Source: Alphaproteobacteria bacterium
GTDB taxonomy: Bacteria > Pseudomonadota > Alphaproteobacteria > UBA2966
Reading direction: 5' to 3'
Assembly (NCBI GenBank): GCA_964291395.2
Contig: OZ219856.1
Coordinates: 2,304,001 to 2,368,000, forward strand
DNA length: 64,000 nt
Below the pieces are notes generated by a model that searched no databases, had not been told where the DNA came from, and saw nothing but the letters and a program-made list of their open reading frames with translations. A program made the translations under genes and the position numbers. Below, in pieces: positions 1 through 64,000 of the stretch. The number at the start of each line of letters is the position of its first letter. The stretch's first letter is position 1.

Positions 1-2
1 GC

Positions 3-614
3 ACCCGCCTGACGCCCGGCGTCATCAATGAGGGCGGCATCGCCGTCAACAAGACGGGGCGGAGGTTCGTCAACGAGGAGCAGGACTACTCGCAACTCGC
101 CGCCGTCTATCGGGCTCAGCCGGACGGCTTCGCGATCTTCATCTGGGACGAGCGCATCCAGCGCATGACGGAGAACATGCACGTCATGAAGGAATCCATG
201 CGCAAGGGCGGCATCGAGGTCTGCGACAGCGTCGCGAAGATCGCCGGACGGTTCGACCTGCCGACCGAGGTTCTCGAAGCCACCGTCGAGTCCTACAACG
301 ATGGCGTGCGGGCGGGTCGGGACGCCTGGGACAGAAGGAAGCTCGCGGAACCCCTTTCCCCTCCCTACTATGCCTCACGCGTGACGGGCGCCATGGGACA
401 TACCCAAGGGGGGCTCAAAGTGGATACATCGTGCCGCGTCCTGCGCCCGGACGGATCGACGGTTCCCAACCTGTACGCCGGCGGCAACACGATGGTCGGC
501 CTTTCCGGCGACACCGCCGGCGGCTATACGTCGGGAAACGGCCTGCTGGTCGCCTATACGTCGGGCATGATCATCGGCCGGGACGCCGTGGCGGCCATCA
601 AGGCCGGTTTCTGA
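3..614 (+). CDS. FAD-dependent oxidoreductase (flavocytochrome c / FAD_binding_2 family), 5'-truncated by window edge
   Basis: Frame open from position 3 (GIAVNKTGRRFVNE); C-terminal motifs HTQGGLKVD, PNLYAGG, GYTSGNGL typical of FAD_binding_2 flavoproteins. Confidence 0.8.
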   Translation, partial: TRLTPGVINEGGIAVNKTGRRFVNEEQDYSQLAAVYRAQPDGFAIFIWDERIQRMTENMHVMKESMRKGGIEVCDSVAKIAGRFDLPTEVLEATVESYNDGVRAGRDAWDRRKLAEPLSPPYYASRVTGAMGHTQGGLKVDTSCRVLRPDGSTVPNLYAGGNTMVGLSGDTAGGYTSGNGLLVAYTSGMIIGRDAVAAIKAGF

Positions 615-628
615 GAAAGGAAGCTGAA

Positions 629-1231
629 ATGGCGGAACGCAAGCGGAACGTCGGAATCGTCGTCTTCGATCAGGTGGAGGTCCTCGACTTCGCAGGACCC
701 TACGAAGTGTTCTCCGTGACCGGCGAAGTCATCGACCCGGACTCCTTCGATGTCTACATGGTCGCCGAGTCTGCGGACCCCGTCACCGGTCGCAACGGAT
801 TCACGGTGATTCCGCACCACACGTTCGCCGATTGCCCCGAGCCCGACGTTTTGATCGTTCCAGGCGGACCCGGAACCCGGGTGGAAGAGAAAAGGCCGGA
901 GATGCTCGACTGGGTGTCCGAGAAAGCCGGGCCCGCCGAACTGGTGCTGTCCGTCTGCACGGGCGCACGGATTCTCGCCAAGGCAGGCCTCCTCGACGGG
1001 CTCGAGGCCACGACCCACTGGGTATCGATCGACGAGCTCAGGGAGATGGCGCCGACGGCCAAGGTCCATGACGACCGTCGGTTCGTCGATAACGGCAAGG
1101 TCGTGACGTCGGCAGGGGTGTCCGCGGGCATCGACATGTCCTTGCATGTCGTCGCCCGCCTCTGCGGCGAGAAAGCGGCCGCCGGGACAGCCCGCTTCAT
1201 GGAGTACGACGGCTACAGGCGCGAAGACTGA
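629..1231 (+). CDS. DJ-1/PfpI family protein (isonitrile hydratase-like)
   Basis: ATG at 629 after AAAGGAAG; EVLDFAGPYEVF, VPGG, nucleophile SVCTGA, ATTHW, TSAGVSAGID. Confidence 0.9.
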   Translation: MAERKRNVGIVVFDQVEVLDFAGPYEVFSVTGEVIDPDSFDVYMVAESADPVTGRNGFTVIPHHTFADCPEPDVLIVPGGPGTRVEEKRPEMLDWVSEKAGPAELVLSVCTGARILAKAGLLDGLEATTHWVSIDELREMAPTAKVHDDRRFVDNGKVVTSAGVSAGIDMSLHVVARLCGEKAAAGTARFMEYDGYRRED

Positions 1232-1354
1232 ACCGGAAGGCAGGCGGAGAAACGCGGTTCGGTTACTCCTTCGTTCCGGGAGGCCCGCACTCCCTGCCTC
1301 CTGCTGGTTCGCCTGGCGCACCGGATCTGCGGGTCCGCGCCCCGGACTTTCTTG

Positions 1355-1933
1355 TCACAGCGGCTTGCCGACCTTGCCATCCAGATATTCCAGCGCCATC
1401 CGCGCCGGCGCGTAGTCCGGGTCGTGCCGCAAGGCCTGCTCGAAGGAGCGCCGCGCCGCGTCCAGGTTCCCCTGCATGAGGAGCACGCGACCGAGATTGA
1501 AATGCGCGAACTGGTAGCAACAGTATCGCTTGGCCGAGATCGCCTTCTCGAGCCACGGAATCGCCTCGTCCGGACGGTCGAGGGCGATCAGGTACACCCC
1601 TATGTCGTTGTAGGGATTGCCGTAGTCCGGATCGAGCGCGATGGCTTTCTTGCACTCGGCAAGAGCTTCTTCGATATGCCCCAGCTTGCTGAGCGACCAA
1701 CCCAGAAAGGTATGCCCCTCGGCCGTCGGCAGAACGGCGATGGACTCGCGGAACATGTCGACCGCGGCCCGGTATCGGCCACCGAGGTGCAGCAGGTAAC
1801 CCTGCTGCCAAAGGACGTAGGCACGCGCCTCGTCGGGAACTTCCGAAGGCTCGCCCGACCGTCCGTGAGCCGCCGGCGCCAGCAGCAGCATCGCCGCGAA
1901 CAGCGCGAATACCCAAGGGCGGGATCGGGCCAT
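1355..1933 (-). CDS. Exported tetratricopeptide-repeat protein
   Basis: Signal-like N-terminus (FALFAAMLLLAPAAHG) followed by TPR helices (AEGHTFLGWSL, DPDYGNPYNDIG, AHFNLGRVL). Confidence 0.8.
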   Translation of the reverse strand: MARSRPWVFALFAAMLLLAPAAHGRSGEPSEVPDEARAYVLWQQGYLLHLGGRYRAAVDMFRESIAVLPTAEGHTFLGWSLSKLGHIEEALAECKKAIALDPDYGNPYNDIGVYLIALDRPDEAIPWLEKAISAKRYCCYQFAHFNLGRVLLMQGNLDAARRSFEQALRHDPDYAPARMALEYLDGKVGKPL

Positions 1934-1941
1934 CGATCGAC

Positions 1942-2766
1942 CTACGGCGGATCCCACGCCGGCCCGAGCGCGAAGTCCGCCAGACGGTCGTTCCGCTGTG
2001 TCAGAGACGAAACACGGGTCATTTCTTCCGCGGAAAGCTCGAAATCGAATACGTCGAAATTTTCCCGGCAATGAACCTCGCGTCCCGCCTTGGGAATTGC
2101 GGCCACCTGCCCGTGTTGGATCAGCCAGCGCAATGCGACCTGCGCGGCGGTCTTGCCGTGGCGTTCGGCGATCTCGATCAGGTCGGGGTGCCGCGCGGCT
2201 TTCCCTTTCGCGAGCGGCATGTAGGCGGTGAGCATCATGCCGTAGTCGCGCACCAGCCGGAGGACCCGGTTCTGCGGCAGGAAAGGATGGTATTCGACCT
2301 GGTTGCAGGCGATGTCGGCGCCACAATCCTCCACGGCCTGCTTCATCAAGGCCGTGTTGAAATTGCTGACCCCGATGAGGCGTGCCTTGCCGGCGGCCTT
2401 GATCTCGCCGAAGGCCCTCAAGGTCTCGGTCAGCGGGATGGTCTTGCTCGGCCAGTGGATGAGCAGCAGATCCACGTAGTCGGTATCCAGATTTCGCAGG
2501 CTGTCTTCCGTGCAGCGCTTGACGTCCGCATACGCAAGGTCGTCCGGCCAGATCTTCGTCGTGATGAAAACGTCTTCCCGGCCGACACGGGAATCCCGGA
2601 CGGCGCGACCCACCTCGGTTTCATTGTCATACATGCGGGCCGTGTCGACATGACGGTAGCCGACGTCGAGCGCCATGCGTACCGCCTCGGCGCATTGACG
2701 GCCGCGCAGCGCCCAGGTGCCGAACCCCACCGCGGGAACCCGACCCCCTTTCACGTCAATATGCAT
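1942..2766 (-). CDS. Aldo/keto reductase (2,5-diketo-D-gluconate reductase-like)
   Basis: GFGTW, GYRHVDTARMY, FITTK, DLLLIHWP, IGVSNF, NQVEYHP motifs; start ATG at 2766. Confidence 0.92.
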   Translation of the reverse strand: MHIDVKGGRVPAVGFGTWALRGRQCAEAVRMALDVGYRHVDTARMYDNETEVGRAVRDSRVGREDVFITTKIWPDDLAYADVKRCTEDSLRNLDTDYVDLLLIHWPSKTIPLTETLRAFGEIKAAGKARLIGVSNFNTALMKQAVEDCGADIACNQVEYHPFLPQNRVLRLVRDYGMMLTAYMPLAKGKAARHPDLIEIAERHGKTAAQVALRWLIQHGQVAAIPKAGREVHCRENFDVFDFELSAEEMTRVSSLTQRNDRLADFALGPAWDPP

Positions 2767-2814
2767 CGTCGGCGGTTGCCTTCCAGCGGAAAAGAGTGCT
2801 GATACGTCTCCAGC

Positions 2815-3609
2815 ATGATGGAGGATGCCATGACCTTTGCACCACCCCCCCGTTCGGAAAAACCGCGCAGCGCCGGGATCACCGCGATGATCGATTTCGG
2901 TCCCGATGAGATGGGATGGACCGGCGAGAACGGCCTGCGGGACCTCATGGCCTGCGCCGCCCCCTTCATCGACATGGCCAAGATCTACGCCCTCAACGCG
3001 ATCCTCATGCCGGAAGACGCGGTCAAGGCCAACGTCGCCATCTACCGCGACAACGATGTCACGCCCTACACGGGCGGCGTTCTGTTCGAATATGCCTACC
3101 TGAGGGGCGAGGTCGACGACATGCTGGACCATGTCGAGCGTCTCGGCGTTCCTTCGCTCGAGATCTCGGAAAACTATGTAACTCTCGAACCGAATGCCCG
3201 GCACGACTTCATCGCGCGCGCCGCCGGGCGCGGCTTTGCGGTGATCTGGGAATTCGGCCGCAAAAATCCCGAAGAGCCCTTCGATCTGGACGAGGTCGGC
3301 GCGATGGTCCGGGGGGCCATGGATGCAGGCGCCCGTCACGTCATCCTGGAGCAGAGCGAACTCGACGTGCTCGAAGACGTATCGCCGGACGACTTCGCGA
3401 AACTTTCCGGTCAATCCTGGTTTCCCGACGCCCTGATCGAGGGCGATCCGTACCGGTTTCCCCGGCAGCACGGCGAGATCATCAGGCAGTTCGGCCCGGA
3501 AGTGAATTTCGCCAATATCGCGGCGGGTCAGTGCTATCGCCTCGAGGGATTGCGCCGCGGCATCGGCCGCGCCGTCGACTACGCCTTGTTCCGGGACTAC
3601 GGGTTGTGA
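2815..3609 (+). CDS. Phosphosulfolactate synthase (ComA) family protein, divergent
   Basis: KPRSAGITAMID, TPYTGGVLFEYA, LEISENY, EFGRK, FGPEVNFANI, LEGLRRG resemble ComA. Confidence 0.75.
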   Translation: MMEDAMTFAPPPRSEKPRSAGITAMIDFGPDEMGWTGENGLRDLMACAAPFIDMAKIYALNAILMPEDAVKANVAIYRDNDVTPYTGGVLFEYAYLRGEVDDMLDHVERLGVPSLEISENYVTLEPNARHDFIARAAGRGFAVIWEFGRKNPEEPFDLDEVGAMVRGAMDAGARHVILEQSELDVLEDVSPDDFAKLSGQSWFPDALIEGDPYRFPRQHGEIIRQFGPEVNFANIAAGQCYRLEGLRRGIGRAVDYALFRDYGL

Positions 3610-3618
3610 CCGGGGCGG

Positions 3619-5280
3619 CTACGCCCCATAGGCCTCGCGGGCCTGGGTCTCCGAGACCAACCCTTCCTTCAGGTCGTTTTCGACGGCGGCGCGGTCGCGG
3701 GCGGTCGGATCTCCAAAGCCGCCGCCGCCCGGATATCGCAGGGTCAACCTGTCCCCGGGAGCGAGCGATATCTCCCGGTGCCCGGTAAAGGGCGCGTCGT
3801 CGTTGACGCGAACGTGCCCGTTCGCTCCTGCGCGGCCGCCGAGCAGGCCGGGCGCTCCGGCATCGTAGCGGCCGCCGATGATCGTCCCCGCGATGGGGTG
3901 AACGCCGCCGTTTCGCAGGACGACCTCCTGTCCCAGTCCGCCCCGGAACCGGCCGGGCCCACCGGAGTCCGCCACGAGAAACTTCTCGTCGCACACGAGA
4001 GGAGATTCGATCTCGAGGAGTTCCACCGGCGTATTCGAGAGATTGGCCGGATAAACCGTGGTCGTCGCCCCGTCCCGGTCGTGGCCCGCGCCCTGCCCGC
4101 CGGCGGCGTTGAAATGCTGAACGAACGGCGCCCCGTCATCCATCTTGCCCGCGAATATCGAGAGCCACAGGGGATAGGTTCCGCAAGGCGCGATGACCTT
4201 GTCCGGCAGCTTCCGCGAAAGCGCCACGAAGACGGCTTCGGCGATGTGATAGACGATGTCGGTGCGCCACATGCACGGCGCCGGGTAGACGGCGTTCAGG
4301 ATCGTGCCCTCCGGTGCCGTGACGGTGAACGGCCGGTAGCACCCGACGTTGTTGGGAATGTGCGGGTGCAGCGCGCACTTCACGCCGAACACCACGTACG
4401 CGTACGTGATGTTGTAGACCGCATTGACGGGCAGATCGACCTGCGGGGAGGAGCCGGTGAAATCGGCATGAATGCGGTCGCCGGAAATCTCGAGTTCGAG
4501 ACGGATGCGCAGCGGATTGCCCGAACGGTCCGTGATGCCGAGATCGAGATCGTGGGCGTACACGCCGTCGGGCACTTCGGCGATCGCCGACCGCATGCTC
4601 GTCTCGCTGTGCGCCATGATCTGGGACGACAGTCCGGTCAGCGACTGCAGTCCCCGCTCCCGCATCGTCTCGCCCAGTCGCCGGCCGCCGACGTGATTGC
4701 ACGCCACTTGAGCCCGCAGGTCGCCGACCACCTTGTCCGGCATCCGTACGTTGCGCTCGACGATGTTGAAGAGATCCCGGTTGGGCTCGCCCGCGACGAA
4801 GAGCTTGGAGATCGGGATGATCAGCCCTTCCTCATAGACTTCGCGCGTATCCGGCGAGGCCAGGCGCCCCCCGATGTCCACGTGGTGCGCCGAACTGGCG
4901 GCGAAGCCGATCAGCTGCCCATCCAGGAACGCCGGCGACGCGACGAAAACGTCCGGCGTGTGCCCCGAGCCGAACCAGGGGTCGTTGGTGATCAATACGT
5001 CGCCGGGGGACAGCGAGTCCGCCGGATGCACCTCGAGGAACTGGTGCATCACCCGGGTCATGGCGCCGATCTGGCCGGGCGTGCAGTGCGTCGCCTCGGC
5101 CATCATCTCGCCGTCGGCGTCGTAGACGGCGCAGGCGTAGTCGTGATTGTCCCGCACGACATGGGAAAACGCCGTCTTTTCCAGCGCGACCGCCATTTCG
5201 TCGGCAACGGCGATCAGGCGCGACCACAGCACCTGGAACGTGATCGGATCGATGTTGGGAATGGGTTTTCGAGACGTCAT
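3619..5280 (-). CDS. Hydantoinase B/oxoprolinase family protein
   Basis: DPITFQV, NDPWFGSGHTPD, HHVDIGG, GDLRAQ, NTPVE, DSGGPGRFRGG, PGGGGFGDP. Confidence 0.93.
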   Translation of the reverse strand: MTSRKPIPNIDPITFQVLWSRLIAVADEMAVALEKTAFSHVVRDNHDYACAVYDADGEMMAEATHCTPGQIGAMTRVMHQFLEVHPADSLSPGDVLITNDPWFGSGHTPDVFVASPAFLDGQLIGFAASSAHHVDIGGRLASPDTREVYEEGLIIPISKLFVAGEPNRDLFNIVERNVRMPDKVVGDLRAQVACNHVGGRRLGETMRERGLQSLTGLSSQIMAHSETSMRSAIAEVPDGVYAHDLDLGITDRSGNPLRIRLELEISGDRIHADFTGSSPQVDLPVNAVYNITYAYVVFGVKCALHPHIPNNVGCYRPFTVTAPEGTILNAVYPAPCMWRTDIVYHIAEAVFVALSRKLPDKVIAPCGTYPLWLSIFAGKMDDGAPFVQHFNAAGGQGAGHDRDGATTTVYPANLSNTPVELLEIESPLVCDEKFLVADSGGPGRFRGGLGQEVVLRNGGVHPIAGTIIGGRYDAGAPGLLGGRAGANGHVRVNDDAPFTGHREISLAPGDRLTLRYPGGGGFGDPTARDRAAVENDLKEGLVSETQAREAYGA

Positions 5281-5284
5281 GACA

Positions 5285-7363
5285 TCACCTCACCGTCACC
5301 ATGATCCACCCGCCGGCATCCGTCACGGCGCCGGCGCCCGGACCGATGACCAGAGTCGAATCGGGCGCTTCCACGATCGCCGGCCCTTCGAACCCGGCAT
5401 CGGGCCCCAGAAGGTCCAGGCGGTACACGTCATGCTCCACAAACGCAGCCTCCTGCGGCGCATAGGCCGGCCGGGTTCCCGTGCGCGCGGCCCGTGCCTC
5501 CCCCCGCCTGCCCGCGAATTTGAGGTCCAGCGACGGCTGCTCGCTCGCGGCGCTGACGATCACCCGCAGCGTCCTCAGTTGCGGCTCCAGATCGTCGTAG
5601 GCATAGCCGTAACGCGCCCTGTATTCCTCGGCGAAGCGTCCGGCGATGCCGTCGAACGGCACGCGGTCTCCCGGCCCGCCGCCGATGTCGAAACGGATGT
5701 TGGAGCCCTGGCCCCGGTAGCACATGTCGAGCGCGCGGGAACAGACGACCGCCGCGCCTTCCCGTGCCGCCCCGACGACGGCCATGCCCTCCGCTTCCAG
5801 TTCGCGGAACATGTCTTCGAGGACGCCCTCGGTCATCGACTCGAGCGGCGCGACGTGGGTCCGCGACACCTCGTAGGAGATCGGCGCGACGACGAACCCG
5901 AGCGCCGAGAACACGCCGGCGCCGACCGGGACGAGCACGCTCGAGATTCCGAGCTTTCGCGCGACTTCCACGGCGTGCACCGGCCCCGCGCCGCCGAACG
6001 CGACCATCGTCGCGGCGCCGGCGTCGCCGCCGTGTTCCGCGATGTGGTAACGCGCGGCGCCGGCCATGTTCTCGTTGACGACCTCGTGGATTCCCCAGGC
6101 GGCCTGCTCGATCGCGAGGTTGAGCGGTTCGGCGACCGCCCGCCGGATGCCCTCCGCCGCCTCGCGCCGGCGCAACCCCATCTCTCCGCCGAGGAAGAAA
6201 CCGGGGTTGAGGTATCCGAGCACGAGGTCGGCGTCGGTGACGGTCGGCCGGTCTCCGCCCAGTCCGTAGCAGATGGGACCCGGATCGGCGCCGGCGCTCT
6301 GCGGGCCGACCCGCACCAGCGCCATGTCGTCGATCCGGGCGATGCTTCCGCCGCCCGCCCCGATCTCGATGACGTTGACGGTCGGCGCGGCAATGGGCGT
6401 TCCGCTGCCCTTCTTGAACCTGTGGACCCGGTCCACCTCGAACTCGGTCGTGATCGGCAACCGTCCCTGCCGGATATGGCAGGCCTTGGCCGTCGTCCCC
6501 CCCATGTCGAAGGACAGCAGTTCCGGCAGATCGGCGCGCTCGCCGATGTGCGCCGCGGCCAAGGCCCCGCCCACGGGACCCGACTCCACCAGCCGCACCG
6601 GATACCGTCCGGCCGTCTCGGCCGAAATCACGCCGCCCCCGGACAGCATCAGGTAGAGCCCGCGTTCGAACGAACGGTTCTTCAGCCGATCGTCGAGGCG
6701 GCGCAGGTATCGTCCGACCAGGGGCTTGACGAACGCGTTGACCACCGTGGTGCTGGTACGGGGGTACTCCTGGATCTCCGGCAGGACGTCCGACGAGAGC
6801 GACAGCGTCATGTCGGGACAGTGACGGGCGGCGAGATCGGCGAACGCGCGCTCGTTGGCGGGATTTGCATAGGAATGAAGAAAGCACACGGCGAGCGACT
6901 CGATTTGCCGCTCGACGAGGGCGTCGAGCACCCGCCGCCCCTCGTCCGCGTCGAGCGGCTGCGCGACCCTGCCGTCGGCGTATACGCGCTCCGTCACTTC
7001 GAAACACAGGTCCCGCGGCACCAGGGCGACCGGATACCGCGCGGTGATGTCGTAGGTGTCGTAGCGGGCTTCCCGCCGCATCGCCAGGACGTCCCGAAAT
7101 CCCCGGGTGGTCACGAGCGCGGTCCGGGCGCCCGTTCGTTCGATCAGGGCGTTGATGACGAGGGTGGTGCCGTGGATGACGTGCTCGGTCGCGCCGAGAA
7201 AGGCGGGACGCCGCCCGTCGATCGCGGCGATGCCCCGGTCCACCGCCTCGGACGGATCGGACGGCGTGGTGAGGACCTTGGAAAATTCCAGGTCGCCGGT
7301 TTCGCCGTCGAGCAGCACGAAATCGGTAAACGTTCCGCCGATATCACAGCCCAGTCTGAACAT
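5285..7363 (-). CDS. Hydantoinase A/oxoprolinase family protein (ATP-binding subunit)
   Basis: DIGGTFTD, HGTT, ESGP, DMGGTT, IGAGGGS, GPQSAGADPGP, FGGAGP. Confidence 0.93.
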   Translation of the reverse strand: MFRLGCDIGGTFTDFVLLDGETGDLEFSKVLTTPSDPSEAVDRGIAAIDGRRPAFLGATEHVIHGTTLVINALIERTGARTALVTTRGFRDVLAMRREARYDTYDITARYPVALVPRDLCFEVTERVYADGRVAQPLDADEGRRVLDALVERQIESLAVCFLHSYANPANERAFADLAARHCPDMTLSLSSDVLPEIQEYPRTSTTVVNAFVKPLVGRYLRRLDDRLKNRSFERGLYLMLSGGGVISAETAGRYPVRLVESGPVGGALAAAHIGERADLPELLSFDMGGTTAKACHIRQGRLPITTEFEVDRVHRFKKGSGTPIAAPTVNVIEIGAGGGSIARIDDMALVRVGPQSAGADPGPICYGLGGDRPTVTDADLVLGYLNPGFFLGGEMGLRRREAAEGIRRAVAEPLNLAIEQAAWGIHEVVNENMAGAARYHIAEHGGDAGAATMVAFGGAGPVHAVEVARKLGISSVLVPVGAGVFSALGFVVAPISYEVSRTHVAPLESMTEGVLEDMFRELEAEGMAVVGAAREGAAVVCSRALDMCYRGQGSNIRFDIGGGPGDRVPFDGIAGRFAEEYRARYGYAYDDLEPQLRTLRVIVSAASEQPSLDLKFAGRRGEARAARTGTRPAYAPQEAAFVEHDVYRLDLLGPDAGFEGPAIVEAPDSTLVIGPGAGAVTDAGGWIMVTVR

Positions 7364-7517
7364 CGGTCGCGCCCGATCCTCCCGCGATGCCCTGCCTCGC
7401 CACACCTTCTCGTATTCGCACCGGTCGGTTCAAGCCGTCGCGGACGTGATAAGCTTTCCGGGCAGCCCGGCACGGCCGCGGGCATCAGGCGCTCCAGGAC
7501 AGGAGGGAGGCGGCGTC

Positions 7518-8891
7518 ATGGACGGAACCGGTCAGGTCAGGCCGCCGGAAGGCCGTTTCGACGGGTACGAAACATCATCGCGCCCGCCGGAGGACGCGGT
7601 TCTGACCCGCGTCGGACCCGGCACGCCCTGCGGCGAGTACTGGCGCCGGTTCTGGTTTCCGGTCGCCATGACCCGGGAGGTGACGGACGTGCCCCTGCGG
7701 ATCCGCATCCTGGGCGAGGACCTGGTCCTGTTCCGGGACGGCTCGGGTCGCTACGGCCTGCTCCAGCTGCATTGCAGCCACCGCAACACCTCCCTGGAAT
7801 TCGGCCTCGTCGAGGAGCGCGGGATCAGCTGCTGTTACCACGGCTGGCACTACGACATCGACGGCACGATCCTGGCGACGCCGGGCGACGCGGACAGCGG
7901 GGTCAAGGACCGGGTGCGTCACGGGGCCTATCCGGTCATCGAATACAAGGGCCTGATCTTCGCCTACATGGGACCGCCGGCCGAGATGCCGCGGTTCCCC
8001 GTGTTCGACTCCTTCGAACTTCCCGACGTCGAGATGGCGCCCTACTCGATCGCCATGCCGTGCAACTGGCTCCAGGTGGCCGAGAACACGATGGATCCCA
8101 TGCACGCGGCGTTCCTCCACTCCCGCGAACGGGACATGCATTTCGGTTCGACCTGGGGCGAACTGCCGCTGATCGAGTGGTACGACGGCGACTGGAAGAT
8201 GAACCTGACCATGACACGCAGACTGGGGGACATGATCTGGGTCACCATCCAGGAGACCGTCTATCCGGCCAACAGCACGGTCGGATACCTGTGGGAGGAA
8301 GGGACGGAGGAGAAGTATTTCACGCGTGTCGGTTTCAACAAGTGGACGGTGCCCCATGACGACACGAACTGCATGGTGATCGCCTGGCGCCACTTTGGCG
8401 GCATCGACGTCAGGGGTATGGGCAGGCCGGAGCTGGTCGGCAAACAGTCGGTGGATTTCCCCGGACAAACGGGCGCCGAGCCCTACCACGAGCGGCAGCG
8501 CAACCCCAACGACTTCGAGGCGCAGGTCGGACAGGGTCCCATCTCCGTGCACGCGACGGAGCATCTGGTCGCCCACGACCGGGGAGTGGCGTTGTTGCGC
8601 AGGCACATCCGGGAGGGGATCGAGGCGGTGCGGCGGGGCGAGAGCGTTCCCCGCCCGCCGCAGGACGGGTCGCCGCTGTCGTGCTACGCCCAGAACACGG
8701 TGCTGCCGGTCGCGGCCCGGAAAGGCCCGCACGACGACCGGCTGCTGCGGGACGTGGCCAGGGCGGTGTTCGATACGGTGGCCTCGGGCGACGGCCGGAC
8801 CGAACCGGAGCGCACCGAATACATCCGGAATTCGCTGAAGCAACTCCCGAGCGATCCGCGATTCCTGCCGGCGGACACCGCCGCCGAATGA
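7518..8891 (+). CDS. Rieske non-heme iron oxygenase alpha subunit (phthalate 4,5-dioxygenase/LigX-like)
   Basis: SD AGGAGGGAGG; Rieske ligands CSH...CCYHGW; mononuclear iron motif ENTMDPMHAAFLH. Confidence 0.9.
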   Translation: MDGTGQVRPPEGRFDGYETSSRPPEDAVLTRVGPGTPCGEYWRRFWFPVAMTREVTDVPLRIRILGEDLVLFRDGSGRYGLLQLHCSHRNTSLEFGLVEERGISCCYHGWHYDIDGTILATPGDADSGVKDRVRHGAYPVIEYKGLIFAYMGPPAEMPRFPVFDSFELPDVEMAPYSIAMPCNWLQVAENTMDPMHAAFLHSRERDMHFGSTWGELPLIEWYDGDWKMNLTMTRRLGDMIWVTIQETVYPANSTVGYLWEEGTEEKYFTRVGFNKWTVPHDDTNCMVIAWRHFGGIDVRGMGRPELVGKQSVDFPGQTGAEPYHERQRNPNDFEAQVGQGPISVHATEHLVAHDRGVALLRRHIREGIEAVRRGESVPRPPQDGSPLSCYAQNTVLPVAARKGPHDDRLLRDVARAVFDTVASGDGRTEPERTEYIRNSLKQLPSDPRFLPADTAAE

Positions 8892-8907
8892 CTCTCGGAG
8901 AGACGGC

Positions 8908-9843
8908 ATGGCGGAGAGCGACCTGAAGATCGCCGTGATGGGGGCCGGCGCGGTCGGCGGGTACTTCGGCGCCCGTCTGGCCGCCGGCGGGACCGACACC
9001 ACGTTCATCGCCCGGGGCGCCCACCTTCGGGCGATTCGGGAGAACGGCCTGCAGGTCCGGAGCCCCCTCGGTGACGTGACCATCGATCCGGCGAAGGCCA
9101 CGGACGATCCGGGCGAGGTCGGACCCGTCGACATCGTTCTGCTGATGGTGAAGCTCTACGACGTCGCGGCGGCCGCGGAACGGATTCGGCCGATGCTCGG
9201 GCCCGGAACCGGCGTCGTGGCGCTGCAAAACGGCGTCGACGCTCCCGACATTCTCGGGAACGCCATCGGCCGTGAGCACGTCCTGGCCGGATCGGTCTAC
9301 ATTCCGGCCATGATCGAGGAGCCCGGCGTCATCGTGCACGGCGGCGACTTCGCCAAAGCCGTCTTCGGAGAGCTCGACGGCGACAGGAGCGACCGCGCCG
9401 AGGCCTTGCTCCGGGCGTTCCGGGATGCCGGCGTCGACGCCGAGATCACGGACGACGTCGAGTCGACGCTGTGGACGAAATTCGTCCTGCTCTCCGCGGT
9501 CAGCGCCACCAACGCCATCACGCGCGGTCCGACCCGTCCGGTGCTCCAGGACCCCGACATGCGCAGGATGTTCACGGACGCCCTGCGGGAGACCGAGGCG
9601 GTGGCACGGGCACGCGGCGTGACCCTGGATCCCGATATCGTCGCCAGGCAGCTCGGCATGGCCGAGGCGTTTCCGGCGGACGTGAAGGCGTCGCTCCTTC
9701 AGGACCTGGAGGCGGGCAAACGCCTGGAGGTCGAGTACCTGAGCGGCACGGTATCGCGGCTCGGCGCCGAGCACGGCGTGGCGACGCCGGTGCACTCGAC
9801 GATCTACGCGGCGCTGAAGCCGTTCATGAACGGGGGCGGCTGA
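8908..9843 (+). CDS. panE: 2-dehydropantoate 2-reductase (ketopantoate reductase family)
   Basis: GAGAVGGYFG, LQNG, LWTKF, SLLQDLEAGKRLEVEYLSG. Confidence 0.85.
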   Translation: MAESDLKIAVMGAGAVGGYFGARLAAGGTDTTFIARGAHLRAIRENGLQVRSPLGDVTIDPAKATDDPGEVGPVDIVLLMVKLYDVAAAAERIRPMLGPGTGVVALQNGVDAPDILGNAIGREHVLAGSVYIPAMIEEPGVIVHGGDFAKAVFGELDGDRSDRAEALLRAFRDAGVDAEITDDVESTLWTKFVLLSAVSATNAITRGPTRPVLQDPDMRRMFTDALRETEAVARARGVTLDPDIVARQLGMAEAFPADVKASLLQDLEAGKRLEVEYLSGTVSRLGAEHGVATPVHSTIYAALKPFMNGGG

Positions 9844-9902
9844 ACCACCGGCATCCGCGTTCGCCGCGGCTCGCCCGAGGCACCGTCCGTGCGGGGGGTG
9901 AA

Positions 9903-9936
9903 GCGAGACTAGGCGTGACTAGGCGAGACTAGGCGA
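9903..9936 (+). repeat. 10-bp tandem repeat (GCGWGACTAG) x about 3.5
   Basis: gcgagactag gcgtgactag gcgagactag gcga read directly. Confidence 0.85.
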
Positions 9937-9945
9937 ACTGAGAAC

Positions 9946-10044
9946 CGGGAGCAGCAGGACGTCATCGCGGCCGCCGGCGCGGACTCGCCGCTCGAGGTTT
10001 CCGATATCTCGCTCCGGGAAGTGGCCATTCACAGAGGGCGATTA
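9946..10044 (+). pseudogene. Internal fragment of a PIN-domain (VapC) toxin
   Basis: Translates REQQDVIAAAGADSPLEVSDISLREVA, resembling the VapC motif VSxISxWE(V/I)A with W->R; no start codon or C-terminus. Confidence 0.6.
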
Positions 10045-10075
10045 CCGCCTCACTGCAATCGGCGATTGCGGAGCA

Positions 10076-10429
10076 TCAGGAACGGTGCACGGCTTCGCTC
10101 GATGATGTGGGCTGTTCTGCATCGCCGAGTCCGCCGAGATGGACTGGCAAGCGGCCGGGGAACTCGACGACCAAATCAAGACGGCCGCCCATTGCCTCGA
10201 CATAGCTTCGAAGGGTCGAGATCATCAGGTCGCTGCGCTTTTCCATCTTGGCAATGGTTGCCTGGCGGATGCCCAGCGTTTCGGCAAGCTGCACCTGCGT
10301 CAACTCCTTGGCTTTCCGCAACTGCCGGAGAGTGAGATACTCCTGATGCAGCCGTTCGGTTTCTGCCTCCATGCGCTCGCGGCGCTCGGGGGCGAGCCCG
10401 GCGATCTTGGCTTTCAGAGTCGTCGGCAT
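10076..10429 (-). CDS. XRE-family HTH antitoxin (HigA-like)
   Basis: LRQLRKAKELTQVQLAETLGIRQATIAKMEKRSDLMISTLRSYVEAMGG; directly downstream of RelE-like toxin. Confidence 0.9.
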   Translation of the reverse strand: MPTTLKAKIAGLAPERRERMEAETERLHQEYLTLRQLRKAKELTQVQLAETLGIRQATIAKMEKRSDLMISTLRSYVEAMGGRLDLVVEFPGRLPVHLGGLGDAEQPTSSSEAVHRS

Positions 10430-10433
10430 CGGT

Positions 10434-10787
10434 CTATCCCTCCATCGTATCGAGATGGCGGTCGAAGCGTTTATCGGCCTTGGCTATGAGCTGGCGGTAA
10501 AACCGTTTCTCGCCGACGCCGGACTTGTCGCCGGCTGCCGGAAGGATTGCTTGGCGATCAGGGCCGAAGGCGAAGAGGACGCGCCGGACGCCATCATCGG
10601 CATTGCACCGCAACTCCTTCATGTTGGCATGCTTTGAGCCTGTGAGCGTGTCGACATGCGGGCGGCCGGGCCGGGGGCCTTCTCGCTCAAGAAGCCCCGC
10701 CTTGACCAGGATGGCATCTTGGACAGCCTCGGGACAGGCATCGAACTCGGTCTCGAATGCGTCAAAGAACGAGACGATCCATTCCAT
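10434..10787 (-). CDS. RelE/ParE-superfamily toxin (Gp49-like), possibly degenerate
   Basis: GRPHVDTLTGSKHANMKELR...GDKSG...RFYRQLI; toxin-first order. Confidence 0.88.
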   Translation of the reverse strand: MEWIVSFFDAFETEFDACPEAVQDAILVKAGLLEREGPRPGRPHVDTLTGSKHANMKELRCNADDGVRRVLFAFGPDRQAILPAAGDKSGVGEKRFYRQLIAKADKRFDRHLDTMEG

Positions 10788-10795
10788 GCGTCACA

Positions 10796-10827
10796 ATAGC
10801 TCAGAGGCTATACAGCCTTCAAGCTAT
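10796..10827. promoter_or_regulatory. Inverted-repeat operator of the RelE-XRE TA operon
   Basis: ATAGCTcagAGGCT-atac-AGCCTtcaAGCTAT (11/14 arm match) just upstream of the toxin ATG in AT-rich DNA. Confidence 0.6.
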
Positions 10828-11116
10828 ATTTCTTAACTCGTCGGGTGGCCTTGTGAAGAGCCAAGTCCGCAAGCCGGGCCAGCTCCGGCTGGATCAATTT
10901 GCGGAGCAGTAAAGACAGGTCATGGCACTCGGAGTGCCGGATCATGTTGAATGTCTGGAGGGCCAACGCCGAGGCCGGCGCCGTCCACCCGCTTCCCGGC
11001 CAACCAAGCGACCGCAAACCGCTGCCGGCCGGGCAAGCTTCTGCGAGACGGCATGTGCCGTGCGACCTTCGCGGCGGCGCCGGCGCTCGTCGTCCGGCCT
11101 CCAGCCTTCACCGGCA

Positions 11117-11166
11117 CGCACAAAAATGTCCGGGGAGACGAGTGACCACTCGCGCATTTTTGTGCG
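11117..11166. promoter_or_regulatory. Nested inverted repeat upstream of hicA (probable operator)
   Basis: Perfect 12-bp arms CGCACAAAAATG / CATTTTTGTGCG enclosing the palindrome CGAGTG-ac-CACTCG. Confidence 0.55.
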
Positions 11167-11178
11167 AGAGTGCCACCC

Positions 11179-11391
11179 GTGAACGGGCGTGAATTCATAA
11201 CGAGAGTGAGAAGGCTGGCGCGCAGGAACGGGATCGCGGTCAGGTTCGACAAGACAAGAGGCAAAGGAAGTCACGGGACCTTGTATTACGGCGAGCGCTT
11301 CACGGTGGTGAAGGACCGCAGGAAACCGCTCAAGGCCAGCACGCTCCGCGGCATGTGCAGACAACTCGGCATCGACCCGAACGACCTTTAG
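11179..11391 (+). CDS. hicA: HicA-family mRNA interferase toxin
   Basis: GTG start; RGKGSHG catalytic His motif; 70 aa, basic; upstream of HicB. Confidence 0.85.
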   Translation: MNGREFITRVRRLARRNGIAVRFDKTRGKGSHGTLYYGERFTVVKDRRKPLKASTLRGMCRQLGIDPNDL

Positions 11392-11403
11392 GGAATTCCG
11401 ATC

Positions 11404-11838
11404 ATGGCGACGCGATACAGCTACCCCATCGACCTTCACAAGGAGCGCACGGGCGGGTTCTCGGTGACCTTCCCGGACTTCGACGAGGCTTTCACGGACG
11501 GCGATTCGTTCCGCGAGGCCATCGAGGAGGCCGCCGACTGTCTCGAGGAAGCGCTCGCGGGCCGCATGGCGCGGCGCGAGGACATTCCCGCGCCGAGCCC
11601 GGCGAAGGGCCGGCCGGTGGCGGTTCCCGGCGCGGTCCTGGCCGCCAAGACGGCCCTCTACGAGGCTCTGCGCGAGCAGCGGCTGTCCAACAGCGCCTTC
11701 GCGGCGGCCCTGGGCGTTCAGGAAAGCGAAGTCCGCCGCATGCTCGACCCCCGCCACGCCACCAAGATCGGCCGGCTGGAGGAAGCCCTGGCGCGGTTCG
11801 GAAAGCGCCTCGTGATCACCGTGGAAGCGGCCGCCTGA
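11404..11838 (+). CDS. hicB: HicB-family antitoxin
   Basis: FSVTFPDFDEAFTDGDSFREAIEEAADCL...IPAPS plus C-terminal HTH (EVRRMLDPRHATKI). Confidence 0.9.
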   Translation: MATRYSYPIDLHKERTGGFSVTFPDFDEAFTDGDSFREAIEEAADCLEEALAGRMARREDIPAPSPAKGRPVAVPGAVLAAKTALYEALREQRLSNSAFAAALGVQESEVRRMLDPRHATKIGRLEEALARFGKRLVITVEAAA

Positions 11839-11879
11839 CCGTCGGTCCGCGCCGGCGCCGGTCCCGGTCCTGCCGCGGT

Positions 11880-12104
11880 CGCGGCTACGTCTTCCCGGCG
11901 GCGCAGCTCGACGAGCGGAACCGGCCGCTGGCGGGACTCGACCGCGTGACCGGGCTGTTCGCCGACGGCCATTCCGCGTGGGTCTGGCTGACCACGCCCC
12001 GGCCGTCGCTCGACGGGGCGGAGCCGCTCGCGCTTCTGGCGCGGGGCGAGGTGGAGCGCGTGGCCGAGGCCGCCCAGGGAGACCGTCAGGGCGACTTTGC
12101 GTGA
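11880..12104 (+). pseudogene. C-terminal remnant of an Xre/MbcA/ParS-type antitoxin (RES-Xre TA)
   Basis: RGYVFPAAQLD...AWVWLTTPRPSLDGAEPLALLARGEVERVAEAA is DUF2384-like; no N-terminus or start codon. Confidence 0.7.
12069..12104 (+). repeat. 36-bp direct repeat, copy 1 (copy 2 at 14317-14352)
   Basis: GCCGCCCAGGGAGACCgTCAGGGCGACTTTGCGTGA versus ...ACCtTCAGG..., one mismatch. Confidence 0.9.
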
Positions 12105-12107
12105 AAC

Positions 12108-12257
12108 TCAGTGGCTACTTTCGTGAAATTCCGCAATCTGGGCGAGCGTTGTCTTGCCGCACTGACGCGGGCCGTGAATCAACACGACCGGCGAATCCTC
12201 GAGCGTTTCGACAAGCCGACTCTCGGCGGACCGGGGATAGAAGACCGGACTCGACAT
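12108..12257 (-). pseudogene. N-terminal fragment of an AAA_14/DUF4143 ATP-binding protein
   Basis: FYPRSAESRLVETLEDSPVVLIHGPRQCGKTTLAQ: Walker A GPRQxGKTT, then stop after about 49 aa. Confidence 0.75.
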
Positions 12258-12259
12258 CT

Positions 12260-12335
12260 GCCAATTGCAAGTTTGGACTTCGGCCGATTGCGAAGTTACG
12301 TCTCCGCCAATTGAAGACAAATCCATCGATTGCAG
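12260..12335. repeat. Phased direct repeats GCC(A/G)ATTG upstream of the AAA ATPase start
   Basis: Copies at 12260, 12283 and 12306 (23-bp period) and a degenerate ATCGATTG at 12325. Confidence 0.6.
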
Positions 12336-12342
12336 GTGAGCC

Positions 12343-12399
12343 GGCGTGGCCGAGGCGGACGGGTTCGTGTTCGCGTCGCGGTCTACGGGCGATAGCTAA
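12343..12399 (+). pseudogene. Short remnant of a RES-domain toxin
   Basis: GVAEADGFVFASRSTGD resembles the RES C-terminal DG(I/F)xYxSR motif; lies downstream of the Xre remnant. Confidence 0.45.
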
Positions 12400-12638
12400 A
12401 GTGGCGCGCTGACGCGCGCCGGGATGGAGATGCCTACCGTATCGTCTGCGGGCGGTGTGCGGGTGACCGGCAGGAGCACGAAATACCGCGGACGAACCGC
12501 CTGATCGGTCGCGGCTATCCGGCGACGGCATGACCAGCCGGCCTTCTCCAACCGACGGTCGCTCGCTCCGATGCTTCGGACCCGCCTTGCAAGGTATTCC
12601 CGTCTCGCCTGAGGGCTCTTCCGGCTGAGCCGGACCGC

Positions 12639-12713
12639 TTGACATGGGAGACTGCGCACCGGCATAGAATAGTTCCTGTATTGGGAACATTATACTTGTC
12701 ACAAAATCGGGAA
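12639..12713 (+). promoter_or_regulatory. Promoter/operator region of higB-higA
   Basis: TTGACA at 12639 and TAGAAT at 12665 (20-bp spacer, suboptimal); palindrome GTTCC-N7-GGAAC at 12672-12688 and a second GGGAAC half-site. Confidence 0.5.
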
Positions 12714-12728
12714 CGGTGTAGATAGCTC

Positions 12729-13022
12729 ATGCGGATCATCGCCAAGAAGACGCTCCGGGAATTCTGGCAGCGTCATTCAGATGCCGAAGAGCCGCTTCTC
12801 GCCTAGTACCGGGAAGTGAAGCAAGCGGATTGGGATACGCCGGCCGCCCTGAAGGAGATGTACGGCAACGCGAGCATCGTTGGCGACAACCGGGTGATCT
12901 TCAACATCAAGGGCAACGACTATCGCCTCGTGGTGAAGATCAATTACCGGCATCGCGTCGTCTACATCCGCTTTGTGGGTACGCATGCCGAGTACGACGC
13001 CGTAGACGTGGAGGAGGTGTGA
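12729..13022 (+). pseudogene. higB: HigB-family toxin interrupted by an in-frame amber codon
   Basis: MRIIAKKTLREFWQRHSDAEEPLLA*YREVKQADW...FNIKGNDYRLVV...FVGTHAEYD; TAG at 12804-12806 where Trp (TGG) is expected. Confidence 0.88.
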
Positions 13023-13023
13023 G

Positions 13024-14241
13024 ATGGCCAATATCAAGCCAATCCGGTCCGAAAGGGACCACGAGGCGGCGTTGGGCCGAATCTCGGAGCTCATGGACGC
13101 GGAGCCGGACAGCCCGGAGGGCGATGAGCTCGATGTCCTGGTCGATCTCGTGGAACTGTACGAAAGCAAACAAGTGCCGATGGGCTATCCGAGTCCGATC
13201 GCCGCGATCGAGTTTCGTATGGATCAGGCAGGTCTGCGCCCCGCAGACCTTGCCTCGTTCATCGGAAGCCGCGCCAAGGTCTCGGAAGTTCTCTCCGGCA
13301 AGCGCGCAATCACCATGCCGATGGCGCGGGCGCTACATGAGCATCTCGGGATTCCGGCGGATGTACTACTGCGGGAGCCGGATGTCGACTTTGACGATCC
13401 GTGCGCCGATATGGAGTGGAGCCGGTTTCCCGTCAAGTCGATGGCAAAGTCGGGCTGGATTCCGGACAGGCCCGATCCAGCGAGACGCGCCGAGCACGTC
13501 ATGCGGGACCTGATCAATCGGGCAGGGGGACCGGACGTCGCGGGCGCCGCGCTCTACCGAAAGAACGATCACGTGCGCGCGAATGCCAAAATGGACCCCT
13601 ATGCGCTCAAGGCGTGGTGCTGGCATGTCCTGGCAAGAGCCAACGAGGACCTTCCGAAGACAGGCTACGAGCGTGGCACCGTGACTTTGGACTTCCTGAC
13701 GAAGGTCGCCCGGCTGAGCTGGTCGGAAGACGGTCCGCGACTGGCGAAGGAATTGCTGGTCAAGCGCGGCATTTCACTCGTGATCGAAAAGCATCTGCCG
13801 AAAACGTATCTCGACGGGGTGGCACTCCGGCTCGGCGACGGCAGACCGGTAATCGGACTCACTCTGCGTTACGACAGAATCGACAATTTCTGGTTCTGCC
13901 TGCTGCACGAGCTGGCCCATGTGGGTCGACACATGGACAACGACAGGGGCGAAGCCTTCGTCGACGACTTCACGCTCCGGAAACTCGAAGGGAGACGGGA
14001 AGACCCCAGGGAGAGGCAGGCTGACGAATGGGCGGAGGAAGCACTTATTCCGCGCTCGGTCTGGGAAGCGAGCGCAGTGCGGGACCGGCCAACGACCATG
14101 GCCGTGATGAACCTCGCCAACGCCCTGCAAGTGCATCCGGCGATCGTCGCAGGGAGGGTCCGAAACGAACGGAAGAACTTCCGGCTGTTATCGCAATTCG
14201 TCGGGACCGGCGAGGTGCGGCGACAGTTCGGCATGTCTTGA
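13024..14241 (+). CDS. HigA-like HTH antitoxin fused to an ImmA/IrrE (M78) metallopeptidase
   Basis: N-terminal IKPIRSERDH...IEFRMDQAGL...SEVLSGKRAIT HTH; C-terminal FWFCLLHELAH (HExxH) and ERQADEWA. Confidence 0.88.
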   Translation: MANIKPIRSERDHEAALGRISELMDAEPDSPEGDELDVLVDLVELYESKQVPMGYPSPIAAIEFRMDQAGLRPADLASFIGSRAKVSEVLSGKRAITMPMARALHEHLGIPADVLLREPDVDFDDPCADMEWSRFPVKSMAKSGWIPDRPDPARRAEHVMRDLINRAGGPDVAGAALYRKNDHVRANAKMDPYALKAWCWHVLARANEDLPKTGYERGTVTLDFLTKVARLSWSEDGPRLAKELLVKRGISLVIEKHLPKTYLDGVALRLGDGRPVIGLTLRYDRIDNFWFCLLHELAHVGRHMDNDRGEAFVDDFTLRKLEGRREDPRERQADEWAEEALIPRSVWEASAVRDRPTTMAVMNLANALQVHPAIVAGRVRNERKNFRLLSQFVGTGEVRRQFGMS

Positions 14242-14316
14242 GGCAACGGGCCGATGAACTTCCACAGCGGACCGGGAGCCGGGCTTTCCTCGCTGCCGCC
14301 GGGCAAGCGGGCCGGC

Positions 14317-14352
14317 GCCGCCCAGGGAGACCTTCAGGGCGACTTTGCGTGA
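14317..14352 (+). repeat. 36-bp direct repeat, copy 2
   Basis: Matches 12069-12104; followed by GTG-initiated TRGYDPERLRA, a possible RES toxin N-terminus. Confidence 0.9.
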
Positions 14353-14506
14353 CCCGCGGCTACGACCCGGAGCGGCTGCGGGCGAGCGGTATCGCCGAGC
14401 TGGCCCGCCTTGCGGTTCGGACAAACGAGGCGGGAGTCAAAGGAATTGTGCAAAAAGTGCTCTGTTATTCCCATATACTCGGGGTAACTGCGGCACAGGA
14501 GGCCTT

Positions 14507-14692
14507 GTGAGCCCCGAGACCCTCGGATACGTCAATCTGGCCGGCATCGTTGCTGTCATCGCGTTCCTGTGGAACCTGCATCGGGACATGCGCGCCATGG
14601 ATGGTCGGATCAACGATCTGGCACGCGAGCTGTCCGAACTCCGCGGCGAATTCCGTGGTCGCTTCGGACTTCCTCTCCCAGCGGAAGAATAA
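14507..14692 (+). CDS. Small membrane-anchored coiled-coil protein (61 aa), unknown function
   Basis: SD CAGGAGG, GTG start; hydrophobic LAGIVAVIAFLW then heptad-like MDGRINDLARELSELRGEF. Confidence 0.6.
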   Translation: MSPETLGYVNLAGIVAVIAFLWNLHRDMRAMDGRINDLARELSELRGEFRGRFGLPLPAEE

Positions 14693-14746
14693 TCAAGACG
14701 GACGCAGAGAAGCGCATCATTCAACCGGCAGCGTAAGGCCGGACGA

Positions 14747-17080
14747 TCACGAAAATCGTCGGGCCTGCGCCCGCCGAATGGCGCGCCAGACGTTCGACGG
14801 GGTCGCGGGCATGTCCACGTGGCGCACGCCCAGAGGCGACAGCGCGTCGACGACGGCGTTGATCACCGCGGGCGCGGAACCGATCGTGCCGGCCTCTCCG
14901 GCGCCCTTGATGCCGAGCGGGTTCGTGGCGCACGGGATCTCGTTGTAGGCGAGATCGAAAAAGGGGAAATCGTCGGCGCGCGGCATGGTGTAGTCCATGA
15001 AGGTCCCGGAAAGAAGCTGCCCGCTCTTCCCGTCATACACACAGTGCTCCATCATCGCCTGCCCCGCGCCCTGGACGATCCCGCCGTGAACCTGGCCGTC
15101 GACGAGCAGGGGATTGATCAGCTTGCCGAGATCGTCGACCACCGTATAGCGAAGCACCTCGACGACGCCGGTCTCCGGGTCCACCTCGACTTCGCAGACG
15201 TGACAGCCGTTGGGATACGTGAGACCCGGCGGCATGTACTCGTGCCGCTCGGCGATGCCGAAGCCCAGCTCCTCGGGCAAGCCGCGCGGCGTGTAGGCCC
15301 GCGCCGCGATCTCCTCGAACGCCACCGACCGATCGGTGCCGCGGACCACGGCGGCACCGTCCGCGATCTCGATATCGGCCTCCGAGGCCTCCAGCATGTG
15401 GGCGGCGATCAGGCGGCACCGGTCCGCGACCCGCGCGGCCGCGCGATCGACCGCCACGCCGCCGACCGTCACGGAGCGCGAAAACCCGGTCCCGGTGCCG
15501 TAGGCGACGACGTCGGTGTCCCCCTGGACCAGGCGGACCCGATCGAGCGGCAATCCCAGGTGCTCCGATACGATCTGAGCGTAAGCCGTGGGGTGCCCCT
15601 GCCCGTTGTTCTGGGAGCCGATCAACAGGGCGACCCCACCGTCGCCGTCGACCCGGATCTCGGCCATCTCGTCGGTGCCGCCGCCGCACGACTCGACGTA
15701 GGCCGCGAGACCAAAGCCGCGCAGCTTTCCGTCGGCCGCGGAAGCCGCCCGGCGCGCCGCGCGGTCCCGCCACCCGGCGTTGCCCAGGGCGTCCGACAGG
15801 TTCCGGGAAAAGTCGCCGCTGTCGTAGACCTCCCCCAGGCAGGTCTCGTGGGGCATGGCCTCCGGCGGAATGAAATTCCGCTCCCGGATCTCCGCCGGCG
15901 ACATCCCGAGCTCCCGCGCCGCCGCGTCGACCGCACGCTCGAGCGCATAGCAGACCTCGGGCCGGCCGGCGCCCCGATAGGCGTCCACCGGAACCCTGTT
16001 GGTGAAGACGCAGCGCACGCGGACGTGGGCAACCGGAATCCGGTAGAGCCCGGTCAGCAGGTTCGAGCCCGCCACGGTCGGTATCATGGGACCGAACGTG
16101 GAGAGATAGGCCCCCATGTCCGCGACGGTCGAGGCCCGGATGGCGAGGAACCGGCCCTCGCCGTCCAGCGCCAGCTCGACGGTCGTCACGTTGTCCCGGG
16201 CATGCGTATCCGAAACGAAGGCGTCGGAACGGTCCCCGCTCCATTTCACCGGTCGTCCGAGTTTCCTCGCCGCCCAGAGGACGAGGGCGTGTTCGGGATA
16301 GATGTTCTTCATCCCGAATCCGCCCCCGACGTCGGGCGTGACGATGCGCAGCCGGGATTCCGGAACGTTCAACACGCCGGCGCTCAGGCTACGGCGCATG
16401 CGATGCGGAATCTGATTGACGGCGTGAAGCGTGTACCGGCCCGTGCCTTCGTCGAATTCGCCGATGGCGCCGCGCGGCTCCATGGAGTTGACGACGATCC
16501 GGTTGTTGACGACCCGCAACCGGACCACGCGGTCGGCATCCGCGAAGGCCGCGTCGACGCCGGGCGCATCGCCCTTCGACCAGTCGACACAGACGTTTCC
16601 CGGCGCTTCGGGCCAGAGCTGCGGCGCATGGCTCTCGACCGCGTCCGCCGTATCGGTCACGAACGGCAGAGTCCGATAGGCGACCTCGACCGCCTCCACC
16701 CCGTCGCGCGCGGAGTCCACGGATTCCGCGACGACCAGGGCGACGCAATCCCCCACGTAACGCACCCGATCGCCCGTGAGCGCCGGCCGCGGCGGCGTCA
16801 CCACTTGGGCACCCGCCATGCGATCCGCGCCCGGACACGGAAGAGGACCCAATCCGTCCGCGGCCAGGTCCGCGTGCGTGAACACACCCAGGACGCCCGG
16901 CCGCGACCGGGCCTCGGCGGTGTTCATGCCTGAAATCTCGGCGTGCGCGTGGGGCGAGCGCAGGACGGCCGCGTAGGCCTGCCGCGGCAGATCGATATCG
17001 TCGTTGTAGCGCCCGCGGCCCCGCAGAAGGCGTTGATCCTCGATCCGGCGGACGGGTTGCCCGATACCGAACTTACCCAC
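14747..17080 (-). CDS. Xanthine dehydrogenase family molybdopterin-binding subunit (CoxL form II-like)
   Basis: RIEDQRLLRGRGRY, LRSPHAHA, DVGGGFG, AYRGAGRPE, GQGH, GIKGAGEAG. Confidence 0.92.
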   Translation of the reverse strand: MGKFGIGQPVRRIEDQRLLRGRGRYNDDIDLPRQAYAAVLRSPHAHAEISGMNTAEARSRPGVLGVFTHADLAADGLGPLPCPGADRMAGAQVVTPPRPALTGDRVRYVGDCVALVVAESVDSARDGVEAVEVAYRTLPFVTDTADAVESHAPQLWPEAPGNVCVDWSKGDAPGVDAAFADADRVVRLRVVNNRIVVNSMEPRGAIGEFDEGTGRYTLHAVNQIPHRMRRSLSAGVLNVPESRLRIVTPDVGGGFGMKNIYPEHALVLWAARKLGRPVKWSGDRSDAFVSDTHARDNVTTVELALDGEGRFLAIRASTVADMGAYLSTFGPMIPTVAGSNLLTGLYRIPVAHVRVRCVFTNRVPVDAYRGAGRPEVCYALERAVDAAARELGMSPAEIRERNFIPPEAMPHETCLGEVYDSGDFSRNLSDALGNAGWRDRAARRAASAADGKLRGFGLAAYVESCGGGTDEMAEIRVDGDGGVALLIGSQNNGQGHPTAYAQIVSEHLGLPLDRVRLVQGDTDVVAYGTGTGFSRSVTVGGVAVDRAAARVADRCRLIAAHMLEASEADIEIADGAAVVRGTDRSVAFEEIAARAYTPRGLPEELGFGIAERHEYMPPGLTYPNGCHVCEVEVDPETGVVEVLRYTVVDDLGKLINPLLVDGQVHGGIVQGAGQAMMEHCVYDGKSGQLLSGTFMDYTMPRADDFPFFDLAYNEIPCATNPLGIKGAGEAGTIGSAPAVINAVVDALSPLGVRHVDMPATPSNVWRAIRRAQARRFS

Positions 17081-17110
17081 GGGTCACGATCCCCGGCCGG
17101 ACCGAGCGCT

Positions 17111-18592
17111 TCAAGCGCCGGCGCCGGCGGCCGCGGCGCCCGCGATCCGGCCGAACACGGCGCCGGAGGTCAACCCCGTCGCGCCCGGATAATTGAAGTA
17201 GAAGAGCCCGCCGACGAGCTCGCCCGCCGCGTAGAGCCCGGGGATCGCCCGGCCGTCGGTATCGATCACCCGGGCCCGCGGATCTATCCGCAGGCCGCCG
17301 AACGTGAAGGTGATCCCGCAGGTCACCCCGTAGGCCTCGAACGGCGGTTCGTCGACGGTGTTCGCCCAGTTCGACTTGGGCACCGCCAGGCCCTCGGTGC
17401 ACCGGCCGTCCTTGACGTTGGGATCGAACGGGATGTCGGTGCGGACCGCCGCGTTGTAGTCCCTGATCGTCGCGACGACGCCGGCCGCGTCGGTGTCGTC
17501 CATCTTCGCGGCCAGCTCTTCGATCGTATCGGCCCGGATCCTGGTGACGCGCCGGATGCGGTACTCGTCCCGCAGCAGGTGCGCGACCTTGGCGTCGAAG
17601 ACCTGCCACGCGAACTGACCCGGCTGCGAGAGGATCTCGCGCCCGTACTTGGCGTAGGTGTAGTTCCGGAACTCCGCTCCTTCATCGAGGAAACGCCGAC
17701 CGCGCGAATTCAACACGATCCCCCACGGGTAGCTGTGCTTCTGGAACTGGTCGCCGACGGCGAGGTCGCCGAATTCCGGCGCGTTGCGGTCCCAGGCCAC
17801 GGCGTGACAGCCGGACCAGTTGCCGGCGGGAGACGCGCCCGCGTCGAGCGCCATGCGGATGCCGTCGCCCGTGTTGAACCGCGATCCCCGGACCTTCGCA
17901 AGATCCCATCCCGGGCCGAGATAGCGGGTACGCCACTCGGTATTGGCTTCGAACCCCCCCGACGCCAACACGACGCCGCGCGCAAGAATATCCCGGGTCC
18001 GTCCACCGTGGCGCACGCGAACGCCGCGCACGCCGTCGTCGTCCTGCAGCAGCGACATGGCCCGCGCCTCGTACAGGACCTCCACACCGGCCTGCCCGGC
18101 GGCAGCGTGCAGCGAGTCGACCAACCCGGGGCCGCCGCCCGCCACCTCCACGGTGACGCCGCCCCAGAACTTGAACCTGCCGTCCACCTTGAAGGCCTGG
18201 CGGCCGTAGATCGGAACGAAACGGACGCCCTTGGATTTCATCCACTCGACGGTGGAGAAACTCCTCGTCACCAGCGCTTCGACCAAGTCGGGGTCGCAGC
18301 GGTACTGCGTGATACGGCCCATGTCGTCGAAATACTGGTCGGACGTGTATTCGCCGAAGTCGGTGATCTCCCTCTCTTCGTCGGAAAGATCGACGAGCCT
18401 CTCGATATCCCCGACGCCGTTGTAGACGATCCGCATGCCTCCGGCGGTGAACCGGCTGTTGCCGCCCCGCTCCTCCCGGGACGCGCGTTCCAGCACCAGC
18501 ACCTCGGGCGCGCGCTCCCGCGCGGACAGCGCCGCGCAAAGCGCCGCGTTGCCGGCACCGACCACGATCACGTCGTACGCGTCCTTCGCCAT
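17111..18592 (-). CDS. tcuA: FAD-dependent tricarballylate dehydrogenase TcuA-like protein
   Basis: VVGAGNAALCAA, RGGNSRFT, RFLDEG, GITFTFGGL, GLYAAGELVGGLFYFNYPG. Confidence 0.85.
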   Translation of the reverse strand: MAKDAYDVIVVGAGNAALCAALSARERAPEVLVLERASREERGGNSRFTAGGMRIVYNGVGDIERLVDLSDEEREITDFGEYTSDQYFDDMGRITQYRCDPDLVEALVTRSFSTVEWMKSKGVRFVPIYGRQAFKVDGRFKFWGGVTVEVAGGGPGLVDSLHAAAGQAGVEVLYEARAMSLLQDDDGVRGVRVRHGGRTRDILARGVVLASGGFEANTEWRTRYLGPGWDLAKVRGSRFNTGDGIRMALDAGASPAGNWSGCHAVAWDRNAPEFGDLAVGDQFQKHSYPWGIVLNSRGRRFLDEGAEFRNYTYAKYGREILSQPGQFAWQVFDAKVAHLLRDEYRIRRVTRIRADTIEELAAKMDDTDAAGVVATIRDYNAAVRTDIPFDPNVKDGRCTEGLAVPKSNWANTVDEPPFEAYGVTCGITFTFGGLRIDPRARVIDTDGRAIPGLYAAGELVGGLFYFNYPGATGLTSGAVFGRIAGAAAAGAGA

Positions 18593-18826
18593 CTTCCTTC
18601 CGCCCCGCTCCGCCGCCCACGGAGTCCGATCAGGCTAGTTCTAGCCGCGCCGCGCCCTTCCGAGCAAGCGGACCCCGGCGACGCCGAGATCCGTGTGCCG
18701 GCGAGAACGGCCTCCGCCGCGCGTCTTCGACGCGTCCGCGCCGCCCACCCCGTCCTCCGCGGCGGTTGCGCCGCCGCATCGCGCCCGGCACAGTCTCCGT
18801 GCCGGGCACACACGGGAGGGCACGCC

Positions 18827-19720
18827 ATGGAATTCCCCCGACACGACCGCTACGACTACGTCCCGATCGACGAACGGCCGGACTACACCTGGCCGAACGG
18901 CAAGCGCCTCGCCGTCTATTTCGGCAACAACGTCGAGGAATTCGCCTTCCGGGAAGGCCTCAACGAGGCGGGCCTGCCGGCCCCGCCGCCCACGCACCGG
19001 ACCTACGCCTTGCGCGACTACGGCAACCGGGTCGGCGTCTGGCGACTGTTCGACCTGCTCGACGATCTCGGCGCCCCGGCGTCGCACAACATCAACACGG
19101 CCGTCCTGGAGCACGCGCCCCGGGTGGCGGAGCGGATCAAGGAGCGCGGCGACGAGATGATCGGCCACGGCCGCACCAATTCGGAGCGCCAGGACGGATT
19201 CTCCGAAGCCGACGAGAAGGAGATGATCGAGCACTGCGTCGAGGCGATCACGAAGCACGGCGACGAACGGCCGACCGGCTGGCTCAGCCCGTTCCTGGCC
19301 GAGACCGCCGTCACACCCGACCTCCTGAAGGAAGCCGGCTACGACTACACCCTCAACTGGCCCTTCGACGACCAACCCGTCTGGATGCGCACGCGGGCGG
19401 GGCCCCTCCTCTACGTACCGTATACCGTGGAGATCAACGACCTGCCGGTGATCATCAACACGTGGCGCTACACGCCGCGGCAGTTCGCCGAGCTGATCAC
19501 CGATCAGTTCGACGAGATGCTGGAGGAGTCACGGCGCCGGCCCCTGGTGTTCTGCTTCTCCCTCCACACCTTCGTCCTCGGCCACCCCTTCCGCATCCGG
19601 CCGCTGCGCCGAGCCATGGAGCACGTCATGAGGCATCGCGACGACATCTGGCTCACGACCCCGGGCAGGATCGCGGCCTACTGCAAGACCTTGCCGCCGG
19701 GAATCATCCCGGGCAGCTGA
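18827..19720 (+). CDS. Polysaccharide deacetylase family protein (PuuE allantoinase-like)
   Basis: WPNGKRLAV, RDYGNRVGVWRL, GHG, PTGWLSP, DDQP, PYTVEIND, LHTFVLGHPFR. Confidence 0.88.
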   Translation: MEFPRHDRYDYVPIDERPDYTWPNGKRLAVYFGNNVEEFAFREGLNEAGLPAPPPTHRTYALRDYGNRVGVWRLFDLLDDLGAPASHNINTAVLEHAPRVAERIKERGDEMIGHGRTNSERQDGFSEADEKEMIEHCVEAITKHGDERPTGWLSPFLAETAVTPDLLKEAGYDYTLNWPFDDQPVWMRTRAGPLLYVPYTVEINDLPVIINTWRYTPRQFAELITDQFDEMLEESRRRPLVFCFSLHTFVLGHPFRIRPLRRAMEHVMRHRDDIWLTTPGRIAAYCKTLPPGIIPGS

Positions 19721-19786
19721 TCCGCCGGGGACGGACCGAATTCGCACAACGTCGGGAGGGGCATGCAAGCCGCAGGCCGGGCCGGG

Positions 19787-20360
19787 CTTCATCACGATTG
19801 TCAGGACGATTGTCAGGCCGCGCATTCAGGTGTATACGCACTGATGCACCCAACCCCTCGAACGGCGTCTGGACATCCATCATGGCATCGCGGACCTCCC
19901 CCTCCGAACCGGCGAATTGCCTGTGCTTCAACCTCCGCAAGGCCGCGAGGGCGATCACGCGGACCTATGACGGCGCGCTGGCTCCGGTCGGCCTGAAGGC
20001 GACCCAGTTCACGGTCCTCCAGATCGCGAGCGAGGCGGGCGGCACCGCAATGAGCCGGCTGGCGGGCCGGCTCGGCATGGATCGAACGACCCTGACCCGA
20101 AATCTGCAACCCCTGGAGAAACTGGGCCTGATCTCCGTCGGCGCCGGCAGGGACCGGCGCGAACGGTCAATCCGGGTCACCGAGGCGGGGCGCGAGGTCC
20201 TGGAGCAGGCGCTTCCCCTGTGGGAGGGCGCACAATCAAGGCTCTACAGCGCGTTGGGCCCCGTCGCCTTCGTTTCCCTGCTGGATCGACTGGACAACTG
20301 GACAGAACCCGCACTAGGCCATCGGAAGAGTCGGCGTCGAACCCCCGCACAGGCGCCGCA
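19787..20360 (+). repeat. Direct duplication copy 1 (marR plus flanks); copy 2 at 21153-21535
   Basis: Near-identical promoter, gene start, 3' half and downstream sequence shared with 21153-21535. Confidence 0.92.
19826..19844. promoter_or_regulatory. Probable MarR operator palindrome
   Basis: TCAGGTGTATACGCACTGA, repeated as TCAGGTGTATATGCACTGA at 21171-21189. Confidence 0.55.
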
Positions 20361-20376
20361 ACCCGCATCCGCATAA
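19882..20376 (+). CDS. MarR-family transcriptional regulator (CxC type), 3' end altered
   Basis: CLCFNLRKAARAITRTYD...TQFTVL...LGMDRTTLTRNLQPLE...DRRERSIRVTEAG. Confidence 0.9.
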   Translation: MASRTSPSEPANCLCFNLRKAARAITRTYDGALAPVGLKATQFTVLQIASEAGGTAMSRLAGRLGMDRTTLTRNLQPLEKLGLISVGAGRDRRERSIRVTEAGREVLEQALPLWEGAQSRLYSALGPVAFVSLLDRLDNWTEPALGHRKSRRRTPAQAPQPASA

Positions 20377-20424
20377 TCGCGCCCGGGACCCGTCCGGGGC
20401 ACGGCCACGCGCGGTCATCCGTAT

Positions 20425-20819
20425 TCAGCCCTCGGCCGGCAGCCAGGCGACGTCGTAGCGTGCTATCCGGCGATCGCCGGTCACGATCGTCAGGCCGTCG
20501 GCAAGCGCCTGCGCGATCAGCATGCGATCGAACGGGTCGCGGTGAAGGAACGGCAGATCCGCCAGCCGGTCGACATGCCTGAACGCGATCGGCAGCGGGC
20601 GGAACCCGCTCTCGGCGACCCCGTCCTCGAAGCGAGCCGCGAGTCGGAGCTTGCCGAGGGAGACCTTGACCGCAGCCTCCCACGCCGAGGCCATGCTGAC
20701 ATGGACGATATCGGCCTCGGCGATGGCGCCGCGGGCGGCCGCGCCAAGCCGCTCCGGCGCGGCACGCCACCAGAGAAATGCGTATCAAGCAGCAGGCGGT
20801 CCGTCGGCGTCCGCGCCAT
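20425..20819 (-). pseudogene. vapC: PIN-domain VapC toxin, frameshifted near 20780
   Basis: LLLDT in one frame; AFLWW...VSMASAWEAAVK...HRDPFDRMLIAQA in another; loss of 4 nt from ACG CAC GCA would explain it. Confidence 0.85.
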
Positions 20820-21045
20820 AAAACGCGTCTTCCAGCTCGCGGGAAAGCGGGGCATCGAAGTCGTCGGCCATCCAGACCTTGCCCTCCCAGCCGCCGGGCT
20901 CACGCGGCAGGCGTGCGGGTTCCAACGCGACGAGACGCGCCCGGGGCCGGTTGTTCTTGGCGATGACGATCTCCTCTCCGCGCGCCACGTCCTCGACCAG
21001 ACGCGACAGGTGAGTCTTCGCCTGATGGATATTGATGGTACGCAT
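20785..21045 (-). CDS. Phd/YefM-family antitoxin (VapB)
   Basis: MRTINIHQAKTHLSRLVEDVARGEEIVIAKNNRPRARLV...DDFDAPL. Confidence 0.92.
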   Translation of the reverse strand: MRTINIHQAKTHLSRLVEDVARGEEIVIAKNNRPRARLVALEPARLPREPGGWEGKVWMADDFDAPLSRELEDAFYGADADGPPAA

Positions 21046-21223
21046 CGGACTAAACTAACTCTAGTGATTCAACATCAAGGGCGCTCGCCGCTCCCGACCG
21101 AACCGCATCACACGATTCACATACTGTCGAGGGGCAGATCACGGGCCAGGGACTTCATCACGATTATCATTCAGGTGTATATGCACTGACATACTCAACT
21201 TCGACGGCGTCTGGACATCCATC

Positions 21224-21492
21224 ATGGCATCGCGGACCTCCCCCTCCGAACCGGCGAATTGCCTGTGCTTCAACCTCAACCCCTGGAGAAACCGGGCCTG
21301 ATCTCCGTCGGCGCCGGCAGGGACCGGCGCGAACGGTCAATCCGGGTCACCGAGGCGGGGCGCGAGGTCCTGGAGCAGGCGCTTCCCCTGTGGGAGGGCG
21401 CGCAATCAAGGCTCTACAGCGCCTTGGGCCCCGTCGCCTTCGTTTCCCTGCTGGATCGACTGGACAACGTGATCGACAGAACCCGCACCTAG
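21224..21492 (+). pseudogene. Second marR copy with about 172-bp internal deletion
   Basis: Identical start, then jumps from TTCAACCT to CAACCCCTGG (copy-1 19935-20106 missing), removing the HTH and shifting the frame. Confidence 0.88.
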
Positions 21493-21702
21493 GCCATCGG
21501 AAGAGTCGGCGTCGAACCCCCGCACAGGCGCCGCACACGGACGAACGGCAAATGCGGAGTTCGCCACCAATCCTTACAGGTGCGGATACACTTATACTTT
21601 CAAAACAGGCGGTCGCACGTCTCCCGGACCGTTTGTCCCGGGAATCCGTTCTCATCCTTTCATAGAGTCCGATCCGGTGCTGACGGTACTCTGGATCCTG
21701 CC

Positions 21703-22866
21703 GTGTCTGCTGCGTCACAAGGTCTTGCGAAGGCGGCGACGACCTCCGAACTCGACGACGAGGGGCGCATCGCGTGTCTTCGCCTGATGCGCAGCGAGAA
21801 CGTCGGCCCCATCACCTATCACCATCTGATCGAGCGGTACGGTTCGGCGTCGCGGGCACTCGAAGCCCTGCCGCGCCTCGCCCGCCGCGGGGGAAAGCCG
21901 ACCCTCCGCATATGCAGCGAGCAGGAGGCCCTGGCCGAACTGGAGACCGTGGAGCGTTTGGGCGCCCGGCTGATCGCGCACGGCGAACGGACGTATCCCG
22001 GGCCGCTGGCCACGCTGCCGGACGCGCCACCCCTGATCTCGGTCAGAGGACAACGCGACCTGTTCGACCGCCCCGCCGTCGCGATCGTCGGCACCCGGAA
22101 CGCTTCCAGCGCCGGACACCGGTACACCCGAACGCTCGCCGCGGAGCTGGGAGAAGCGGGTTTCGCCGTCGTGTCCGGGCTGGCCCGCGGCATCGATACG
22201 GCAGCCCACGCCGGTGCCATGGAAACCGGCACCCTCGCGGTGCTGGCCGGCGGCATCGACTCCGTTTATCCGCCGGAGAACGCGGACCTCCAATCCGAGA
22301 TTTCCGAGCGGGGCCTCCTGGTCGCGGAACAGAAGGCCGGCACGCGTCCCCAAGCCAGGCATTTCCCCACCCGGAACCGGCTCATATCGGGCCTGTCACT
22401 CGGTGTCATCGTCGTCGAAGCGGCGCTGCGGTCGGGCTCTCTGATCACCGCTCGCTGCGCGCTCGAGCAAGGCCGCGAGGTATTCGCCGTGCCGGGCTCG
22501 CCCCTCGACCCGCGCTGCCACGGCAGCAACGGGCTCATCCAGGACGGCGCCGTTCTGGTCCAGTCCGCAAGCGACGTCACGTCCGCGCTCGACCTCATGA
22601 CACGATCCCGCCGGCCGCCGGAACCCCTCCGCCGGCGCCCCGTGCCGACACCGATTCCGGATGACGGGCAACTCGCCGACTCCCGCCATCGGGTGGCCGC
22701 CGCGCTGAGTCCGACACCGGTGACGGTTGACGAACTCCTTCGCCACTGCCATTTGACTCCCCCGGTGCTTTTGACCATTTTGCTCGAACTCGAAGCGGCA
22801 GGCCGCCTGCATCGGCACCCTGGAAACAGAGTTTCCCTTGGCGATCAAGGCGTTACGTACCCGTAG
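21703..22866 (+). CDS. dprA: DNA-processing protein DprA
   Basis: LRLMRSENVGP, VAIVGTRNAS, VSGLARGIDTAAH, FPTRNRLISG, SGSLITA, GREVFAVPG; start uncertain. Confidence 0.93.
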   Translation: MSAASQGLAKAATTSELDDEGRIACLRLMRSENVGPITYHHLIERYGSASRALEALPRLARRGGKPTLRICSEQEALAELETVERLGARLIAHGERTYPGPLATLPDAPPLISVRGQRDLFDRPAVAIVGTRNASSAGHRYTRTLAAELGEAGFAVVSGLARGIDTAAHAGAMETGTLAVLAGGIDSVYPPENADLQSEISERGLLVAEQKAGTRPQARHFPTRNRLISGLSLGVIVVEAALRSGSLITARCALEQGREVFAVPGSPLDPRCHGSNGLIQDGAVLVQSASDVTSALDLMTRSRRPPEPLRRRPVPTPIPDDGQLADSRHRVAAALSPTPVTVDELLRHCHLTPPVLLTILLELEAAGRLHRHPGNRVSLGDQGVTYP

Positions 22867-22899
22867 GCCACCGCGCGCGGACAATCATTTGGACCCTTC

Positions 22900-25506
22900 A
22901 TGAACGTCGTCATCGTCGAATCGCCGGCCAAGGCCAAGACGATCAACAAGTATCTGGGCAACGATTTCGTCGTCCTGGCCAGCTATGGGCACGTGCGCGA
23001 TCTGCCGTCGAAAGACGGTTCGGTCGTGCCCGACGACGACTTCGCGATGACCTACGAAACCAACCCCGGGTCGGCGAAACACATCCGCGAGATCGTCCGG
23101 GCACTACGGAACGCCGACCGCCTGTACCTGGCCACCGACCCCGACCGCGAGGGCGAGGCCATCTCATGGCATGTGCTCAAGGAACTTCAAGAGCGCAACG
23201 CCGTAAACGGCGTCGACGTCAAGCGAGTCGTCTTCAACGAGGTGACCCGCGGTGCCGTGCAAGAAGCCGTCGCGCATCCGCGCGACCTCGACATGGACCT
23301 GGTCAACGCCCAGCAGGCCCGGAGGGCCCTCGACTACCTGGTGGGCTTCACCCTATCGCCGGTGCTCTGGCGCAAGCTGCCCGGATCGCGCTCCGCCGGC
23401 CGTGTGCAATCGGTCGCGCTGCGCCTGATCTGTGAACGCGAACTCGAGATCGAAGCCTTCAAGCCGCGGGAATACTGGTCGATCGAGGCAGCCCTCCGAG
23501 CGGACGACGGAACGCCGTTCTCCGCCCGCCTGACGTCTCTCGACGGCGAGCAACTCGATAAATTCTCGCTCTCAACGGCGGCAGGCGCCGAGCGCGCCGC
23601 CGAGATCCTGCGCGCTTCGCCCGCGCTGTCGGTTGTCGGCGTCGAATCGAAGGAAATCCAGCGCAATCCGCGGCCGCCTTTCACGACGTCGACACTCCAG
23701 CAGGAAGCGGCACGCAAGCTCCGCATGCGCGCGCAACGCACCATGCAGGTGGCGCAGAAACTCTACGAAGGTACGGATATCGGCGGGGAAACCGTCGGCC
23801 TGATCACCTACATGCGCACCGACGGCGTACAGATCGCGTCGGAAGCGATCCAAGACTGCCGAGGCCTCATATCGGAGAGGTTCGGTGCGCCCTATCTTCC
23901 GGTCAAGCCACGCGCCTACCGCAGTCCGGCGAAGAACGCCCAGGAAGCCCACGAAGCCATCCGGCCCACGGACCCATCGCGCACCCCCGCGGACGTCTCG
24001 CCGTTCCTCGACAACGAGGCCGGGCGCCTCTATGACCTGATCTGGAAGCGGACGGTGGCGAGCCAAATGGCTTCGGCGCGTCTCGAGCAAACCGCCATCA
24101 ACATGTCGACACGCGACGGCCGAGCCGGTCTGCGCGCCACCGGTTCCGTCGTTCTGTTCGACGGCTTCCTCAAGTTGTACCAGGAGGGCCGCGACGACCC
24201 GTCCGAGGGCATCGGGGACGACTCCGACGAGCGCCGCCTTCCCAAAGTCGCCAAAGGCGAGACCATCCAGTGCGAGGATGTCCGGCCCAAACAGCATTTC
24301 ACGGAACCGCCGCCCCGATTCACCGAGGCGACCCTGGTAAGGCGTCTCGAGGAGCTCGGCATCGGACGACCCTCGACATACGCCAGCATCATTTCGGTTC
24401 TGCAGGACCGGGACTACGTCCGAGTCGACAAGTCCCGATTCGTGCCGGACGACCGGGGCCGGCTGGTGACCGCCTTCCTCAGCAACTTCTTCGACCGGTA
24501 CGTGGAGTACGACTTCACGGCCAGGTTGGAAGAAACCCTCGACGACATTTCCGCCGGAAACGCGAACTGGAAACAGGTCCTGCGCGAATTCTGGGAAGCC
24601 TTCAGCCGCGCCGTCGAGGAGACGGAAGACCTGCGGGTCCGGGAGGTTCTGGATGCCCTCAACGAGACGCTCGGCGCCCATTTCTTCCACTCCGACGATC
24701 CGGCCGTCGATCCCCGGGCCTGCCCCTCGTGCGACGACGGGAAGCTGTCCCTGAAGCTCGGCAAGTTCGGCGCCTTCATCGGCTGTTCGAACTATCCCGA
24801 TTGCCGGTACACGCGGCGCCTGGTCAACGGAAACGGTGCGGATACGGACCAGGACAACGGCCCCCGTGAACTCGGTCTCGACCCGGAGACCGGCAGACCC
24901 GTGAGCGTGCGCTCCGGCCCGTACGGCCACTATGTCCAACTCGACGCGGATCCGGAGGCCGGGGACGAGAAGAACCGGAAGCCCAAGCGCGTCTCGCTGC
25001 CCCGCGAGATCCCGCCGGAGGAGATCGAGCTCGAGACCGCCCTGGCGCTGTTGGCGTTACCCCGGGAAGTCGGGCGCCATCCGGAAACCGGCAAGAAGAT
25101 TTCCGCGGGGATCGGCCGTTTCGGCCCTTACGTGGTCCACGAAGGCAAGTACGCGTCCCTCAAACCGGACGACGACGTTCTGACCGTGGGACTCAACCGT
25201 GCCGTGGTGCTCCTGGCCGACGCCGGCCGGCGCCAAAGAGGCGGAACGGCGCTCAAGGAACTCGGTGATCACCCTGACAACGGCAAGCCCGTCGTCGTCA
25301 TCGACGGCCGCTACGGTCCGTACGTCAAACACGGGCGGACCAACGCCACATTGCCCAAAGAGGTCGCACCTCAGGATGTCACCATGGACATGGCCGTGGC
25401 GCTGCTGGCTCAAAAGGCCGCGAGGAAGGGCAAGGGCCGCCCCGGCGGGCGCAAATCCGCCCGATCACCGCGCCCGAAGGCAGCACCCAACGCGGCCCCG
25501 GAATAG
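22900..25506 (+). CDS. topA: DNA topoisomerase I
   Basis: IVESPAKAKTI, ATDPDREGEAI, SAGRVQS, ITYMRTD (catalytic Tyr), GIGRPSTY, Zn ribbon and Topo_C repeats. Confidence 0.97.
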   Translation: MNVVIVESPAKAKTINKYLGNDFVVLASYGHVRDLPSKDGSVVPDDDFAMTYETNPGSAKHIREIVRALRNADRLYLATDPDREGEAISWHVLKELQERNAVNGVDVKRVVFNEVTRGAVQEAVAHPRDLDMDLVNAQQARRALDYLVGFTLSPVLWRKLPGSRSAGRVQSVALRLICERELEIEAFKPREYWSIEAALRADDGTPFSARLTSLDGEQLDKFSLSTAAGAERAAEILRASPALSVVGVESKEIQRNPRPPFTTSTLQQEAARKLRMRAQRTMQVAQKLYEGTDIGGETVGLITYMRTDGVQIASEAIQDCRGLISERFGAPYLPVKPRAYRSPAKNAQEAHEAIRPTDPSRTPADVSPFLDNEAGRLYDLIWKRTVASQMASARLEQTAINMSTRDGRAGLRATGSVVLFDGFLKLYQEGRDDPSEGIGDDSDERRLPKVAKGETIQCEDVRPKQHFTEPPPRFTEATLVRRLEELGIGRPSTYASIISVLQDRDYVRVDKSRFVPDDRGRLVTAFLSNFFDRYVEYDFTARLEETLDDISAGNANWKQVLREFWEAFSRAVEETEDLRVREVLDALNETLGAHFFHSDDPAVDPRACPSCDDGKLSLKLGKFGAFIGCSNYPDCRYTRRLVNGNGADTDQDNGPRELGLDPETGRPVSVRSGPYGHYVQLDADPEAGDEKNRKPKRVSLPREIPPEEIELETALALLALPREVGRHPETGKKISAGIGRFGPYVVHEGKYASLKPDDDVLTVGLNRAVVLLADAGRRQRGGTALKELGDHPDNGKPVVVIDGRYGPYVKHGRTNATLPKEVAPQDVTMDMAVALLAQKAARKGKGRPGGRKSARSPRPKAAPNAAPE

Positions 25507-25517
25507 GCGAACGCGGC

Positions 25518-27776
25518 TTGACCCGGGGTCGTCGCACGCGAGGGCCGCGCGTGCCCAAGGACAAAGCAAAGACGTCGGCCGCCTTTCCGTCGCGGGAAGA
25601 AGTGCTGCGATTCATTCACGACAGCCCCGACCGCGCGGGCAAGCGGGAGATCGCGCGGGCCTTCGGGATCTCGGGCGCGGACCGCATACGGCTCAAGAGG
25701 CTGCTCAGGGAACTGGGCGACGAAGGGCTCATCGCGAGGGGACGCCGCCGATCACCCTACGCGGCCGGCGGGCTCCCGCCGGTCACGGTCATTGAAATCA
25801 CGGGTATCGATACCGACGGCGAACTCTACGCACGCCCCACGCAGTGGAACGGCGAAACGGAACCGCCGCGCATCATCATGACTCCCGGCCAGCCCGACGG
25901 CACAGGCCTGGCCCCCGGCAATCGCGCTCTGGCGAAGCTGCGACGGACCCCGGACGGCATTTACGAGGCCCGGGTCATACGCCGACTCGCGGATCAGCCC
26001 GATGAAATCCTCGGTGTATACAACCTCGTCGCCGGCCACGGCCGCATCGTGCCGACGGACCGGCGCATCAAACGGGAATTCGTCGTGGCCGGTCCGGACT
26101 CGCTCGGCGCCTACCCCGGCGAAGTCGTGCTGGCCGAAACCCTGCGGGGCACGCGACTGGGCCTCGGCAAGGCGCGGGTCGTGGAGCGCCTCGGCTCTTT
26201 CGAGGATCCACGCAGCTACAGCCTGATCGCCATCCGCAACCAGGGCATTCCCATCACCTTCGGCGCGGCGGCTCTGGCAGAAGCGGAGGCCGCGACGCCG
26301 GTCCCGATCGGCCGGCGGCGCGACCTAAGGAACCTGCCGCTCGTCACCATCGACCCTGCCGATGCCCGGGATCACGACGACGCCGTTTGGGCGGTCCCCG
26401 ACGACGACCCCGGAAACCCCGGCGGGTGGAAAATCGTCGTCGCGATCGCCGACGTCGCGGCCTACGTCCGCCCCGGGTCGGCGCTCGACACGGATGCCCG
26501 CGAGCGGGGCAATTCCGTCTACTTTCCGGACCGCGTGGTGCCGATGCTGCCGGAGGCGTTATCGAGCGACCTGTGCTCGCTCAAGGCGGGCGTCGACCGT
26601 GCCTGCCTGGCGGCGTTCCTGTGGATCGACGCCGACGGAAACCCGCGCCGCCACGAGTTCGTCCGGGGCATGATGCGCGCCGCGGCAAACCTCACTTATC
26701 GGAGCGCCCAGCAATCACGGGACGACGGTCATGCGGACGACGTTGCGATGGTCCTCGATCCCGTGATCTCGAATCTGTACGAAGCTTACGCGACGCTTCG
26801 GCGCGCCCGCGAGCGCCGGCAACCGCTCGATATCGAGCTTCCCGAACTTCGGGTCGCACTCGGCGACGACGGACACGTGGAGAGCGTAAAACCGAGGGCC
26901 CGCTGGGACTCGCATCGCCTGATCGAGGAATTCATGATCGCGGCCAACGTCGCCGCGGCGGAAACCCTGCAAGACCGCGACGCCCCGTGCATGTACCGGG
27001 TGCACGAGCGTCCCGAAGACGAAAGGGTCGAGGCGCTTCGCGCGCTTCTGGCAAGCCTGGGTCTCCGGCTGGCGAAGGGGCAGGCGATCAAGGCCGAACA
27101 CTTCAACCGGATCCTGCGGCAGGTCGCCGCGACGCCTCACGCCCGCCTCGTCAACGAGGTGGTCCTTCGGACACAGACCCAGGCCTTCTACAGCCTCGAA
27201 AACGGCGGGCATTTCGGTCTCAACCTGCGCCGCTACGCGCATTTTACGTCGCCCATCCGCCGTTACGCGGACCTCCTGGTGCACCGCAGCCTGATCACGG
27301 CGCTGGGACTCGGCGACGACGGTCTCGCCGGGAGTATCGACGATGAACCGCCCGGGCTCGGAGATCGGATATCCGCGGCGGAACGGCGCGCCATGGCGGC
27401 CGAGCGCGAAGCGTTGGACAGATATCTCGCCGCCTACCTCGAGCCGCGCCGAGGTGCCACGTTCACGGGGCGAATCTCGGGCGTGACCCGGTTCGGTCTC
27501 TTCGTGACCCTCGACGGCGTCGGCGCCGACGGTCTGGTGCCGGTCCGCACGCTGGGCGACGACTTCTACATCCATGACGAAACGCGACACGCACTGGTCG
27601 GGGAGCGCACGGGGACGACGTTCTCCCTCGGATCGGCGATCGACGTCCGGCTCGTCGAGGCCGACACGGTCACGGGATCACTTCGTCTCGAATTGATCGG
27701 GGAAAAGGGTCCTTTCCCGCCCCTCCATGACCGGCGTCGGCAGGTGGACAGGACCCGGCGGGTCCGGCAACGTTAG
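25518..27776 (+). CDS. rnr: Ribonuclease R
   Basis: TIDPADARDHDDA, RGNSVYFP, LIEEFMIAAN, HFTSPIRRYADL, C-terminal S1 domain. Confidence 0.95.
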   Translation: MTRGRRTRGPRVPKDKAKTSAAFPSREEVLRFIHDSPDRAGKREIARAFGISGADRIRLKRLLRELGDEGLIARGRRRSPYAAGGLPPVTVIEITGIDTDGELYARPTQWNGETEPPRIIMTPGQPDGTGLAPGNRALAKLRRTPDGIYEARVIRRLADQPDEILGVYNLVAGHGRIVPTDRRIKREFVVAGPDSLGAYPGEVVLAETLRGTRLGLGKARVVERLGSFEDPRSYSLIAIRNQGIPITFGAAALAEAEAATPVPIGRRRDLRNLPLVTIDPADARDHDDAVWAVPDDDPGNPGGWKIVVAIADVAAYVRPGSALDTDARERGNSVYFPDRVVPMLPEALSSDLCSLKAGVDRACLAAFLWIDADGNPRRHEFVRGMMRAAANLTYRSAQQSRDDGHADDVAMVLDPVISNLYEAYATLRRARERRQPLDIELPELRVALGDDGHVESVKPRARWDSHRLIEEFMIAANVAAAETLQDRDAPCMYRVHERPEDERVEALRALLASLGLRLAKGQAIKAEHFNRILRQVAATPHARLVNEVVLRTQTQAFYSLENGGHFGLNLRRYAHFTSPIRRYADLLVHRSLITALGLGDDGLAGSIDDEPPGLGDRISAAERRAMAAEREALDRYLAAYLEPRRGATFTGRISGVTRFGLFVTLDGVGADGLVPVRTLGDDFYIHDETRHALVGERTGTTFSLGSAIDVRLVEADTVTGSLRLELIGEKGPFPPLHDRRRQVDRTRRVRQR

Positions 27777-27818
27777 GCCTCCGTCGCGGTCCCGCGCCGC
27801 ACGCAACGCCATCGTACA

Positions 27819-28505
27819 ATGTCTGACGCGCCCAAACAGCGACCGCCGCGACCGAGACACGCCGCGAGCCTCATCCTCTACCGCAAGCCGAAACGGGGGG
27901 CGGTCGAGATCCTGATGGGACGCCGCGACACCAAAACCCGCTTCATGCCGAGCGTGTACGTGTTCCCCGGGGGGCGCGTCGATTCCGGCGACTGGCACGC
28001 CCGGGAAGCGACACCGCTCGCCGACCACGTTCTGGCCCGGCTGACCCGCCGATGCAGCGCCGGCCGGGCGCGGGCACATGCCATGGCCGCGGTTCGCGAG
28101 ACCTACGAGGAGACCGGTCTGCTTTTGGGTCAGCGAACCCCGGATGCCGGGTCCGGCCCGCCGTCCTGGCGGCATTTCCATGAAACGGGGTATGCGCCGG
28201 CCCTGCACCGGCTCGACTATCTCGCCCGGGCGCTTACGCCGTCGAATCGCCCGATCCGCTATGACGCGCGGTTCTTTCTTGCCGAAGGGACCAAGGCCGA
28301 AGGACGGCTCGGCGGCAACGGCGAGCTCCACGACCTGCACTGGGTCGCCGTCGACCATGCTCACGACCTGCCGCTTCCCAGCGTCACGACGCACATGCTG
28401 CTCGAGATCGAGCGCTACATGGCGAATCCGCCAAAGAGGAACGACGACTGGCAGGTCTCGTTCTTCTCCCATCGCCGGGGACGGTTCTACCATCGCTATG
28501 AGTAG
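27819..28505 (+). CDS. NUDIX hydrolase
   Basis: PRHAASLIL, FMPSVYVFPGG, AAVRETYEETG, RYDARFF. Confidence 0.88.
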   Translation: MSDAPKQRPPRPRHAASLILYRKPKRGAVEILMGRRDTKTRFMPSVYVFPGGRVDSGDWHAREATPLADHVLARLTRRCSAGRARAHAMAAVRETYEETGLLLGQRTPDAGSGPPSWRHFHETGYAPALHRLDYLARALTPSNRPIRYDARFFLAEGTKAEGRLGGNGELHDLHWVAVDHAHDLPLPSVTTHMLLEIERYMANPPKRNDDWQVSFFSHRRGRFYHRYE

Positions 28506-28574
28506 ACGGCGGCCGAGCTGAGCGGGAAGGGTCTCACGGCCGGCGACCGCCGCCGCAGTCTGATCGCCATCTAC

Positions 28575-29690
28575 GTGGCCGCGGCGGCCTTCGGGTTCAC
28601 GTTCGGGCTCTCCTCCCCCCTGCTCTCGCTGATCCTCGAGTCGAGGGAGGTGGGAAGCTCCATGATCGGGCTGAACGGCGCGATGACGTCCGTCGGGTTC
28701 CTCGCCTCCGCCCCCGTCATTCCCTTTCTCATTCGACGATTCGGCGTCATGCGGTTCATCACCCTCAGCGCCCTTGCCGCGACCACCGCCCTCCTGCTGT
28801 TGCGGGTGATCGACGATCTCCCGGCCTGGTTTCTGCTCCGATTCATCTTCGGCGCGGCCCTGAACGGCCTGCTGCTCGTCAGCGAGACCTGGATCAATCA
28901 GATCGCGGACCCCGCGAGCCGCGGACGGGCGATCGCGATCTACGTCACGGTCATCGCGGCGGCCTTCGCCGTCGGCCCGATGATCATTCCCCTCACCGGT
29001 ATCGAGGGCTGGACACCCTTCATCGTCGGCGCCATGGCCGTCTTGGCGTCGGCGGCCGCATTCCGGCCGGTTCGGCGCATCGCGCCGCGCTTCGACGACC
29101 GCCAAACGCTGGCGATCGTCTCCTTCTTCAAGGTGGCGCCCACCCTGATGGCCGCCGTGGCCGCCGTCGCCGTCATCGACGGCGCGATGGTCGTGCATCT
29201 CGCCGTCTATGGCCTGCGCCTCGAGGCCGGTCTCGCCCTCGCCGCGGGCATGGTGTCCGCGTTCATGGTGGGCAACGTGCTGCTCCAGATCCCCCTCGGA
29301 TGGATGGCGGACCGTTCGAACGGGTACCGGATTCTCGCGGGCTGCGCAGCCGCCGGCATCGTGTGCGGCCTGGTCATCGTCGCCTTCGCGCCCGTCCACG
29401 TAGTCGTATTGCCGGTCCTGGTCCTCTGGGGCGGCTTCACCTACGGCCTCTACACCATCGCGTTGACGCTGCTCGGCGGGCGCTTCTCCGGCACCAATCT
29501 GGTCGCGGCCAATGCCGCCTTTGCGCTGATGTGGGGTGCCGGCGGCATCGTCGGCCCGGCGGTCGGCGGCGTGGCCATGGATGCCGTCGGGCCTCACGGC
29601 CTTCCCCTGACCGTCGTCGCGGCGTGCGCCCTCTTCCTCGTCCTGCTCCTGCTCCGGCATCCCGAAGCGCTGGCCCGAAGACGTCCATAG
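28575..29690 (+). CDS. MFS transporter (YcaD-like); true start probably further upstream
   Basis: Many hydrophobic TM segments, SETWINQIADPASRGRA, QIPLGWMADR; frame open back to 28506. Confidence 0.85.
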   Translation: MAAAAFGFTFGLSSPLLSLILESREVGSSMIGLNGAMTSVGFLASAPVIPFLIRRFGVMRFITLSALAATTALLLLRVIDDLPAWFLLRFIFGAALNGLLLVSETWINQIADPASRGRAIAIYVTVIAAAFAVGPMIIPLTGIEGWTPFIVGAMAVLASAAAFRPVRRIAPRFDDRQTLAIVSFFKVAPTLMAAVAAVAVIDGAMVVHLAVYGLRLEAGLALAAGMVSAFMVGNVLLQIPLGWMADRSNGYRILAGCAAAGIVCGLVIVAFAPVHVVVLPVLVLWGGFTYGLYTIALTLLGGRFSGTNLVAANAAFALMWGAGGIVGPAVGGVAMDAVGPHGLPLTVVAACALFLVLLLLRHPEALARRRP

Positions 29691-29792
29691 ATCATCGAAC
29701 CCCCGGAACGGGCGCCCGCCCCCCGGGGGTCTTGCCATCCTTGCCGACAGACTCGCTAGAATTGGAACGGAAACGCGTTTCGGGAGGAGAGC

Positions 29793-30944
29793 TTGAAGGT
29801 CACCGATATCAAGGTCCATGCCGTCGAAGCCGTACGGCGGAACTGGACGTTCATCGAGGTCGAAACGGATGCCGGGATCACCGGACTCGGCGAGATTACG
29901 TTGGAAATGTTCGACACGGGCGTCGCCGCCGCGGTCGAGGACTACAAGCGCCTTCTCATCGGCGAGAACCCGCTCGAGATCGAGCGCCTGTACGATCATC
30001 TCGTCCGAAACAAGTTCTGGCGGACCGACACCCTCAGCACCACAGTACTCTCCGGTATCGACATCGCGCTCTGGGACATCAAGGGCAAGGAGCTCGGCGT
30101 GCCTGTCTATCAGCTCCTTGGAGGCCCCGTTCGCGATACCGTCCGTGCCTACGGAAACTACTGGTTCCTGGGAGCGACCAAGGATGACTATGCGCGAACC
30201 GTCGACGACTATGCCCGGGCGGCGGCGCGCGCCGTCGACGAGGGCTGGGACGCCCTCAAATGGAGCCCGTTCGGCTCGTCCGCCTACACGACGACGATCG
30301 ATGAGGAGCGCGTGATCATCGAATGCGTCAAACGCGTGCGGGAAGCCGTCGGTGACCGCGCGGACCTGCTGCTCGACGCGCACGGACGCTTCAACTTGCC
30401 CACCATCAAGCGCATCTCTCGTAAACTCGAACCCTACGAACCGTTTTTCATCGAAGAACCAATTCCCCCGGAAAACGTCGAGGCGATGGTGGAATTGAAG
30501 CGCTCAACCCGGGTACCACTGGCGACAGGCGAACGCCTCATCACCAAGCACCAGTTCCGGGATCTGTTGAACAGCTTCGCCGTGGACTACATCCAACCGG
30601 ACATCATCCATACCGGCGGCATCACGGAGATGAAGAAGATCGCGGCCCTCGCCGAAGCCTTCTACATCCCGTTAATTCCGCATAATCCAAACGGCCCCGT
30701 GGCGACGGCCGCGACCATCCACCTGGCGGCCAGCATCCCCAATTTCATGCTGACCGAGTATATCGACCTTCCCGAAAGGGCCGATGTGCTCGTCGAGCCG
30801 CTGGTCGTGGAGAACGGTCGGTTTGCCCTGCCCACGAAACCCGGCCTCGGCATCGAACTGAACAAGAAGGTCTTCAAGAACTATCCACCGCAGGAGCGCG
30901 AGTGGGATCACTACTCCCCGGTGCGAAACATCCGGATGTCTTGA
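29793..30944 (+). CDS. Mandelate racemase/enolase superfamily dehydratase (galactonate dehydratase-like)
   Basis: TTG start with GGAGGAG SD; GIDIALWDIKGK, LLDAHGRF, FIEEP, TGER, QPDI, PHNPNGP. Confidence 0.9.
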   Translation: MKVTDIKVHAVEAVRRNWTFIEVETDAGITGLGEITLEMFDTGVAAAVEDYKRLLIGENPLEIERLYDHLVRNKFWRTDTLSTTVLSGIDIALWDIKGKELGVPVYQLLGGPVRDTVRAYGNYWFLGATKDDYARTVDDYARAAARAVDEGWDALKWSPFGSSAYTTTIDEERVIIECVKRVREAVGDRADLLLDAHGRFNLPTIKRISRKLEPYEPFFIEEPIPPENVEAMVELKRSTRVPLATGERLITKHQFRDLLNSFAVDYIQPDIIHTGGITEMKKIAALAEAFYIPLIPHNPNGPVATAATIHLAASIPNFMLTEYIDLPERADVLVEPLVVENGRFALPTKPGLGIELNKKVFKNYPPQEREWDHYSPVRNIRMS

Positions 30945-31138
30945 GGAGGCGCCTATCCTACCGCCTTTCCGAGTATTTCGGGGGGAAGCGGCACGGTATT
31001 CCCGGAACCGTTCCCGCCAAGAAGCGGTTCACCTCTTCCGGCACCGGAGCATGACATCCGCCGCTCGAGCGCAGCGACTGACCGCGCGACAAAGCGAAAG
31101 ACCGGCCAATGATGGCCGGACGCCCGGATACGGGCGGA

Positions 31139-33172
31139 TCAGTTGACGGCGGTGGTATCCGGCCCGACCGGCGCGCCGAGCAAACGGATATCAGTCAAAC
31201 CCGGAGCTCCGTCCAAAACATGGCGGTAGACCCGGACGCTTTCCAGGACCCGTTGGACGTAATTGCGGGTTTCGGAGAACGGCACCAGTTCGATCCAGTC
31301 GATGGCATCGATCGCCCCGCCACGCGGGTCCCCATACGTCCGCAGCCATCTGTCGACGCGTGACGGCCCGGCATTGTACGCCGCAAGCGCGAGGGCATAG
31401 GCACCCCGATAGTCCGAAAGCAACTTGGACAGATAGGCACTGCCAAGCATGATGTTGTAGCCCGGGTCGCGTGTCAGCCGAGATTTGCTGTAAGCGACAC
31501 CAAGCGTCCGGGACAGTCGCTTCGCGGTACTCGGCTTCAATTGCATCAGACCGCGTGCCCCCGCGCCGCTGACCGCCAGCGGGTTCATCTCGCTTTCCTG
31601 CCGCGCCAAGCCCAGCAACAACGCGATGTCGGGAGGATCCGGCACGCGGCCGACGTCCGCCTCACCGAAGGAGACCGGATAGTTGTACGCGACGAGGTGG
31701 ACGCCGCTTCGCGTCGCCCGCTTCGCCGCCTTGACCGAGACATGCGGTGCGCCGTAGGTCAAGCCCATCTGGCTGACAAGAAGATGTTCCCCCGGCGTCC
31801 TGGCCCCCCGGCTCAGGTGCATGACGAACGTCTTCAGAGCGTCGAAATCTCCCGCTTCGCCCAGCATTCGCGCCGCCTGCACCAGCGGACGCGCCTCGAA
31901 CCGATCGCGCAGCTCGGGCGCAACGGACGGTTCTCCGACCGTGAAACCGTCGGTCGGGAACAAGGACAGGGCCCGGCCGGCCAATTGGCCGTAGAACGTG
32001 GTCGGATGACGGGCAGCGAGCCGAAACCAGATCTTCGCCAGGTCCTCGTCGTCGTCGGCCCGCGCGGCGCGCCCGGCCCAATAGGCCGCGCGGGCGCGGC
32101 TGATCGGATAGCGGACCCGGTCATACATCACCGTGAAATGACTCAAGGCAACGATCGGTTCGTCTAGAAATCGCAAGGCCAGCCAACCGGCCAGCCACTC
32201 CGCCTCCGCAAACGAACCTTTGTCGATCTGCCCGTGTCCGGAGGCGACGGCGTAGGCATCGTCGACCAGGCCGTCCTCGATCGCCTGGCGAATCTGGTAG
32301 CTTTGCTCGTACCACCATTTGCCGGGGCGGCCGAGATCCGCGGGCAGGTCGAGAAGCAATTCCCGGGCCCCGGAATCCTTGCCGGCGCGACGGCGCCAAC
32401 GGACTCGTTCGAATATCAGGCCGGGATGGTTCACCAGTCCATTCGGCACCCGCTTGATCGCCGCATCGACCCCGCGCCTGCGCTCCATCAGGGCAAGGCG
32501 TGCTTGAGCCAAACGCCGGTGGCTCTTGTCGGCATGTCTGAACAGGCGCCGGGCGGCATGGCGACGACCGTCCCACAACAGCCGATCGAGCCGAAGATTG
32601 TGATGGTCAACGCCGAGCACGGCCTTGTGCTTCCTTAGGAAAGACTTCTCCTGGTGTGCCGGAAAATCGGCGTTGATCCAGGTGTCACGGAGCATTCGAC
32701 GACCGGCGTCAATATCGCCATCGGCGATCAGAGCTTCCGCCAAACGCTGTTTGCCGGGTCCGGTCAGCGGCGGAAAGCGGGTGAACCAGGCACGGGCGCG
32801 CGGGCCCGCAAATGTATCGGGCATCCGTTCTTCGGCGCGCCGCATCAGCGCCGCGCGACCCGGCCAGTCCGGATATGCATCGAGAAACGATTTGATATCG
32901 GCGAATGGCACATCGGCCTTCTGTCGCCGGAGACGGTGCCACTCGATCAACGCCAGCGCCAACGGATGGCCGATCCGTTTGGCACCGCCGATCGCAGCTC
33001 GCCACTTGTCGCGGGCGGCAGCTCGCAGGGCCTGCTGAAACTGTTTCCGGTCGGACTCGCTCAGGATACGCGGTGACGTATCGGCGGTCGCGATCGAGCA
33101 TCCGGCAAACCAGAACAGAACGCAGCCGGCAAGCGCCGCACCAATTCCCGACCGAATACCGCGCTCTCTCAT
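31139..33172 (-). CDS. Soluble lytic murein transglycosylase (Slt70-like)
   Basis: Signal peptide; ARQESE, GARGLMQL, AAYNAGP, PFSETRNYVQRV. Confidence 0.93.
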   Translation of the reverse strand: MRERGIRSGIGAALAGCVLFWFAGCSIATADTSPRILSESDRKQFQQALRAAARDKWRAAIGGAKRIGHPLALALIEWHRLRRQKADVPFADIKSFLDAYPDWPGRAALMRRAEERMPDTFAGPRARAWFTRFPPLTGPGKQRLAEALIADGDIDAGRRMLRDTWINADFPAHQEKSFLRKHKAVLGVDHHNLRLDRLLWDGRRHAARRLFRHADKSHRRLAQARLALMERRRGVDAAIKRVPNGLVNHPGLIFERVRWRRRAGKDSGARELLLDLPADLGRPGKWWYEQSYQIRQAIEDGLVDDAYAVASGHGQIDKGSFAEAEWLAGWLALRFLDEPIVALSHFTVMYDRVRYPISRARAAYWAGRAARADDDEDLAKIWFRLAARHPTTFYGQLAGRALSLFPTDGFTVGEPSVAPELRDRFEARPLVQAARMLGEAGDFDALKTFVMHLSRGARTPGEHLLVSQMGLTYGAPHVSVKAAKRATRSGVHLVAYNYPVSFGEADVGRVPDPPDIALLLGLARQESEMNPLAVSGAGARGLMQLKPSTAKRLSRTLGVAYSKSRLTRDPGYNIMLGSAYLSKLLSDYRGAYALALAAYNAGPSRVDRWLRTYGDPRGGAIDAIDWIELVPFSETRNYVQRVLESVRVYRHVLDGAPGLTDIRLLGAPVGPDTTAVN

Positions 33173-33608
33173 GTATCTGTCTATTGTTACCGGACCGCAA
33201 AATCGGGTATCGACGAGCGATCTGAATACGAAATATTGTAAGAAAAAGAAAGATACTTGGAAGATAACAGGAGACAGGTTTTCTGTTTCTCCGGTAGCGA
33301 GGTGAGGCGACCCCGGAAAAACCGGACAGGTTGCTCAGGTGCATTCCGACGTGTGACGGAGGAACGCACACTGAGTATGGAGCACAGGTTCCCGGAGGAG
33401 CCGTTCCACCAAGCGTGAGAGTGTCCCGGGCTGCGGGCGTTACGGAGACGGACGACGCCTGAAGACGCCCAGGCCGCGGGGGATTGCTCCGATTCCTTCC
33501 CACCCGGCGGCCAACGCCTCGCGCGGCATGCACGATCGGCCGCGCGTCTCGATCCCCGCGCCCGTTGAGGCTACCCTCGAGCAACGGAAACCACGAGGAG
33601 GCATTGCC

Positions 33609-33734
33609 ATGGAACAGGCGATCGTCCAGGCGAGCAGCCCGAAATCGGCGGCGCCGTGTACCACAAACCGATCACTCATCAGGCGTCTCCATCCTTCCTT
33701 GCAAGCGATGTTTCAAGGGAAAGACCGAACATGA
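33609..33734 (+). CDS. Possible 41-aa ORF coupled to the SDR gene
   Basis: GAGGAGG SD 7 nt before ATG; its TGA overlaps the SDR ATG (ATGA). Confidence 0.3.
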   Translation: MEQAIVQASSPKSAAPCTTNRSLIRRLHPSLQAMFQGKDRT

Positions 33735-34492
33735 CCGACACACACCCGCGCGTGGTCCTGATCACGGGCGCGACTTCCGGCATCGGCGCCGGTACCGCCA
33801 AGAAGTTCGCCGAGGAAGGCTGGCACCTCGTGCTGACCGGCCGTCGCGCAGACCGCCTGGAAGAGGCAAGAGAGACCCTCGGTGTGCCGGTGCACACCAT
33901 TTGCGCGGACGTCACCGACCTCACCGCGATGACCGAGGCGCTGTCATCCCTGCCGGCGCCCTTCGATGCCGTGGAAGTACTGGTCAACAACGCCGGTCAC
34001 GGAATCGGCACCGACGCCAAGTTCCAGGAGGCCGACCTCGAACAGCTTCATGCCATGGTGGAGGCCAATATCGGCGGCGTGCTGACCTGCACGCGGCTTT
34101 TGCTGCCAGGCATGATCGAGCGCGGCCGCGGCCACGTGATCAACCTCGGCTCGATCTTCCACCGCTACCCCTATCCCATAAGCCACGTCTACAACTCGAC
34201 CAAGGCATTCGTCGAGAACTTCACCCAGGGCCTGCGCGCCGATCTTCTCGGCACTGACGTCAAGGTCTCAACCATCGAGCCGGGCCTGGTGCTGACCGAG
34301 TTCGTCGAGCGCCGCTTCCATGGCGATCAGGAATCGATCAAGAAGCGTTTGGGCGACGCCGACGGGCTGCTGCCGGAGGACATCGCGGAATGCATCTGGT
34401 TCTGCGTCAATACGCCGCGCCGGATGACCGTCTCGCGCCTCGAGGTGGTGATGACCGATCAGGCCCCCGCCCCCAACCTGGTGATCAATTGA
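33731..34492 (+). CDS. SDR oxidoreductase (YdfG/serine 3-dehydrogenase-like)
   Basis: TGATSGIG, NNAG, YNSTK, IEPGLV. Confidence 0.9.
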   Translation: MTDTHPRVVLITGATSGIGAGTAKKFAEEGWHLVLTGRRADRLEEARETLGVPVHTICADVTDLTAMTEALSSLPAPFDAVEVLVNNAGHGIGTDAKFQEADLEQLHAMVEANIGGVLTCTRLLLPGMIERGRGHVINLGSIFHRYPYPISHVYNSTKAFVENFTQGLRADLLGTDVKVSTIEPGLVLTEFVERRFHGDQESIKKRLGDADGLLPEDIAECIWFCVNTPRRMTVSRLEVVMTDQAPAPNLVIN

Positions 34493-34507
34493 GCGCGAGG
34501 CGTCCTC

Positions 34508-36073
34508 TTACTTCCCCATGACACGTTCGTTGATCGCCGCGACCGCGGCATGGGCTGCCAGGACCGCTCCTTCCTGCCAGCCCGGCAGCGCGCTGGCCTG
34601 GTCACCGGCAAAGCAGATCGCTCCGTCCGGCCGCTGCAGCGCCGCAGGCGCCTCCTTTCCCGCCGGCCAAGCCCCTTTCTGGAACGGCACTTTGCCCCAG
34701 GCGCGACTCACTCCCGCCTCGATTTCCCCCGCATATCCAGGATGGACACGTTCGCCCTCCTCGACCGCAACTCGCAGGCGCTCCTCCGGGCTCATCCCTT
34801 CAAAGCGAAGTCCAATGTCCTTGTTCCAGATATAGGCACCGACGATCACCCCGTTGTCGCGATGATATCCGTATGGCGGATACCAAATCTGCGTGATGTC
34901 CTGGTCGGTCCACGAGATACCCCCGTAGATGGCGTGATCCTCCTCCCAGAAGCGCCGGCGCGTCTGAAAAGCGATCTTGACGGCCGGAGCGAACGCGACC
35001 GATTCGATCGCGGCCTTCGTCTCCGGGGCGAAATCATTCTGAATGTCCTTCAGGACGGGGGCGGGTATGGAGCAGATGGCAAAATCGGCGTCCAGAGCGC
35101 CGACTGCGCCGCCCAATCCGGACCGGTAGACGATGCGGACGCCCTTCGGGCTCTTTCGGATTTCCTCGACGACGCTGCGGTAGCGTATGAAGCTTCCCAC
35201 GCGCTCTTCGAAGGCTTTCGCGATCGTATCCATCCCGCCGACCGGCTGTAGCAGTGTCGGGTTCTGGTCGAGGAAATCGTCGAAGTGGAGCTTGTATTCC
35301 CAGAAGTCCGACTTGAGCAGGTCGCTGAAATCGAGAGGATCGTCAAGTTCTCCTGCCTTGAGGCCCGCATTCAACCGCTCGCCGCGATAGCCTCCCCGCT
35401 TCGTGCCCTCGTAGAGATGGTCGGCGTTCAGATCGCCGTATTTCACGAGCATCTGGAGGAGGCGCTCCTTGTCCTCGACCGTGAGCGCGCTGTCCAGGGA
35501 CGCGCCGTCGACCGCCTTGGCAAGCAGCTCGGCGATATAGCCGCGGATATCGGTGATGACCCGGCGGGCCGACACGGGTCGGCCGTCAAAGCGCTCGCGA
35601 TTGTGAAAGAGCGCTGCGCGGTTGTCGTTCGTGAACACCTCGAGCCCGACGCCGAATTCCTTGCAATAGCCGAGAATCGTTCTGTGATGATAGGGAATCC
35701 GGGCCGGACCGAGGTTTGCGTACAGATGGTCCCCCTCGCTGAAGTTCACCCGCTGGCGGCTGTCCACCTCTCCGACGACGTCTCCGGCCCGAGCCGTCAG
35801 ATTTCGACCCCCGGCGCGGTCCGCGGCTTCAAGGATGGTGCATCTGTACCCCGCTTTGGACAGTTCGTAGGCCGCCGTCATGCCGGCGATGCCAGCCCCG
35901 AGGATTGCGACGCTCTTCCCTTCCCCCGAACCGCGCGGAAGATCGGCCCGGACCTCGTGCGCGACCTCCGTGCTCACCAAGCCCAGCGCCTGCATGCTCC
36001 GATAGACGGCGCCGACGCCGGCTGCCGCACCGACAGCCTGAAGAAAACCTCGTTTGGATATGGTCGCCTTCAT
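34508..36073 (-). CDS. Flavin monoamine oxidase family / L-amino acid oxidase
   Basis: Tat-like SKRGFL leader; ILGAGIAG, RAGGR, NLGPARIP, GGMD, FAGD, WQEGAV. Confidence 0.9.
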   Translation of the reverse strand: MKATISKRGFLQAVGAAAGVGAVYRSMQALGLVSTEVAHEVRADLPRGSGEGKSVAILGAGIAGMTAAYELSKAGYRCTILEAADRAGGRNLTARAGDVVGEVDSRQRVNFSEGDHLYANLGPARIPYHHRTILGYCKEFGVGLEVFTNDNRAALFHNRERFDGRPVSARRVITDIRGYIAELLAKAVDGASLDSALTVEDKERLLQMLVKYGDLNADHLYEGTKRGGYRGERLNAGLKAGELDDPLDFSDLLKSDFWEYKLHFDDFLDQNPTLLQPVGGMDTIAKAFEERVGSFIRYRSVVEEIRKSPKGVRIVYRSGLGGAVGALDADFAICSIPAPVLKDIQNDFAPETKAAIESVAFAPAVKIAFQTRRRFWEEDHAIYGGISWTDQDITQIWYPPYGYHRDNGVIVGAYIWNKDIGLRFEGMSPEERLRVAVEEGERVHPGYAGEIEAGVSRAWGKVPFQKGAWPAGKEAPAALQRPDGAICFAGDQASALPGWQEGAVLAAHAAVAAINERVMGK

Positions 36074-36220
36074 CGATCTCAAATGCCCGGGTCAAAATTT
36101 TCCATGGAAAGCGGAGTGTCCGAATTTAGGCCGAGTATAAGCAATGGGTGAAGCCGCTCTTTGGCTGGCGGCCATGCTCGAACTCAACATCGAGCGGGCG
36201 AAGGCCGCCAGCATCTACCG

Positions 36221-36463
36221 TGGCGGCGCATTGACGACGGGATGCGACCCGGTCACGCCCAACTCGAACGCGTCTCGGAACGCAGATTGACCCCGGGCGG
36301 CATCTCGTCGTTCCTATCGGACGACATTCACACGGTCTGGAACGACACCGACAGCGTGTCGTGGTCGCTGCGCGTCTACGGCAAACATATCAACCATACG
36401 GGCCGGTCCGAATTCGACCCGGTTGCCAAGACGGAAAAAGCGTACGTCCTGAATGTCGAGTGA
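36221..36463 (+). pseudogene. C-terminal fragment of a cysteine dioxygenase-like cupin
   Basis: WRRIDDG...GHAQLE...DDIHTVWN...SLRVYG resembles the CDO-family IHxVxN...SLHxYG motif; N-terminal HxH half missing. Confidence 0.55.
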
Positions 36464-36517
36464 CGGCTCCCGCGCGCCCAAGCCGCGGATCAGCGGGAGA
36501 TGGGTTCCGCCGGCGCG

Positions 36518-36949
36518 CTAGACGATGCCGGTGTCGCGCCTGCCTTCCTCGTTGAAGTTGAGCGTGCCTTCCCAAACGGCGATCTTGCCATCGCGCATGG
36601 TCCACATCTCCATGCCCCAGCCCCACATCTTCTTGTCCGTTTTGGTATCGATCCAACGACATTCCCAGGAATTGGCGATCATGTCGCCCATCAGCAGTCG
36701 CAGGTCCTTCTTGAGCCAGTATTCCTTTTGCCGCGCCGCCCGTCCCCTGAAGAACTTGTCGAGTTCCGCCTTGCCGTGCATTTCGGGAAATTCGGCGTAA
36801 CGTACTACGCAGTCGTCGGTGAAGCCGGCCAACAGCCCCTCGAAATCCCATGGCATGAACAAGCCTTCCACGCGCTTTACCAAGCGGCTAGCCTCCTCGA
36901 AGGTTTGCGGGTTACGGCCCGCGACGTCGACGTCGGTGTTCGCTCTCAC
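36518..36949 (-). CDS. NTF2/SnoaL-like protein
   Basis: GTG start with GGAGG SD; FTDDCVVRY, GKAELDKFF, GMEMWTMRDGKIAVWE. Confidence 0.75.
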   Translation of the reverse strand: MRANTDVDVAGRNPQTFEEASRLVKRVEGLFMPWDFEGLLAGFTDDCVVRYAEFPEMHGKAELDKFFRGRAARQKEYWLKKDLRLLMGDMIANSWECRWIDTKTDKKMWGWGMEMWTMRDGKIAVWEGTLNFNEEGRRDTGIV

Positions 36950-37024
36950 GGCTGAGCCTCCGATTACCTGTTCCCGCGCCACGGTGAACGGCGCCTCCCA
37001 ATTATGCAAGGAATGCCGCCCGCC

Positions 37025-37969
37025 ATGACGGAGCCTGACGTACAGGGAAACGAACGCGAGGGTTCCGGAAAGAAGGCGCCCGCCGTTCTCATCCTGGTAC
37101 CGATCATCTTTCTGCTGCTGTGGTCGTCCGGCTTCGCGTACGTGAAGATGGGCCTCGCGTACTCGGGACCGATTACCTACCTGACCCTGCGTTTTGGGCT
37201 GGTTCTGGTCGTGCTTTTACCTGCCGTCCTCGCGTGGCGTCTACCACTGCCGAAGAGCGGCCGCGAATGGGGTCATCTCGCCATCGTCGGTCTCTTCTTT
37301 CAATGCGGCTACTTCGGCTTTCTCTACGCGGCGATCCACCTGGGAGTGTCGGCGGGAACTACGGCGCTGATCGTCTCGCTGCAGCCGATCCTCGTGGCGC
37401 TGCTGGCGTCGCGCTACGCGGGCGAACGTGTCGACGCGACGTCCTGGGCGGGTCTCGTTCTGGGTGTCTCCGGTGCGGGCATCGTTGTCATCTCGGGATC
37501 GGTGATCGAGACCGCGTCCGCAATGGGCGTCCTCTATGCAGTTGCATCCCTGATCGGCATCACCATCGGGACATTGCACGAACGGCGCTTCGGCCTCTCC
37601 GTCCATCCTCTTGTTTCAAGCTTCATTCAGCACGTGGTGGGCTTCGCCGTGGTCCTGCCCTTAGGCTGGTGGATCGAAGGTCTGCACGCCACATGGACTT
37701 GGGAATTCATTTGGGCACTGAGTTATCTCTCCTTTGGCGTCTCCGTGGTCTCGCTATTGCTGCTGTTGGTGATGATCCGACACAACGAAGCGCACCGCGT
37801 ATCGTCCCTGTTCTTCCTGGTTGCGCCGGCGGCAGCGCTCTATGCCTGGGTCCTGGTCGACGAGGCAATGTCTCCGCACACATGGATCGGTATCGCAGTT
37901 GCGGCGCTTGGCGTCGCTATCGTCGCCCCGCCAGACGGCTTGCGACGCTTGAGACTTTCCCGGAGATGA
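37025..37969 (+). CDS. DMT/EamA family transporter
   Basis: FLLLWSSGF, LTLRF, VSAGTTALIVSLQPIL, about 10 TM segments. Confidence 0.9.
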   Translation: MTEPDVQGNEREGSGKKAPAVLILVPIIFLLLWSSGFAYVKMGLAYSGPITYLTLRFGLVLVVLLPAVLAWRLPLPKSGREWGHLAIVGLFFQCGYFGFLYAAIHLGVSAGTTALIVSLQPILVALLASRYAGERVDATSWAGLVLGVSGAGIVVISGSVIETASAMGVLYAVASLIGITIGTLHERRFGLSVHPLVSSFIQHVVGFAVVLPLGWWIEGLHATWTWEFIWALSYLSFGVSVVSLLLLLVMIRHNEAHRVSSLFFLVAPAAALYAWVLVDEAMSPHTWIGIAVAALGVAIVAPPDGLRRLRLSRR

Positions 37970-38113
37970 TCACCGGCGGCCCAATTCATCCGTGCCGGCG
38001 CACCCCTCAAGGGCGCTTTCCTACATGAATTCAACAGGAAAACCTCAGTCTCGATACGACTTGAAGCTGCGCCCGTGCTACCGGGAAGAATAGGGATATA
38101 CGGCGGCGCGCGG

Positions 38114-38962
38114 TCAGTAGCGGTGGCCTGTCAGGATCTCGCTCATCTCCCACAGGCGCCGCCCTGCATCCTCGTCGTGAGAAGCAGGTGAGCTCGCGGC
38201 CTCGCGGCACTCGTCGAAATAACGGCCGGACACTCCCGCGACGTCGGCGCTCGTCGCGAGATGGACGCTGGTGCGCGCGCCGGCCTCCATGTCGATCGCG
38301 GACAGGCGCATCATGACTTTCAACGCCGCGACGAAGGGCCAGCCATTGTTGTGCCCGAACCTGCTGGCGACGAAACCGGGGTGCAGGCAGTTCGCCGTGA
38401 CCGGCGTCCCCGCCAGCAGCGCCGCGAGGCGATAAGTGAACAGGACGTTGGCGAGCTTGCTCCGCCGGTAGGCGCGCCAGCCGCGGTAACGCCTCGTCCC
38501 CTGCGGGTCCTCCAGGTCCATCCGCGCGCCGCGATGGGCCTCGGAGGCGACATTGACGATGCGCCCGCCACCGTTCGCCTGCAGGCTCTCCAGCAACAGC
38601 CCGGTCAGAAGGAAATAGCCCAGGTGGTTGAGCGCGAAGGTCATCTCGATCCCGTCGGCGCTCTCTCGGCGGCGCATGAAGAGGGCGCCGACATTGTTGA
38701 CGAGAACATCGATCGCCGCGCCGCCCGCGGTAAGGCGCTCCGCCAGAGCCCTGATCTCGGTCTGACTCGAGAGATCGGCCTGCTCGAAGCGGACCCGGTC
38801 GTTGCGGGAAGACCGCCGGATCGCCTTGCAGACCTCCGCGCCCTTCGCCGCGTTCCGACCGACGAGCACGACCTCGGCCCCCCTCTCGGCCAGCGCCCGT
38901 GCCGTGACGCGGCCGATCCCGTCCGTGGCGCCGGTAACGATGCACAGCTTGCCTTCCATCAC
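38114..38962 (-). CDS. SDR oxidoreductase (retinol dehydrogenase-like)
   Basis: TGATDGIG, FALNHLGYF, YRRSK, LHPGFV. Confidence 0.9.
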   Translation of the reverse strand: MMEGKLCIVTGATDGIGRVTARALAERGAEVVLVGRNAAKGAEVCKAIRRSSRNDRVRFEQADLSSQTEIRALAERLTAGGAAIDVLVNNVGALFMRRRESADGIEMTFALNHLGYFLLTGLLLESLQANGGGRIVNVASEAHRGARMDLEDPQGTRRYRGWRAYRRSKLANVLFTYRLAALLAGTPVTANCLHPGFVASRFGHNNGWPFVAALKVMMRLSAIDMEAGARTSVHLATSADVAGVSGRYFDECREAASSPASHDEDAGRRLWEMSEILTGHRY

Positions 38963-39249
38963 TCTTCGCTCCCTCGGACCTTCCTGACGTCGACCTCACA
39001 TTGGCAGCCAGCGGCACAGGGTCAAGGGGTCGGAGCAGGCGCTCCTGCCGCCACGTCGTCCGGCTCATCGCGATCTCTCCTCGCGGTGACACCAAACCGG
39101 ACAACTCACGTGCTACCTAAACCGGACACATCATCTGCTGGCGACACATCAGGATGACTTCCTCTTGACCATCAACGTCCGGTTCCAGACACTTACCAGC
39201 CGGCGAGCGCCAATAATGCGGCGGCAGGGAGAGCAAAGGATCGACGGTA

Positions 39250-40482
39250 ATGGTTCGATTTACCGATCTTCCCGAATATGAGCAGGATCACATGGTCCAT
39301 CTGGCCAAGGACTGCGTGACTCTGGAGCCCGCGCCGTGGGTCGACGGACCGCAGTTGGCCGAGCGTCGGGTCGCCATTGTCACCACCGCCGGATTGCAGC
39401 GCCGCGGCGACCGCCCGTTCTCCAAAGGGGCCGGGGATTTCCGCATCATCCCGGGCGACTATGACGCCGCCGACCTGGTGATGAGCCATATCTCGGTTAA
39501 CTTCGACCGTGGCGGTTTTCAGCAGGACTGGAACGTCGTCTTTCCGATCGACCGTCTGCGCGAACTGGCGGCGGCCGGCGTCATCGGGTCAGTGGCCGAC
39601 TACCACTACTCGTTCCTCGGTTCGACGAAACCGGCCGAATTGGAGACGTCGGCGCGCCATCTCGCCGGCATCCTCATGGACGATGCCGTCGATGCCGTCC
39701 TCCTGGTGCCGATCTGACCGGCCTGCACGCGCGCCGTAGGCGGGCTGGGGCTCTACCTCGAAGACGAGGGCATCGCGACGACGCAGATCAGTCTCATCCG
39801 ACCGCACACGGAGAGGACTCGTCCGCCGCGGGCCCTGTGGGTGCCGTTCGAATTGGGGCGTCCGTTCGGGTCCCCTGGCGATCCCGCTTTCCAGACTCGC
39901 GTCCTCCGCGCCACCCTCGATTTGCTGGAGGCCGACGCCGGGCCGATCATCGTCGACTTTCCCGACGACGCCCCGGCGGCGGCGGACGGAGACTTGGAAG
40001 GATGGGCATGCCCAGTCAGTTTCGGCAAGCCTGCGGACGCGGACGATGACGGTATCCGGGCAGCATTACAGCGCGAGATCGGACACTTGGCGCCGTGGCA
40101 TGATTTGGCCGTCGAAAGGCGGGGTCGGACGACGGTCGGCGTCAGTGGCTTCGAGATGGAGGAGGCCGCCGACTACGTCTTGTCCTTCCTCGATGCGGCA
40201 CCAGGAACGAGCCCGCGCCCAGGCCTGACACCGGGAGACGTGCTCAAACTGGCCTGCGACGACCTGAAGGCCTTCTACTTCGAGGCGATCACGGCGCAAC
40301 CAGGTGTCGCCGGCCGTCAAGAACTGGAAGACTGGTTCTGGAACGAGACGTCCCTGGCCAAGATCTTCATGGCGCTGAAACCCATCTGCCTGGCCAGCGA
40401 GGATCACAGCATGCGCGGCATGGGGCTGCACACCTTGGTGCCGCGGATTCTGACCGAATCGTTTGTCGATCCCGATCTATGA
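39250..40482 (+). CDS. Selenocysteine-containing PrdB/GrdB-like protein (410 aa, Sec at codon 156) with an extra C-terminal domain
   Basis: ORFs 39250-39717 and 39841-40482 are in one frame separated only by TGA 39715-39717; reads AVLLVPI-U-PAC (UxxC); VAIVTTAG, FPIDRLRELAAAGVIGSVA and PRAL are collinear with PrdB on both sides of the TGA. Confidence 0.85.
39718..39748 (+). promoter_or_regulatory. Putative bacterial SECIS element
   Basis: CCGGCC/GGCUGG lower stem, CGCC-GUA-GGCG apical hairpin; loop starts with G after an 18-nt spacer from the UGA. Confidence 0.6.
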
Positions 40483-40548
40483 GACCGACGGTCTGACGGG
40501 TTGCAATCCGACGGCAACGTACGCCGCCCGTGAAAACAACGCAGTGGA

Positions 40549-40570
40549 GGGGCATGCGTTGGCATGCCCC
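40549..40570. terminator. GC-rich hairpin between convergent genes
   Basis: GGGGCATGC-gttg-GCATGCCCC perfect 9-bp stem; U-tract weak. Confidence 0.5.
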
Positions 40571-40600
40571 CCCTTGCTTCACGAGGACCGTTACGGCAGA

Positions 40601-41659
40601 TCAGTTGGCGAGGACGGCCTCGTCTTCGGCGTCGATCTCGGCTTCGGCCCGTTTCACGGCCTCCTGGATCATCTTGTAGTAGCGATCGCCGTACTTGGCG
40701 ACGAACCAGTCGGCAACGGCCTTCTGACCCGGCAGGAAGGTCTTCTTTTCCTCGGCGGTAGGAATGTGAATCTTGCCGCCGATATCGTCCCACTTCTTCC
40801 ACTTCGGCAGCATCGCGGCATCGATGTAGCCATCGCACGTGACCTTCATCGCGCTGAATCCGTCGAGGACGATCTTCTGCAGATCGGGCGGCAAACTCTT
40901 GATCCATGGGTCATGCGTATACCAGAAGAAGAAAGTGAACGTGTGCTTGTCCAACACGGCATACTTTATGAAGTCGGTGAAGCTCATGTCGAGGACGTCG
41001 CTGACCGAGTTCTTGGTGCCATGGACGATGCCGGTGGCAAGAGAGGTGTAAAGCTCCTGCCAAGGGATCGGGGTCGGAGCGGCGCCGAGCGCCCGCGCCA
41101 GTTCCATCGAAATTGGCGACTCGATCGTCCGTACCTTCACGCCCTCGAGATCGGAAGCGACCTTAACATCGCGATTGGTGATGAAGCTGCGCCAGCCATG
41201 GTCACCCGTGATGCCGACCAGACGTACGGTCTTCGTCGCGTCGAGCAGGTCCTTTCGCAGGGTGGCATTGATGATCGGGTCATCCATGATCTTGTCGACG
41301 ACCCGGTCGCTACGGAACAGATACGGGATATCGAAGGCCTGGATGGGGCCGAAGAGGTTGGAGATGCCGCCGCCCGTCGTGAATGTCATCTCAAGGGTGC
41401 CGAGCTGAACCTGCTCGACGCTGTCGCGGAAGTGGCCGAGCTGCGCGGCCGGATAGTGCTCGACCGCCACGCGTCCGCGCGAGAAGCGCTCGATGTACGA
41501 CTTCATGACCTCGACGCAGACATAGACGGGTTGCTCCGTCGAAGCGACGTGAGACACCTTCATGGTGAATTCGGCGGCTTGTGCCGTGCCGGCCAACAAC
41601 GCCCCCGCAACACCGGCGGCCAGTACCCCGCCGAGTCCGTGCTTGTATCGCAATCTCAT
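40601..41659 (-). CDS. TRAP transporter substrate-binding protein (DctP family)
   Basis: Signal peptide; YPAAQLG, EQVQLGTLEM, FDIPYLF, DLEGVKVR, LGAAPTPIPWQELYTSL. Confidence 0.92.
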   Translation of the reverse strand: MRLRYKHGLGGVLAAGVAGALLAGTAQAAEFTMKVSHVASTEQPVYVCVEVMKSYIERFSRGRVAVEHYPAAQLGHFRDSVEQVQLGTLEMTFTTGGGISNLFGPIQAFDIPYLFRSDRVVDKIMDDPIINATLRKDLLDATKTVRLVGITGDHGWRSFITNRDVKVASDLEGVKVRTIESPISMELARALGAAPTPIPWQELYTSLATGIVHGTKNSVSDVLDMSFTDFIKYAVLDKHTFTFFFWYTHDPWIKSLPPDLQKIVLDGFSAMKVTCDGYIDAAMLPKWKKWDDIGGKIHIPTAEEKKTFLPGQKAVADWFVAKYGDRYYKMIQEAVKRAEAEIDAEDEAVLAN

Positions 41660-41850
41660 CAGGATCCTCCCAAACTCTGTTGTTTTAGACAGCTTTTCAA
41701 GCGTTCAGATGAAGCTATTTCACGGCGACAACACCAAACTGTCAACGGCGGCGCATCAAGATGGTCAGGACTCGGCCTTGACTTGCGATCCCCCGTCGCT
41801 AGAGTCCCGGCCACGGATTCCACGAACGGCACGACACAGGAACCGCCCCC

Positions 41851-42018
41851 ATGGCAAAACCCACCACTCTCAAGGTCAAGCTCGTCAGCACGGCGGACAC
41901 GGGCTATTACTATGTGACCAAGAAGAATCCCCGGACGAAGACCGAGAAGTTGTCGATGAAGAAATACGATCCGGTCGTGCGCAGGCATGTCGAATTCAAG
42001 GAATCGAGAATCAAATAG
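41851..42018 (+). CDS. rpmG: 50S ribosomal protein L33 (Cys-free form); absent from the ORF track
   Basis: [55 protein letters not shown]. Confidence 0.97.
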
Positions 42019-42040
42019 CCGGTACGCCCACGAGGCAGCG

Positions 42041-42072
42041 GGGCCGCGCGGCGATCGTGCGGCCTTTGTTTT
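42041..42072 (+). terminator. Rho-independent terminator of rpmG
   Basis: GGGCCGCGCG/CGTGCGGCCT stem followed by TTGTTTT. Confidence 0.7.
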
Positions 42073-42184
42073 GCGTGTCCACCAGGCAGGTATCGGCGTC
42101 CGGTGCGCGCTGGCCGGCGGTACCGCGCAAGATGCTCTCTGAGGCAAGCCCCCGGAGCCACACCGAACAGCAGGGAACAGACCC

Positions 42185-43687
42185 ATGTCAGCAGCAGAAA
42201 CCCTCGACGATTGGCGACAAGCCGCCGGTGGACTCGATATCCGCAACAAGGCCTTCATCAACGGGGAATTCGTCGACGCCGCCTCGGGCGCGACATACGC
42301 CAGCATCAACCCGGCGGACGGCTCGGAGATCGCCTCCATCGCGTCATGCGACGAGGAAGACGTCGATCGCGCGGTGAAAGCCGCCCGCGAAGCGTTCGAG
42401 TCCGGTGTCTGGTCGCAGATGGCGCCGGCACGCCGCAAGCGCGTGCTGCAGAAGTTTGCCCGGACAATACGCGACAATCGTGAAGAGTTGGCGTTGCTCG
42501 AAACCCTGGACGTGGGCAAGCCGATTCGGGATACCACCAGAATCGACATTCCGGCGTCGGCCGCGAGCATCGATTGGTTTGCCGAGCTCGTCGACAAGGT
42601 TTATGACGAGATCGCCCCCTCCGATCCGGCATTCCTCGGCATGATCACGCGCGAGCCGCTCGGCGTCGTCGGTATCATCGTGCCATGGAACTTTCCCCTG
42701 CTCATGGCGTCCTGGAAGCTCGGTCCGGCCCTGGCGGCCGGAAACAGCGTCATCCTGAAGCCGGCGTCCGTTTCATCCCTGACGGCGCTCCGGGTGGCCG
42801 AACTCGCGGCGGAAGCGGGCATCCCGGATGGCGTGTTCAATGTCGTCACCGGCAGCGGCACCAAGGTGGGCATGGCCATGGGCCTGCACATGGACATCGA
42901 CGGCATCGGTTTCACGGGCTCCACCGAAGTCGGCAAGCAGCTCATGCAGTATGCCGGACAGTCCAACCTCAAGCGCCTCGGCCTCGAGCTCGGGGGCAAA
43001 TCGCCCAACATCGTGCTCGCCGATTCGCCCGATCTCGACTATGCCGCCAAAGCGGCTTGCTTCGGGATCTTTTTCAACCAGGGAGAGATCTGCAATGCCG
43101 GGTCCCGGCTGCTCGTCCAGGACTCGATCAAGGACGAGTTCATGGAACTCGTCACCAAGAACGCTACACGCCACGTACCGGGCGAGCCATTGGACCCCGG
43201 CACGCGCATGGGCGCGATCGTGGACCAGAGCCAGATGGACAAGGTGCTCTACTACATCGACGAGGGACGGAGCGCCGGCGCGAACCTCCTCTACGGAGGC
43301 AGCCGGGTGCGCGAAGACACCGGCGGCTACTACGTCGAGCCGACGATTTTCGACCGCGTGAGCAACGACATGAGGATCGCCCAGGAGGAGATCTTCGGGC
43401 CGGTCCTTTCGGTGATCACCTTCAAGGACGTGGACGAGGCGGTCTCCATCGCCAACGACACGATCTACGGCCTCGCCTCGGCGGTCTGGACCAGCAACCT
43501 CGCGACCGCGCACAAGACGGCTCGGACCATCAAGGCCGGTACCGTGTGGATCAACAATTACGACCAGGCCGACATGACCGTACCCTTCGGCGGATACAAA
43601 CAATCCGGATTCGGGCGCGACAAGTCGATCCACGCGCTCGACAAGTTCACGCAATTGAAGACGACCTGGATCAACCTGGCGGTGTAG
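42185..43687 (+). CDS. Aldehyde dehydrogenase (PuuC-like)
   Basis: PWNFPL, FTGSTEVG, LELGGKSP, NQGEICNAG, EEIFGP, PFGGYKQSG. Confidence 0.93.
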   Translation: MSAAETLDDWRQAAGGLDIRNKAFINGEFVDAASGATYASINPADGSEIASIASCDEEDVDRAVKAAREAFESGVWSQMAPARRKRVLQKFARTIRDNREELALLETLDVGKPIRDTTRIDIPASAASIDWFAELVDKVYDEIAPSDPAFLGMITREPLGVVGIIVPWNFPLLMASWKLGPALAAGNSVILKPASVSSLTALRVAELAAEAGIPDGVFNVVTGSGTKVGMAMGLHMDIDGIGFTGSTEVGKQLMQYAGQSNLKRLGLELGGKSPNIVLADSPDLDYAAKAACFGIFFNQGEICNAGSRLLVQDSIKDEFMELVTKNATRHVPGEPLDPGTRMGAIVDQSQMDKVLYYIDEGRSAGANLLYGGSRVREDTGGYYVEPTIFDRVSNDMRIAQEEIFGPVLSVITFKDVDEAVSIANDTIYGLASAVWTSNLATAHKTARTIKAGTVWINNYDQADMTVPFGGYKQSGFGRDKSIHALDKFTQLKTTWINLAV

Positions 43688-43705
43688 AGCTCCCTTCAGT
43701 CCTCC

Positions 43706-45073
43706 TCAGACCGTAACGACCCGGTTGCGGCCCCGATCCTTTGCCGCGTAGAGCGCTTCGTCTGCACGCCTCAGCAGGCCGTCGGCGTCGATACCGGTGC
43801 CCCGGTAGACCGTTCCGCCGATGCTGACGGTGACCGTGATTCTCCCCTCCTCCGTGCTCACCTCGAACGGCTTCTCGGACACGTTCCGGCGCAGCCGCTC
43901 GGCCACCACCCTGGCCGCTTCCAGGTCCGTCTCCGGCAGCACCACGACAAACTCTTCGCCGCCATATCGAACGGCCAAGTCGATGCCGCGAACGTTGCGC
44001 TTGATCCGCCCGGCGAATTCCCTGAGCACCTCATCACCGACCGCGTGCCCATATGAATCGTTGACGTCCTTGAAACGATCGATGTCCATGATGAGGAGCG
44101 CCACCGGCCGGCCGCTTTCACGCCCCCGCTCCATCAGGGTATCGAGGTGACTCACCATGTATCGCCGGTTGTGGAGTCCCGTCAGGCAGTCGGTTACGGC
44201 CAAGGCCAAACCGGCCTCGTAGTTCGCACGGAGTCTGTCCTGGTACATCTTGCGGCGAATCTGCGTGCGAACCCGCACCATCATCTCCTCGGTGTTCACC
44301 GGCTTTTTCAGATAGGCGCCGACGCCGATGTCCAGCGCCCGAACCAGCATGTCCGGAGATCCCGTCTCGATCATCACGAGGATCGGGGTCTGGCGCGTTT
44401 CCGACACGGCGCGGAAGTGGGAACAGAGGCGCAAACCGTCGCTCCTCTCCATCATCAGGCTCACGATGATCAGGTCAAAGCCGCCATCGCGTGCGACCGC
44501 CATCGCGCGATCCGGGTCGCGCTCCGCCGTTACCTGGTAAGCGGACGCCAATGCCAACGAAATCTCGCCGGCATCGCCCTCCGCGTCGTCGATCAAGAGG
44601 ATACGCCCGCCCGGGACGTCCGGATCGACCGCGTCCTCGCCGGTGTCCATGACACCAAGCCGCCTGCTGGTCCGCTCCCGCCTTCGGAATTCGTCCATCA
44701 TCAGTTTGGATCGCACCAGCGAGCGGATGCACGCCAATACGACAGCGTCCTCCAACGGCTTCTCCAGATAATCGTCGGCACCCGCCTGCAGCCCGCGCAC
44801 CAAGTCCTCCGGCCCGGTCTCGTCGGACAGCATCACGACGGGCACGTGGAGCGAGTCCGGGTCTTTCCGCATGCGCGCACAGGCCTCATACCCGTCGGTG
44901 CCCGGACTCGTCACGTCCAGGAGAACGATATCGGGCGGTTCGGATTTCATACGCTCGAGCGCCTGCCCGCCGTCGCTCGCCGTGGAAACCTCGAAGTATT
45001 CCGCGGAAAGCCGCGCCTCAAGTGCCGCGAGCGCGGCCTGGTCGCCGTCGACGATGAGAACGCGTGCCGGCAT
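43706..45073 (-). CDS. pleD: PleD-family response regulator diguanylate cyclase
   Basis: Two REC domains (LSAEYFEV, PDIVLLDV) plus GGEEF domain with RGID I-site. Confidence 0.9.
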   Translation of the reverse strand: MPARVLIVDGDQAALAALEARLSAEYFEVSTASDGGQALERMKSEPPDIVLLDVTSPGTDGYEACARMRKDPDSLHVPVVMLSDETGPEDLVRGLQAGADDYLEKPLEDAVVLACIRSLVRSKLMMDEFRRRERTSRRLGVMDTGEDAVDPDVPGGRILLIDDAEGDAGEISLALASAYQVTAERDPDRAMAVARDGGFDLIIVSLMMERSDGLRLCSHFRAVSETRQTPILVMIETGSPDMLVRALDIGVGAYLKKPVNTEEMMVRVRTQIRRKMYQDRLRANYEAGLALAVTDCLTGLHNRRYMVSHLDTLMERGRESGRPVALLIMDIDRFKDVNDSYGHAVGDEVLREFAGRIKRNVRGIDLAVRYGGEEFVVVLPETDLEAARVVAERLRRNVSEKPFEVSTEEGRITVTVSIGGTVYRGTGIDADGLLRRADEALYAAKDRGRNRVVTV

Positions 45074-45423
45074 GGTTCGAGTTCCGACGCCGGAAGCTAC
45101 GGGGCACGGCCGGACGGCGGGAACGTCCCGGGCAAGCACGACCGGGGACCGCAACCGAAGGTTCGCGCTTGGTCGGACGTCGCCACGGTCAGGATCCAAA
45201 CCCCTCGTCGCGTTGCACGGACGCCGACGACCAGCCTTCGTCCCGCCCACGTTCTATGTGACGACCGCGCGACCACGGCGCCAAGCCTCGACACAGCCCT
45301 CTTCCCTAACACCTTGCTCCCGCGAGGCCAAGGCGCTTGCCTGGCACCGACACATCGGGCAAAAAGCGCTGTCCATCAAATCCTTCCGAACTCGTCCCGC
45401 CAACGGACTCGAGGCTGATTCGA

Positions 45424-45690
45424 ATGGATGGTGCCGCGGCAGAAACCATCGCCCTGCAAGCCTTGGCATTTCTGGTGTCCGAGGAAGCGGCGCTGCGCGG
45501 TTTCATGTCCCAATCGGGCACCACGGCCGCCGACCTGCGTGCCGGAGCCGAAGACCCTCAATTCCTTGCCGGCGTGCTTGATTTCCTCCTCGCACAGGAC
45601 GAACGCCTATTGGCTTTCTGCGGCCGGGCCGACGTGACGCCCGTACAGACCCGACACGCCCGAGCCGCGCTGGGCGATGCGCCGGCCTGA
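45424..45690 (+). CDS. DUF3572 family protein
   Basis: AETIALQALAFL...FMSQSG...DLRA...FLAGVLDFLLAQDERLLAFC; usual position divergent from pleD. Confidence 0.85.
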   Translation: MDGAAAETIALQALAFLVSEEAALRGFMSQSGTTAADLRAGAEDPQFLAGVLDFLLAQDERLLAFCGRADVTPVQTRHARAALGDAPA

Positions 45691-45708
45691 TCCGACCGGC
45701 GCCGGAAT

Positions 45709-46380
45709 ATGTCTGAAGACCTCTCTGCCGAGATTATCGAACAGATCGATTCCGTGATCCTCGAGGCATCGCGCCCGTTGATCATCTGCGACGCCGACGG
45801 CGTTCTCGTCGAATTCATGACGGCCTTCGAGGCATACCTCGAATACCGGGGCTGCTACTTCGACTGGGCGTCTTTCCGACTCGTGGGAAACGTGCGGCGG
45901 CGGGCCGACGACGAACCGATCGATGCCGGCGAGGTCAGGACGATACTGGACGACTTCTACAAGGAAAAAACCGAAGACCTCGAACCCTTGCCCGGCGCCG
46001 CCACGGCGTTGAGCGCCATGTCCGACCGCGCTCAGATCGTCGTCCTTTCGAACATTCCGCCGCACGCCCGCGAAGGACGCGCCCGGTGCCTGGAACGACA
46101 TGGCATGGACTATCCCGTCATCACCAACGCGGGCGGCAAGGGACCGGCCGTCCGGCGCCTGAGCGCCCGGGCCGACGCGCCCACCGTGTTCATCGACGAC
46201 ATCCCCCGCAACCACACCTCCGTCGCCCGGGCCGCAGATCACGTCACTCGCATCCATTTCGTGGCGGACCGTCGGCTGGCGGAACTCTTCGGGCCTTCCG
46301 AAGACAGTCACCATCAGGCCGCCGATTGGACCGAGGCGCACGCCATCATCGAACGCTGTTTCGCCGATCGGGGCTTCTGA
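45709..46380 (+). CDS. HAD-superfamily protein
   Basis: ICDADGVL (DxD), VVLSN, GKGPAV, FIDD. Confidence 0.75.
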   Translation: MSEDLSAEIIEQIDSVILEASRPLIICDADGVLVEFMTAFEAYLEYRGCYFDWASFRLVGNVRRRADDEPIDAGEVRTILDDFYKEKTEDLEPLPGAATALSAMSDRAQIVVLSNIPPHAREGRARCLERHGMDYPVITNAGGKGPAVRRLSARADAPTVFIDDIPRNHTSVARAADHVTRIHFVADRRLAELFGPSEDSHHQAADWTEAHAIIERCFADRGF

Positions 46381-47327
46381 TGGCCACAGACCCTTCCACC
46401 GACCCGAAGCGCGAAGCATCAGGTCCGCGAATTGGGGTCGACGTGGGCGGCACGAAAATCGAAGCCGTCGCGTTGTCGTCGAGCGGCGACGAGCGCGCCC
46501 GCATCCGCATCGCCACGCCCCAAACCGACTACGACGGGACGGTGAGAGCGATCTCCGATCTCGTGAGCGAACTGGAACGGCGCGTGGGAGTCCGGGGCAC
46601 CGTCGGCGTGGGAATTCCCGGCATCGTGTCACCGGCCACCGGACTGGTGAAGAATGCGAACGCTACGTGGCTGATCGGAAAGCCCTTGGACAGGGACTTG
46701 GCCGTGGCCCTCGCTCGTCCCGTCCGCGTCGCCAACGATGCCAACTGTTTCGCCCTGTCGGAGGCCCTCGACGGCGCCGGCCGTAATGCCCGGGTGGTCT
46801 TCGGCGTGATCATCGGCACCGGCACCGGCGGGGGCATCGTCATCGACGGCAAGGTCCTGACCGGACCGAACGCGATCGCGGGAGAATGGGGTCACAACCC
46901 TCTGCCGTGGCCCGACCCGGACGAAACGCCGGGGCCCCTTTGCTATTGCGGCAAACGCGGCTGCATCGAGACCTTCCTTTCGGGACCAGGATTGGCCCAC
47001 GACCATACCGGGAACGGCGGCCCGGAATCGACCGCGGAAGAGATCGCGTCCCGCGCGCTGGCCGGTGACGAAACGGCGAGGGCGACGCTCGCCCGCTACG
47101 AGCGGAGGCTGGCCAAATCCCTTGCATCCGTAATCAACGTCGTGGATCCGGACGTCATCGTTCTCGGCGGCGGCTGCTCGAACATCGAGCGTCTGTACGA
47201 GAACGTGCCCCGCCTTTGGAAGGCATACGCATTCTCAGACGAAATCACGACGGGGCTGCAGCCGAACGTTCACGGTGACTCCAGCGGCGTGCGGGGCGCC
47301 GCCTGGCTGTGGCCACCCTCCCGATGA
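46380..47327 (+). CDS. ROK-family sugar kinase (manno/fructokinase Mak-like)
   Basis: GVDVGGTK, NDANCFALSEA, GTGTGGG, GEWGH, CYCGKRGCIE, HGDSSGVRGAA. Confidence 0.9.
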   Translation: MATDPSTDPKREASGPRIGVDVGGTKIEAVALSSSGDERARIRIATPQTDYDGTVRAISDLVSELERRVGVRGTVGVGIPGIVSPATGLVKNANATWLIGKPLDRDLAVALARPVRVANDANCFALSEALDGAGRNARVVFGVIIGTGTGGGIVIDGKVLTGPNAIAGEWGHNPLPWPDPDETPGPLCYCGKRGCIETFLSGPGLAHDHTGNGGPESTAEEIASRALAGDETARATLARYERRLAKSLASVINVVDPDVIVLGGGCSNIERLYENVPRLWKAYAFSDEITTGLQPNVHGDSSGVRGAAWLWPPSR

Positions 47328-47380
47328 GACCAGGCGAGGCCGAGAACCCGGATCCGAACTCGAATCGATCGAAACGGCCG

Positions 47381-48217
47381 TCAGCAGCCGGAACGGGGAA
47401 GCGCCTCGAAGTGCGCGATCTTCGAACCAACGACGAAATCGCCGTAGTCAAAGACGAGCTGATCGGCCACGCCGTTCGCGAACAACCTGAACCCGACCTC
47501 GTACTCCGGCAGTCCGGACGTGTCTCCGACCTTGAAATAGGCCATCCGCATGTTCCAGGCTTCCTGATCGTCCAGCCCGGCGAACCCGGCGGCGGTCCGG
47601 CCGACCGGAGTGTGGCTCGTGACGAACGCGACCACATCGAACAGCCCTTCTTCGCCCGTCCCGTCGAAGACCCGCGCTTCGATGCGCTTGGCCCCCTTCT
47701 TCGCTTCGCGCGTCAGAATGCTGGCGTGCTCCGAAGGAAACACGGTGCCCGCAGGCAGTGGGATGGTCGCGGCGGCAGGAACCTTCATGCGAACGATACC
47801 CTTCTGCCGGACGCCGTCCCGCTCCGCCAGCCCGCCGAATTCCTCCACCAGATCACCACCGACGATATTGCGAATCCTGAACCGGAACGTGTTGCCGTCC
47901 TTGGACTCCCAGGAGGCAATCGCGAAATCGCTGTCGATCAGCCGCCCTTCGGCCCGTTCGATCCGCATGCGGATCTGCTGGGTGGTCGTGTAGCCCTCGC
48001 AGGCATCGGCCCATTCCAGCACCATGCGCCCCGAAACGCCGGTAATTCCGCTGTTCGATCGGGCGGTTTCCAGGGCCAGATCGTAAACGGCACGATGGGG
48101 CAGCGGATCGAGACCAGCGGCCGAACGAACGTCCTGGATCGGCGCGAGAACGGCTGCGGCGGCGACCGCCGCCGCGATCGTCATCCGGCGCGGCGCACAC
48201 GAACTTTTGATCCCCAT
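47381..48217 (-). CDS. eipB: Cell envelope integrity protein EipB (DUF1849)
   Basis: Signal peptide; PHRAVYDLAL, GRMVLEW, ACEGYTT, FPSEH, FDG, NGVA, DYGDF, terminal Cys. Confidence 0.85.
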   Translation of the reverse strand: MGIKSSCAPRRMTIAAAVAAAAVLAPIQDVRSAAGLDPLPHRAVYDLALETARSNSGITGVSGRMVLEWADACEGYTTTQQIRMRIERAEGRLIDSDFAIASWESKDGNTFRFRIRNIVGGDLVEEFGGLAERDGVRQKGIVRMKVPAAATIPLPAGTVFPSEHASILTREAKKGAKRIEARVFDGTGEEGLFDVVAFVTSHTPVGRTAAGFAGLDDQEAWNMRMAYFKVGDTSGLPEYEVGFRLFANGVADQLVFDYGDFVVGSKIAHFEALPRSGC

Positions 48218-48297
48218 GGAGACCGCAGTGTATATCACAGGTTCCCGGTGACGCCCTCGAGCAATCCGGGAATCTCTCGGAGCGGCGGGTCGGAACG

Positions 48298-49263
48298 ATG
48301 ACGGACAAACCAAGAATCCTCGTGACACGGAAGCTGCCGGATGCCGTCGAGGCAAGGCTGGCACGGGATTATGACGCGAAGTTCAATGCGGACGACACGA
48401 CATACGACACGGAGAAACTGGTGGAGCTTTCGCAGGACCGCGAGGCCCTGCTGATCTGCGCGACCGACAAAATCCCCTGCGAGGTGATCGAGCGCCTGCC
48501 CGAAGGTCTGAAAGCGATTGCAACGTTCTCGGTGGGATACGAGCACATCGATGTCCCGGCCGCGAACGCCCGAAACATCATCGTCACGAATACGCCCGGA
48601 GTCCTGAACGCGGCGACCGCCGATCTCACGATGATGATCATGCTCGGCGCTGCCCGACGCGCGTCGGAGGGCGAGGCGATGATCCGCGAAGGACGTTGGG
48701 AGGCCTGGAGCCCTACCGGCATGCTGGGAATCGACATATCGGGGAAATCTCTCGGCATCTACGGCATGGGCGGCATCGGGCGCGCCGTCGCGGCCCGCGC
48801 CAAGGGTTTCGACATGGAGGTGCACTATCACAACCGGAACCGGCTCCCGCCGGAACTCGAGAACGGAGCCGAGTTTCACGAGACCCCGGAGTCGCTGCTT
48901 CGGGCGAGCCACGTACTCTCGCTCCATGCCCCGCTCACGCCCGAGACACGGCACTTCCTGACGAGGGAACGGATCGAGCTGCTCCCGGACCGGGCGATCG
49001 TGGTCAACACCGCACGGGGAGACCTGGTCGTCGACGAGGATCTCATCGCCGCCCTGAAGTCGGGGAAGCTGGCCGCCGCCGGGTTGGACGTCTATCCGGG
49101 CGAACCGAACATCCATCCGGAATACCGCCGCCTCTGGAACACCTTCCTGTTACCGCATATGGGAACGTCGACGGTGGAAACCCGCGACGCCATGGGATTC
49201 TGCGCGCTCGACAACCTGGACGCCGTCTTCGCCGGAAGGCCCCCTCCGAACCCCCTGACATAG
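48298..49263 (+). CDS. D-2-hydroxyacid dehydrogenase (glyoxylate reductase/D-glycerate dehydrogenase)
   Basis: SVGYEHID, VTNTPGVL, GIYGMGGIG, VNTARG, GLDVYPGEP, LPHMG. Confidence 0.92.
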   Translation: MTDKPRILVTRKLPDAVEARLARDYDAKFNADDTTYDTEKLVELSQDREALLICATDKIPCEVIERLPEGLKAIATFSVGYEHIDVPAANARNIIVTNTPGVLNAATADLTMMIMLGAARRASEGEAMIREGRWEAWSPTGMLGIDISGKSLGIYGMGGIGRAVAARAKGFDMEVHYHNRNRLPPELENGAEFHETPESLLRASHVLSLHAPLTPETRHFLTRERIELLPDRAIVVNTARGDLVVDEDLIAALKSGKLAAAGLDVYPGEPNIHPEYRRLWNTFLLPHMGTSTVETRDAMGFCALDNLDAVFAGRPPPNPLT

Positions 49264-49401
49264 CCGTTCGCACACGCGCGGGGCGCGGGGCGCCGCCCGC
49301 TTCGGTCTCGAAGGCATCCCCCTCGTGCCCCACCGGGCTGGCACGCAACCCTGCAGATACTGTAATACGGGAACGCCTCCACAACCGAGGACGGGACACG
49401 C

Positions 49402-50175
49402 ATGGCGAGACTGCGGGGAAAAGTCGCACTCATCACGGGCGGCGCCGGCGGACTGGGTAGCGCAACGGCGCGCCGCTTCGTCGAGGAAGGGTGCCGAGTC
49501 GCCATCGCCGACATCGACGACGACGCGGGCGAGGCCGTCGCGCGCGAACTCGGAGATGAATGCGCATTCGTGCACAACGACCACCTGGACAGCGACAGCA
49601 ATGCGGCGGCGGTCATCTTCGCCGTCGACACGTTCGGGGGGCTGGACATTCTTCTCAACAACGCCGGCGCCCCATACACCGGGAAGATAGAAACCGCGGA
49701 TGACGAAGCCGTGCGGCGTTCGTTCGATTCGAACCTGCTCGGGCCCTTCCGCATGACGAAGGCGGCGGTACCGGCATTGCGGGCACGCGCCAGGGAAACC
49801 GGGAAGTCGGCCTCGATCCTCTATACCGCCTCGGGTCAAGCCATCAACGCCAAACCGGACATCTCCGCCTATACGGCCGCCAAGCATGGGGTTCGCGGCC
49901 TGATGCGCAGCGTGGCGCTGGAACTCGCACCCGACAACATCCGAGTCAATTGCGTATGCCCGGTCGCGACGGACACGCCGTTGTTCCGCGAGATGGCGCG
50001 GGAAATGAGCGACTCCGTGGAGACCACGATCGCCGATTTCGAACGGACGGTCCCCTTGGGACGACTGGCCCGCCCGGTGGACACCGCAAATGCTTTCCTG
50101 TTCCTGGCGTCCGACGAAGCGGAGATGGTTACCGGCGTGGCGCTGCCCGTCGACGGCGGTATATCGGCGTACTAG
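49402..50175 (+). CDS. SDR oxidoreductase
   Basis: TGGAGGLG, NNAG, YTAAK, IRVNCVCP. Confidence 0.9.
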   Translation: MARLRGKVALITGGAGGLGSATARRFVEEGCRVAIADIDDDAGEAVARELGDECAFVHNDHLDSDSNAAAVIFAVDTFGGLDILLNNAGAPYTGKIETADDEAVRRSFDSNLLGPFRMTKAAVPALRARARETGKSASILYTASGQAINAKPDISAYTAAKHGVRGLMRSVALELAPDNIRVNCVCPVATDTPLFREMAREMSDSVETTIADFERTVPLGRLARPVDTANAFLFLASDEAEMVTGVALPVDGGISAY

Positions 50176-50206
50176 CATCGACGGCCGCAAGGAAGGAGCC
50201 AGGCGG

Positions 50207-51022
50207 ATGGCCCGTGGACTGACTGCCGATCAGATCGCGCGCTGCGAGGACGAGGGCTTCGTTTTCCCGATCGCCGTGCTGAGCCCGGACGAGGCCGCGT
50301 ACTACCACGAGCGCTACGATGAGGCGCTGCGAAAAGGCACCGAGCTCGGCAGTGACGTCGTCAACGTCAAGGGTCATCTCGTACTCAAGTGGATGGCGGA
50401 CCTCGCCCGGGATCCGCGTATCCTCGACGCCGTGGAATGCCTTCTCGGACCGAACATCCTGTGCTGGACCACAAACTTTTTCGTCAAACGCCCCGGGGAT
50501 CAAACCTACGTCTCCTGGCACCAGGACGCGACCTACTGGGGATTGAGCGGACCGCAGGTCTACTCCGCGTGGCTGGCGTTTACACCCAGCAACCGTACGA
50601 GCGGCTGCATGCGCGTGATTCCGGGATCACACAGGGAACTGGTGCCCCACGCGGACACATTCGACGAGAAGAACCTTCTGTCACGAGGTCAGCAACTCAC
50701 CGTTGACGTGGACGATAGCCGAGCCGTCGATATCGAGCTGGAGCCGGGCCAAATGTCACTGCACCATGTGCAGATCGTGCACGGCTCCTCGCCCAACACT
50801 TCGCCGCTGCCGAGGATCGGATTCGTCGTGCGCTACATCTCGACCGAGATCGAACAGATGTCGGGATTTCGGGATTCCGCCATGCTGGTCCGGGGAGAGG
50901 ACCACCATGGCCACTTCGATCCGGAAACCGTGCCGGACCGCGACTTCGATCCGGACGCGCTGGCCCGTTTCGAGCGTCTGCGGGAACGGCGCAACCGGAT
51001 CCTGTACCGGGAGGTTTCCTGA
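50207..51022 (+). CDS. Phytanoyl-CoA dioxygenase (PhyH) family Fe(II)/2-oxoglutarate oxygenase
   Basis: WHQDATYW (HxD), GCMRVIPGSH, VHGSSPN, R for 2OG binding. Confidence 0.9.
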   Translation: MARGLTADQIARCEDEGFVFPIAVLSPDEAAYYHERYDEALRKGTELGSDVVNVKGHLVLKWMADLARDPRILDAVECLLGPNILCWTTNFFVKRPGDQTYVSWHQDATYWGLSGPQVYSAWLAFTPSNRTSGCMRVIPGSHRELVPHADTFDEKNLLSRGQQLTVDVDDSRAVDIELEPGQMSLHHVQIVHGSSPNTSPLPRIGFVVRYISTEIEQMSGFRDSAMLVRGEDHHGHFDPETVPDRDFDPDALARFERLRERRNRILYREVS

Positions 51023-51104
51023 AGACCGTTCGACGCCTTGCCGCAACGTCTCCGCGCGGTACACTTGAAGCATTCCCAAGACATGCGATCCGGAGGGGCG
51101 CGCG

Positions 51105-52577
51105 ATGGCCTCGCAGATCAAGAAGCGCTGGCAAAACTACGTCGACGGCGAATGGGTGGACGGCTCCACCGGCGAAACCATACCGGTGACCGACCCCGCG
51201 ACGGGGGAGCAGATCGCCGAGGTTGCGCGCGCCACTCCCGACGACGTCGATCGTGCCGTCGCGGCCGCGCGGGAGGCCTTCAACCGCCGAACGCTCTACG
51301 ACATGCGGCCTGCCCAACGGGGCGAGCTCATGCTGGAAGTGGCCCGCGTATTCAAGGAGATGGCCGACGAGGTGGCCCTGGTCGACTGTCTCGACTCCGG
51401 ACGTACCCTGGCGGGCGGCCGCAACGAAGCCATGGCCGCGGCCCGCTATTTCACGTACTACGGCGGCGCCGTCGCACAGTTCGAAGGGAAGTCGATCCCC
51501 CTCGGCGACGGCTACGTCGATTACACGATCAACGCGCCTTTCGGCGTATCCGCCCAGATCGTACCCTGGAACTTCCCCTTGCAGATCGGCGCCCGATCCG
51601 TCGCCTGCGCGCTGGCTACCGCCAACACGGTGGTTCTGAAAACACCCGAACTGTGCCCGCTATCTCTGGCCATGCTCGGCGAAGCCTGCGAACGCGCCGG
51701 CGTGCCGAGGGGCTGCGTCAACATCATCTGCGGCTACGGACACGATACGGGCGCCGCCCTGGCGGCCCACCCGGACGTCGACCACATCGTCTTCACGGGA
51801 TCGGTCGCCACGGGCAGGAACATCCTGCATGCCGCGGCGGAGCGCATCATCCCGTGCGTCATGGAACTGGGCGGCAAGTCGGCCGCCATCGCGTACCCGG
51901 ACGCGAATCCCGCGCAGGTTGTCGGATCGAGTGCCGTGGGAATCTTCAGCCATGCCGGACAGGTCTGTTCCGCCCAATCGCGTCTCGTGGTTCACAAGTC
52001 GATTCACGACCAGATCGTCGACGGCCTGGTCGAGAAGTCGAAGGAGCTGACGATCGGACCGGGACTGGAGGATCATGACCTGGGCCCGCTGATCTCGGAG
52101 AAGCAGCTCGACAAGGTCGAGGGGTACTGCATGGCCGGCGAACAGGCGGGCGCCACGGCGCTGACCGGCGGCCGGCGCTGCGGCATGGAAGGCTACTTCA
52201 TGCAACCGACGATCTTCGTCGACGCCACGCCCGACATGACCATTGCCCAGGAGGAGATCTTCGGTCCGGTGATGGCGGTCATTCCCTTTGAAGACCGCGA
52301 AGAAGCCGTCGAAATCGCAAACGGTACCGACTATGGCCTCTGCGCCGGCGTCTACACCAAGGACCTGGAAACGGCACATTGGACCGCCGACCGCCTGAGC
52401 GCCGGCCAAGTCTTCATCAACGAATGGTTCGCGGGCGGGATGGAGACACCCTTTGGCGGGACCAAGCGTTCGGGATACGGCCGCGAAAAGGGCGTAGAAG
52501 CGCTCCTGAACTATGTCCAGACCAAGAACGTCGCCGTCAAACTCGGCGCCGGCGCGGGTGGACGTCCCGGCGGCTAA
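51105..52577 (+). CDS. Aldehyde dehydrogenase family protein
   Basis: PWNFPL, FTGS, MELGGKS, GQVCSA, EEIFGP, PFGG. Confidence 0.93.
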   Translation: MASQIKKRWQNYVDGEWVDGSTGETIPVTDPATGEQIAEVARATPDDVDRAVAAAREAFNRRTLYDMRPAQRGELMLEVARVFKEMADEVALVDCLDSGRTLAGGRNEAMAAARYFTYYGGAVAQFEGKSIPLGDGYVDYTINAPFGVSAQIVPWNFPLQIGARSVACALATANTVVLKTPELCPLSLAMLGEACERAGVPRGCVNIICGYGHDTGAALAAHPDVDHIVFTGSVATGRNILHAAAERIIPCVMELGGKSAAIAYPDANPAQVVGSSAVGIFSHAGQVCSAQSRLVVHKSIHDQIVDGLVEKSKELTIGPGLEDHDLGPLISEKQLDKVEGYCMAGEQAGATALTGGRRCGMEGYFMQPTIFVDATPDMTIAQEEIFGPVMAVIPFEDREEAVEIANGTDYGLCAGVYTKDLETAHWTADRLSAGQVFINEWFAGGMETPFGGTKRSGYGREKGVEALLNYVQTKNVAVKLGAGAGGRPGG

Positions 52578-52624
52578 GCGGTATCCCGGCCCGAACCATC
52601 GACAATCAGATCAGGGAGGACTTC

Positions 52625-53092
52625 ATGATGGGAAGGATCGATGCGCGACTCGCCGAACTCGGGATCGAGCTCCCCGAGGCGGCGGTGCCCGTCGCGAATT
52701 ACGTGGCCTACGTGGTCAGTGGCAACATCGTTCATGTCGCGGGTCAGCTGCCCGTCGAAAACGGCGAGATGAAATACGTCGGGATCGTGGGTGACGAAGT
52801 CTCCGTGGAGAGCGGAGAGGCCGCCGCGCGGCTCTGCGCCCTGAACATCATCGCCCAGGTCAAGGCAGCCTGTGACGGAGACCTGGACCGCGTCCTGCGG
52901 GTGCTCAAGCTGAACGGCTTCGTAAACGCGCCCGCCGGCTTCAAGGATCAGCCCGCCGTCATCAACGGCGCCTCGAACCTCATGGTCGACGTCTTCGGCG
53001 ATGCGGGCAAGCATGCCCGCAGCGCCGTGGGCATGGGCTCGTTGCCTTTCAACGCGTCCGTGGAAGTCGACGCCATGGTGGAGATCAGCTAG
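52625..53092 (+). CDS. RidA/YjgF family protein
   Basis: LAELGIELP, PVANYV, GQLP, VINGAS, GKHARSAVG, SLPFNASVEVD. Confidence 0.92.
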   Translation: MMGRIDARLAELGIELPEAAVPVANYVAYVVSGNIVHVAGQLPVENGEMKYVGIVGDEVSVESGEAAARLCALNIIAQVKAACDGDLDRVLRVLKLNGFVNAPAGFKDQPAVINGASNLMVDVFGDAGKHARSAVGMGSLPFNASVEVDAMVEIS

Positions 53093-53110
53093 GGCGGCAA
53101 CTCTCGCCGG

Positions 53111-53857
53111 GTGCGGTGGGTCGTGCTTCGAGCCGACTGGCTGACGTCGCAGCCCATCGCCCATCGCGGACTCCACGATGCCGCTGCCGGTCGGCCCGAG
53201 AACTCGCTCGCGGCCTTCGACCGTGCCGCCGCTGCCGGTTATCCGACGGAACTGGACGTGCAGTTGTCGAGCGACGGCACGCCCGTCGTCTTCCACGACG
53301 ACGATCTGAAGCGCATGACGGGGCGGACCGGCCGTATCACGCGCAGATCCTCGCACGAACTTCGGCGCCTCCCCCTCCTCAGCAGCGACCAGCATATTCC
53401 CTCGCTCGCGGACGTCCTGTCGCTCATCGCCGGCAAGGTCCCGCTGATCATCGAAATCAAAAGCCACCGGTCCCAGGCCGGCCCGCTGGAGACGGCCGTC
53501 GCGCGTGCCCTCGGAGACTATCGCGGCGCCTGCGCGGTGTGCTCGTTCAACGTCTCCACCGTCGCCTGGGTCGCCCGGCACCTCCCTAACGTGCCGTACG
53601 GTCAAAACGTCATGAACTTTCGCGAAACCGGGTTTCGCCGCGCGACGCGGCGCCCTTCGTTCCGAGACATGCTCGTGAACCGCGCATCGCGCCCCCAGTT
53701 CATCGGCTGCCACACCGGTGCCGTGCCCCACCCCACGGCCGAACGGCTGCGCGGCAAAGGCATACCGCTCATCGTCTTCACGGTGCGGAACCGGCAACAG
53801 CACACCCTCGCCAAGAAATATGCGGACAACACCTTTTTCGAAGGATTCATCCCATAG
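53111..53857 (+). CDS. Glycerophosphodiester phosphodiesterase
   Basis: IAHRGLH, PENSLAAF, ELDVQLSSDG, VFHD, IEIK. Confidence 0.9.
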   Translation: MRWVVLRADWLTSQPIAHRGLHDAAAGRPENSLAAFDRAAAAGYPTELDVQLSSDGTPVVFHDDDLKRMTGRTGRITRRSSHELRRLPLLSSDQHIPSLADVLSLIAGKVPLIIEIKSHRSQAGPLETAVARALGDYRGACAVCSFNVSTVAWVARHLPNVPYGQNVMNFRETGFRRATRRPSFRDMLVNRASRPQFIGCHTGAVPHPTAERLRGKGIPLIVFTVRNRQQHTLAKKYADNTFFEGFIP

Positions 53858-53949
53858 ACGTGATGATCGACAACCGGTGGCTTTGCTAGACTCGTCCTCT
53901 CGCATGCGACCTGAATTCCTCAGTGAAACGACGCGGTTCACCGCCGTCC

Positions 53950-55134
53950 ATGGGTGACGTCGAACAGGCACCGGTGACCATCAAGGCCGTCGGCGACATC
54001 GGACAGATCGATGCCGCCGAATGGGACGCCTGCGCCGGCGGTCACAACCCCTTTCTGTCCCACGCCTTTCTCAAGGCGCTGGAGCAGAGCGGCAGCGTGC
54101 GCCCCGAAACCGGTTGGGTGCCCTACCACGTGGTGGTGGAGGACGCCGATGAAAAGCTGCGGGCGGCCGCCCCTCTCTACGTGAAATCCCACTCGATGGG
54201 CGAGTACATGTTCGACTACGGGTGGGCCGACGCGTTCGAGCGGGCGGGCGGGCGGTATTATCCCAAGCTCCAGCTCGCGGTCCCGTTTACGCCGGTTACG
54301 GGTCCGAGGCTGTTGGCCCGAGACGACGGGGACCGGGAGGTGAACCGCGAACTCGCCCTGGCGGGATGTGTCGAAGTGGCACGGCAACTCGAAGTTTCAT
54401 CCCTTCACATCACGTTCCTGACCGAGGAAGAATGGAAGCAATGCGGCGCCTCCGGCTTGCTCCAGCGTACCGGCGAGCAGTTCCACTGGCTCAACAAGGG
54501 ATACGCCGCGTTTGACGATTTCCTGGCCGACCTGACGTCCCGCAAACGAAAACAGATTCGTCGGGAGCGCCGGGAAATCCACGAGAATTCAGACATCGAT
54601 GTCCAGGTCTTCACGGGTGACGATCTGACGGAAGAGCATTGGGACGCTTTCTTCTCGTTTTACGTGGACACCGGCAGCCGGAAGTGGGGGCGCCCGTATC
54701 TGAACCGCCTTTTCTTCTCTCTTGTCGGAGAGACCATGGCCGACAGAGTCGCCCTGGTGATGGCCTCACGCGAGGGAAACTACATCGCGGGCGCGCTCAA
54801 CTTCATCGGCAGCGACGCCCTTTACGGCCGGAACTGGGGTTGCCGCGAGGACCATCGCTTTCTGCACTTCGAAGCGTGCTACTACCAGGCGATCCAGTTC
54901 GCCATCGAACGGGGCCTGGACCGCGTGGAGGCAGGCGCCCAGGGGCCTCACAAACTCGCCAGGGGCTATCTGCCCGTGCACACCTATTCAGCGCACTGGA
55001 TACGCGAGTCCCGGTTCCGGGACGCCATCGAGCGTTACCTCGTCCACGAGCGCGAGCAGGTCGACGAGGACATCTCCTACCTCGCCACCCACTCGCCCTT
55101 CCGGCATTCCGAAATCGAAGACGACGGGTTCTAG
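53950..55134 (+). CDS. GNAT-family N-acetyltransferase (DUF482/FemAB-like)
   Basis: NPFLSHAFL, KSHSMGEY, YYPKL, PFTPVTGPRL, LYGRNWG, HFEACYYQAI, EAGAQGPHK. Confidence 0.92.
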   Translation: MGDVEQAPVTIKAVGDIGQIDAAEWDACAGGHNPFLSHAFLKALEQSGSVRPETGWVPYHVVVEDADEKLRAAAPLYVKSHSMGEYMFDYGWADAFERAGGRYYPKLQLAVPFTPVTGPRLLARDDGDREVNRELALAGCVEVARQLEVSSLHITFLTEEEWKQCGASGLLQRTGEQFHWLNKGYAAFDDFLADLTSRKRKQIRRERREIHENSDIDVQVFTGDDLTEEHWDAFFSFYVDTGSRKWGRPYLNRLFFSLVGETMADRVALVMASREGNYIAGALNFIGSDALYGRNWGCREDHRFLHFEACYYQAIQFAIERGLDRVEAGAQGPHKLARGYLPVHTYSAHWIRESRFRDAIERYLVHEREQVDEDISYLATHSPFRHSEIEDDGF

Positions 55135-55200
55135 AGGGATTCGAGCCACCCTGAACCGCCATATGCGAGGCCGATTCCGAGGCGCATGCGCCGGACCGGC

Positions 55201-56952
55201 TTACGCGACAGGTTCGGCCGCACGGTGTTCGCGCAACGCGCGGCGGCGCGCCTCCGTCTTCTTCGCATCGACGAAGGCCCCGGATGCGTCGAGCACGACG
55301 CCATAGGTATCCCGAGCGGCCTCGACGCTCACGATCCCGTCGCCGACATCGCGCAGCACCCGATCCGGGTCGCGCTCCAGCGGATCCCCCCAACCGCCGC
55401 CGCCGCCGGAAACCAGCTCGAGACGCGACGGCTCGATGTCGATGACGCCGTACGTGGGCGTCACGTAGGTCTCGCCGCCGCGCGGCGTCAGCGTGACCCT
55501 GGAGGTGGTGCCCCCCATGCCGCCATTGCTTCCGTGAGCCCAGGATTTCTTGACGGATTCGGCCCGGAACGAGATCTCCGAAGGGAACAGGATATCGGCG
55601 ACATAGTTGACCCCGGGGCCACCCCGGTACTTTCCGGCGCCGGCACCGTCAAGGCGCAGTTCCTGACGCTGAACGCGGACCGGATAGAGCTGCTCGCTCA
55701 TCTCGGCATTGGGCAGAATCAGGGCTCCGAACGCGCACAACGGCCCGATCTGAGGGAATCCGTCACGCCCCTCGACGGCTCCGCCACCCGAACCGCCACC
55801 CCAGTGATACATGGTCGAAACGCGCCCGTCGTAGCCCGCGGCGGAGGACAGCGGGAACGCGTTCATGCCCCAGCCCGCGCAGGCCCGGGACGGGTCCGCC
55901 TGGCCGAGGGCCTGCCAGATCGCGTGGATGATCTGGTGCGCCGGAAACACGGTGCACATGGTCATGGGAGCGGGCGGCCGGGCGTTCGCGAGCGAGCCTT
56001 CGGGCGCGATGACGGTCACGCCGCGGAAGGTACCCTCGTTCCGGGGGATCGAAGGGTCGAAAAAGGTGGAGAGCGCCGAGAATACGGACGAATACGTGTT
56101 GGCGACAGAGCTGTTCTTGAAGCCTCGGATCTGATCCGCCGTCCCCGTGAAATCGACGCTCATCTCATCGCCGCCGATGGTGACCTTGACACGGATCGGC
56201 AGCTCAACGTCGTCGAAGCAGTCGTCGTCAAATCCCGATTCGGCTTCGTAGACGCCGTCGGGGAGTTGCGAGATGGCCTGGCGCATCAGGGTATCGCCGT
56301 GATCAAGCACGCCGGCGAAGCACCGGCGCCCCTCTTCCAGGCCGAAACGCTCCATGGTCTCGATGACGAGCTCCCGGCCGATGTCGGTCGAGCCGGTCAT
56401 GGCACGCAGGTCGCCGTCCATGAAATGGGGCATGCGCGAATTCAGGATGAGGAGCTGCCACAGATCCTTTCGGGTCTCGCCCCGCTCGATGAGACGCAAG
56501 GGGGGGAGGCGAAGACCTTCGTGCCAGATCTCGGTCGCCGAGGAGTTATATGTCCCGGCCGCACCACCGCCGATATCCGACTGATGAGCGCGGTTGCACG
56601 TGAACGCCACCAACCGGGAGTCCACGAAGACCGGCCGGGCGATCACCCAATCAGGCAGGTGGTTACCGCCGGCGACATACGGATCGTTGAGGACGAAGAC
56701 GTCGCCGTCCGACATGTCACCGCCGAAGACCTCCAGGAGCGCCCGAATCGCGAAGCCCCCGCCGCCCGTGTGAATAGGAATTCCATCGGCCTGCGACACG
56801 AGGTTGCCGTTCTCGTCGGCGACGAAGCACGAAAAATCATGGGATTGATTGAAGATCGGGCTACGGGAGGTGCGGATCATCACCCAGCCCATCTGCCGGG
56901 CGATGTAGTCGAGCCGGTTCTGAAACAGCGCCAATGTGATGGGATCGGTCAC
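55201..56952 (-). CDS. Hydantoinase B/oxoprolinase family protein
   Basis: GTG start; NDPYVAGGNHLPD, HQSDIGGG, GDLRAM, DFTGT, GAGKYRGG, GGGGGWGDP. Confidence 0.92.
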   Translation of the reverse strand: MTDPITLALFQNRLDYIARQMGWVMIRTSRSPIFNQSHDFSCFVADENGNLVSQADGIPIHTGGGGFAIRALLEVFGGDMSDGDVFVLNDPYVAGGNHLPDWVIARPVFVDSRLVAFTCNRAHQSDIGGGAAGTYNSSATEIWHEGLRLPPLRLIERGETRKDLWQLLILNSRMPHFMDGDLRAMTGSTDIGRELVIETMERFGLEEGRRCFAGVLDHGDTLMRQAISQLPDGVYEAESGFDDDCFDDVELPIRVKVTIGGDEMSVDFTGTADQIRGFKNSSVANTYSSVFSALSTFFDPSIPRNEGTFRGVTVIAPEGSLANARPPAPMTMCTVFPAHQIIHAIWQALGQADPSRACAGWGMNAFPLSSAAGYDGRVSTMYHWGGGSGGGAVEGRDGFPQIGPLCAFGALILPNAEMSEQLYPVRVQRQELRLDGAGAGKYRGGPGVNYVADILFPSEISFRAESVKKSWAHGSNGGMGGTTSRVTLTPRGGETYVTPTYGVIDIEPSRLELVSGGGGGWGDPLERDPDRVLRDVGDGIVSVEAARDTYGVVLDASGAFVDAKKTEARRRALREHRAAEPVA

Positions 56953-57061
56953 GTGTCTCCCTCCACGCAGGTTGCAGGGGGGTTCATTCTAGAACGGTTC
57001 CGGTTCGGCCGGAATCGCTTCGGTGGGGTCCGACCCCACTCTCGCTCACGACCACGCGGCA

Positions 57062-58812
57062 TCAACCGGCCACTTCCGTACCCCGGGCCTCGCGCAACGA
57101 TCGGCGCAGGCAGACGGTCCGCTCGACATCCACGCACCCGTCCGATGCATCCAGCACGACGCCGTATGTGTCGCGCGCCGCTTCCACGCTGACGACCTCG
57201 TCGCAGATGTCCCTCAGCACGCAGTCGGGATCGCGGTCGAGCGGATCACCGCAACCGCCGCCACCGCCCGACGTCAGCTCGACGCGGATGGGCTCGAATC
57301 TCCTGATGCCGTAGTGCGGTCCGAGGAACGCCGGTTTGCCGTTCGGCACGAGGCGCAGCGAATTGACTTTCCGACTCCGCCTCCGTTGACCCCGTAGGCG
57401 CGGGGCACCTCGAGACATTCACCCCGGAACGAGAACTCGGATGGAGCCAGGACGTCGGCGACATAGTGGACGCCGGGCCCGCCACGGTACTCGCCCGCGC
57501 CCGCGCCGTCACGGCGCAGTTCCTGCCGGTGCACCTGGACGGGAAAGAGCTGCTCGCTCATCTCCGCGTTCGGGATGATGAGCGCACCAAAGGCGCTCAT
57601 CGCACTAACCTGGGAAAACCCATCCCGACCGGGCACTGCGCCGCCGCCGGGCGATCCACCCCAGTGGTATGCCGTGGCCATGCGACCGTCACGGCCGATC
57701 GCCGAGGAGAGCGGGAACGCGCACATGCCCCACCCGGCGCAGGCACGGCCCGGGTCCGCTTTGCTCAGAGCCTGCCAAATGGCGTGCACGATCTGCTGCG
57801 CCGGATAGAGCGTGCACATGGTCATCGGCGCCGGCGGACGCGCGTTGACCAGCGTTCCTCGGGGTGCGATCACGGTCACGCCGCGGAAGGTGCCCTCGTT
57901 GCGCGGGATCGACGTGTCGAAGAACGTCGAGAGCGCGGAATAAACCGACGAGTAGGTGTTGGCGAGGGAGCTGTTCTTGAAGCCACGGATCTGATCATCG
58001 GTCCCGGTGAAGTCGATCGTCATCCCGTCGCCGTCCACCGTGATCTTCACGAGGATCTTCAGGTCGACGTCATCGAAGCAGTCATCGTCAAATCCGGACT
58101 CTCCCGCGTAGACGCCGTCCGGGAGTTCTGCGACGGCTTCGCGCAAGAGCCTGTCGCCATGATCGAGAATGCCGGAAAAGCACTCCCGGCCCTCGTGGAG
58201 ACCAAAGCGCTCCAGCGTCTCGACGACGAGCTCACGGCCAATCTCCGTCGATCCGCACATGGCACGGAGATCGCCATCCATGAAGTGGGGCGTGCGGGAG
58301 TTCAATATGAGGAGCTGCCACACGTCCTCGCGAGTCTCGCCCGCCTCAACCAAGCGCAGCGGCGGCAGCCGCAGCCCCTCGTGCCAGATCTCGGTAGCGG
58401 CCGAATTGTACGTGCCCGCCGCTCCGCCCCCGATATCGGACTGGTGGGCGCGATTGCAGGTAAAGGCGACAAGCTCCGATTCATTGAATACCGGCCGGGC
58501 GATGACCCAGTCGGGCAGGTGATTGCCGCCGGCGACATAAGGATCGTTGAGCACGAACACGTCGCCGTCCGACATGTCGCCCCCGAAAGCATCCAACAAA
58601 GCCCGGACGGCGAAGCCGCCGCCACCGGTATGAATGGGGATGCCATCGGCCTGTGACACCAGGTTGCCTGCCTCATCCGCGACGAAACACGAGAAGTCGT
58701 GCGCCTGGTTGAAGATCGGGCTGCGCGCCGTCCGGATCATCACCCAGCCCATCTGGCGCGCGATGTAGTCGAGCCGGTTCTGGAACAGGGCCAGAGTGAT
58801 GGGGTCAGGCAT
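57062..58812 (-). pseudogene. Hydantoinase B paralog with a 1-nt frameshift near 57370
   Basis: 58812-57370 closely matches the neighbouring paralog; the C-terminus (ELTSGGGGGCGDP...SVEAARDTYGVVL) continues in the -1 frame to 57062. Confidence 0.85.
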
Positions 58813-58823
58813 TCACGAATCCC

Positions 58824-60914
58824 CTAGCCGGCGGGCAGGTGGATGAGAAAGTTGTTCGCGCCGTCGATTTCGAGCTCGTCATCGGCACCGACGAACACCG
58901 TGGTCGTCATCTCCTCGACCATTGCCGGGCCGGCGACCCGATGTCCGGGCGCCAAATCGGACCCGGAGTAGACGGCAACCTCCTGCCAGCCGCGCTCCTC
59001 GTCGATCCAGACACGCCGCCGGCCGGACGGCGATGGTGCACCATCGCCTTTCGCCACGTCGGGCACCTTGATCTCCGGAAGGACGCCTTCCGCCACCACG
59101 CGAAGCGCCGAGATGCGGATGAGTCCCTCCGGTTGAATATGTCCGTAGAGACGCTGGTGTTCCTGCTCGAACAGCTCGCGCGTGCGCTCGGTGGAGAATG
59201 CTTCGGACCCGTCGAACCGAACCCGCACGTCGTACTGCTGCCCGACATAGCGGAGGTCGACCTCCCGCAGGACGCGCGCGGAATCACCGACGAATCCGTC
59301 GTCACGCAACGCCCGCACTCCCTGATCCGACAGCGCGATGAACTCCTGCTCGACCGCTTGGGCCCCGACCGTCTCCAGCGGTTCCAGGAATACCCGCATG
59401 AAGTCGTGCCGGACATCCGTATGCAACATGCCCAACGCACAGAAAACGCCGGACAGACGGGGCACATAGACATTCGGGCAACCGAGCAGCCGGCCCACGG
59501 ACGCCCCGTGCATGGGCCCGGCCCCGCCGGTCGCCACCAGGGTGAAGCGGCGCGGATCGTGACCGCGTTCGCTGCTGATCTCCTGCACGGCCTGCAGCAA
59601 GCTCTGCTCGACGAGGCGGATGATGCCGGTCGCGGCATCCTCGACGCTCAAACCGAGAGGCGAGGCGATCCGCTCATCGATGGCCTCGCGGGCGCAGGCT
59701 TCGTCGAGATTTATGGAGTCGCCCGCATAGACGCCGGGGTGCAAGCGACCAAGGATGAGCTGCGCGTCGGTGACGGTGGGCTCGGTGCCGCCCAAGCCGT
59801 AGGAGGCTGGTCCGGGATTTGCGCCAGCTCCCGCGGGACCAGCGTACAGCATGCCGCCGTGATCGACGCCCGCGATGGTGCCGCCGCCAGCGCCGATGGT
59901 GAAGATGTCCACCGAGGGGATGGCGAGATCGTATCCGCCGATCTTGAAGCTCTCCGAGACATCGACGGTTCCGGCACTCATGAGAATGACATCACAGCTC
60001 GTCCCACCGACCTCCATGGAAATGAGATCGTCGGTTCCCGCCGCTTCGCCGTAGAGGCGCAGCGCGCCGACACCCGCGGCAGGGCCCGACAGGAGGAGAG
60101 CCGCCGGCTTGTCCGCGACGCGGGCCACCGAGATGGCACCACCGTTGTTCTGTACCAGCAGGATACCCTTGGGCAGGCCGAGTTCGCGCAGCCGTTCATC
60201 CAGGCGTCTCAGATAGCCGACGGTGCGCGGCGCGACATAGGCGTTCATCACCGTCGTCGAGGTGCGCTCGTACTCGCCGATGATGGGGGCGATATCGACC
60301 GACGCGTACACCCAGTCGCCGTCCCAGCTCTCCCGCAAGACCGTCTCGGCCTGCCGCTCGTGTGCCGAATTCAAGAAGCTGTTGAACAGGCAGATGGCCG
60401 TGGATTCGACACCAGCGTCGGCAAAGACCTTCGCGGCCGCCTTCACGTCATCGACGGAGAACTCCAGAATTTCATTTCCCTCGCGATCGAATCGCCCCGC
60501 CACGGGACGCCGCAGACTGCGCGGAACCAACACGGGGGGATACGGCGTGCGGTGATCGAAGGGATTGGCGCGGTAGCCGCGACGAATCTCCAGCGAATCC
60601 CGGAATCCCTCGGTGGTCAGCAAGCCGACTTTGGCCCCCTTCTCTTCCAGCACCGTGTTCGTGGCGATAGTGGCGCCGTGAACGAACAGCGCGCAATCGC
60701 GGAGCAGGGACCCGAGGCCCACGTCGAGGATGTCCGCCGCCTTTTGCAACGCATTGAATACGCCTTCCGCAGGATCAGACGGTACCGAGGGAACCTTGAC
60801 GGCATGGATCCGGTGGTCGACGTTGGCGAGCACCAGGTCGGTGAACGTGCCGCCGACGTCTACGCCGACATACCAACTGCCGCTTGCCGTTTCGCACACT
60901 GACTCCGCAGACAT
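58824..60914 (-). CDS. Hydantoinase A/oxoprolinase family protein
   Basis: DVGGTFTD, HGAT, LSGPAAG, EVGGTS, IGAGGG, GAGANPGP, GGAGPMH. Confidence 0.93.
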   Translation of the reverse strand: MSAESVCETASGSWYVGVDVGGTFTDLVLANVDHRIHAVKVPSVPSDPAEGVFNALQKAADILDVGLGSLLRDCALFVHGATIATNTVLEEKGAKVGLLTTEGFRDSLEIRRGYRANPFDHRTPYPPVLVPRSLRRPVAGRFDREGNEILEFSVDDVKAAAKVFADAGVESTAICLFNSFLNSAHERQAETVLRESWDGDWVYASVDIAPIIGEYERTSTTVMNAYVAPRTVGYLRRLDERLRELGLPKGILLVQNNGGAISVARVADKPAALLLSGPAAGVGALRLYGEAAGTDDLISMEVGGTSCDVILMSAGTVDVSESFKIGGYDLAIPSVDIFTIGAGGGTIAGVDHGGMLYAGPAGAGANPGPASYGLGGTEPTVTDAQLILGRLHPGVYAGDSINLDEACAREAIDERIASPLGLSVEDAATGIIRLVEQSLLQAVQEISSERGHDPRRFTLVATGGAGPMHGASVGRLLGCPNVYVPRLSGVFCALGMLHTDVRHDFMRVFLEPLETVGAQAVEQEFIALSDQGVRALRDDGFVGDSARVLREVDLRYVGQQYDVRVRFDGSEAFSTERTRELFEQEHQRLYGHIQPEGLIRISALRVVAEGVLPEIKVPDVAKGDGAPSPSGRRRVWIDEERGWQEVAVYSGSDLAPGHRVAGPAMVEEMTTTVFVGADDELEIDGANNFLIHLPAG

Positions 60915-61112
60915 GGGCGCCATCACCTTCGCTTGGCCGTTTCGGACAACACCAGGGTGATCCCGGCAACCCGGTGATTCCCCGGCAAGAGGAGCGTTCT
61001 GTGTAGCTTGCAGGGCGCCGTCAGAGCAACCGGACGGGTGCCGGATCTCGCCCGATCGCGGGATACGGTATGGTTCGACCTGGGCTCACCGGCCGCCTAC
61101 GATGGATCGTCC

Positions 61113-62447
61113 ATGAAACCGAACTCGGATACCGTCTTCCACCGGCAGATCTCGCGCTCGTACCCAGCCGTCATGCGGGGCGAGGGCGTCTACCTTTGGG
61201 ACGAAAACGGAAATCGGTACCTGGACGGAGCCGCCGGTGCGTTCGTCGCCATTCTAGGTCAAGGCGTCGACGAAATCGCGGACGCCATCGACGAAGAGAT
61301 GCGCCGGGTGACATTCGCCTACACCGCATCATTCACCAGCGAGAAAGAGCGTGCCCTCACGGGTAAGCTCGTGGAGTGGGCACCCGACGGCTTCGACAAG
61401 GCCTGGATCTGCACCTCGGGCTCGAACGCCAACGAAACGGCGATCAAGCTCGCGCGGCAGTACCACCTCATCTCGGGAAATCCCGGCAAGTACCGCATCG
61501 TCGCGCGAAAACACAGCTACCACGGCAGTTCAATGGGTGCCCTTTCACTGACCGGCGCGGAGCCGCGTCGGGCACCCTTTGAGCCGCTGCTGCTCGATTT
61601 CCCGCATATTTCCCCGCCCAACTGCTATCGGTGCCCCCTCGATCTCACCTACCCCGCGTGCGCCGCAGCGTGCGCCAACGAACTGGAAGAGGTCATCGAG
61701 CAGGCCGGGCCGGAGACCGTCTCGGCGTTCATCGTCGAACCCATGGCCGGAGGACCCCTCGGCGCACTCGTTACGCCGCCGGAATACCTGCAGTCGGTTC
61801 GCGAGATCTGCGACCGGCATGACGTTCTCCTGATCGCCGACGAGGTCATTTCGGGGATCGGCCGCACGGGCCGCAATTTCGCCATTGAGCATTCGGGCGT
61901 GATCCCCGACATCGTCACGGTGGCGAAGGGACTCGGAGCGGGTTACGTGCCCATCGGGGGCGTTCTTGCCCACGAGAGAATCCATGCCGCCTTCGAGACG
62001 GCAGGCACATCCTTCGCGCACGGCGAATCCTTCACCGGGCACACCGCCGTCTGCGCCGCGGGCCTGGCAACCCTCGAATACATCGAGGCGCATGACCTCG
62101 TGCGCCGAGCGGGAGAGCTGGGCGAGTATCTCGGATCGCGCATGGATCCGCTGAAGGATCATCCCATGGTCGGCGAGATTCGGGGGCGCGGACTGATGCG
62201 GGGGGCCGAGTTCGTGGCCGACAAGACGACCAAACGTCCCTTCCCCAGGAGCGAGGGCATTGCCGAACGCGTGGCGCGCGAGTGCGCGGAACGAGGCCTT
62301 CTCATCCTGCCGGGTGTGGCAGGCGCGGATGGAGGCGACGGCGATACGGTGGTTCTGGGACCGCCCTACGTGGTCACGCGCGAAGAAATCGACGCGATGG
62401 TTTCGATCCTCGGAGAAGCGATCCGGACCGTCCAGGCAACGTTGTAG
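61113..62447 (+). CDS. Class III PLP-dependent aminotransferase
   Basis: GEGVYLWD, SGSNANETAIK, SYHG, IADEVISGIGRTG, PDIVTVAKG, RGRGLM. Confidence 0.93.
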   Translation: MKPNSDTVFHRQISRSYPAVMRGEGVYLWDENGNRYLDGAAGAFVAILGQGVDEIADAIDEEMRRVTFAYTASFTSEKERALTGKLVEWAPDGFDKAWICTSGSNANETAIKLARQYHLISGNPGKYRIVARKHSYHGSSMGALSLTGAEPRRAPFEPLLLDFPHISPPNCYRCPLDLTYPACAAACANELEEVIEQAGPETVSAFIVEPMAGGPLGALVTPPEYLQSVREICDRHDVLLIADEVISGIGRTGRNFAIEHSGVIPDIVTVAKGLGAGYVPIGGVLAHERIHAAFETAGTSFAHGESFTGHTAVCAAGLATLEYIEAHDLVRRAGELGEYLGSRMDPLKDHPMVGEIRGRGLMRGAEFVADKTTKRPFPRSEGIAERVARECAERGLLILPGVAGADGGDGDTVVLGPPYVVTREEIDAMVSILGEAIRTVQATL

Positions 62448-62471
62448 TCGAGACGTAGCCGACGGAGGCCG

Positions 62472-64000
62472 TTACTCGGCCAGGGCCGGCACCTTGGATC
62501 CGCTCCGTCCCCCCTTCTTGGGCTTTTGGGGGGGCGCGGGCTCCTCGTACTCGAAGACGACCTCGTCATCCTTGATGTCCACGGTGACCCGTCCGCCGTT
62601 TTCGAGCTTGCCGAACAGCACTTCCTCGGACATCTGCCGCTTGACGTGTTCCTGGATGACGCGGCCGAGCGGCCTGGCACCGAACGCCCTGTCGTATCCC
62701 TTCTCGCCCAGCCAGCGGCGGGCCGCATCGGTCGCGTCGATCTCCACGTTGCGATCCTGCAGTTGGGCTTCCAGTTGCAACAGGAACTTGTCGACGATCT
62801 GCATCATGATTTCGGGGGTCAGATGTGCGAAGGCGATGGTGGAGTCCAGCCGGTTTCGGAATTCCGGCGTGAACAGTCGCTTGATCGCCTCTTCGTCCTC
62901 ACCTTCCCGCAGCCCGCGCTCGAAGCCAATGGACTGCTTGGCCATCTCCTGTGCGCCGGCGTTGGTCGTCATGATCAGGATCACGTTGCGGAAATCGACG
63001 GATTTGCCGTTGTGATCGGTCAGCTTGCCGTGGTCCATGATCTGCAGCAGCAGGTTGAAGACGTCGGGGTGGGCCTTCTCAATCTCATCGAGCAGCAGCA
63101 CCGCGTGGGGGTGTTGATCGATGGCATCCGTCATCATGCCGCCCTGATCGAACCCCACGTATCCGGGCGGCGCGCCGATCAGGCGGGACACGGTGTGCCG
63201 TTCCATGTACTCCGACATATCGAACCGGACGAGTTCCACACCCATAAGATCGGCGAGCTGGCGCGCGACCTCCGTCTTGCCAACGCCCGTCGGACCTGAG
63301 AACAAGTAACAGCCGATGGGCTTCTCGGGTTCCCGGAGCCCGGCGCGGGCCAGCTTGATCGCGCTCGCCAAAGCGCGAATCGCCTTGTCCTGTCCGAAGA
63401 CCACCGCCTTGAGGTCGCGATCGAGCGTCTGCAGCACCTGCTTGTCGCTCTTGGACACCGACCGCGGAGGAATGCGGGCGATTTTGGCAACGACCGTCTC
63501 CACTTCCCGGACCCCCAGCGTCTTGCGCCGCCGATTGGCCGGCTTCAACATCTGCGCGGCACCGGTCTCGTCGATGACATCGATGGCCTTGTCGGGCAGC
63601 TTGCGGTCGTGAATGTAACGGGCCGCCAATTCCACCGCCGAGCGGATCGCTTCCGCGGTGTAGCGGACCTTGTGGTGCTCTTCGAAGTAAGGCTTGAGGC
63701 CTCTAAGGATCTTGACCGCATCCTCGACCGACGGCTCATTGATGTCGATTTTCTGAAAGCGGCGCAGCAACGCACGATCCTTCTCGAAATAGCCGCGGTA
63801 TTCCTTGTAAGTGGTCGATCCGATGCAGCGCAGCGTCCCCGCCTGGAGAGCCGGCTTCAGGAGGTTCGACGCGTCCATCGCACCACCCGACGTGGCGCCC
63901 GCGCCGATGACCGTATGAATTTCGTCGATGAACAGGATGGCGCCTCCGTAGTTCTCGACCTCGTTGATCACCGCCTTGACGCGTTCCTCGAAATCACCGC
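62472..64000 (-). CDS. clpA: ATP-dependent Clp protease ATP-binding subunit ClpA, 5'-truncated by window edge
   Basis: GDFEER, FIDEIH, LPDKAIDVIDE, GPTGVGKT, RFDMSEYME, LLDEIEKAH, IGF loop, FRNRLD, GARPL. Confidence 0.96.
   Translation of the reverse strand, partial: GDFEERVKAVINEVENYGGAILFIDEIHTVIGAGATSGGAMDASNLLKPALQAGTLRCIGSTTYKEYRGYFEKDRALLRRFQKIDINEPSVEDAVKILRGLKPYFEEHHKVRYTAEAIRSAVELAARYIHDRKLPDKAIDVIDETGAAQMLKPANRRRKTLGVREVETVVAKIARIPPRSVSKSDKQVLQTLDRDLKAVVFGQDKAIRALASAIKLARAGLREPEKPIGCYLFSGPTGVGKTEVARQLADLMGVELVRFDMSEYMERHTVSRLIGAPPGYVGFDQGGMMTDAIDQHPHAVLLLDEIEKAHPDVFNLLLQIMDHGKLTDHNGKSVDFRNVILIMTTNAGAQEMAKQSIGFERGLREGEDEEAIKRLFTPEFRNRLDSTIAFAHLTPEIMMQIVDKFLLQLEAQLQDRNVEIDATDAARRWLGEKGYDRAFGARPLGRVIQEHVKRQMSEEVLFGKLENGGRVTVDIKDDEVVFEYEEPAPPQKPKKGGRSGSKVPALAE

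Follow-up and report, generated by a model that had tools for sequence, protein, structure and literature searches.

A slot between two convergent core genes, panE and a coxL-like gene, holds an islet of 4,903 bases (about 4.9 kb) made up of an intact Gp49/XRE pair, an intact hicAB pair, a broken pair of PD-Lambda-2 type, and four gene scraps, namely pieces of vapC (84 bases), an Xre/ParS-type antitoxin (75 codons), a RES toxin (13 codons), and an AAA_14 ATPase (63 codons). The toxin-antitoxin (TA) pile-up that an earlier note had reported here is real. The slot is probably a permissive one, where small TA and defence cassettes were inserted serially, each arrival truncating its predecessors. 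The islet would thereby be a very legible yet ordinary case of selfish modules accumulating and decaying in bacterial chromosomes.

Content of the islet

Positions are counted along the window, that is, the whole stretch of 64,000 nucleotides that was analysed. C1 is the contig that carries it, and G000 denotes this genome.

8908..9843, plus strand: panE (ketopantoate reductase), left core flank; PF02558 E 1e-39, PF08546 E 1.5e-28
9844..9953: dispersed repeat in its long form, left half, with three tandem 10-nt units at 9903-9935
9945..10028, plus strand: some 28 codons from the interior of a vapC (PIN) toxin gene, assigned by DNA match to an intact vapC
10076..10429, minus strand: XRE-family HTH antitoxin, 117 aa, intact; HTH_3 E 3.7e-9, HTH_37 E 5.9e-8
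10434..10787, minus strand: Gp49-family (HigB/RelE-fold) toxin, 117 aa, intact; PF05973 E 8.6e-19
10796..10827: candidate operator upstream of the Gp49 toxin gene, an inverted repeat with imperfect 14-nt arms (79% complementary)
10975..11070: dispersed repeat, right half beyond the split, identified by continuity in the copies at C1:511 kb and C1:1928 kb
11071..11876, plus strand: hicAB cassette, with hicA at 11170-11391 and hicB at 11404-11838
11117-11128/11155-11166: perfect inverted repeat, 12-nt arms, candidate hicAB operator
11880..12104, plus strand: 3' remnant of an Xre/ParS/MbcA-type antitoxin gene, last 75 codons, lacking the HTH half
12062..12104, plus strand: direct repeat D1, copy A, 43 nt, the antitoxin gene end through its TGA
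12108..12326, minus strand: 5' fragment of an AAA_14/DUF4143-type ATPase gene, 63 homologous codons, homology at 12136-12340
12729..13022, plus strand: HigB-like gene, PD-Lambda-2_A type, interrupted by an in-frame TAG at 12804-12806, as assembled
13024..14241, plus strand: Xre-HTH and M78 (ImmA/IrrE) peptidase fusion, PD-Lambda-2_B type, 405 aa, intact
14310..14352, plus strand: second copy (B) of direct repeat D1, 43 nt, sharing 93% identity with 12062-12104
14350..14388, plus strand: first 13 codons of a RES toxin gene, directly after D1 copy B
14507..14692, plus strand: gene for a small membrane protein (61 aa, single-pass), with AGGAGG 4 nt ahead of its GTG start
14747..17080, minus strand: large subunit of a coxL-like molybdopterin oxidoreductase, right core flank; PF20256 E 1.2e-85, PF02738 E 2e-78

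Six toxin Pfam families give 41 matches in 4.16 Mb, and the islet is the only 5-kb stretch with three of these families (expected number of such windows, 0.016). At 63.4%, its GC content matches the genome mean (63.9%), and hence composition by itself is no mark of foreign origin; the flanks are higher (67-70%), and individual segments range from 45% to 77%. The islet is a mosaic, whose pieces differ in their nearest relatives.

Most modules that the earlier note had named are borne out: the RelE-like/XRE pair, hicAB, the PIN and AAA_14 fragments, a HigB-like gene with an in-frame stop followed by an intact Xre-peptidase gene, and the small membrane protein. The latter has 15 homologues (53-97% identity), with distant copies at different loci in the congeners G002 and G005, and no family match in Pfam, NCBIfam, and PADLOC searches. 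Of the candidate palindromic operators claimed for each complete module, only that of hicAB is perfect, the inverted repeats of the other two modules being imperfect.

The slot in related genomes

When the 9-kb region was searched against 41 genomes (29 further matches exist beyond those listed), the panE and coxL matches were found to adjoin, among the matches listed, only in the congeners G003 and G005 besides this genome. The slot is empty in G003, where 21 nt separate the two alignments and the ORFs overlap, and holds 1,497 nt with a single Fic gene in G005 (PADLOC SoFic, E 5.6e-48); neither slot has any islet DNA in common with the 4.9 kb found here. The panE gene is 87% identical in DNA to that of G005 and 75% to that of G003. 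The coxL-like gene has 87-88% DNA identity in G001, G002, and G005, is neighboured by other genes in G001 and G002, and has no close match in G004 (best 66% identity). The interval is strain-variable, and the earlier reading of a hotspot is supported.

Insertion into a dispersed repeat

The Gp49/XRE operon, in which the antitoxin gene lies 4 nt downstream of the toxin gene, shares with the vapC scrap a 1.02-kb insert that splits a dispersed repeat next to panE. The core of this repeat has 36 copies in the genome and none in a reversed control. The left half shares 92% identity with the copy at C1:511373-511515, in which roughly 22-25 nt from the 3' end of panE are included as well, and in the C1:511 kb and C1:1928 kb copies the match to window position 9961 continues directly into the match to 10977-10995/11033. 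Since the long form is present in none of five congeners, and thus in this genome alone among six of the genus, the 1.02-kb insertion happened in this lineage. The repeat core shows no enrichment near toxin genes: 2 of 36 copies are within 2 kb of one, where the random mean is 1.2. No intermediate allele was seen: joints of an uninterrupted repeat (9932/9946 to 10977) occur in runs X2 and X3 and most likely stem from paralogous repeat copies, and a 9694 to 14840 joint has merely 21 letters on one side.

Three pieces of the islet have copies of 94-95% identity elsewhere on C1. The vapC scrap, which has no Pfam match itself, is 95% identical in DNA to C1:1577747-1577830, corresponding to codons 22-49 or so of an intact 131-aa vapC (C1:1577497-1577892; PF01850 E 9.8e-15) with phd/yefM upstream. 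The hicAB cassette has a copy of 95% identity over 806 nt at C1:47786-48592, both loci showing sharp ends, and identical hicAB pieces are present in the RNA-library run X4. HicB_lk scores above its cut-off (34.3 bits); HicA, at 24 bits, falls below its cut-off of 27 and was accepted on context. The third piece is the ATPase stub, which shares 94% identity with the beginning of a full-length gene, at C1:455580-455784. The Gp49 toxin gene has 78% DNA identity to a copy at a different locus on contig C2 of G005. A second two-state slot lies between C1:47.7-49.4 kb and C2:48.2-51.3 kb of this genome, in a region of 9.3 kb where identity is 96-98%; given the genome's contamination estimate of 9%, its contig C2 may represent another strain instead of a paralogous replicon.

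An alternative is that the mosaic was built elsewhere, in a sister strain, say, or as part of a plasmid or integrative element, and reached the slot in a single event, either by homologous recombination of the panE/coxL flanks or on an element whose integrase was later deleted. The PD-Lambda-2-like pair of G028, a genome of another family, has an integrase fragment and an IS256-type transposase as neighbours, and an acquisition through mobile genetic elements (MGEs), followed by streamlining, has been proposed by Belot et al. 2026 (PMC13617665). The junctions also recur identically in runs from three studies, indicating an arrangement that is stable in the population. However, the split repeat belongs to a family present in this genome alone among the six of its genus, and was copied to C1:511 kb together with the panE end before it was split, so that at least the Gp49/XRE insertion step took place in place. 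The three pieces with paralogues on the same contig and the lack of an integrase remnant in the interval likewise speak against a single import, which is unlikely overall.

The PD-Lambda-2-like pair and the ATPase stub

Read through its stop, the HigB-like gene matches PADLOC PD-Lambda-2_A over 1-97/97 (E 1.9e-43), with PF09907 (E 1.1e-28) in the part after the TAG; all three full-length homologues (G028, G140, and G055) have W at that position. The Xre-peptidase fusion matches PD-Lambda-2_B over 1-396/402 (E 4.3e-142), PF06114 (E 1e-6), and HTH_3 (E 1.8e-5), holds a HELAH motif, and is 87% identical in amino acids to its G028 counterpart. Against G028, the block at 12651-14299 shows 86% identity. 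A third PD-Lambda-2 gene is absent after the pair, and in close relatives this position varies, with a CBASS-type cyclase stub in G028, a convergent putative AAA_14-like ATPase in G140, and a putative membrane repeat protein in G055. As A is interrupted and the third gene absent, the pair has probably lost its function in defence. The neighbouring ATPase stub matches AAA_14 (E 5.8e-5) and PADLOC PDC-S01 (E 1.8e-12), and shows loose ends at 12136-12140 in four of four sequencing runs.

The suggestion of a defence island is borne out in part, by the family assignments: both PD-Lambda-2 genes, the PDC-S01 fragment, and the SoFic cargo of G005 at the same slot are of defence type, and PD-Lambda-2 protects E. 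coli from lambda-vir (PMC9519451). That the islet is a working, selected anti-phage island, whose modules cooperate in abortive infection, is nevertheless quite improbable, with a stop codon inside A, no trace of the third component needed for defence in E. coli (PMC9519451), and an ATPase reduced to a stub; moreover, TA systems are reported seldom to cluster with other defence systems (PMC13617665).

A possibly split Xre-RES operon and the proposed mode of insertion

The hicAB cassette abuts an Xre/ParS-type antitoxin gene without its 5' half. Family matches to this remnant are weak (PF09722 E 0.0039, NF049845 E 0.003). Over residues 6-79, however, it shares as much as 89% identity with the 150-235-aa antitoxins encoded ahead of RES toxins at 13 foreign loci, and genes in MAGs labelled Chloroflexota, Paracoccaceae, and Spirochaetia match the tail at up to this level. 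The 2.2-kb block formed by the ATPase stub and the PD-Lambda-2-like pair sits exactly at the antitoxin stop codon and is bracketed by the two D1 copies, the only ones in the genome; after the second comes the RES stub VTRGYDPERLRA, which matches the RES gene starts at loci L026-L029. Of the remnants named in the earlier note, the Xre tail and the RES codons are confirmed, but no RES follows the first Xre tail, and the 'second Xre' is a mere 43-nt copy of the antitoxin 3' end. As the 43-nt stretch is almost equally conserved between unrelated genomes, D1 fits either a split operon or two separately acquired Xre-RES modules. Together with the split dispersed repeat, the 43-nt repeat around a block in the former Xre-RES operon upholds the idea of modules landing on the remains of earlier ones.

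Site-specific exchange by a recombinase encoded elsewhere would swap cassettes at short conserved module borders, such as the last 40 nt or so of the Xre antitoxin gene, in an integron-like manner without intI/attC in cis. The position of D1 at the stop codon would suit such a process, as would the homology breaks at or within 4 nt of the antitoxin stop in 2 of 12 aligned foreign loci (L025 and L030), and the sharp hicAB ends with their 29-nt imperfect direct repeats. Yet no downstream 43-nt copy exists at any of the 13 foreign loci, retention of the antitoxin after toxin loss accounts equally well for the breaks at the stop codon, and the 29-nt repeats, 72% identical in GC-rich DNA, may be due to chance. 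In folding, the dispersed repeat does not surpass shuffled sequences (z +2.28), 200 of 200 of which fold equally well. Tyrosine recombinases (PF00589; six matches genome-wide) are absent from the window, the nearest on the contig being about 740 kb away. Such an exchange is thus very doubtful, more so than either alternative above.

The absence of mobility genes, also claimed earlier, extends beyond the islet. None of 35 ORF queries across positions 431-33172 of the window had an integrase or transposase Pfam match (18 plus 17, the latter set being ORFs of at least 70 aa with a GC3>GC2 pattern), and no tRNA gene is found in the window.

Serial insertion into the permissive slot would draw its cassettes from horizontal transfer or from paralogous sites within the same genome, and host recombination at short or imperfect homologies could fix them, with no recombinase of the islet's own involved. 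The Gp49/XRE pair is predicted to consist of a ribosome-dependent RelE-fold RNase and an HTH antitoxin, and HicA to be an RNase paired with HicB. Both pairs may still act as putative autoregulated addiction modules, making the slot hard to delete, while neighbours without a live toxin would decay.

Support for the assembly

Identical contigs, with 0 differences, from runs X1-X3 of three studies bridge six junctions (9847-10116, 11005-11394, 11976-12228, 12353-12748, 14208-14787, and 14522-14926), including both borders with the flanks, so the chimera named earlier as a possible refutation is not what is seen. The source sample may itself be among these runs, which leaves this support short of fully independent. 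That the assembly joined TA genes of several metagenome organisms, as the 9% contamination estimate and the summed depth of the TA modules far above the flanks in metagenome runs might suggest, is close to negligible given these contigs, the depth being due to TA modules shared by relatives.

Comparison with known systems

Chromosomal integrons carry arrays rich in TA cassettes, which are small, promoter-bearing, and arranged head to tail in a non-essential array. The islet resembles them in its stacked small TA cassettes, but no intI or attC-like element is detected in it and its dispersed repeat forms no stable hairpin.

Intact type II Xre-RES systems (ParST/MbcTA-type) consist of an antitoxin with a C-terminal toxin-binding domain followed by the RES toxin, the antitoxin stop and the RES start overlapping (GTGA) in the intact homologues. 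By contrast, the islet keeps 75 antitoxin and 13 toxin codons, with 2.2 kb of unrelated genes between them.

The PD-Lambda-2-like pair shares with PD-Lambda-2 a HigB-like first gene and an Xre-HTH/peptidase second gene, with end-to-end PADLOC profile matches. Unlike the E. coli system, whose third gene is P4-antitoxin-like and needed for defence (Vassallo et al. 2022, Nat Microbiol, PMC9519451), the islet pair has only the two genes, and its A is interrupted by the TAG. An intact B beside a broken A is unexpected, because in E. coli B alone is toxic and is rescued by A (PMC9519451).

Defence hotspots charted across over 1,300 genomes of E. coli (Hochhauser, Millman, Sorek 2023, PLoS Genet, PMC10121019) likewise occupy a fixed position between conserved genes, with different defence cargo per genome. 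Many still hold integrases, and one had no detectable MGE in 68.0% of cases. Here, three genomes are comparable among the matches listed, and the cargo is mostly TA modules and debris.

The closest parallel is found in the chromosomal TA spots of Photorhabdus, described at gene level by Belot, Payelleville, Jurenas, Rocha, Van Melderen 2026, Mol Biol Evol (PMC13617665). There, TA systems are found together in small intervals flanked by a pair of core genes, at times as the sole genes present, are acquired repeatedly at one location, and frequently erode, mostly by toxin pseudogenisation. The general model proposed for the islet matches theirs, and an undescribed acquisition route, as the earlier note had imagined, is not supported: the junctions show no new mechanism, and TA spots and erosion between core genes are already known (PMC13617665). 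Whereas co-occurrence of TA and defence systems is described there as rare, a PD-Lambda-2-like pair and a PDC-S01 stub lie here among TA modules; scraps of four earlier modules are preserved within 4.9 kb, and the junctions, in the form of a split repeat and a 43-nt duplication, can be read base by base.

Gene content of the islet

The convergent genes panE (8908-9843, +) and a coxL-like molybdopterin oxidoreductase gene (14747-17080, -) enclose, by ORF listing and Pfam, an interval of 4,903 bases (9844-14746), here called the islet. It is a variable slot occupied by a mosaic of independently sourced cassettes, in which two nested structures are visible and no recombinase is encoded in cis. 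Toxin-antitoxin (TA), defence and mobility content was assessed with PADLOC and Pfam profiles.

Features of the islet, from panE to the coxL-like gene
9903-9935: dispersed repeat, three tandem 10-nt units
9945-10028: internal piece of vapC, 84 nt
10076-10429, minus strand: XRE antitoxin, second gene of an intact operon
10434-10787, minus strand: Gp49-family toxin, first gene of the same operon (PF05973, E 8.6e-19)
11170-11391: hicA, in an intact pair with hicB
11404-11838: hicB
11880-12104: last 75 codons of an Xre/ParS-type antitoxin gene
12136-12340 (extent of homology), minus strand: first 63 codons of an AAA_14 ATPase gene
12729-13022: HigB-like gene with an in-frame TAG at 12804-12806
13024-14241: intact Xre-HTH/M78-peptidase gene, 405 aa
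14310-14388: 43-nt copy of the antitoxin tail, then 13 codons of a RES toxin
14507-14692: membrane-protein ORF, 61 aa

ORF listing and Pfam scans bear out the gene order of the earlier note, with corrections. The RES toxin start is found only at 14350-14388 and unrelated sequence follows right after 12104, so the RES remnants that had been placed beside the first Xre gene are absent there, and those after the second tail copy amount to a start of 13 codons. What had been taken for a second Xre gene is merely a 43-nt copy of the antitoxin tail. Pfam and NCBIfam returned nothing for the vapC scrap, this second tail (35 aa), the 55-aa ORF that follows it, or several antisense ORFs. Two stretches of the islet, 12341-12650 (310 nt) and 14389-14506 (118 nt), have no match in the genome, its relatives or the family libraries, and may be all that is left of even earlier cargo. 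In Rfam, at E<=1 over 8000-17000, the sole match is a sub-threshold sX9 (23.6 bits, against a gathering score of 44).

Integrity of the assembly

An assembly chimera is very unlikely. Contigs of four public sequencing runs from three studies, one run possibly being the source sample, were placed on 8900-15900 and bridge the junctions. With no differences, they span those between the repeat, vapC and XRE (9847-10116), between the repeat and hicAB (11005-11394), and between the antitoxin tail and the ATPase stub (11976-12228), as well as the start of the PD-Lambda-2-like block (12353-12748) and its end towards coxL (14208-14787 and 14522-14926); runs X1 (11005-11394, 12353-12748 and 14208-14787) and X3 (the others) supply these contigs. 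The panE border is bridged with 2 differences (9557-9861, run X2). Some contigs offered joints resembling empty or simpler alleles, which were dismissed: those at 9694 to 14840 and 14388 to 14843 have one side of just 21 letters, and that at 9932/9946 to 10977 is most likely explained by paralogous repeat copies.

Variability of the slot

The arrangement is not conserved in relatives. Among the matches listed in a search of 41 genomes with the 9-kb region, panE adjoins coxL in two genomes of the genus besides the source genome, and the three genomes show three states. In one congener (G003) the panE and coxL alignments are 21 nt apart and, in frame, the ORFs overlap, which corresponds to an empty site. 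In another (G005) a 1,497-nt interval separates the two genes and contains a single Fic-domain gene (PF02661, E 3.2e-14; PADLOC SoFic, E 5.6e-48). Neither shares any islet DNA at the slot, and in two further congeners, G001 and G002, coxL is flanked by other genes.

A second TA slot with two states, behaving like that between panE and coxL, is found when two contigs of the source genome are compared: C1:42970-54000 (on the contig carrying the window) and C2:43657-56000 share 9.3 kb at 96-98% identity around a non-homologous central segment. In one copy the centre carries a hicAB cassette and a response-regulator fragment, in the other vapB, a truncated vapC, the dispersed repeat and a 435-aa ORF. 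C2 might come from a co-assembled strain (the contamination estimate is 9%), making the variation allelic rather than paralogous; the point holds in either case.

Sources and density of the cassettes

The pieces of the islet have different nearest relatives. The hicAB cassette, the ATPase stub and the vapC scrap have relatives on the same contig at 94-95% identity, and Gp49/XRE and hicAB relatives occur at other loci of G005 (70-78% and 86-88% identity, respectively). A genome of another family (G028) matches 12651-14299 at 86% identity; there the HigB-like/peptidase pair is intact, with an integrase fragment and an IS256-type transposase next to it. The nearest relatives of the Xre tail are in metagenome-assembled genomes (MAGs) of several phyla. 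GC content of the segments ranges from 45% to 77%. The argument from low GC for a foreign origin was dropped, as the islet mean (63.4%) equals that of the genome (63.9%) and lies below the local flanks only.

The 4.16-Mb genome contains 41 matches to six toxin Pfam families. With three of these families inside 2.6 kb, the islet is the only 5-kb stretch of its kind, where a uniform model predicts 0.016; the one other stretch with three matches includes one PIN gene in two pieces. Since clustering of TA loci is already known, this density is a sign of clustering and not of novelty. A further intact phd/yefM-vapC pair lies 6 kb from the islet (20428-21045, minus strand), between an unannotated ORF and dprA/topA.

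Intact and eroded toxin-antitoxin modules

Erosion has left four scraps and one nonsense toxin in the islet, next to two intact pairs. The first of these, Gp49/XRE, qualifies by domain content and gene order as a putative HigBA-like type II pair: the toxin carries a RelE/HigB-fold domain (PF05973, 67.8 bits, cut-off 23.9), and its gene lies upstream of that of the antitoxin (HTH_3, 36.9 bits) on the same strand with a 4-nt gap. In the second pair, HicA scores 24 bits for PF07927, against a cut-off of 27, and contains KGSHG, which we take to be the HicA motif. HicB, encoded directly downstream, exceeds its cut-off (PF15919, 34.3 bits, cut-off 27) and has a weak C-terminal HTH_37 match too. As candidates for the palindromic operator that the earlier note gave each complete module, hicAB has a perfect 12-nt inverted repeat that ends 4 nt upstream of the start codon, and the Gp49 operon and the higB-like gene have imperfect inverted repeats only.

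The whole hicAB cassette (11071-11876, 806 nt) recurs at C1:47786-48592 with 95% identity, and its ends are sharp in both places. In that paralogous copy (L017:3825-4457, minus strand, at about 47.8 kb of C1) the hicA stop codon reads CAG, which yields one 210-aa ORF with HicA and HicB domains, a toxin-antitoxin fusion. Pieces of hicAB identical to those of the window occur in one RNA-library run, which is only a hint of transcription.

VapBC is represented in the islet only by the 84-nt internal scrap, with neither a Pfam match nor an antitoxin; at the DNA level it matches, with 95% identity, codons ~22-49 of the intact vapC in a phd/yefM-vapC pair at C1:1577497-1578143. The Xre tail falls below the cut-off in Pfam (PF09722, 17.6 bits, cut-off 24.5) and likewise in NCBIfam. 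A public-genome scan found relatives of it at 13 loci, with up to 89% identity, mostly antitoxins of 150-235 aa whose stop codon overlaps with the start of a gene for a RES toxin that opens with VTRGYDPxRLRA; in 60 relatives it was not found, one weak match aside. The N-terminal HTH of this Xre-RES antitoxin is absent, only the C-terminal 75 codons being left, and of the RES-domain toxin the islet has 13 codons only; the sole PF08808 match of the genome is on contig C3.

The 61-aa ORF is, judging from its 15 homologues (53-97% identity), a genuine gene, and distant copies occur at other loci of G002 and G005. Its product passes once through the membrane and a strong Shine-Dalgarno sequence precedes the gene. 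Homologues at 82-97% identity come from metagenome contigs, two of them labelled by their source as hypothetical proteins of Defluviicoccus sp. MAGs.

The PD-Lambda-2-like pair

The HigB-like and Xre-peptidase genes correspond to components A and B of the defence system PD-Lambda-2. PADLOC assigns the former to A (E 1.9e-43), at full length only if the TAG is read through; this in-frame stop of the assembled sequence was also flagged by the search tool itself, and its position is occupied by tryptophan in three other genomes (G028, G140 and G055). The latter matches B (PDLC03982, E 4.3e-142, positions 1-396 of 402) and HELAH is present. A component C (P4-antitoxin-like) was not found: the 68 nt between the stop of B and the second 43-nt copy hold no PADLOC-matching ORF. 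The nearby ATPase stub matches the candidate system PDC-S01 (PADLOC, E 1.8e-12).

In Escherichia coli, according to the available text of Vassallo et al. 2022 (PMC9519451), the third gene is needed for defence, and B is toxic alone on overexpression and rescued by A. Compared with the E. coli system as described there, the islet has A interrupted, B intact and the third gene missing, and the pair probably does not function in defence. An intact B next to a seemingly broken A is the single unexpected detail of the islet, which is otherwise ordinary and represents no new kind of system. With the peptidase gene intact and its HigB-like partner carrying a stop codon, the islet is a natural experiment that would allow the roles of both genes to be examined in another lineage.

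Among 300 other genomes of the class, 3 have full-length relatives of the peptidase gene at 77% identity or more, and these 3 belong to different families. At locus L020 of G028 (C1:3624000-3636000; locus positions 3791-8111) the intact A/B-like pair is preceded by an N-terminal integrase fragment and followed by the start of a CBASS-type oligonucleotide cyclase gene (~60 codons, PADLOC E 2.1e-13), which an IS256-family transposase interrupts. This locus suggests that the pair may front a CBASS operon. In G005, 8 kb from its panE, a 244-nt scrap (L013:14878-15200) is 89% identical to the HigB-like end and peptidase start. Next to it are a further Xre-peptidase-like ORF and an ORF of low GC, so the scrap marks a second variable patch in that genome.

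Nested structures

Modules landing on the remains of earlier ones, as the earlier note had proposed, are seen in two structures. The first involves the dispersed repeat, intergenic and made of 2-4 tandem 10-nt units (GCGAGACTAG), with examples at 9903-9935 of the window, C1:1086972-1086995 and C2:49245-49268. Its core has 36 copies in the genome, against 0 in a reversed-genome control. Five copies are long. In the two at C1:511 kb and C1:1928 kb the match to the window ending at 9961 runs directly into the match to 10977-10995/11033, which indicates that the window copy has been split by ~1.02 kb, comprising the vapC scrap, the Gp49/XRE operon and the upstream region of that operon. A search of five congeners found no long form, so the splitting insertion occurred in this lineage. 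The copy at C1:511 kb carries ~22-25 nt of the panE 3' end, showing that a segment of this locus was copied elsewhere before the split. Three roles considered for the repeat were rejected: only 2 of the 36 copies lie within 2 kb of toxin genes (random mean 1.2), only 2 within 300 nt of tRNA genes, and as an attC-like hairpin the DNA folds no better than shuffles (z +2.28), with two covarying pairs among 4 sequences only.

The second structure follows the hicAB cassette, whose right end adjoins the antitoxin gene devoid of its HTH half. Directly after the antitoxin TGA starts a 2.2-kb block (12105-14309) containing the ATPase stub, the 310 unexplained bases, the HigB-like gene and the peptidase gene, and after it come the 43-nt repeat and the RES start. 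This arrangement fits an insertion into one Xre-RES operon that duplicated a short homologous stretch. It fits equally well two Xre-RES modules eroded from opposite sides, since the 43-nt stretch is about as conserved between unrelated genomes. Under the one-operon and the two-module reading alike, newer cassettes overlie what is left of older ones.

Mobility and maintenance

The absence of integrases and transposases claimed earlier is confirmed by Pfam for 35 ORF queries between 431 and 33172. None of the six tyrosine recombinase matches of the genome (PF00589) falls in the window, so there is no intI nearby. The 64-kb window has no tRNA gene, and the islet shows neither the tRNA/tmRNA border nor the integrase that define tRNA-targeting islands. 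The neighbourhood is of a housekeeping kind, with genes for a hydantoinase, a Rieske oxygenase, dprA, topA and an RNB-domain ribonuclease (RNase R/II-type).

The interpretation given in the earlier note is partly supported, but for the undescribed acquisition route that it suggested there was no evidence, nor for any new mobility mechanism. We regard it as highly improbable that TA and defence cassettes move between slots by way of short border sequences, with no recombinase needed in cis. Such exchange would agree with the 43-nt antitoxin tail bracketing the 2.2-kb block, and with a genome-specific repeat of 10-nt iterons that is split by a TA insert and adjoins TA genes in four of its five long copies. 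The site-specific part of the argument, however, comes down to one 43-nt repeat and two foreign loci broken at the same stop codon, and searches for further 43-nt copies were negative, including beyond the broken Xre genes of other genomes (0 in 13 loci). If true, this exchange would be integron-like in function, with different parts.

Most probably, horizontal transfer or paralogous sites supply the cassettes, and host recombination at short homologies fixes them. Both intact pairs, Gp49/XRE and hicAB, may act as autoregulated addiction modules; as long as they are live, deletion of the slot would come at a cost, whereas modules lacking a live toxin would decay.

Comparison with known systems

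The available text of Belot et al. 2026 (PMC13617665) describes how TA systems of Photorhabdus cluster in small intervals between core genes, 12 of 80 being the sole genes there, and co-localise more than expected (14 pairs against 2.67), with repeated acquisition at one place and erosion mostly by toxin pseudogenisation. The slot fits a chromosomal TA spot in the sense of that text, its "core" status resting on 3 genomes. For defence genes, the available part of Hochhauser et al. 2023 (PMC10121019) reports core-genome hotspots, one of them without a detectable mobile element in 68.0% of cases. The islet is a clear case of the pattern that these two sources describe. It offers a compact, base-resolved record of a cycle of TA acquisition and erosion hitherto inferred from pangenome statistics, comprising an empty site, an alternative cargo, two nested insertions, and modules ranging from intact down to a 39-nt stub.
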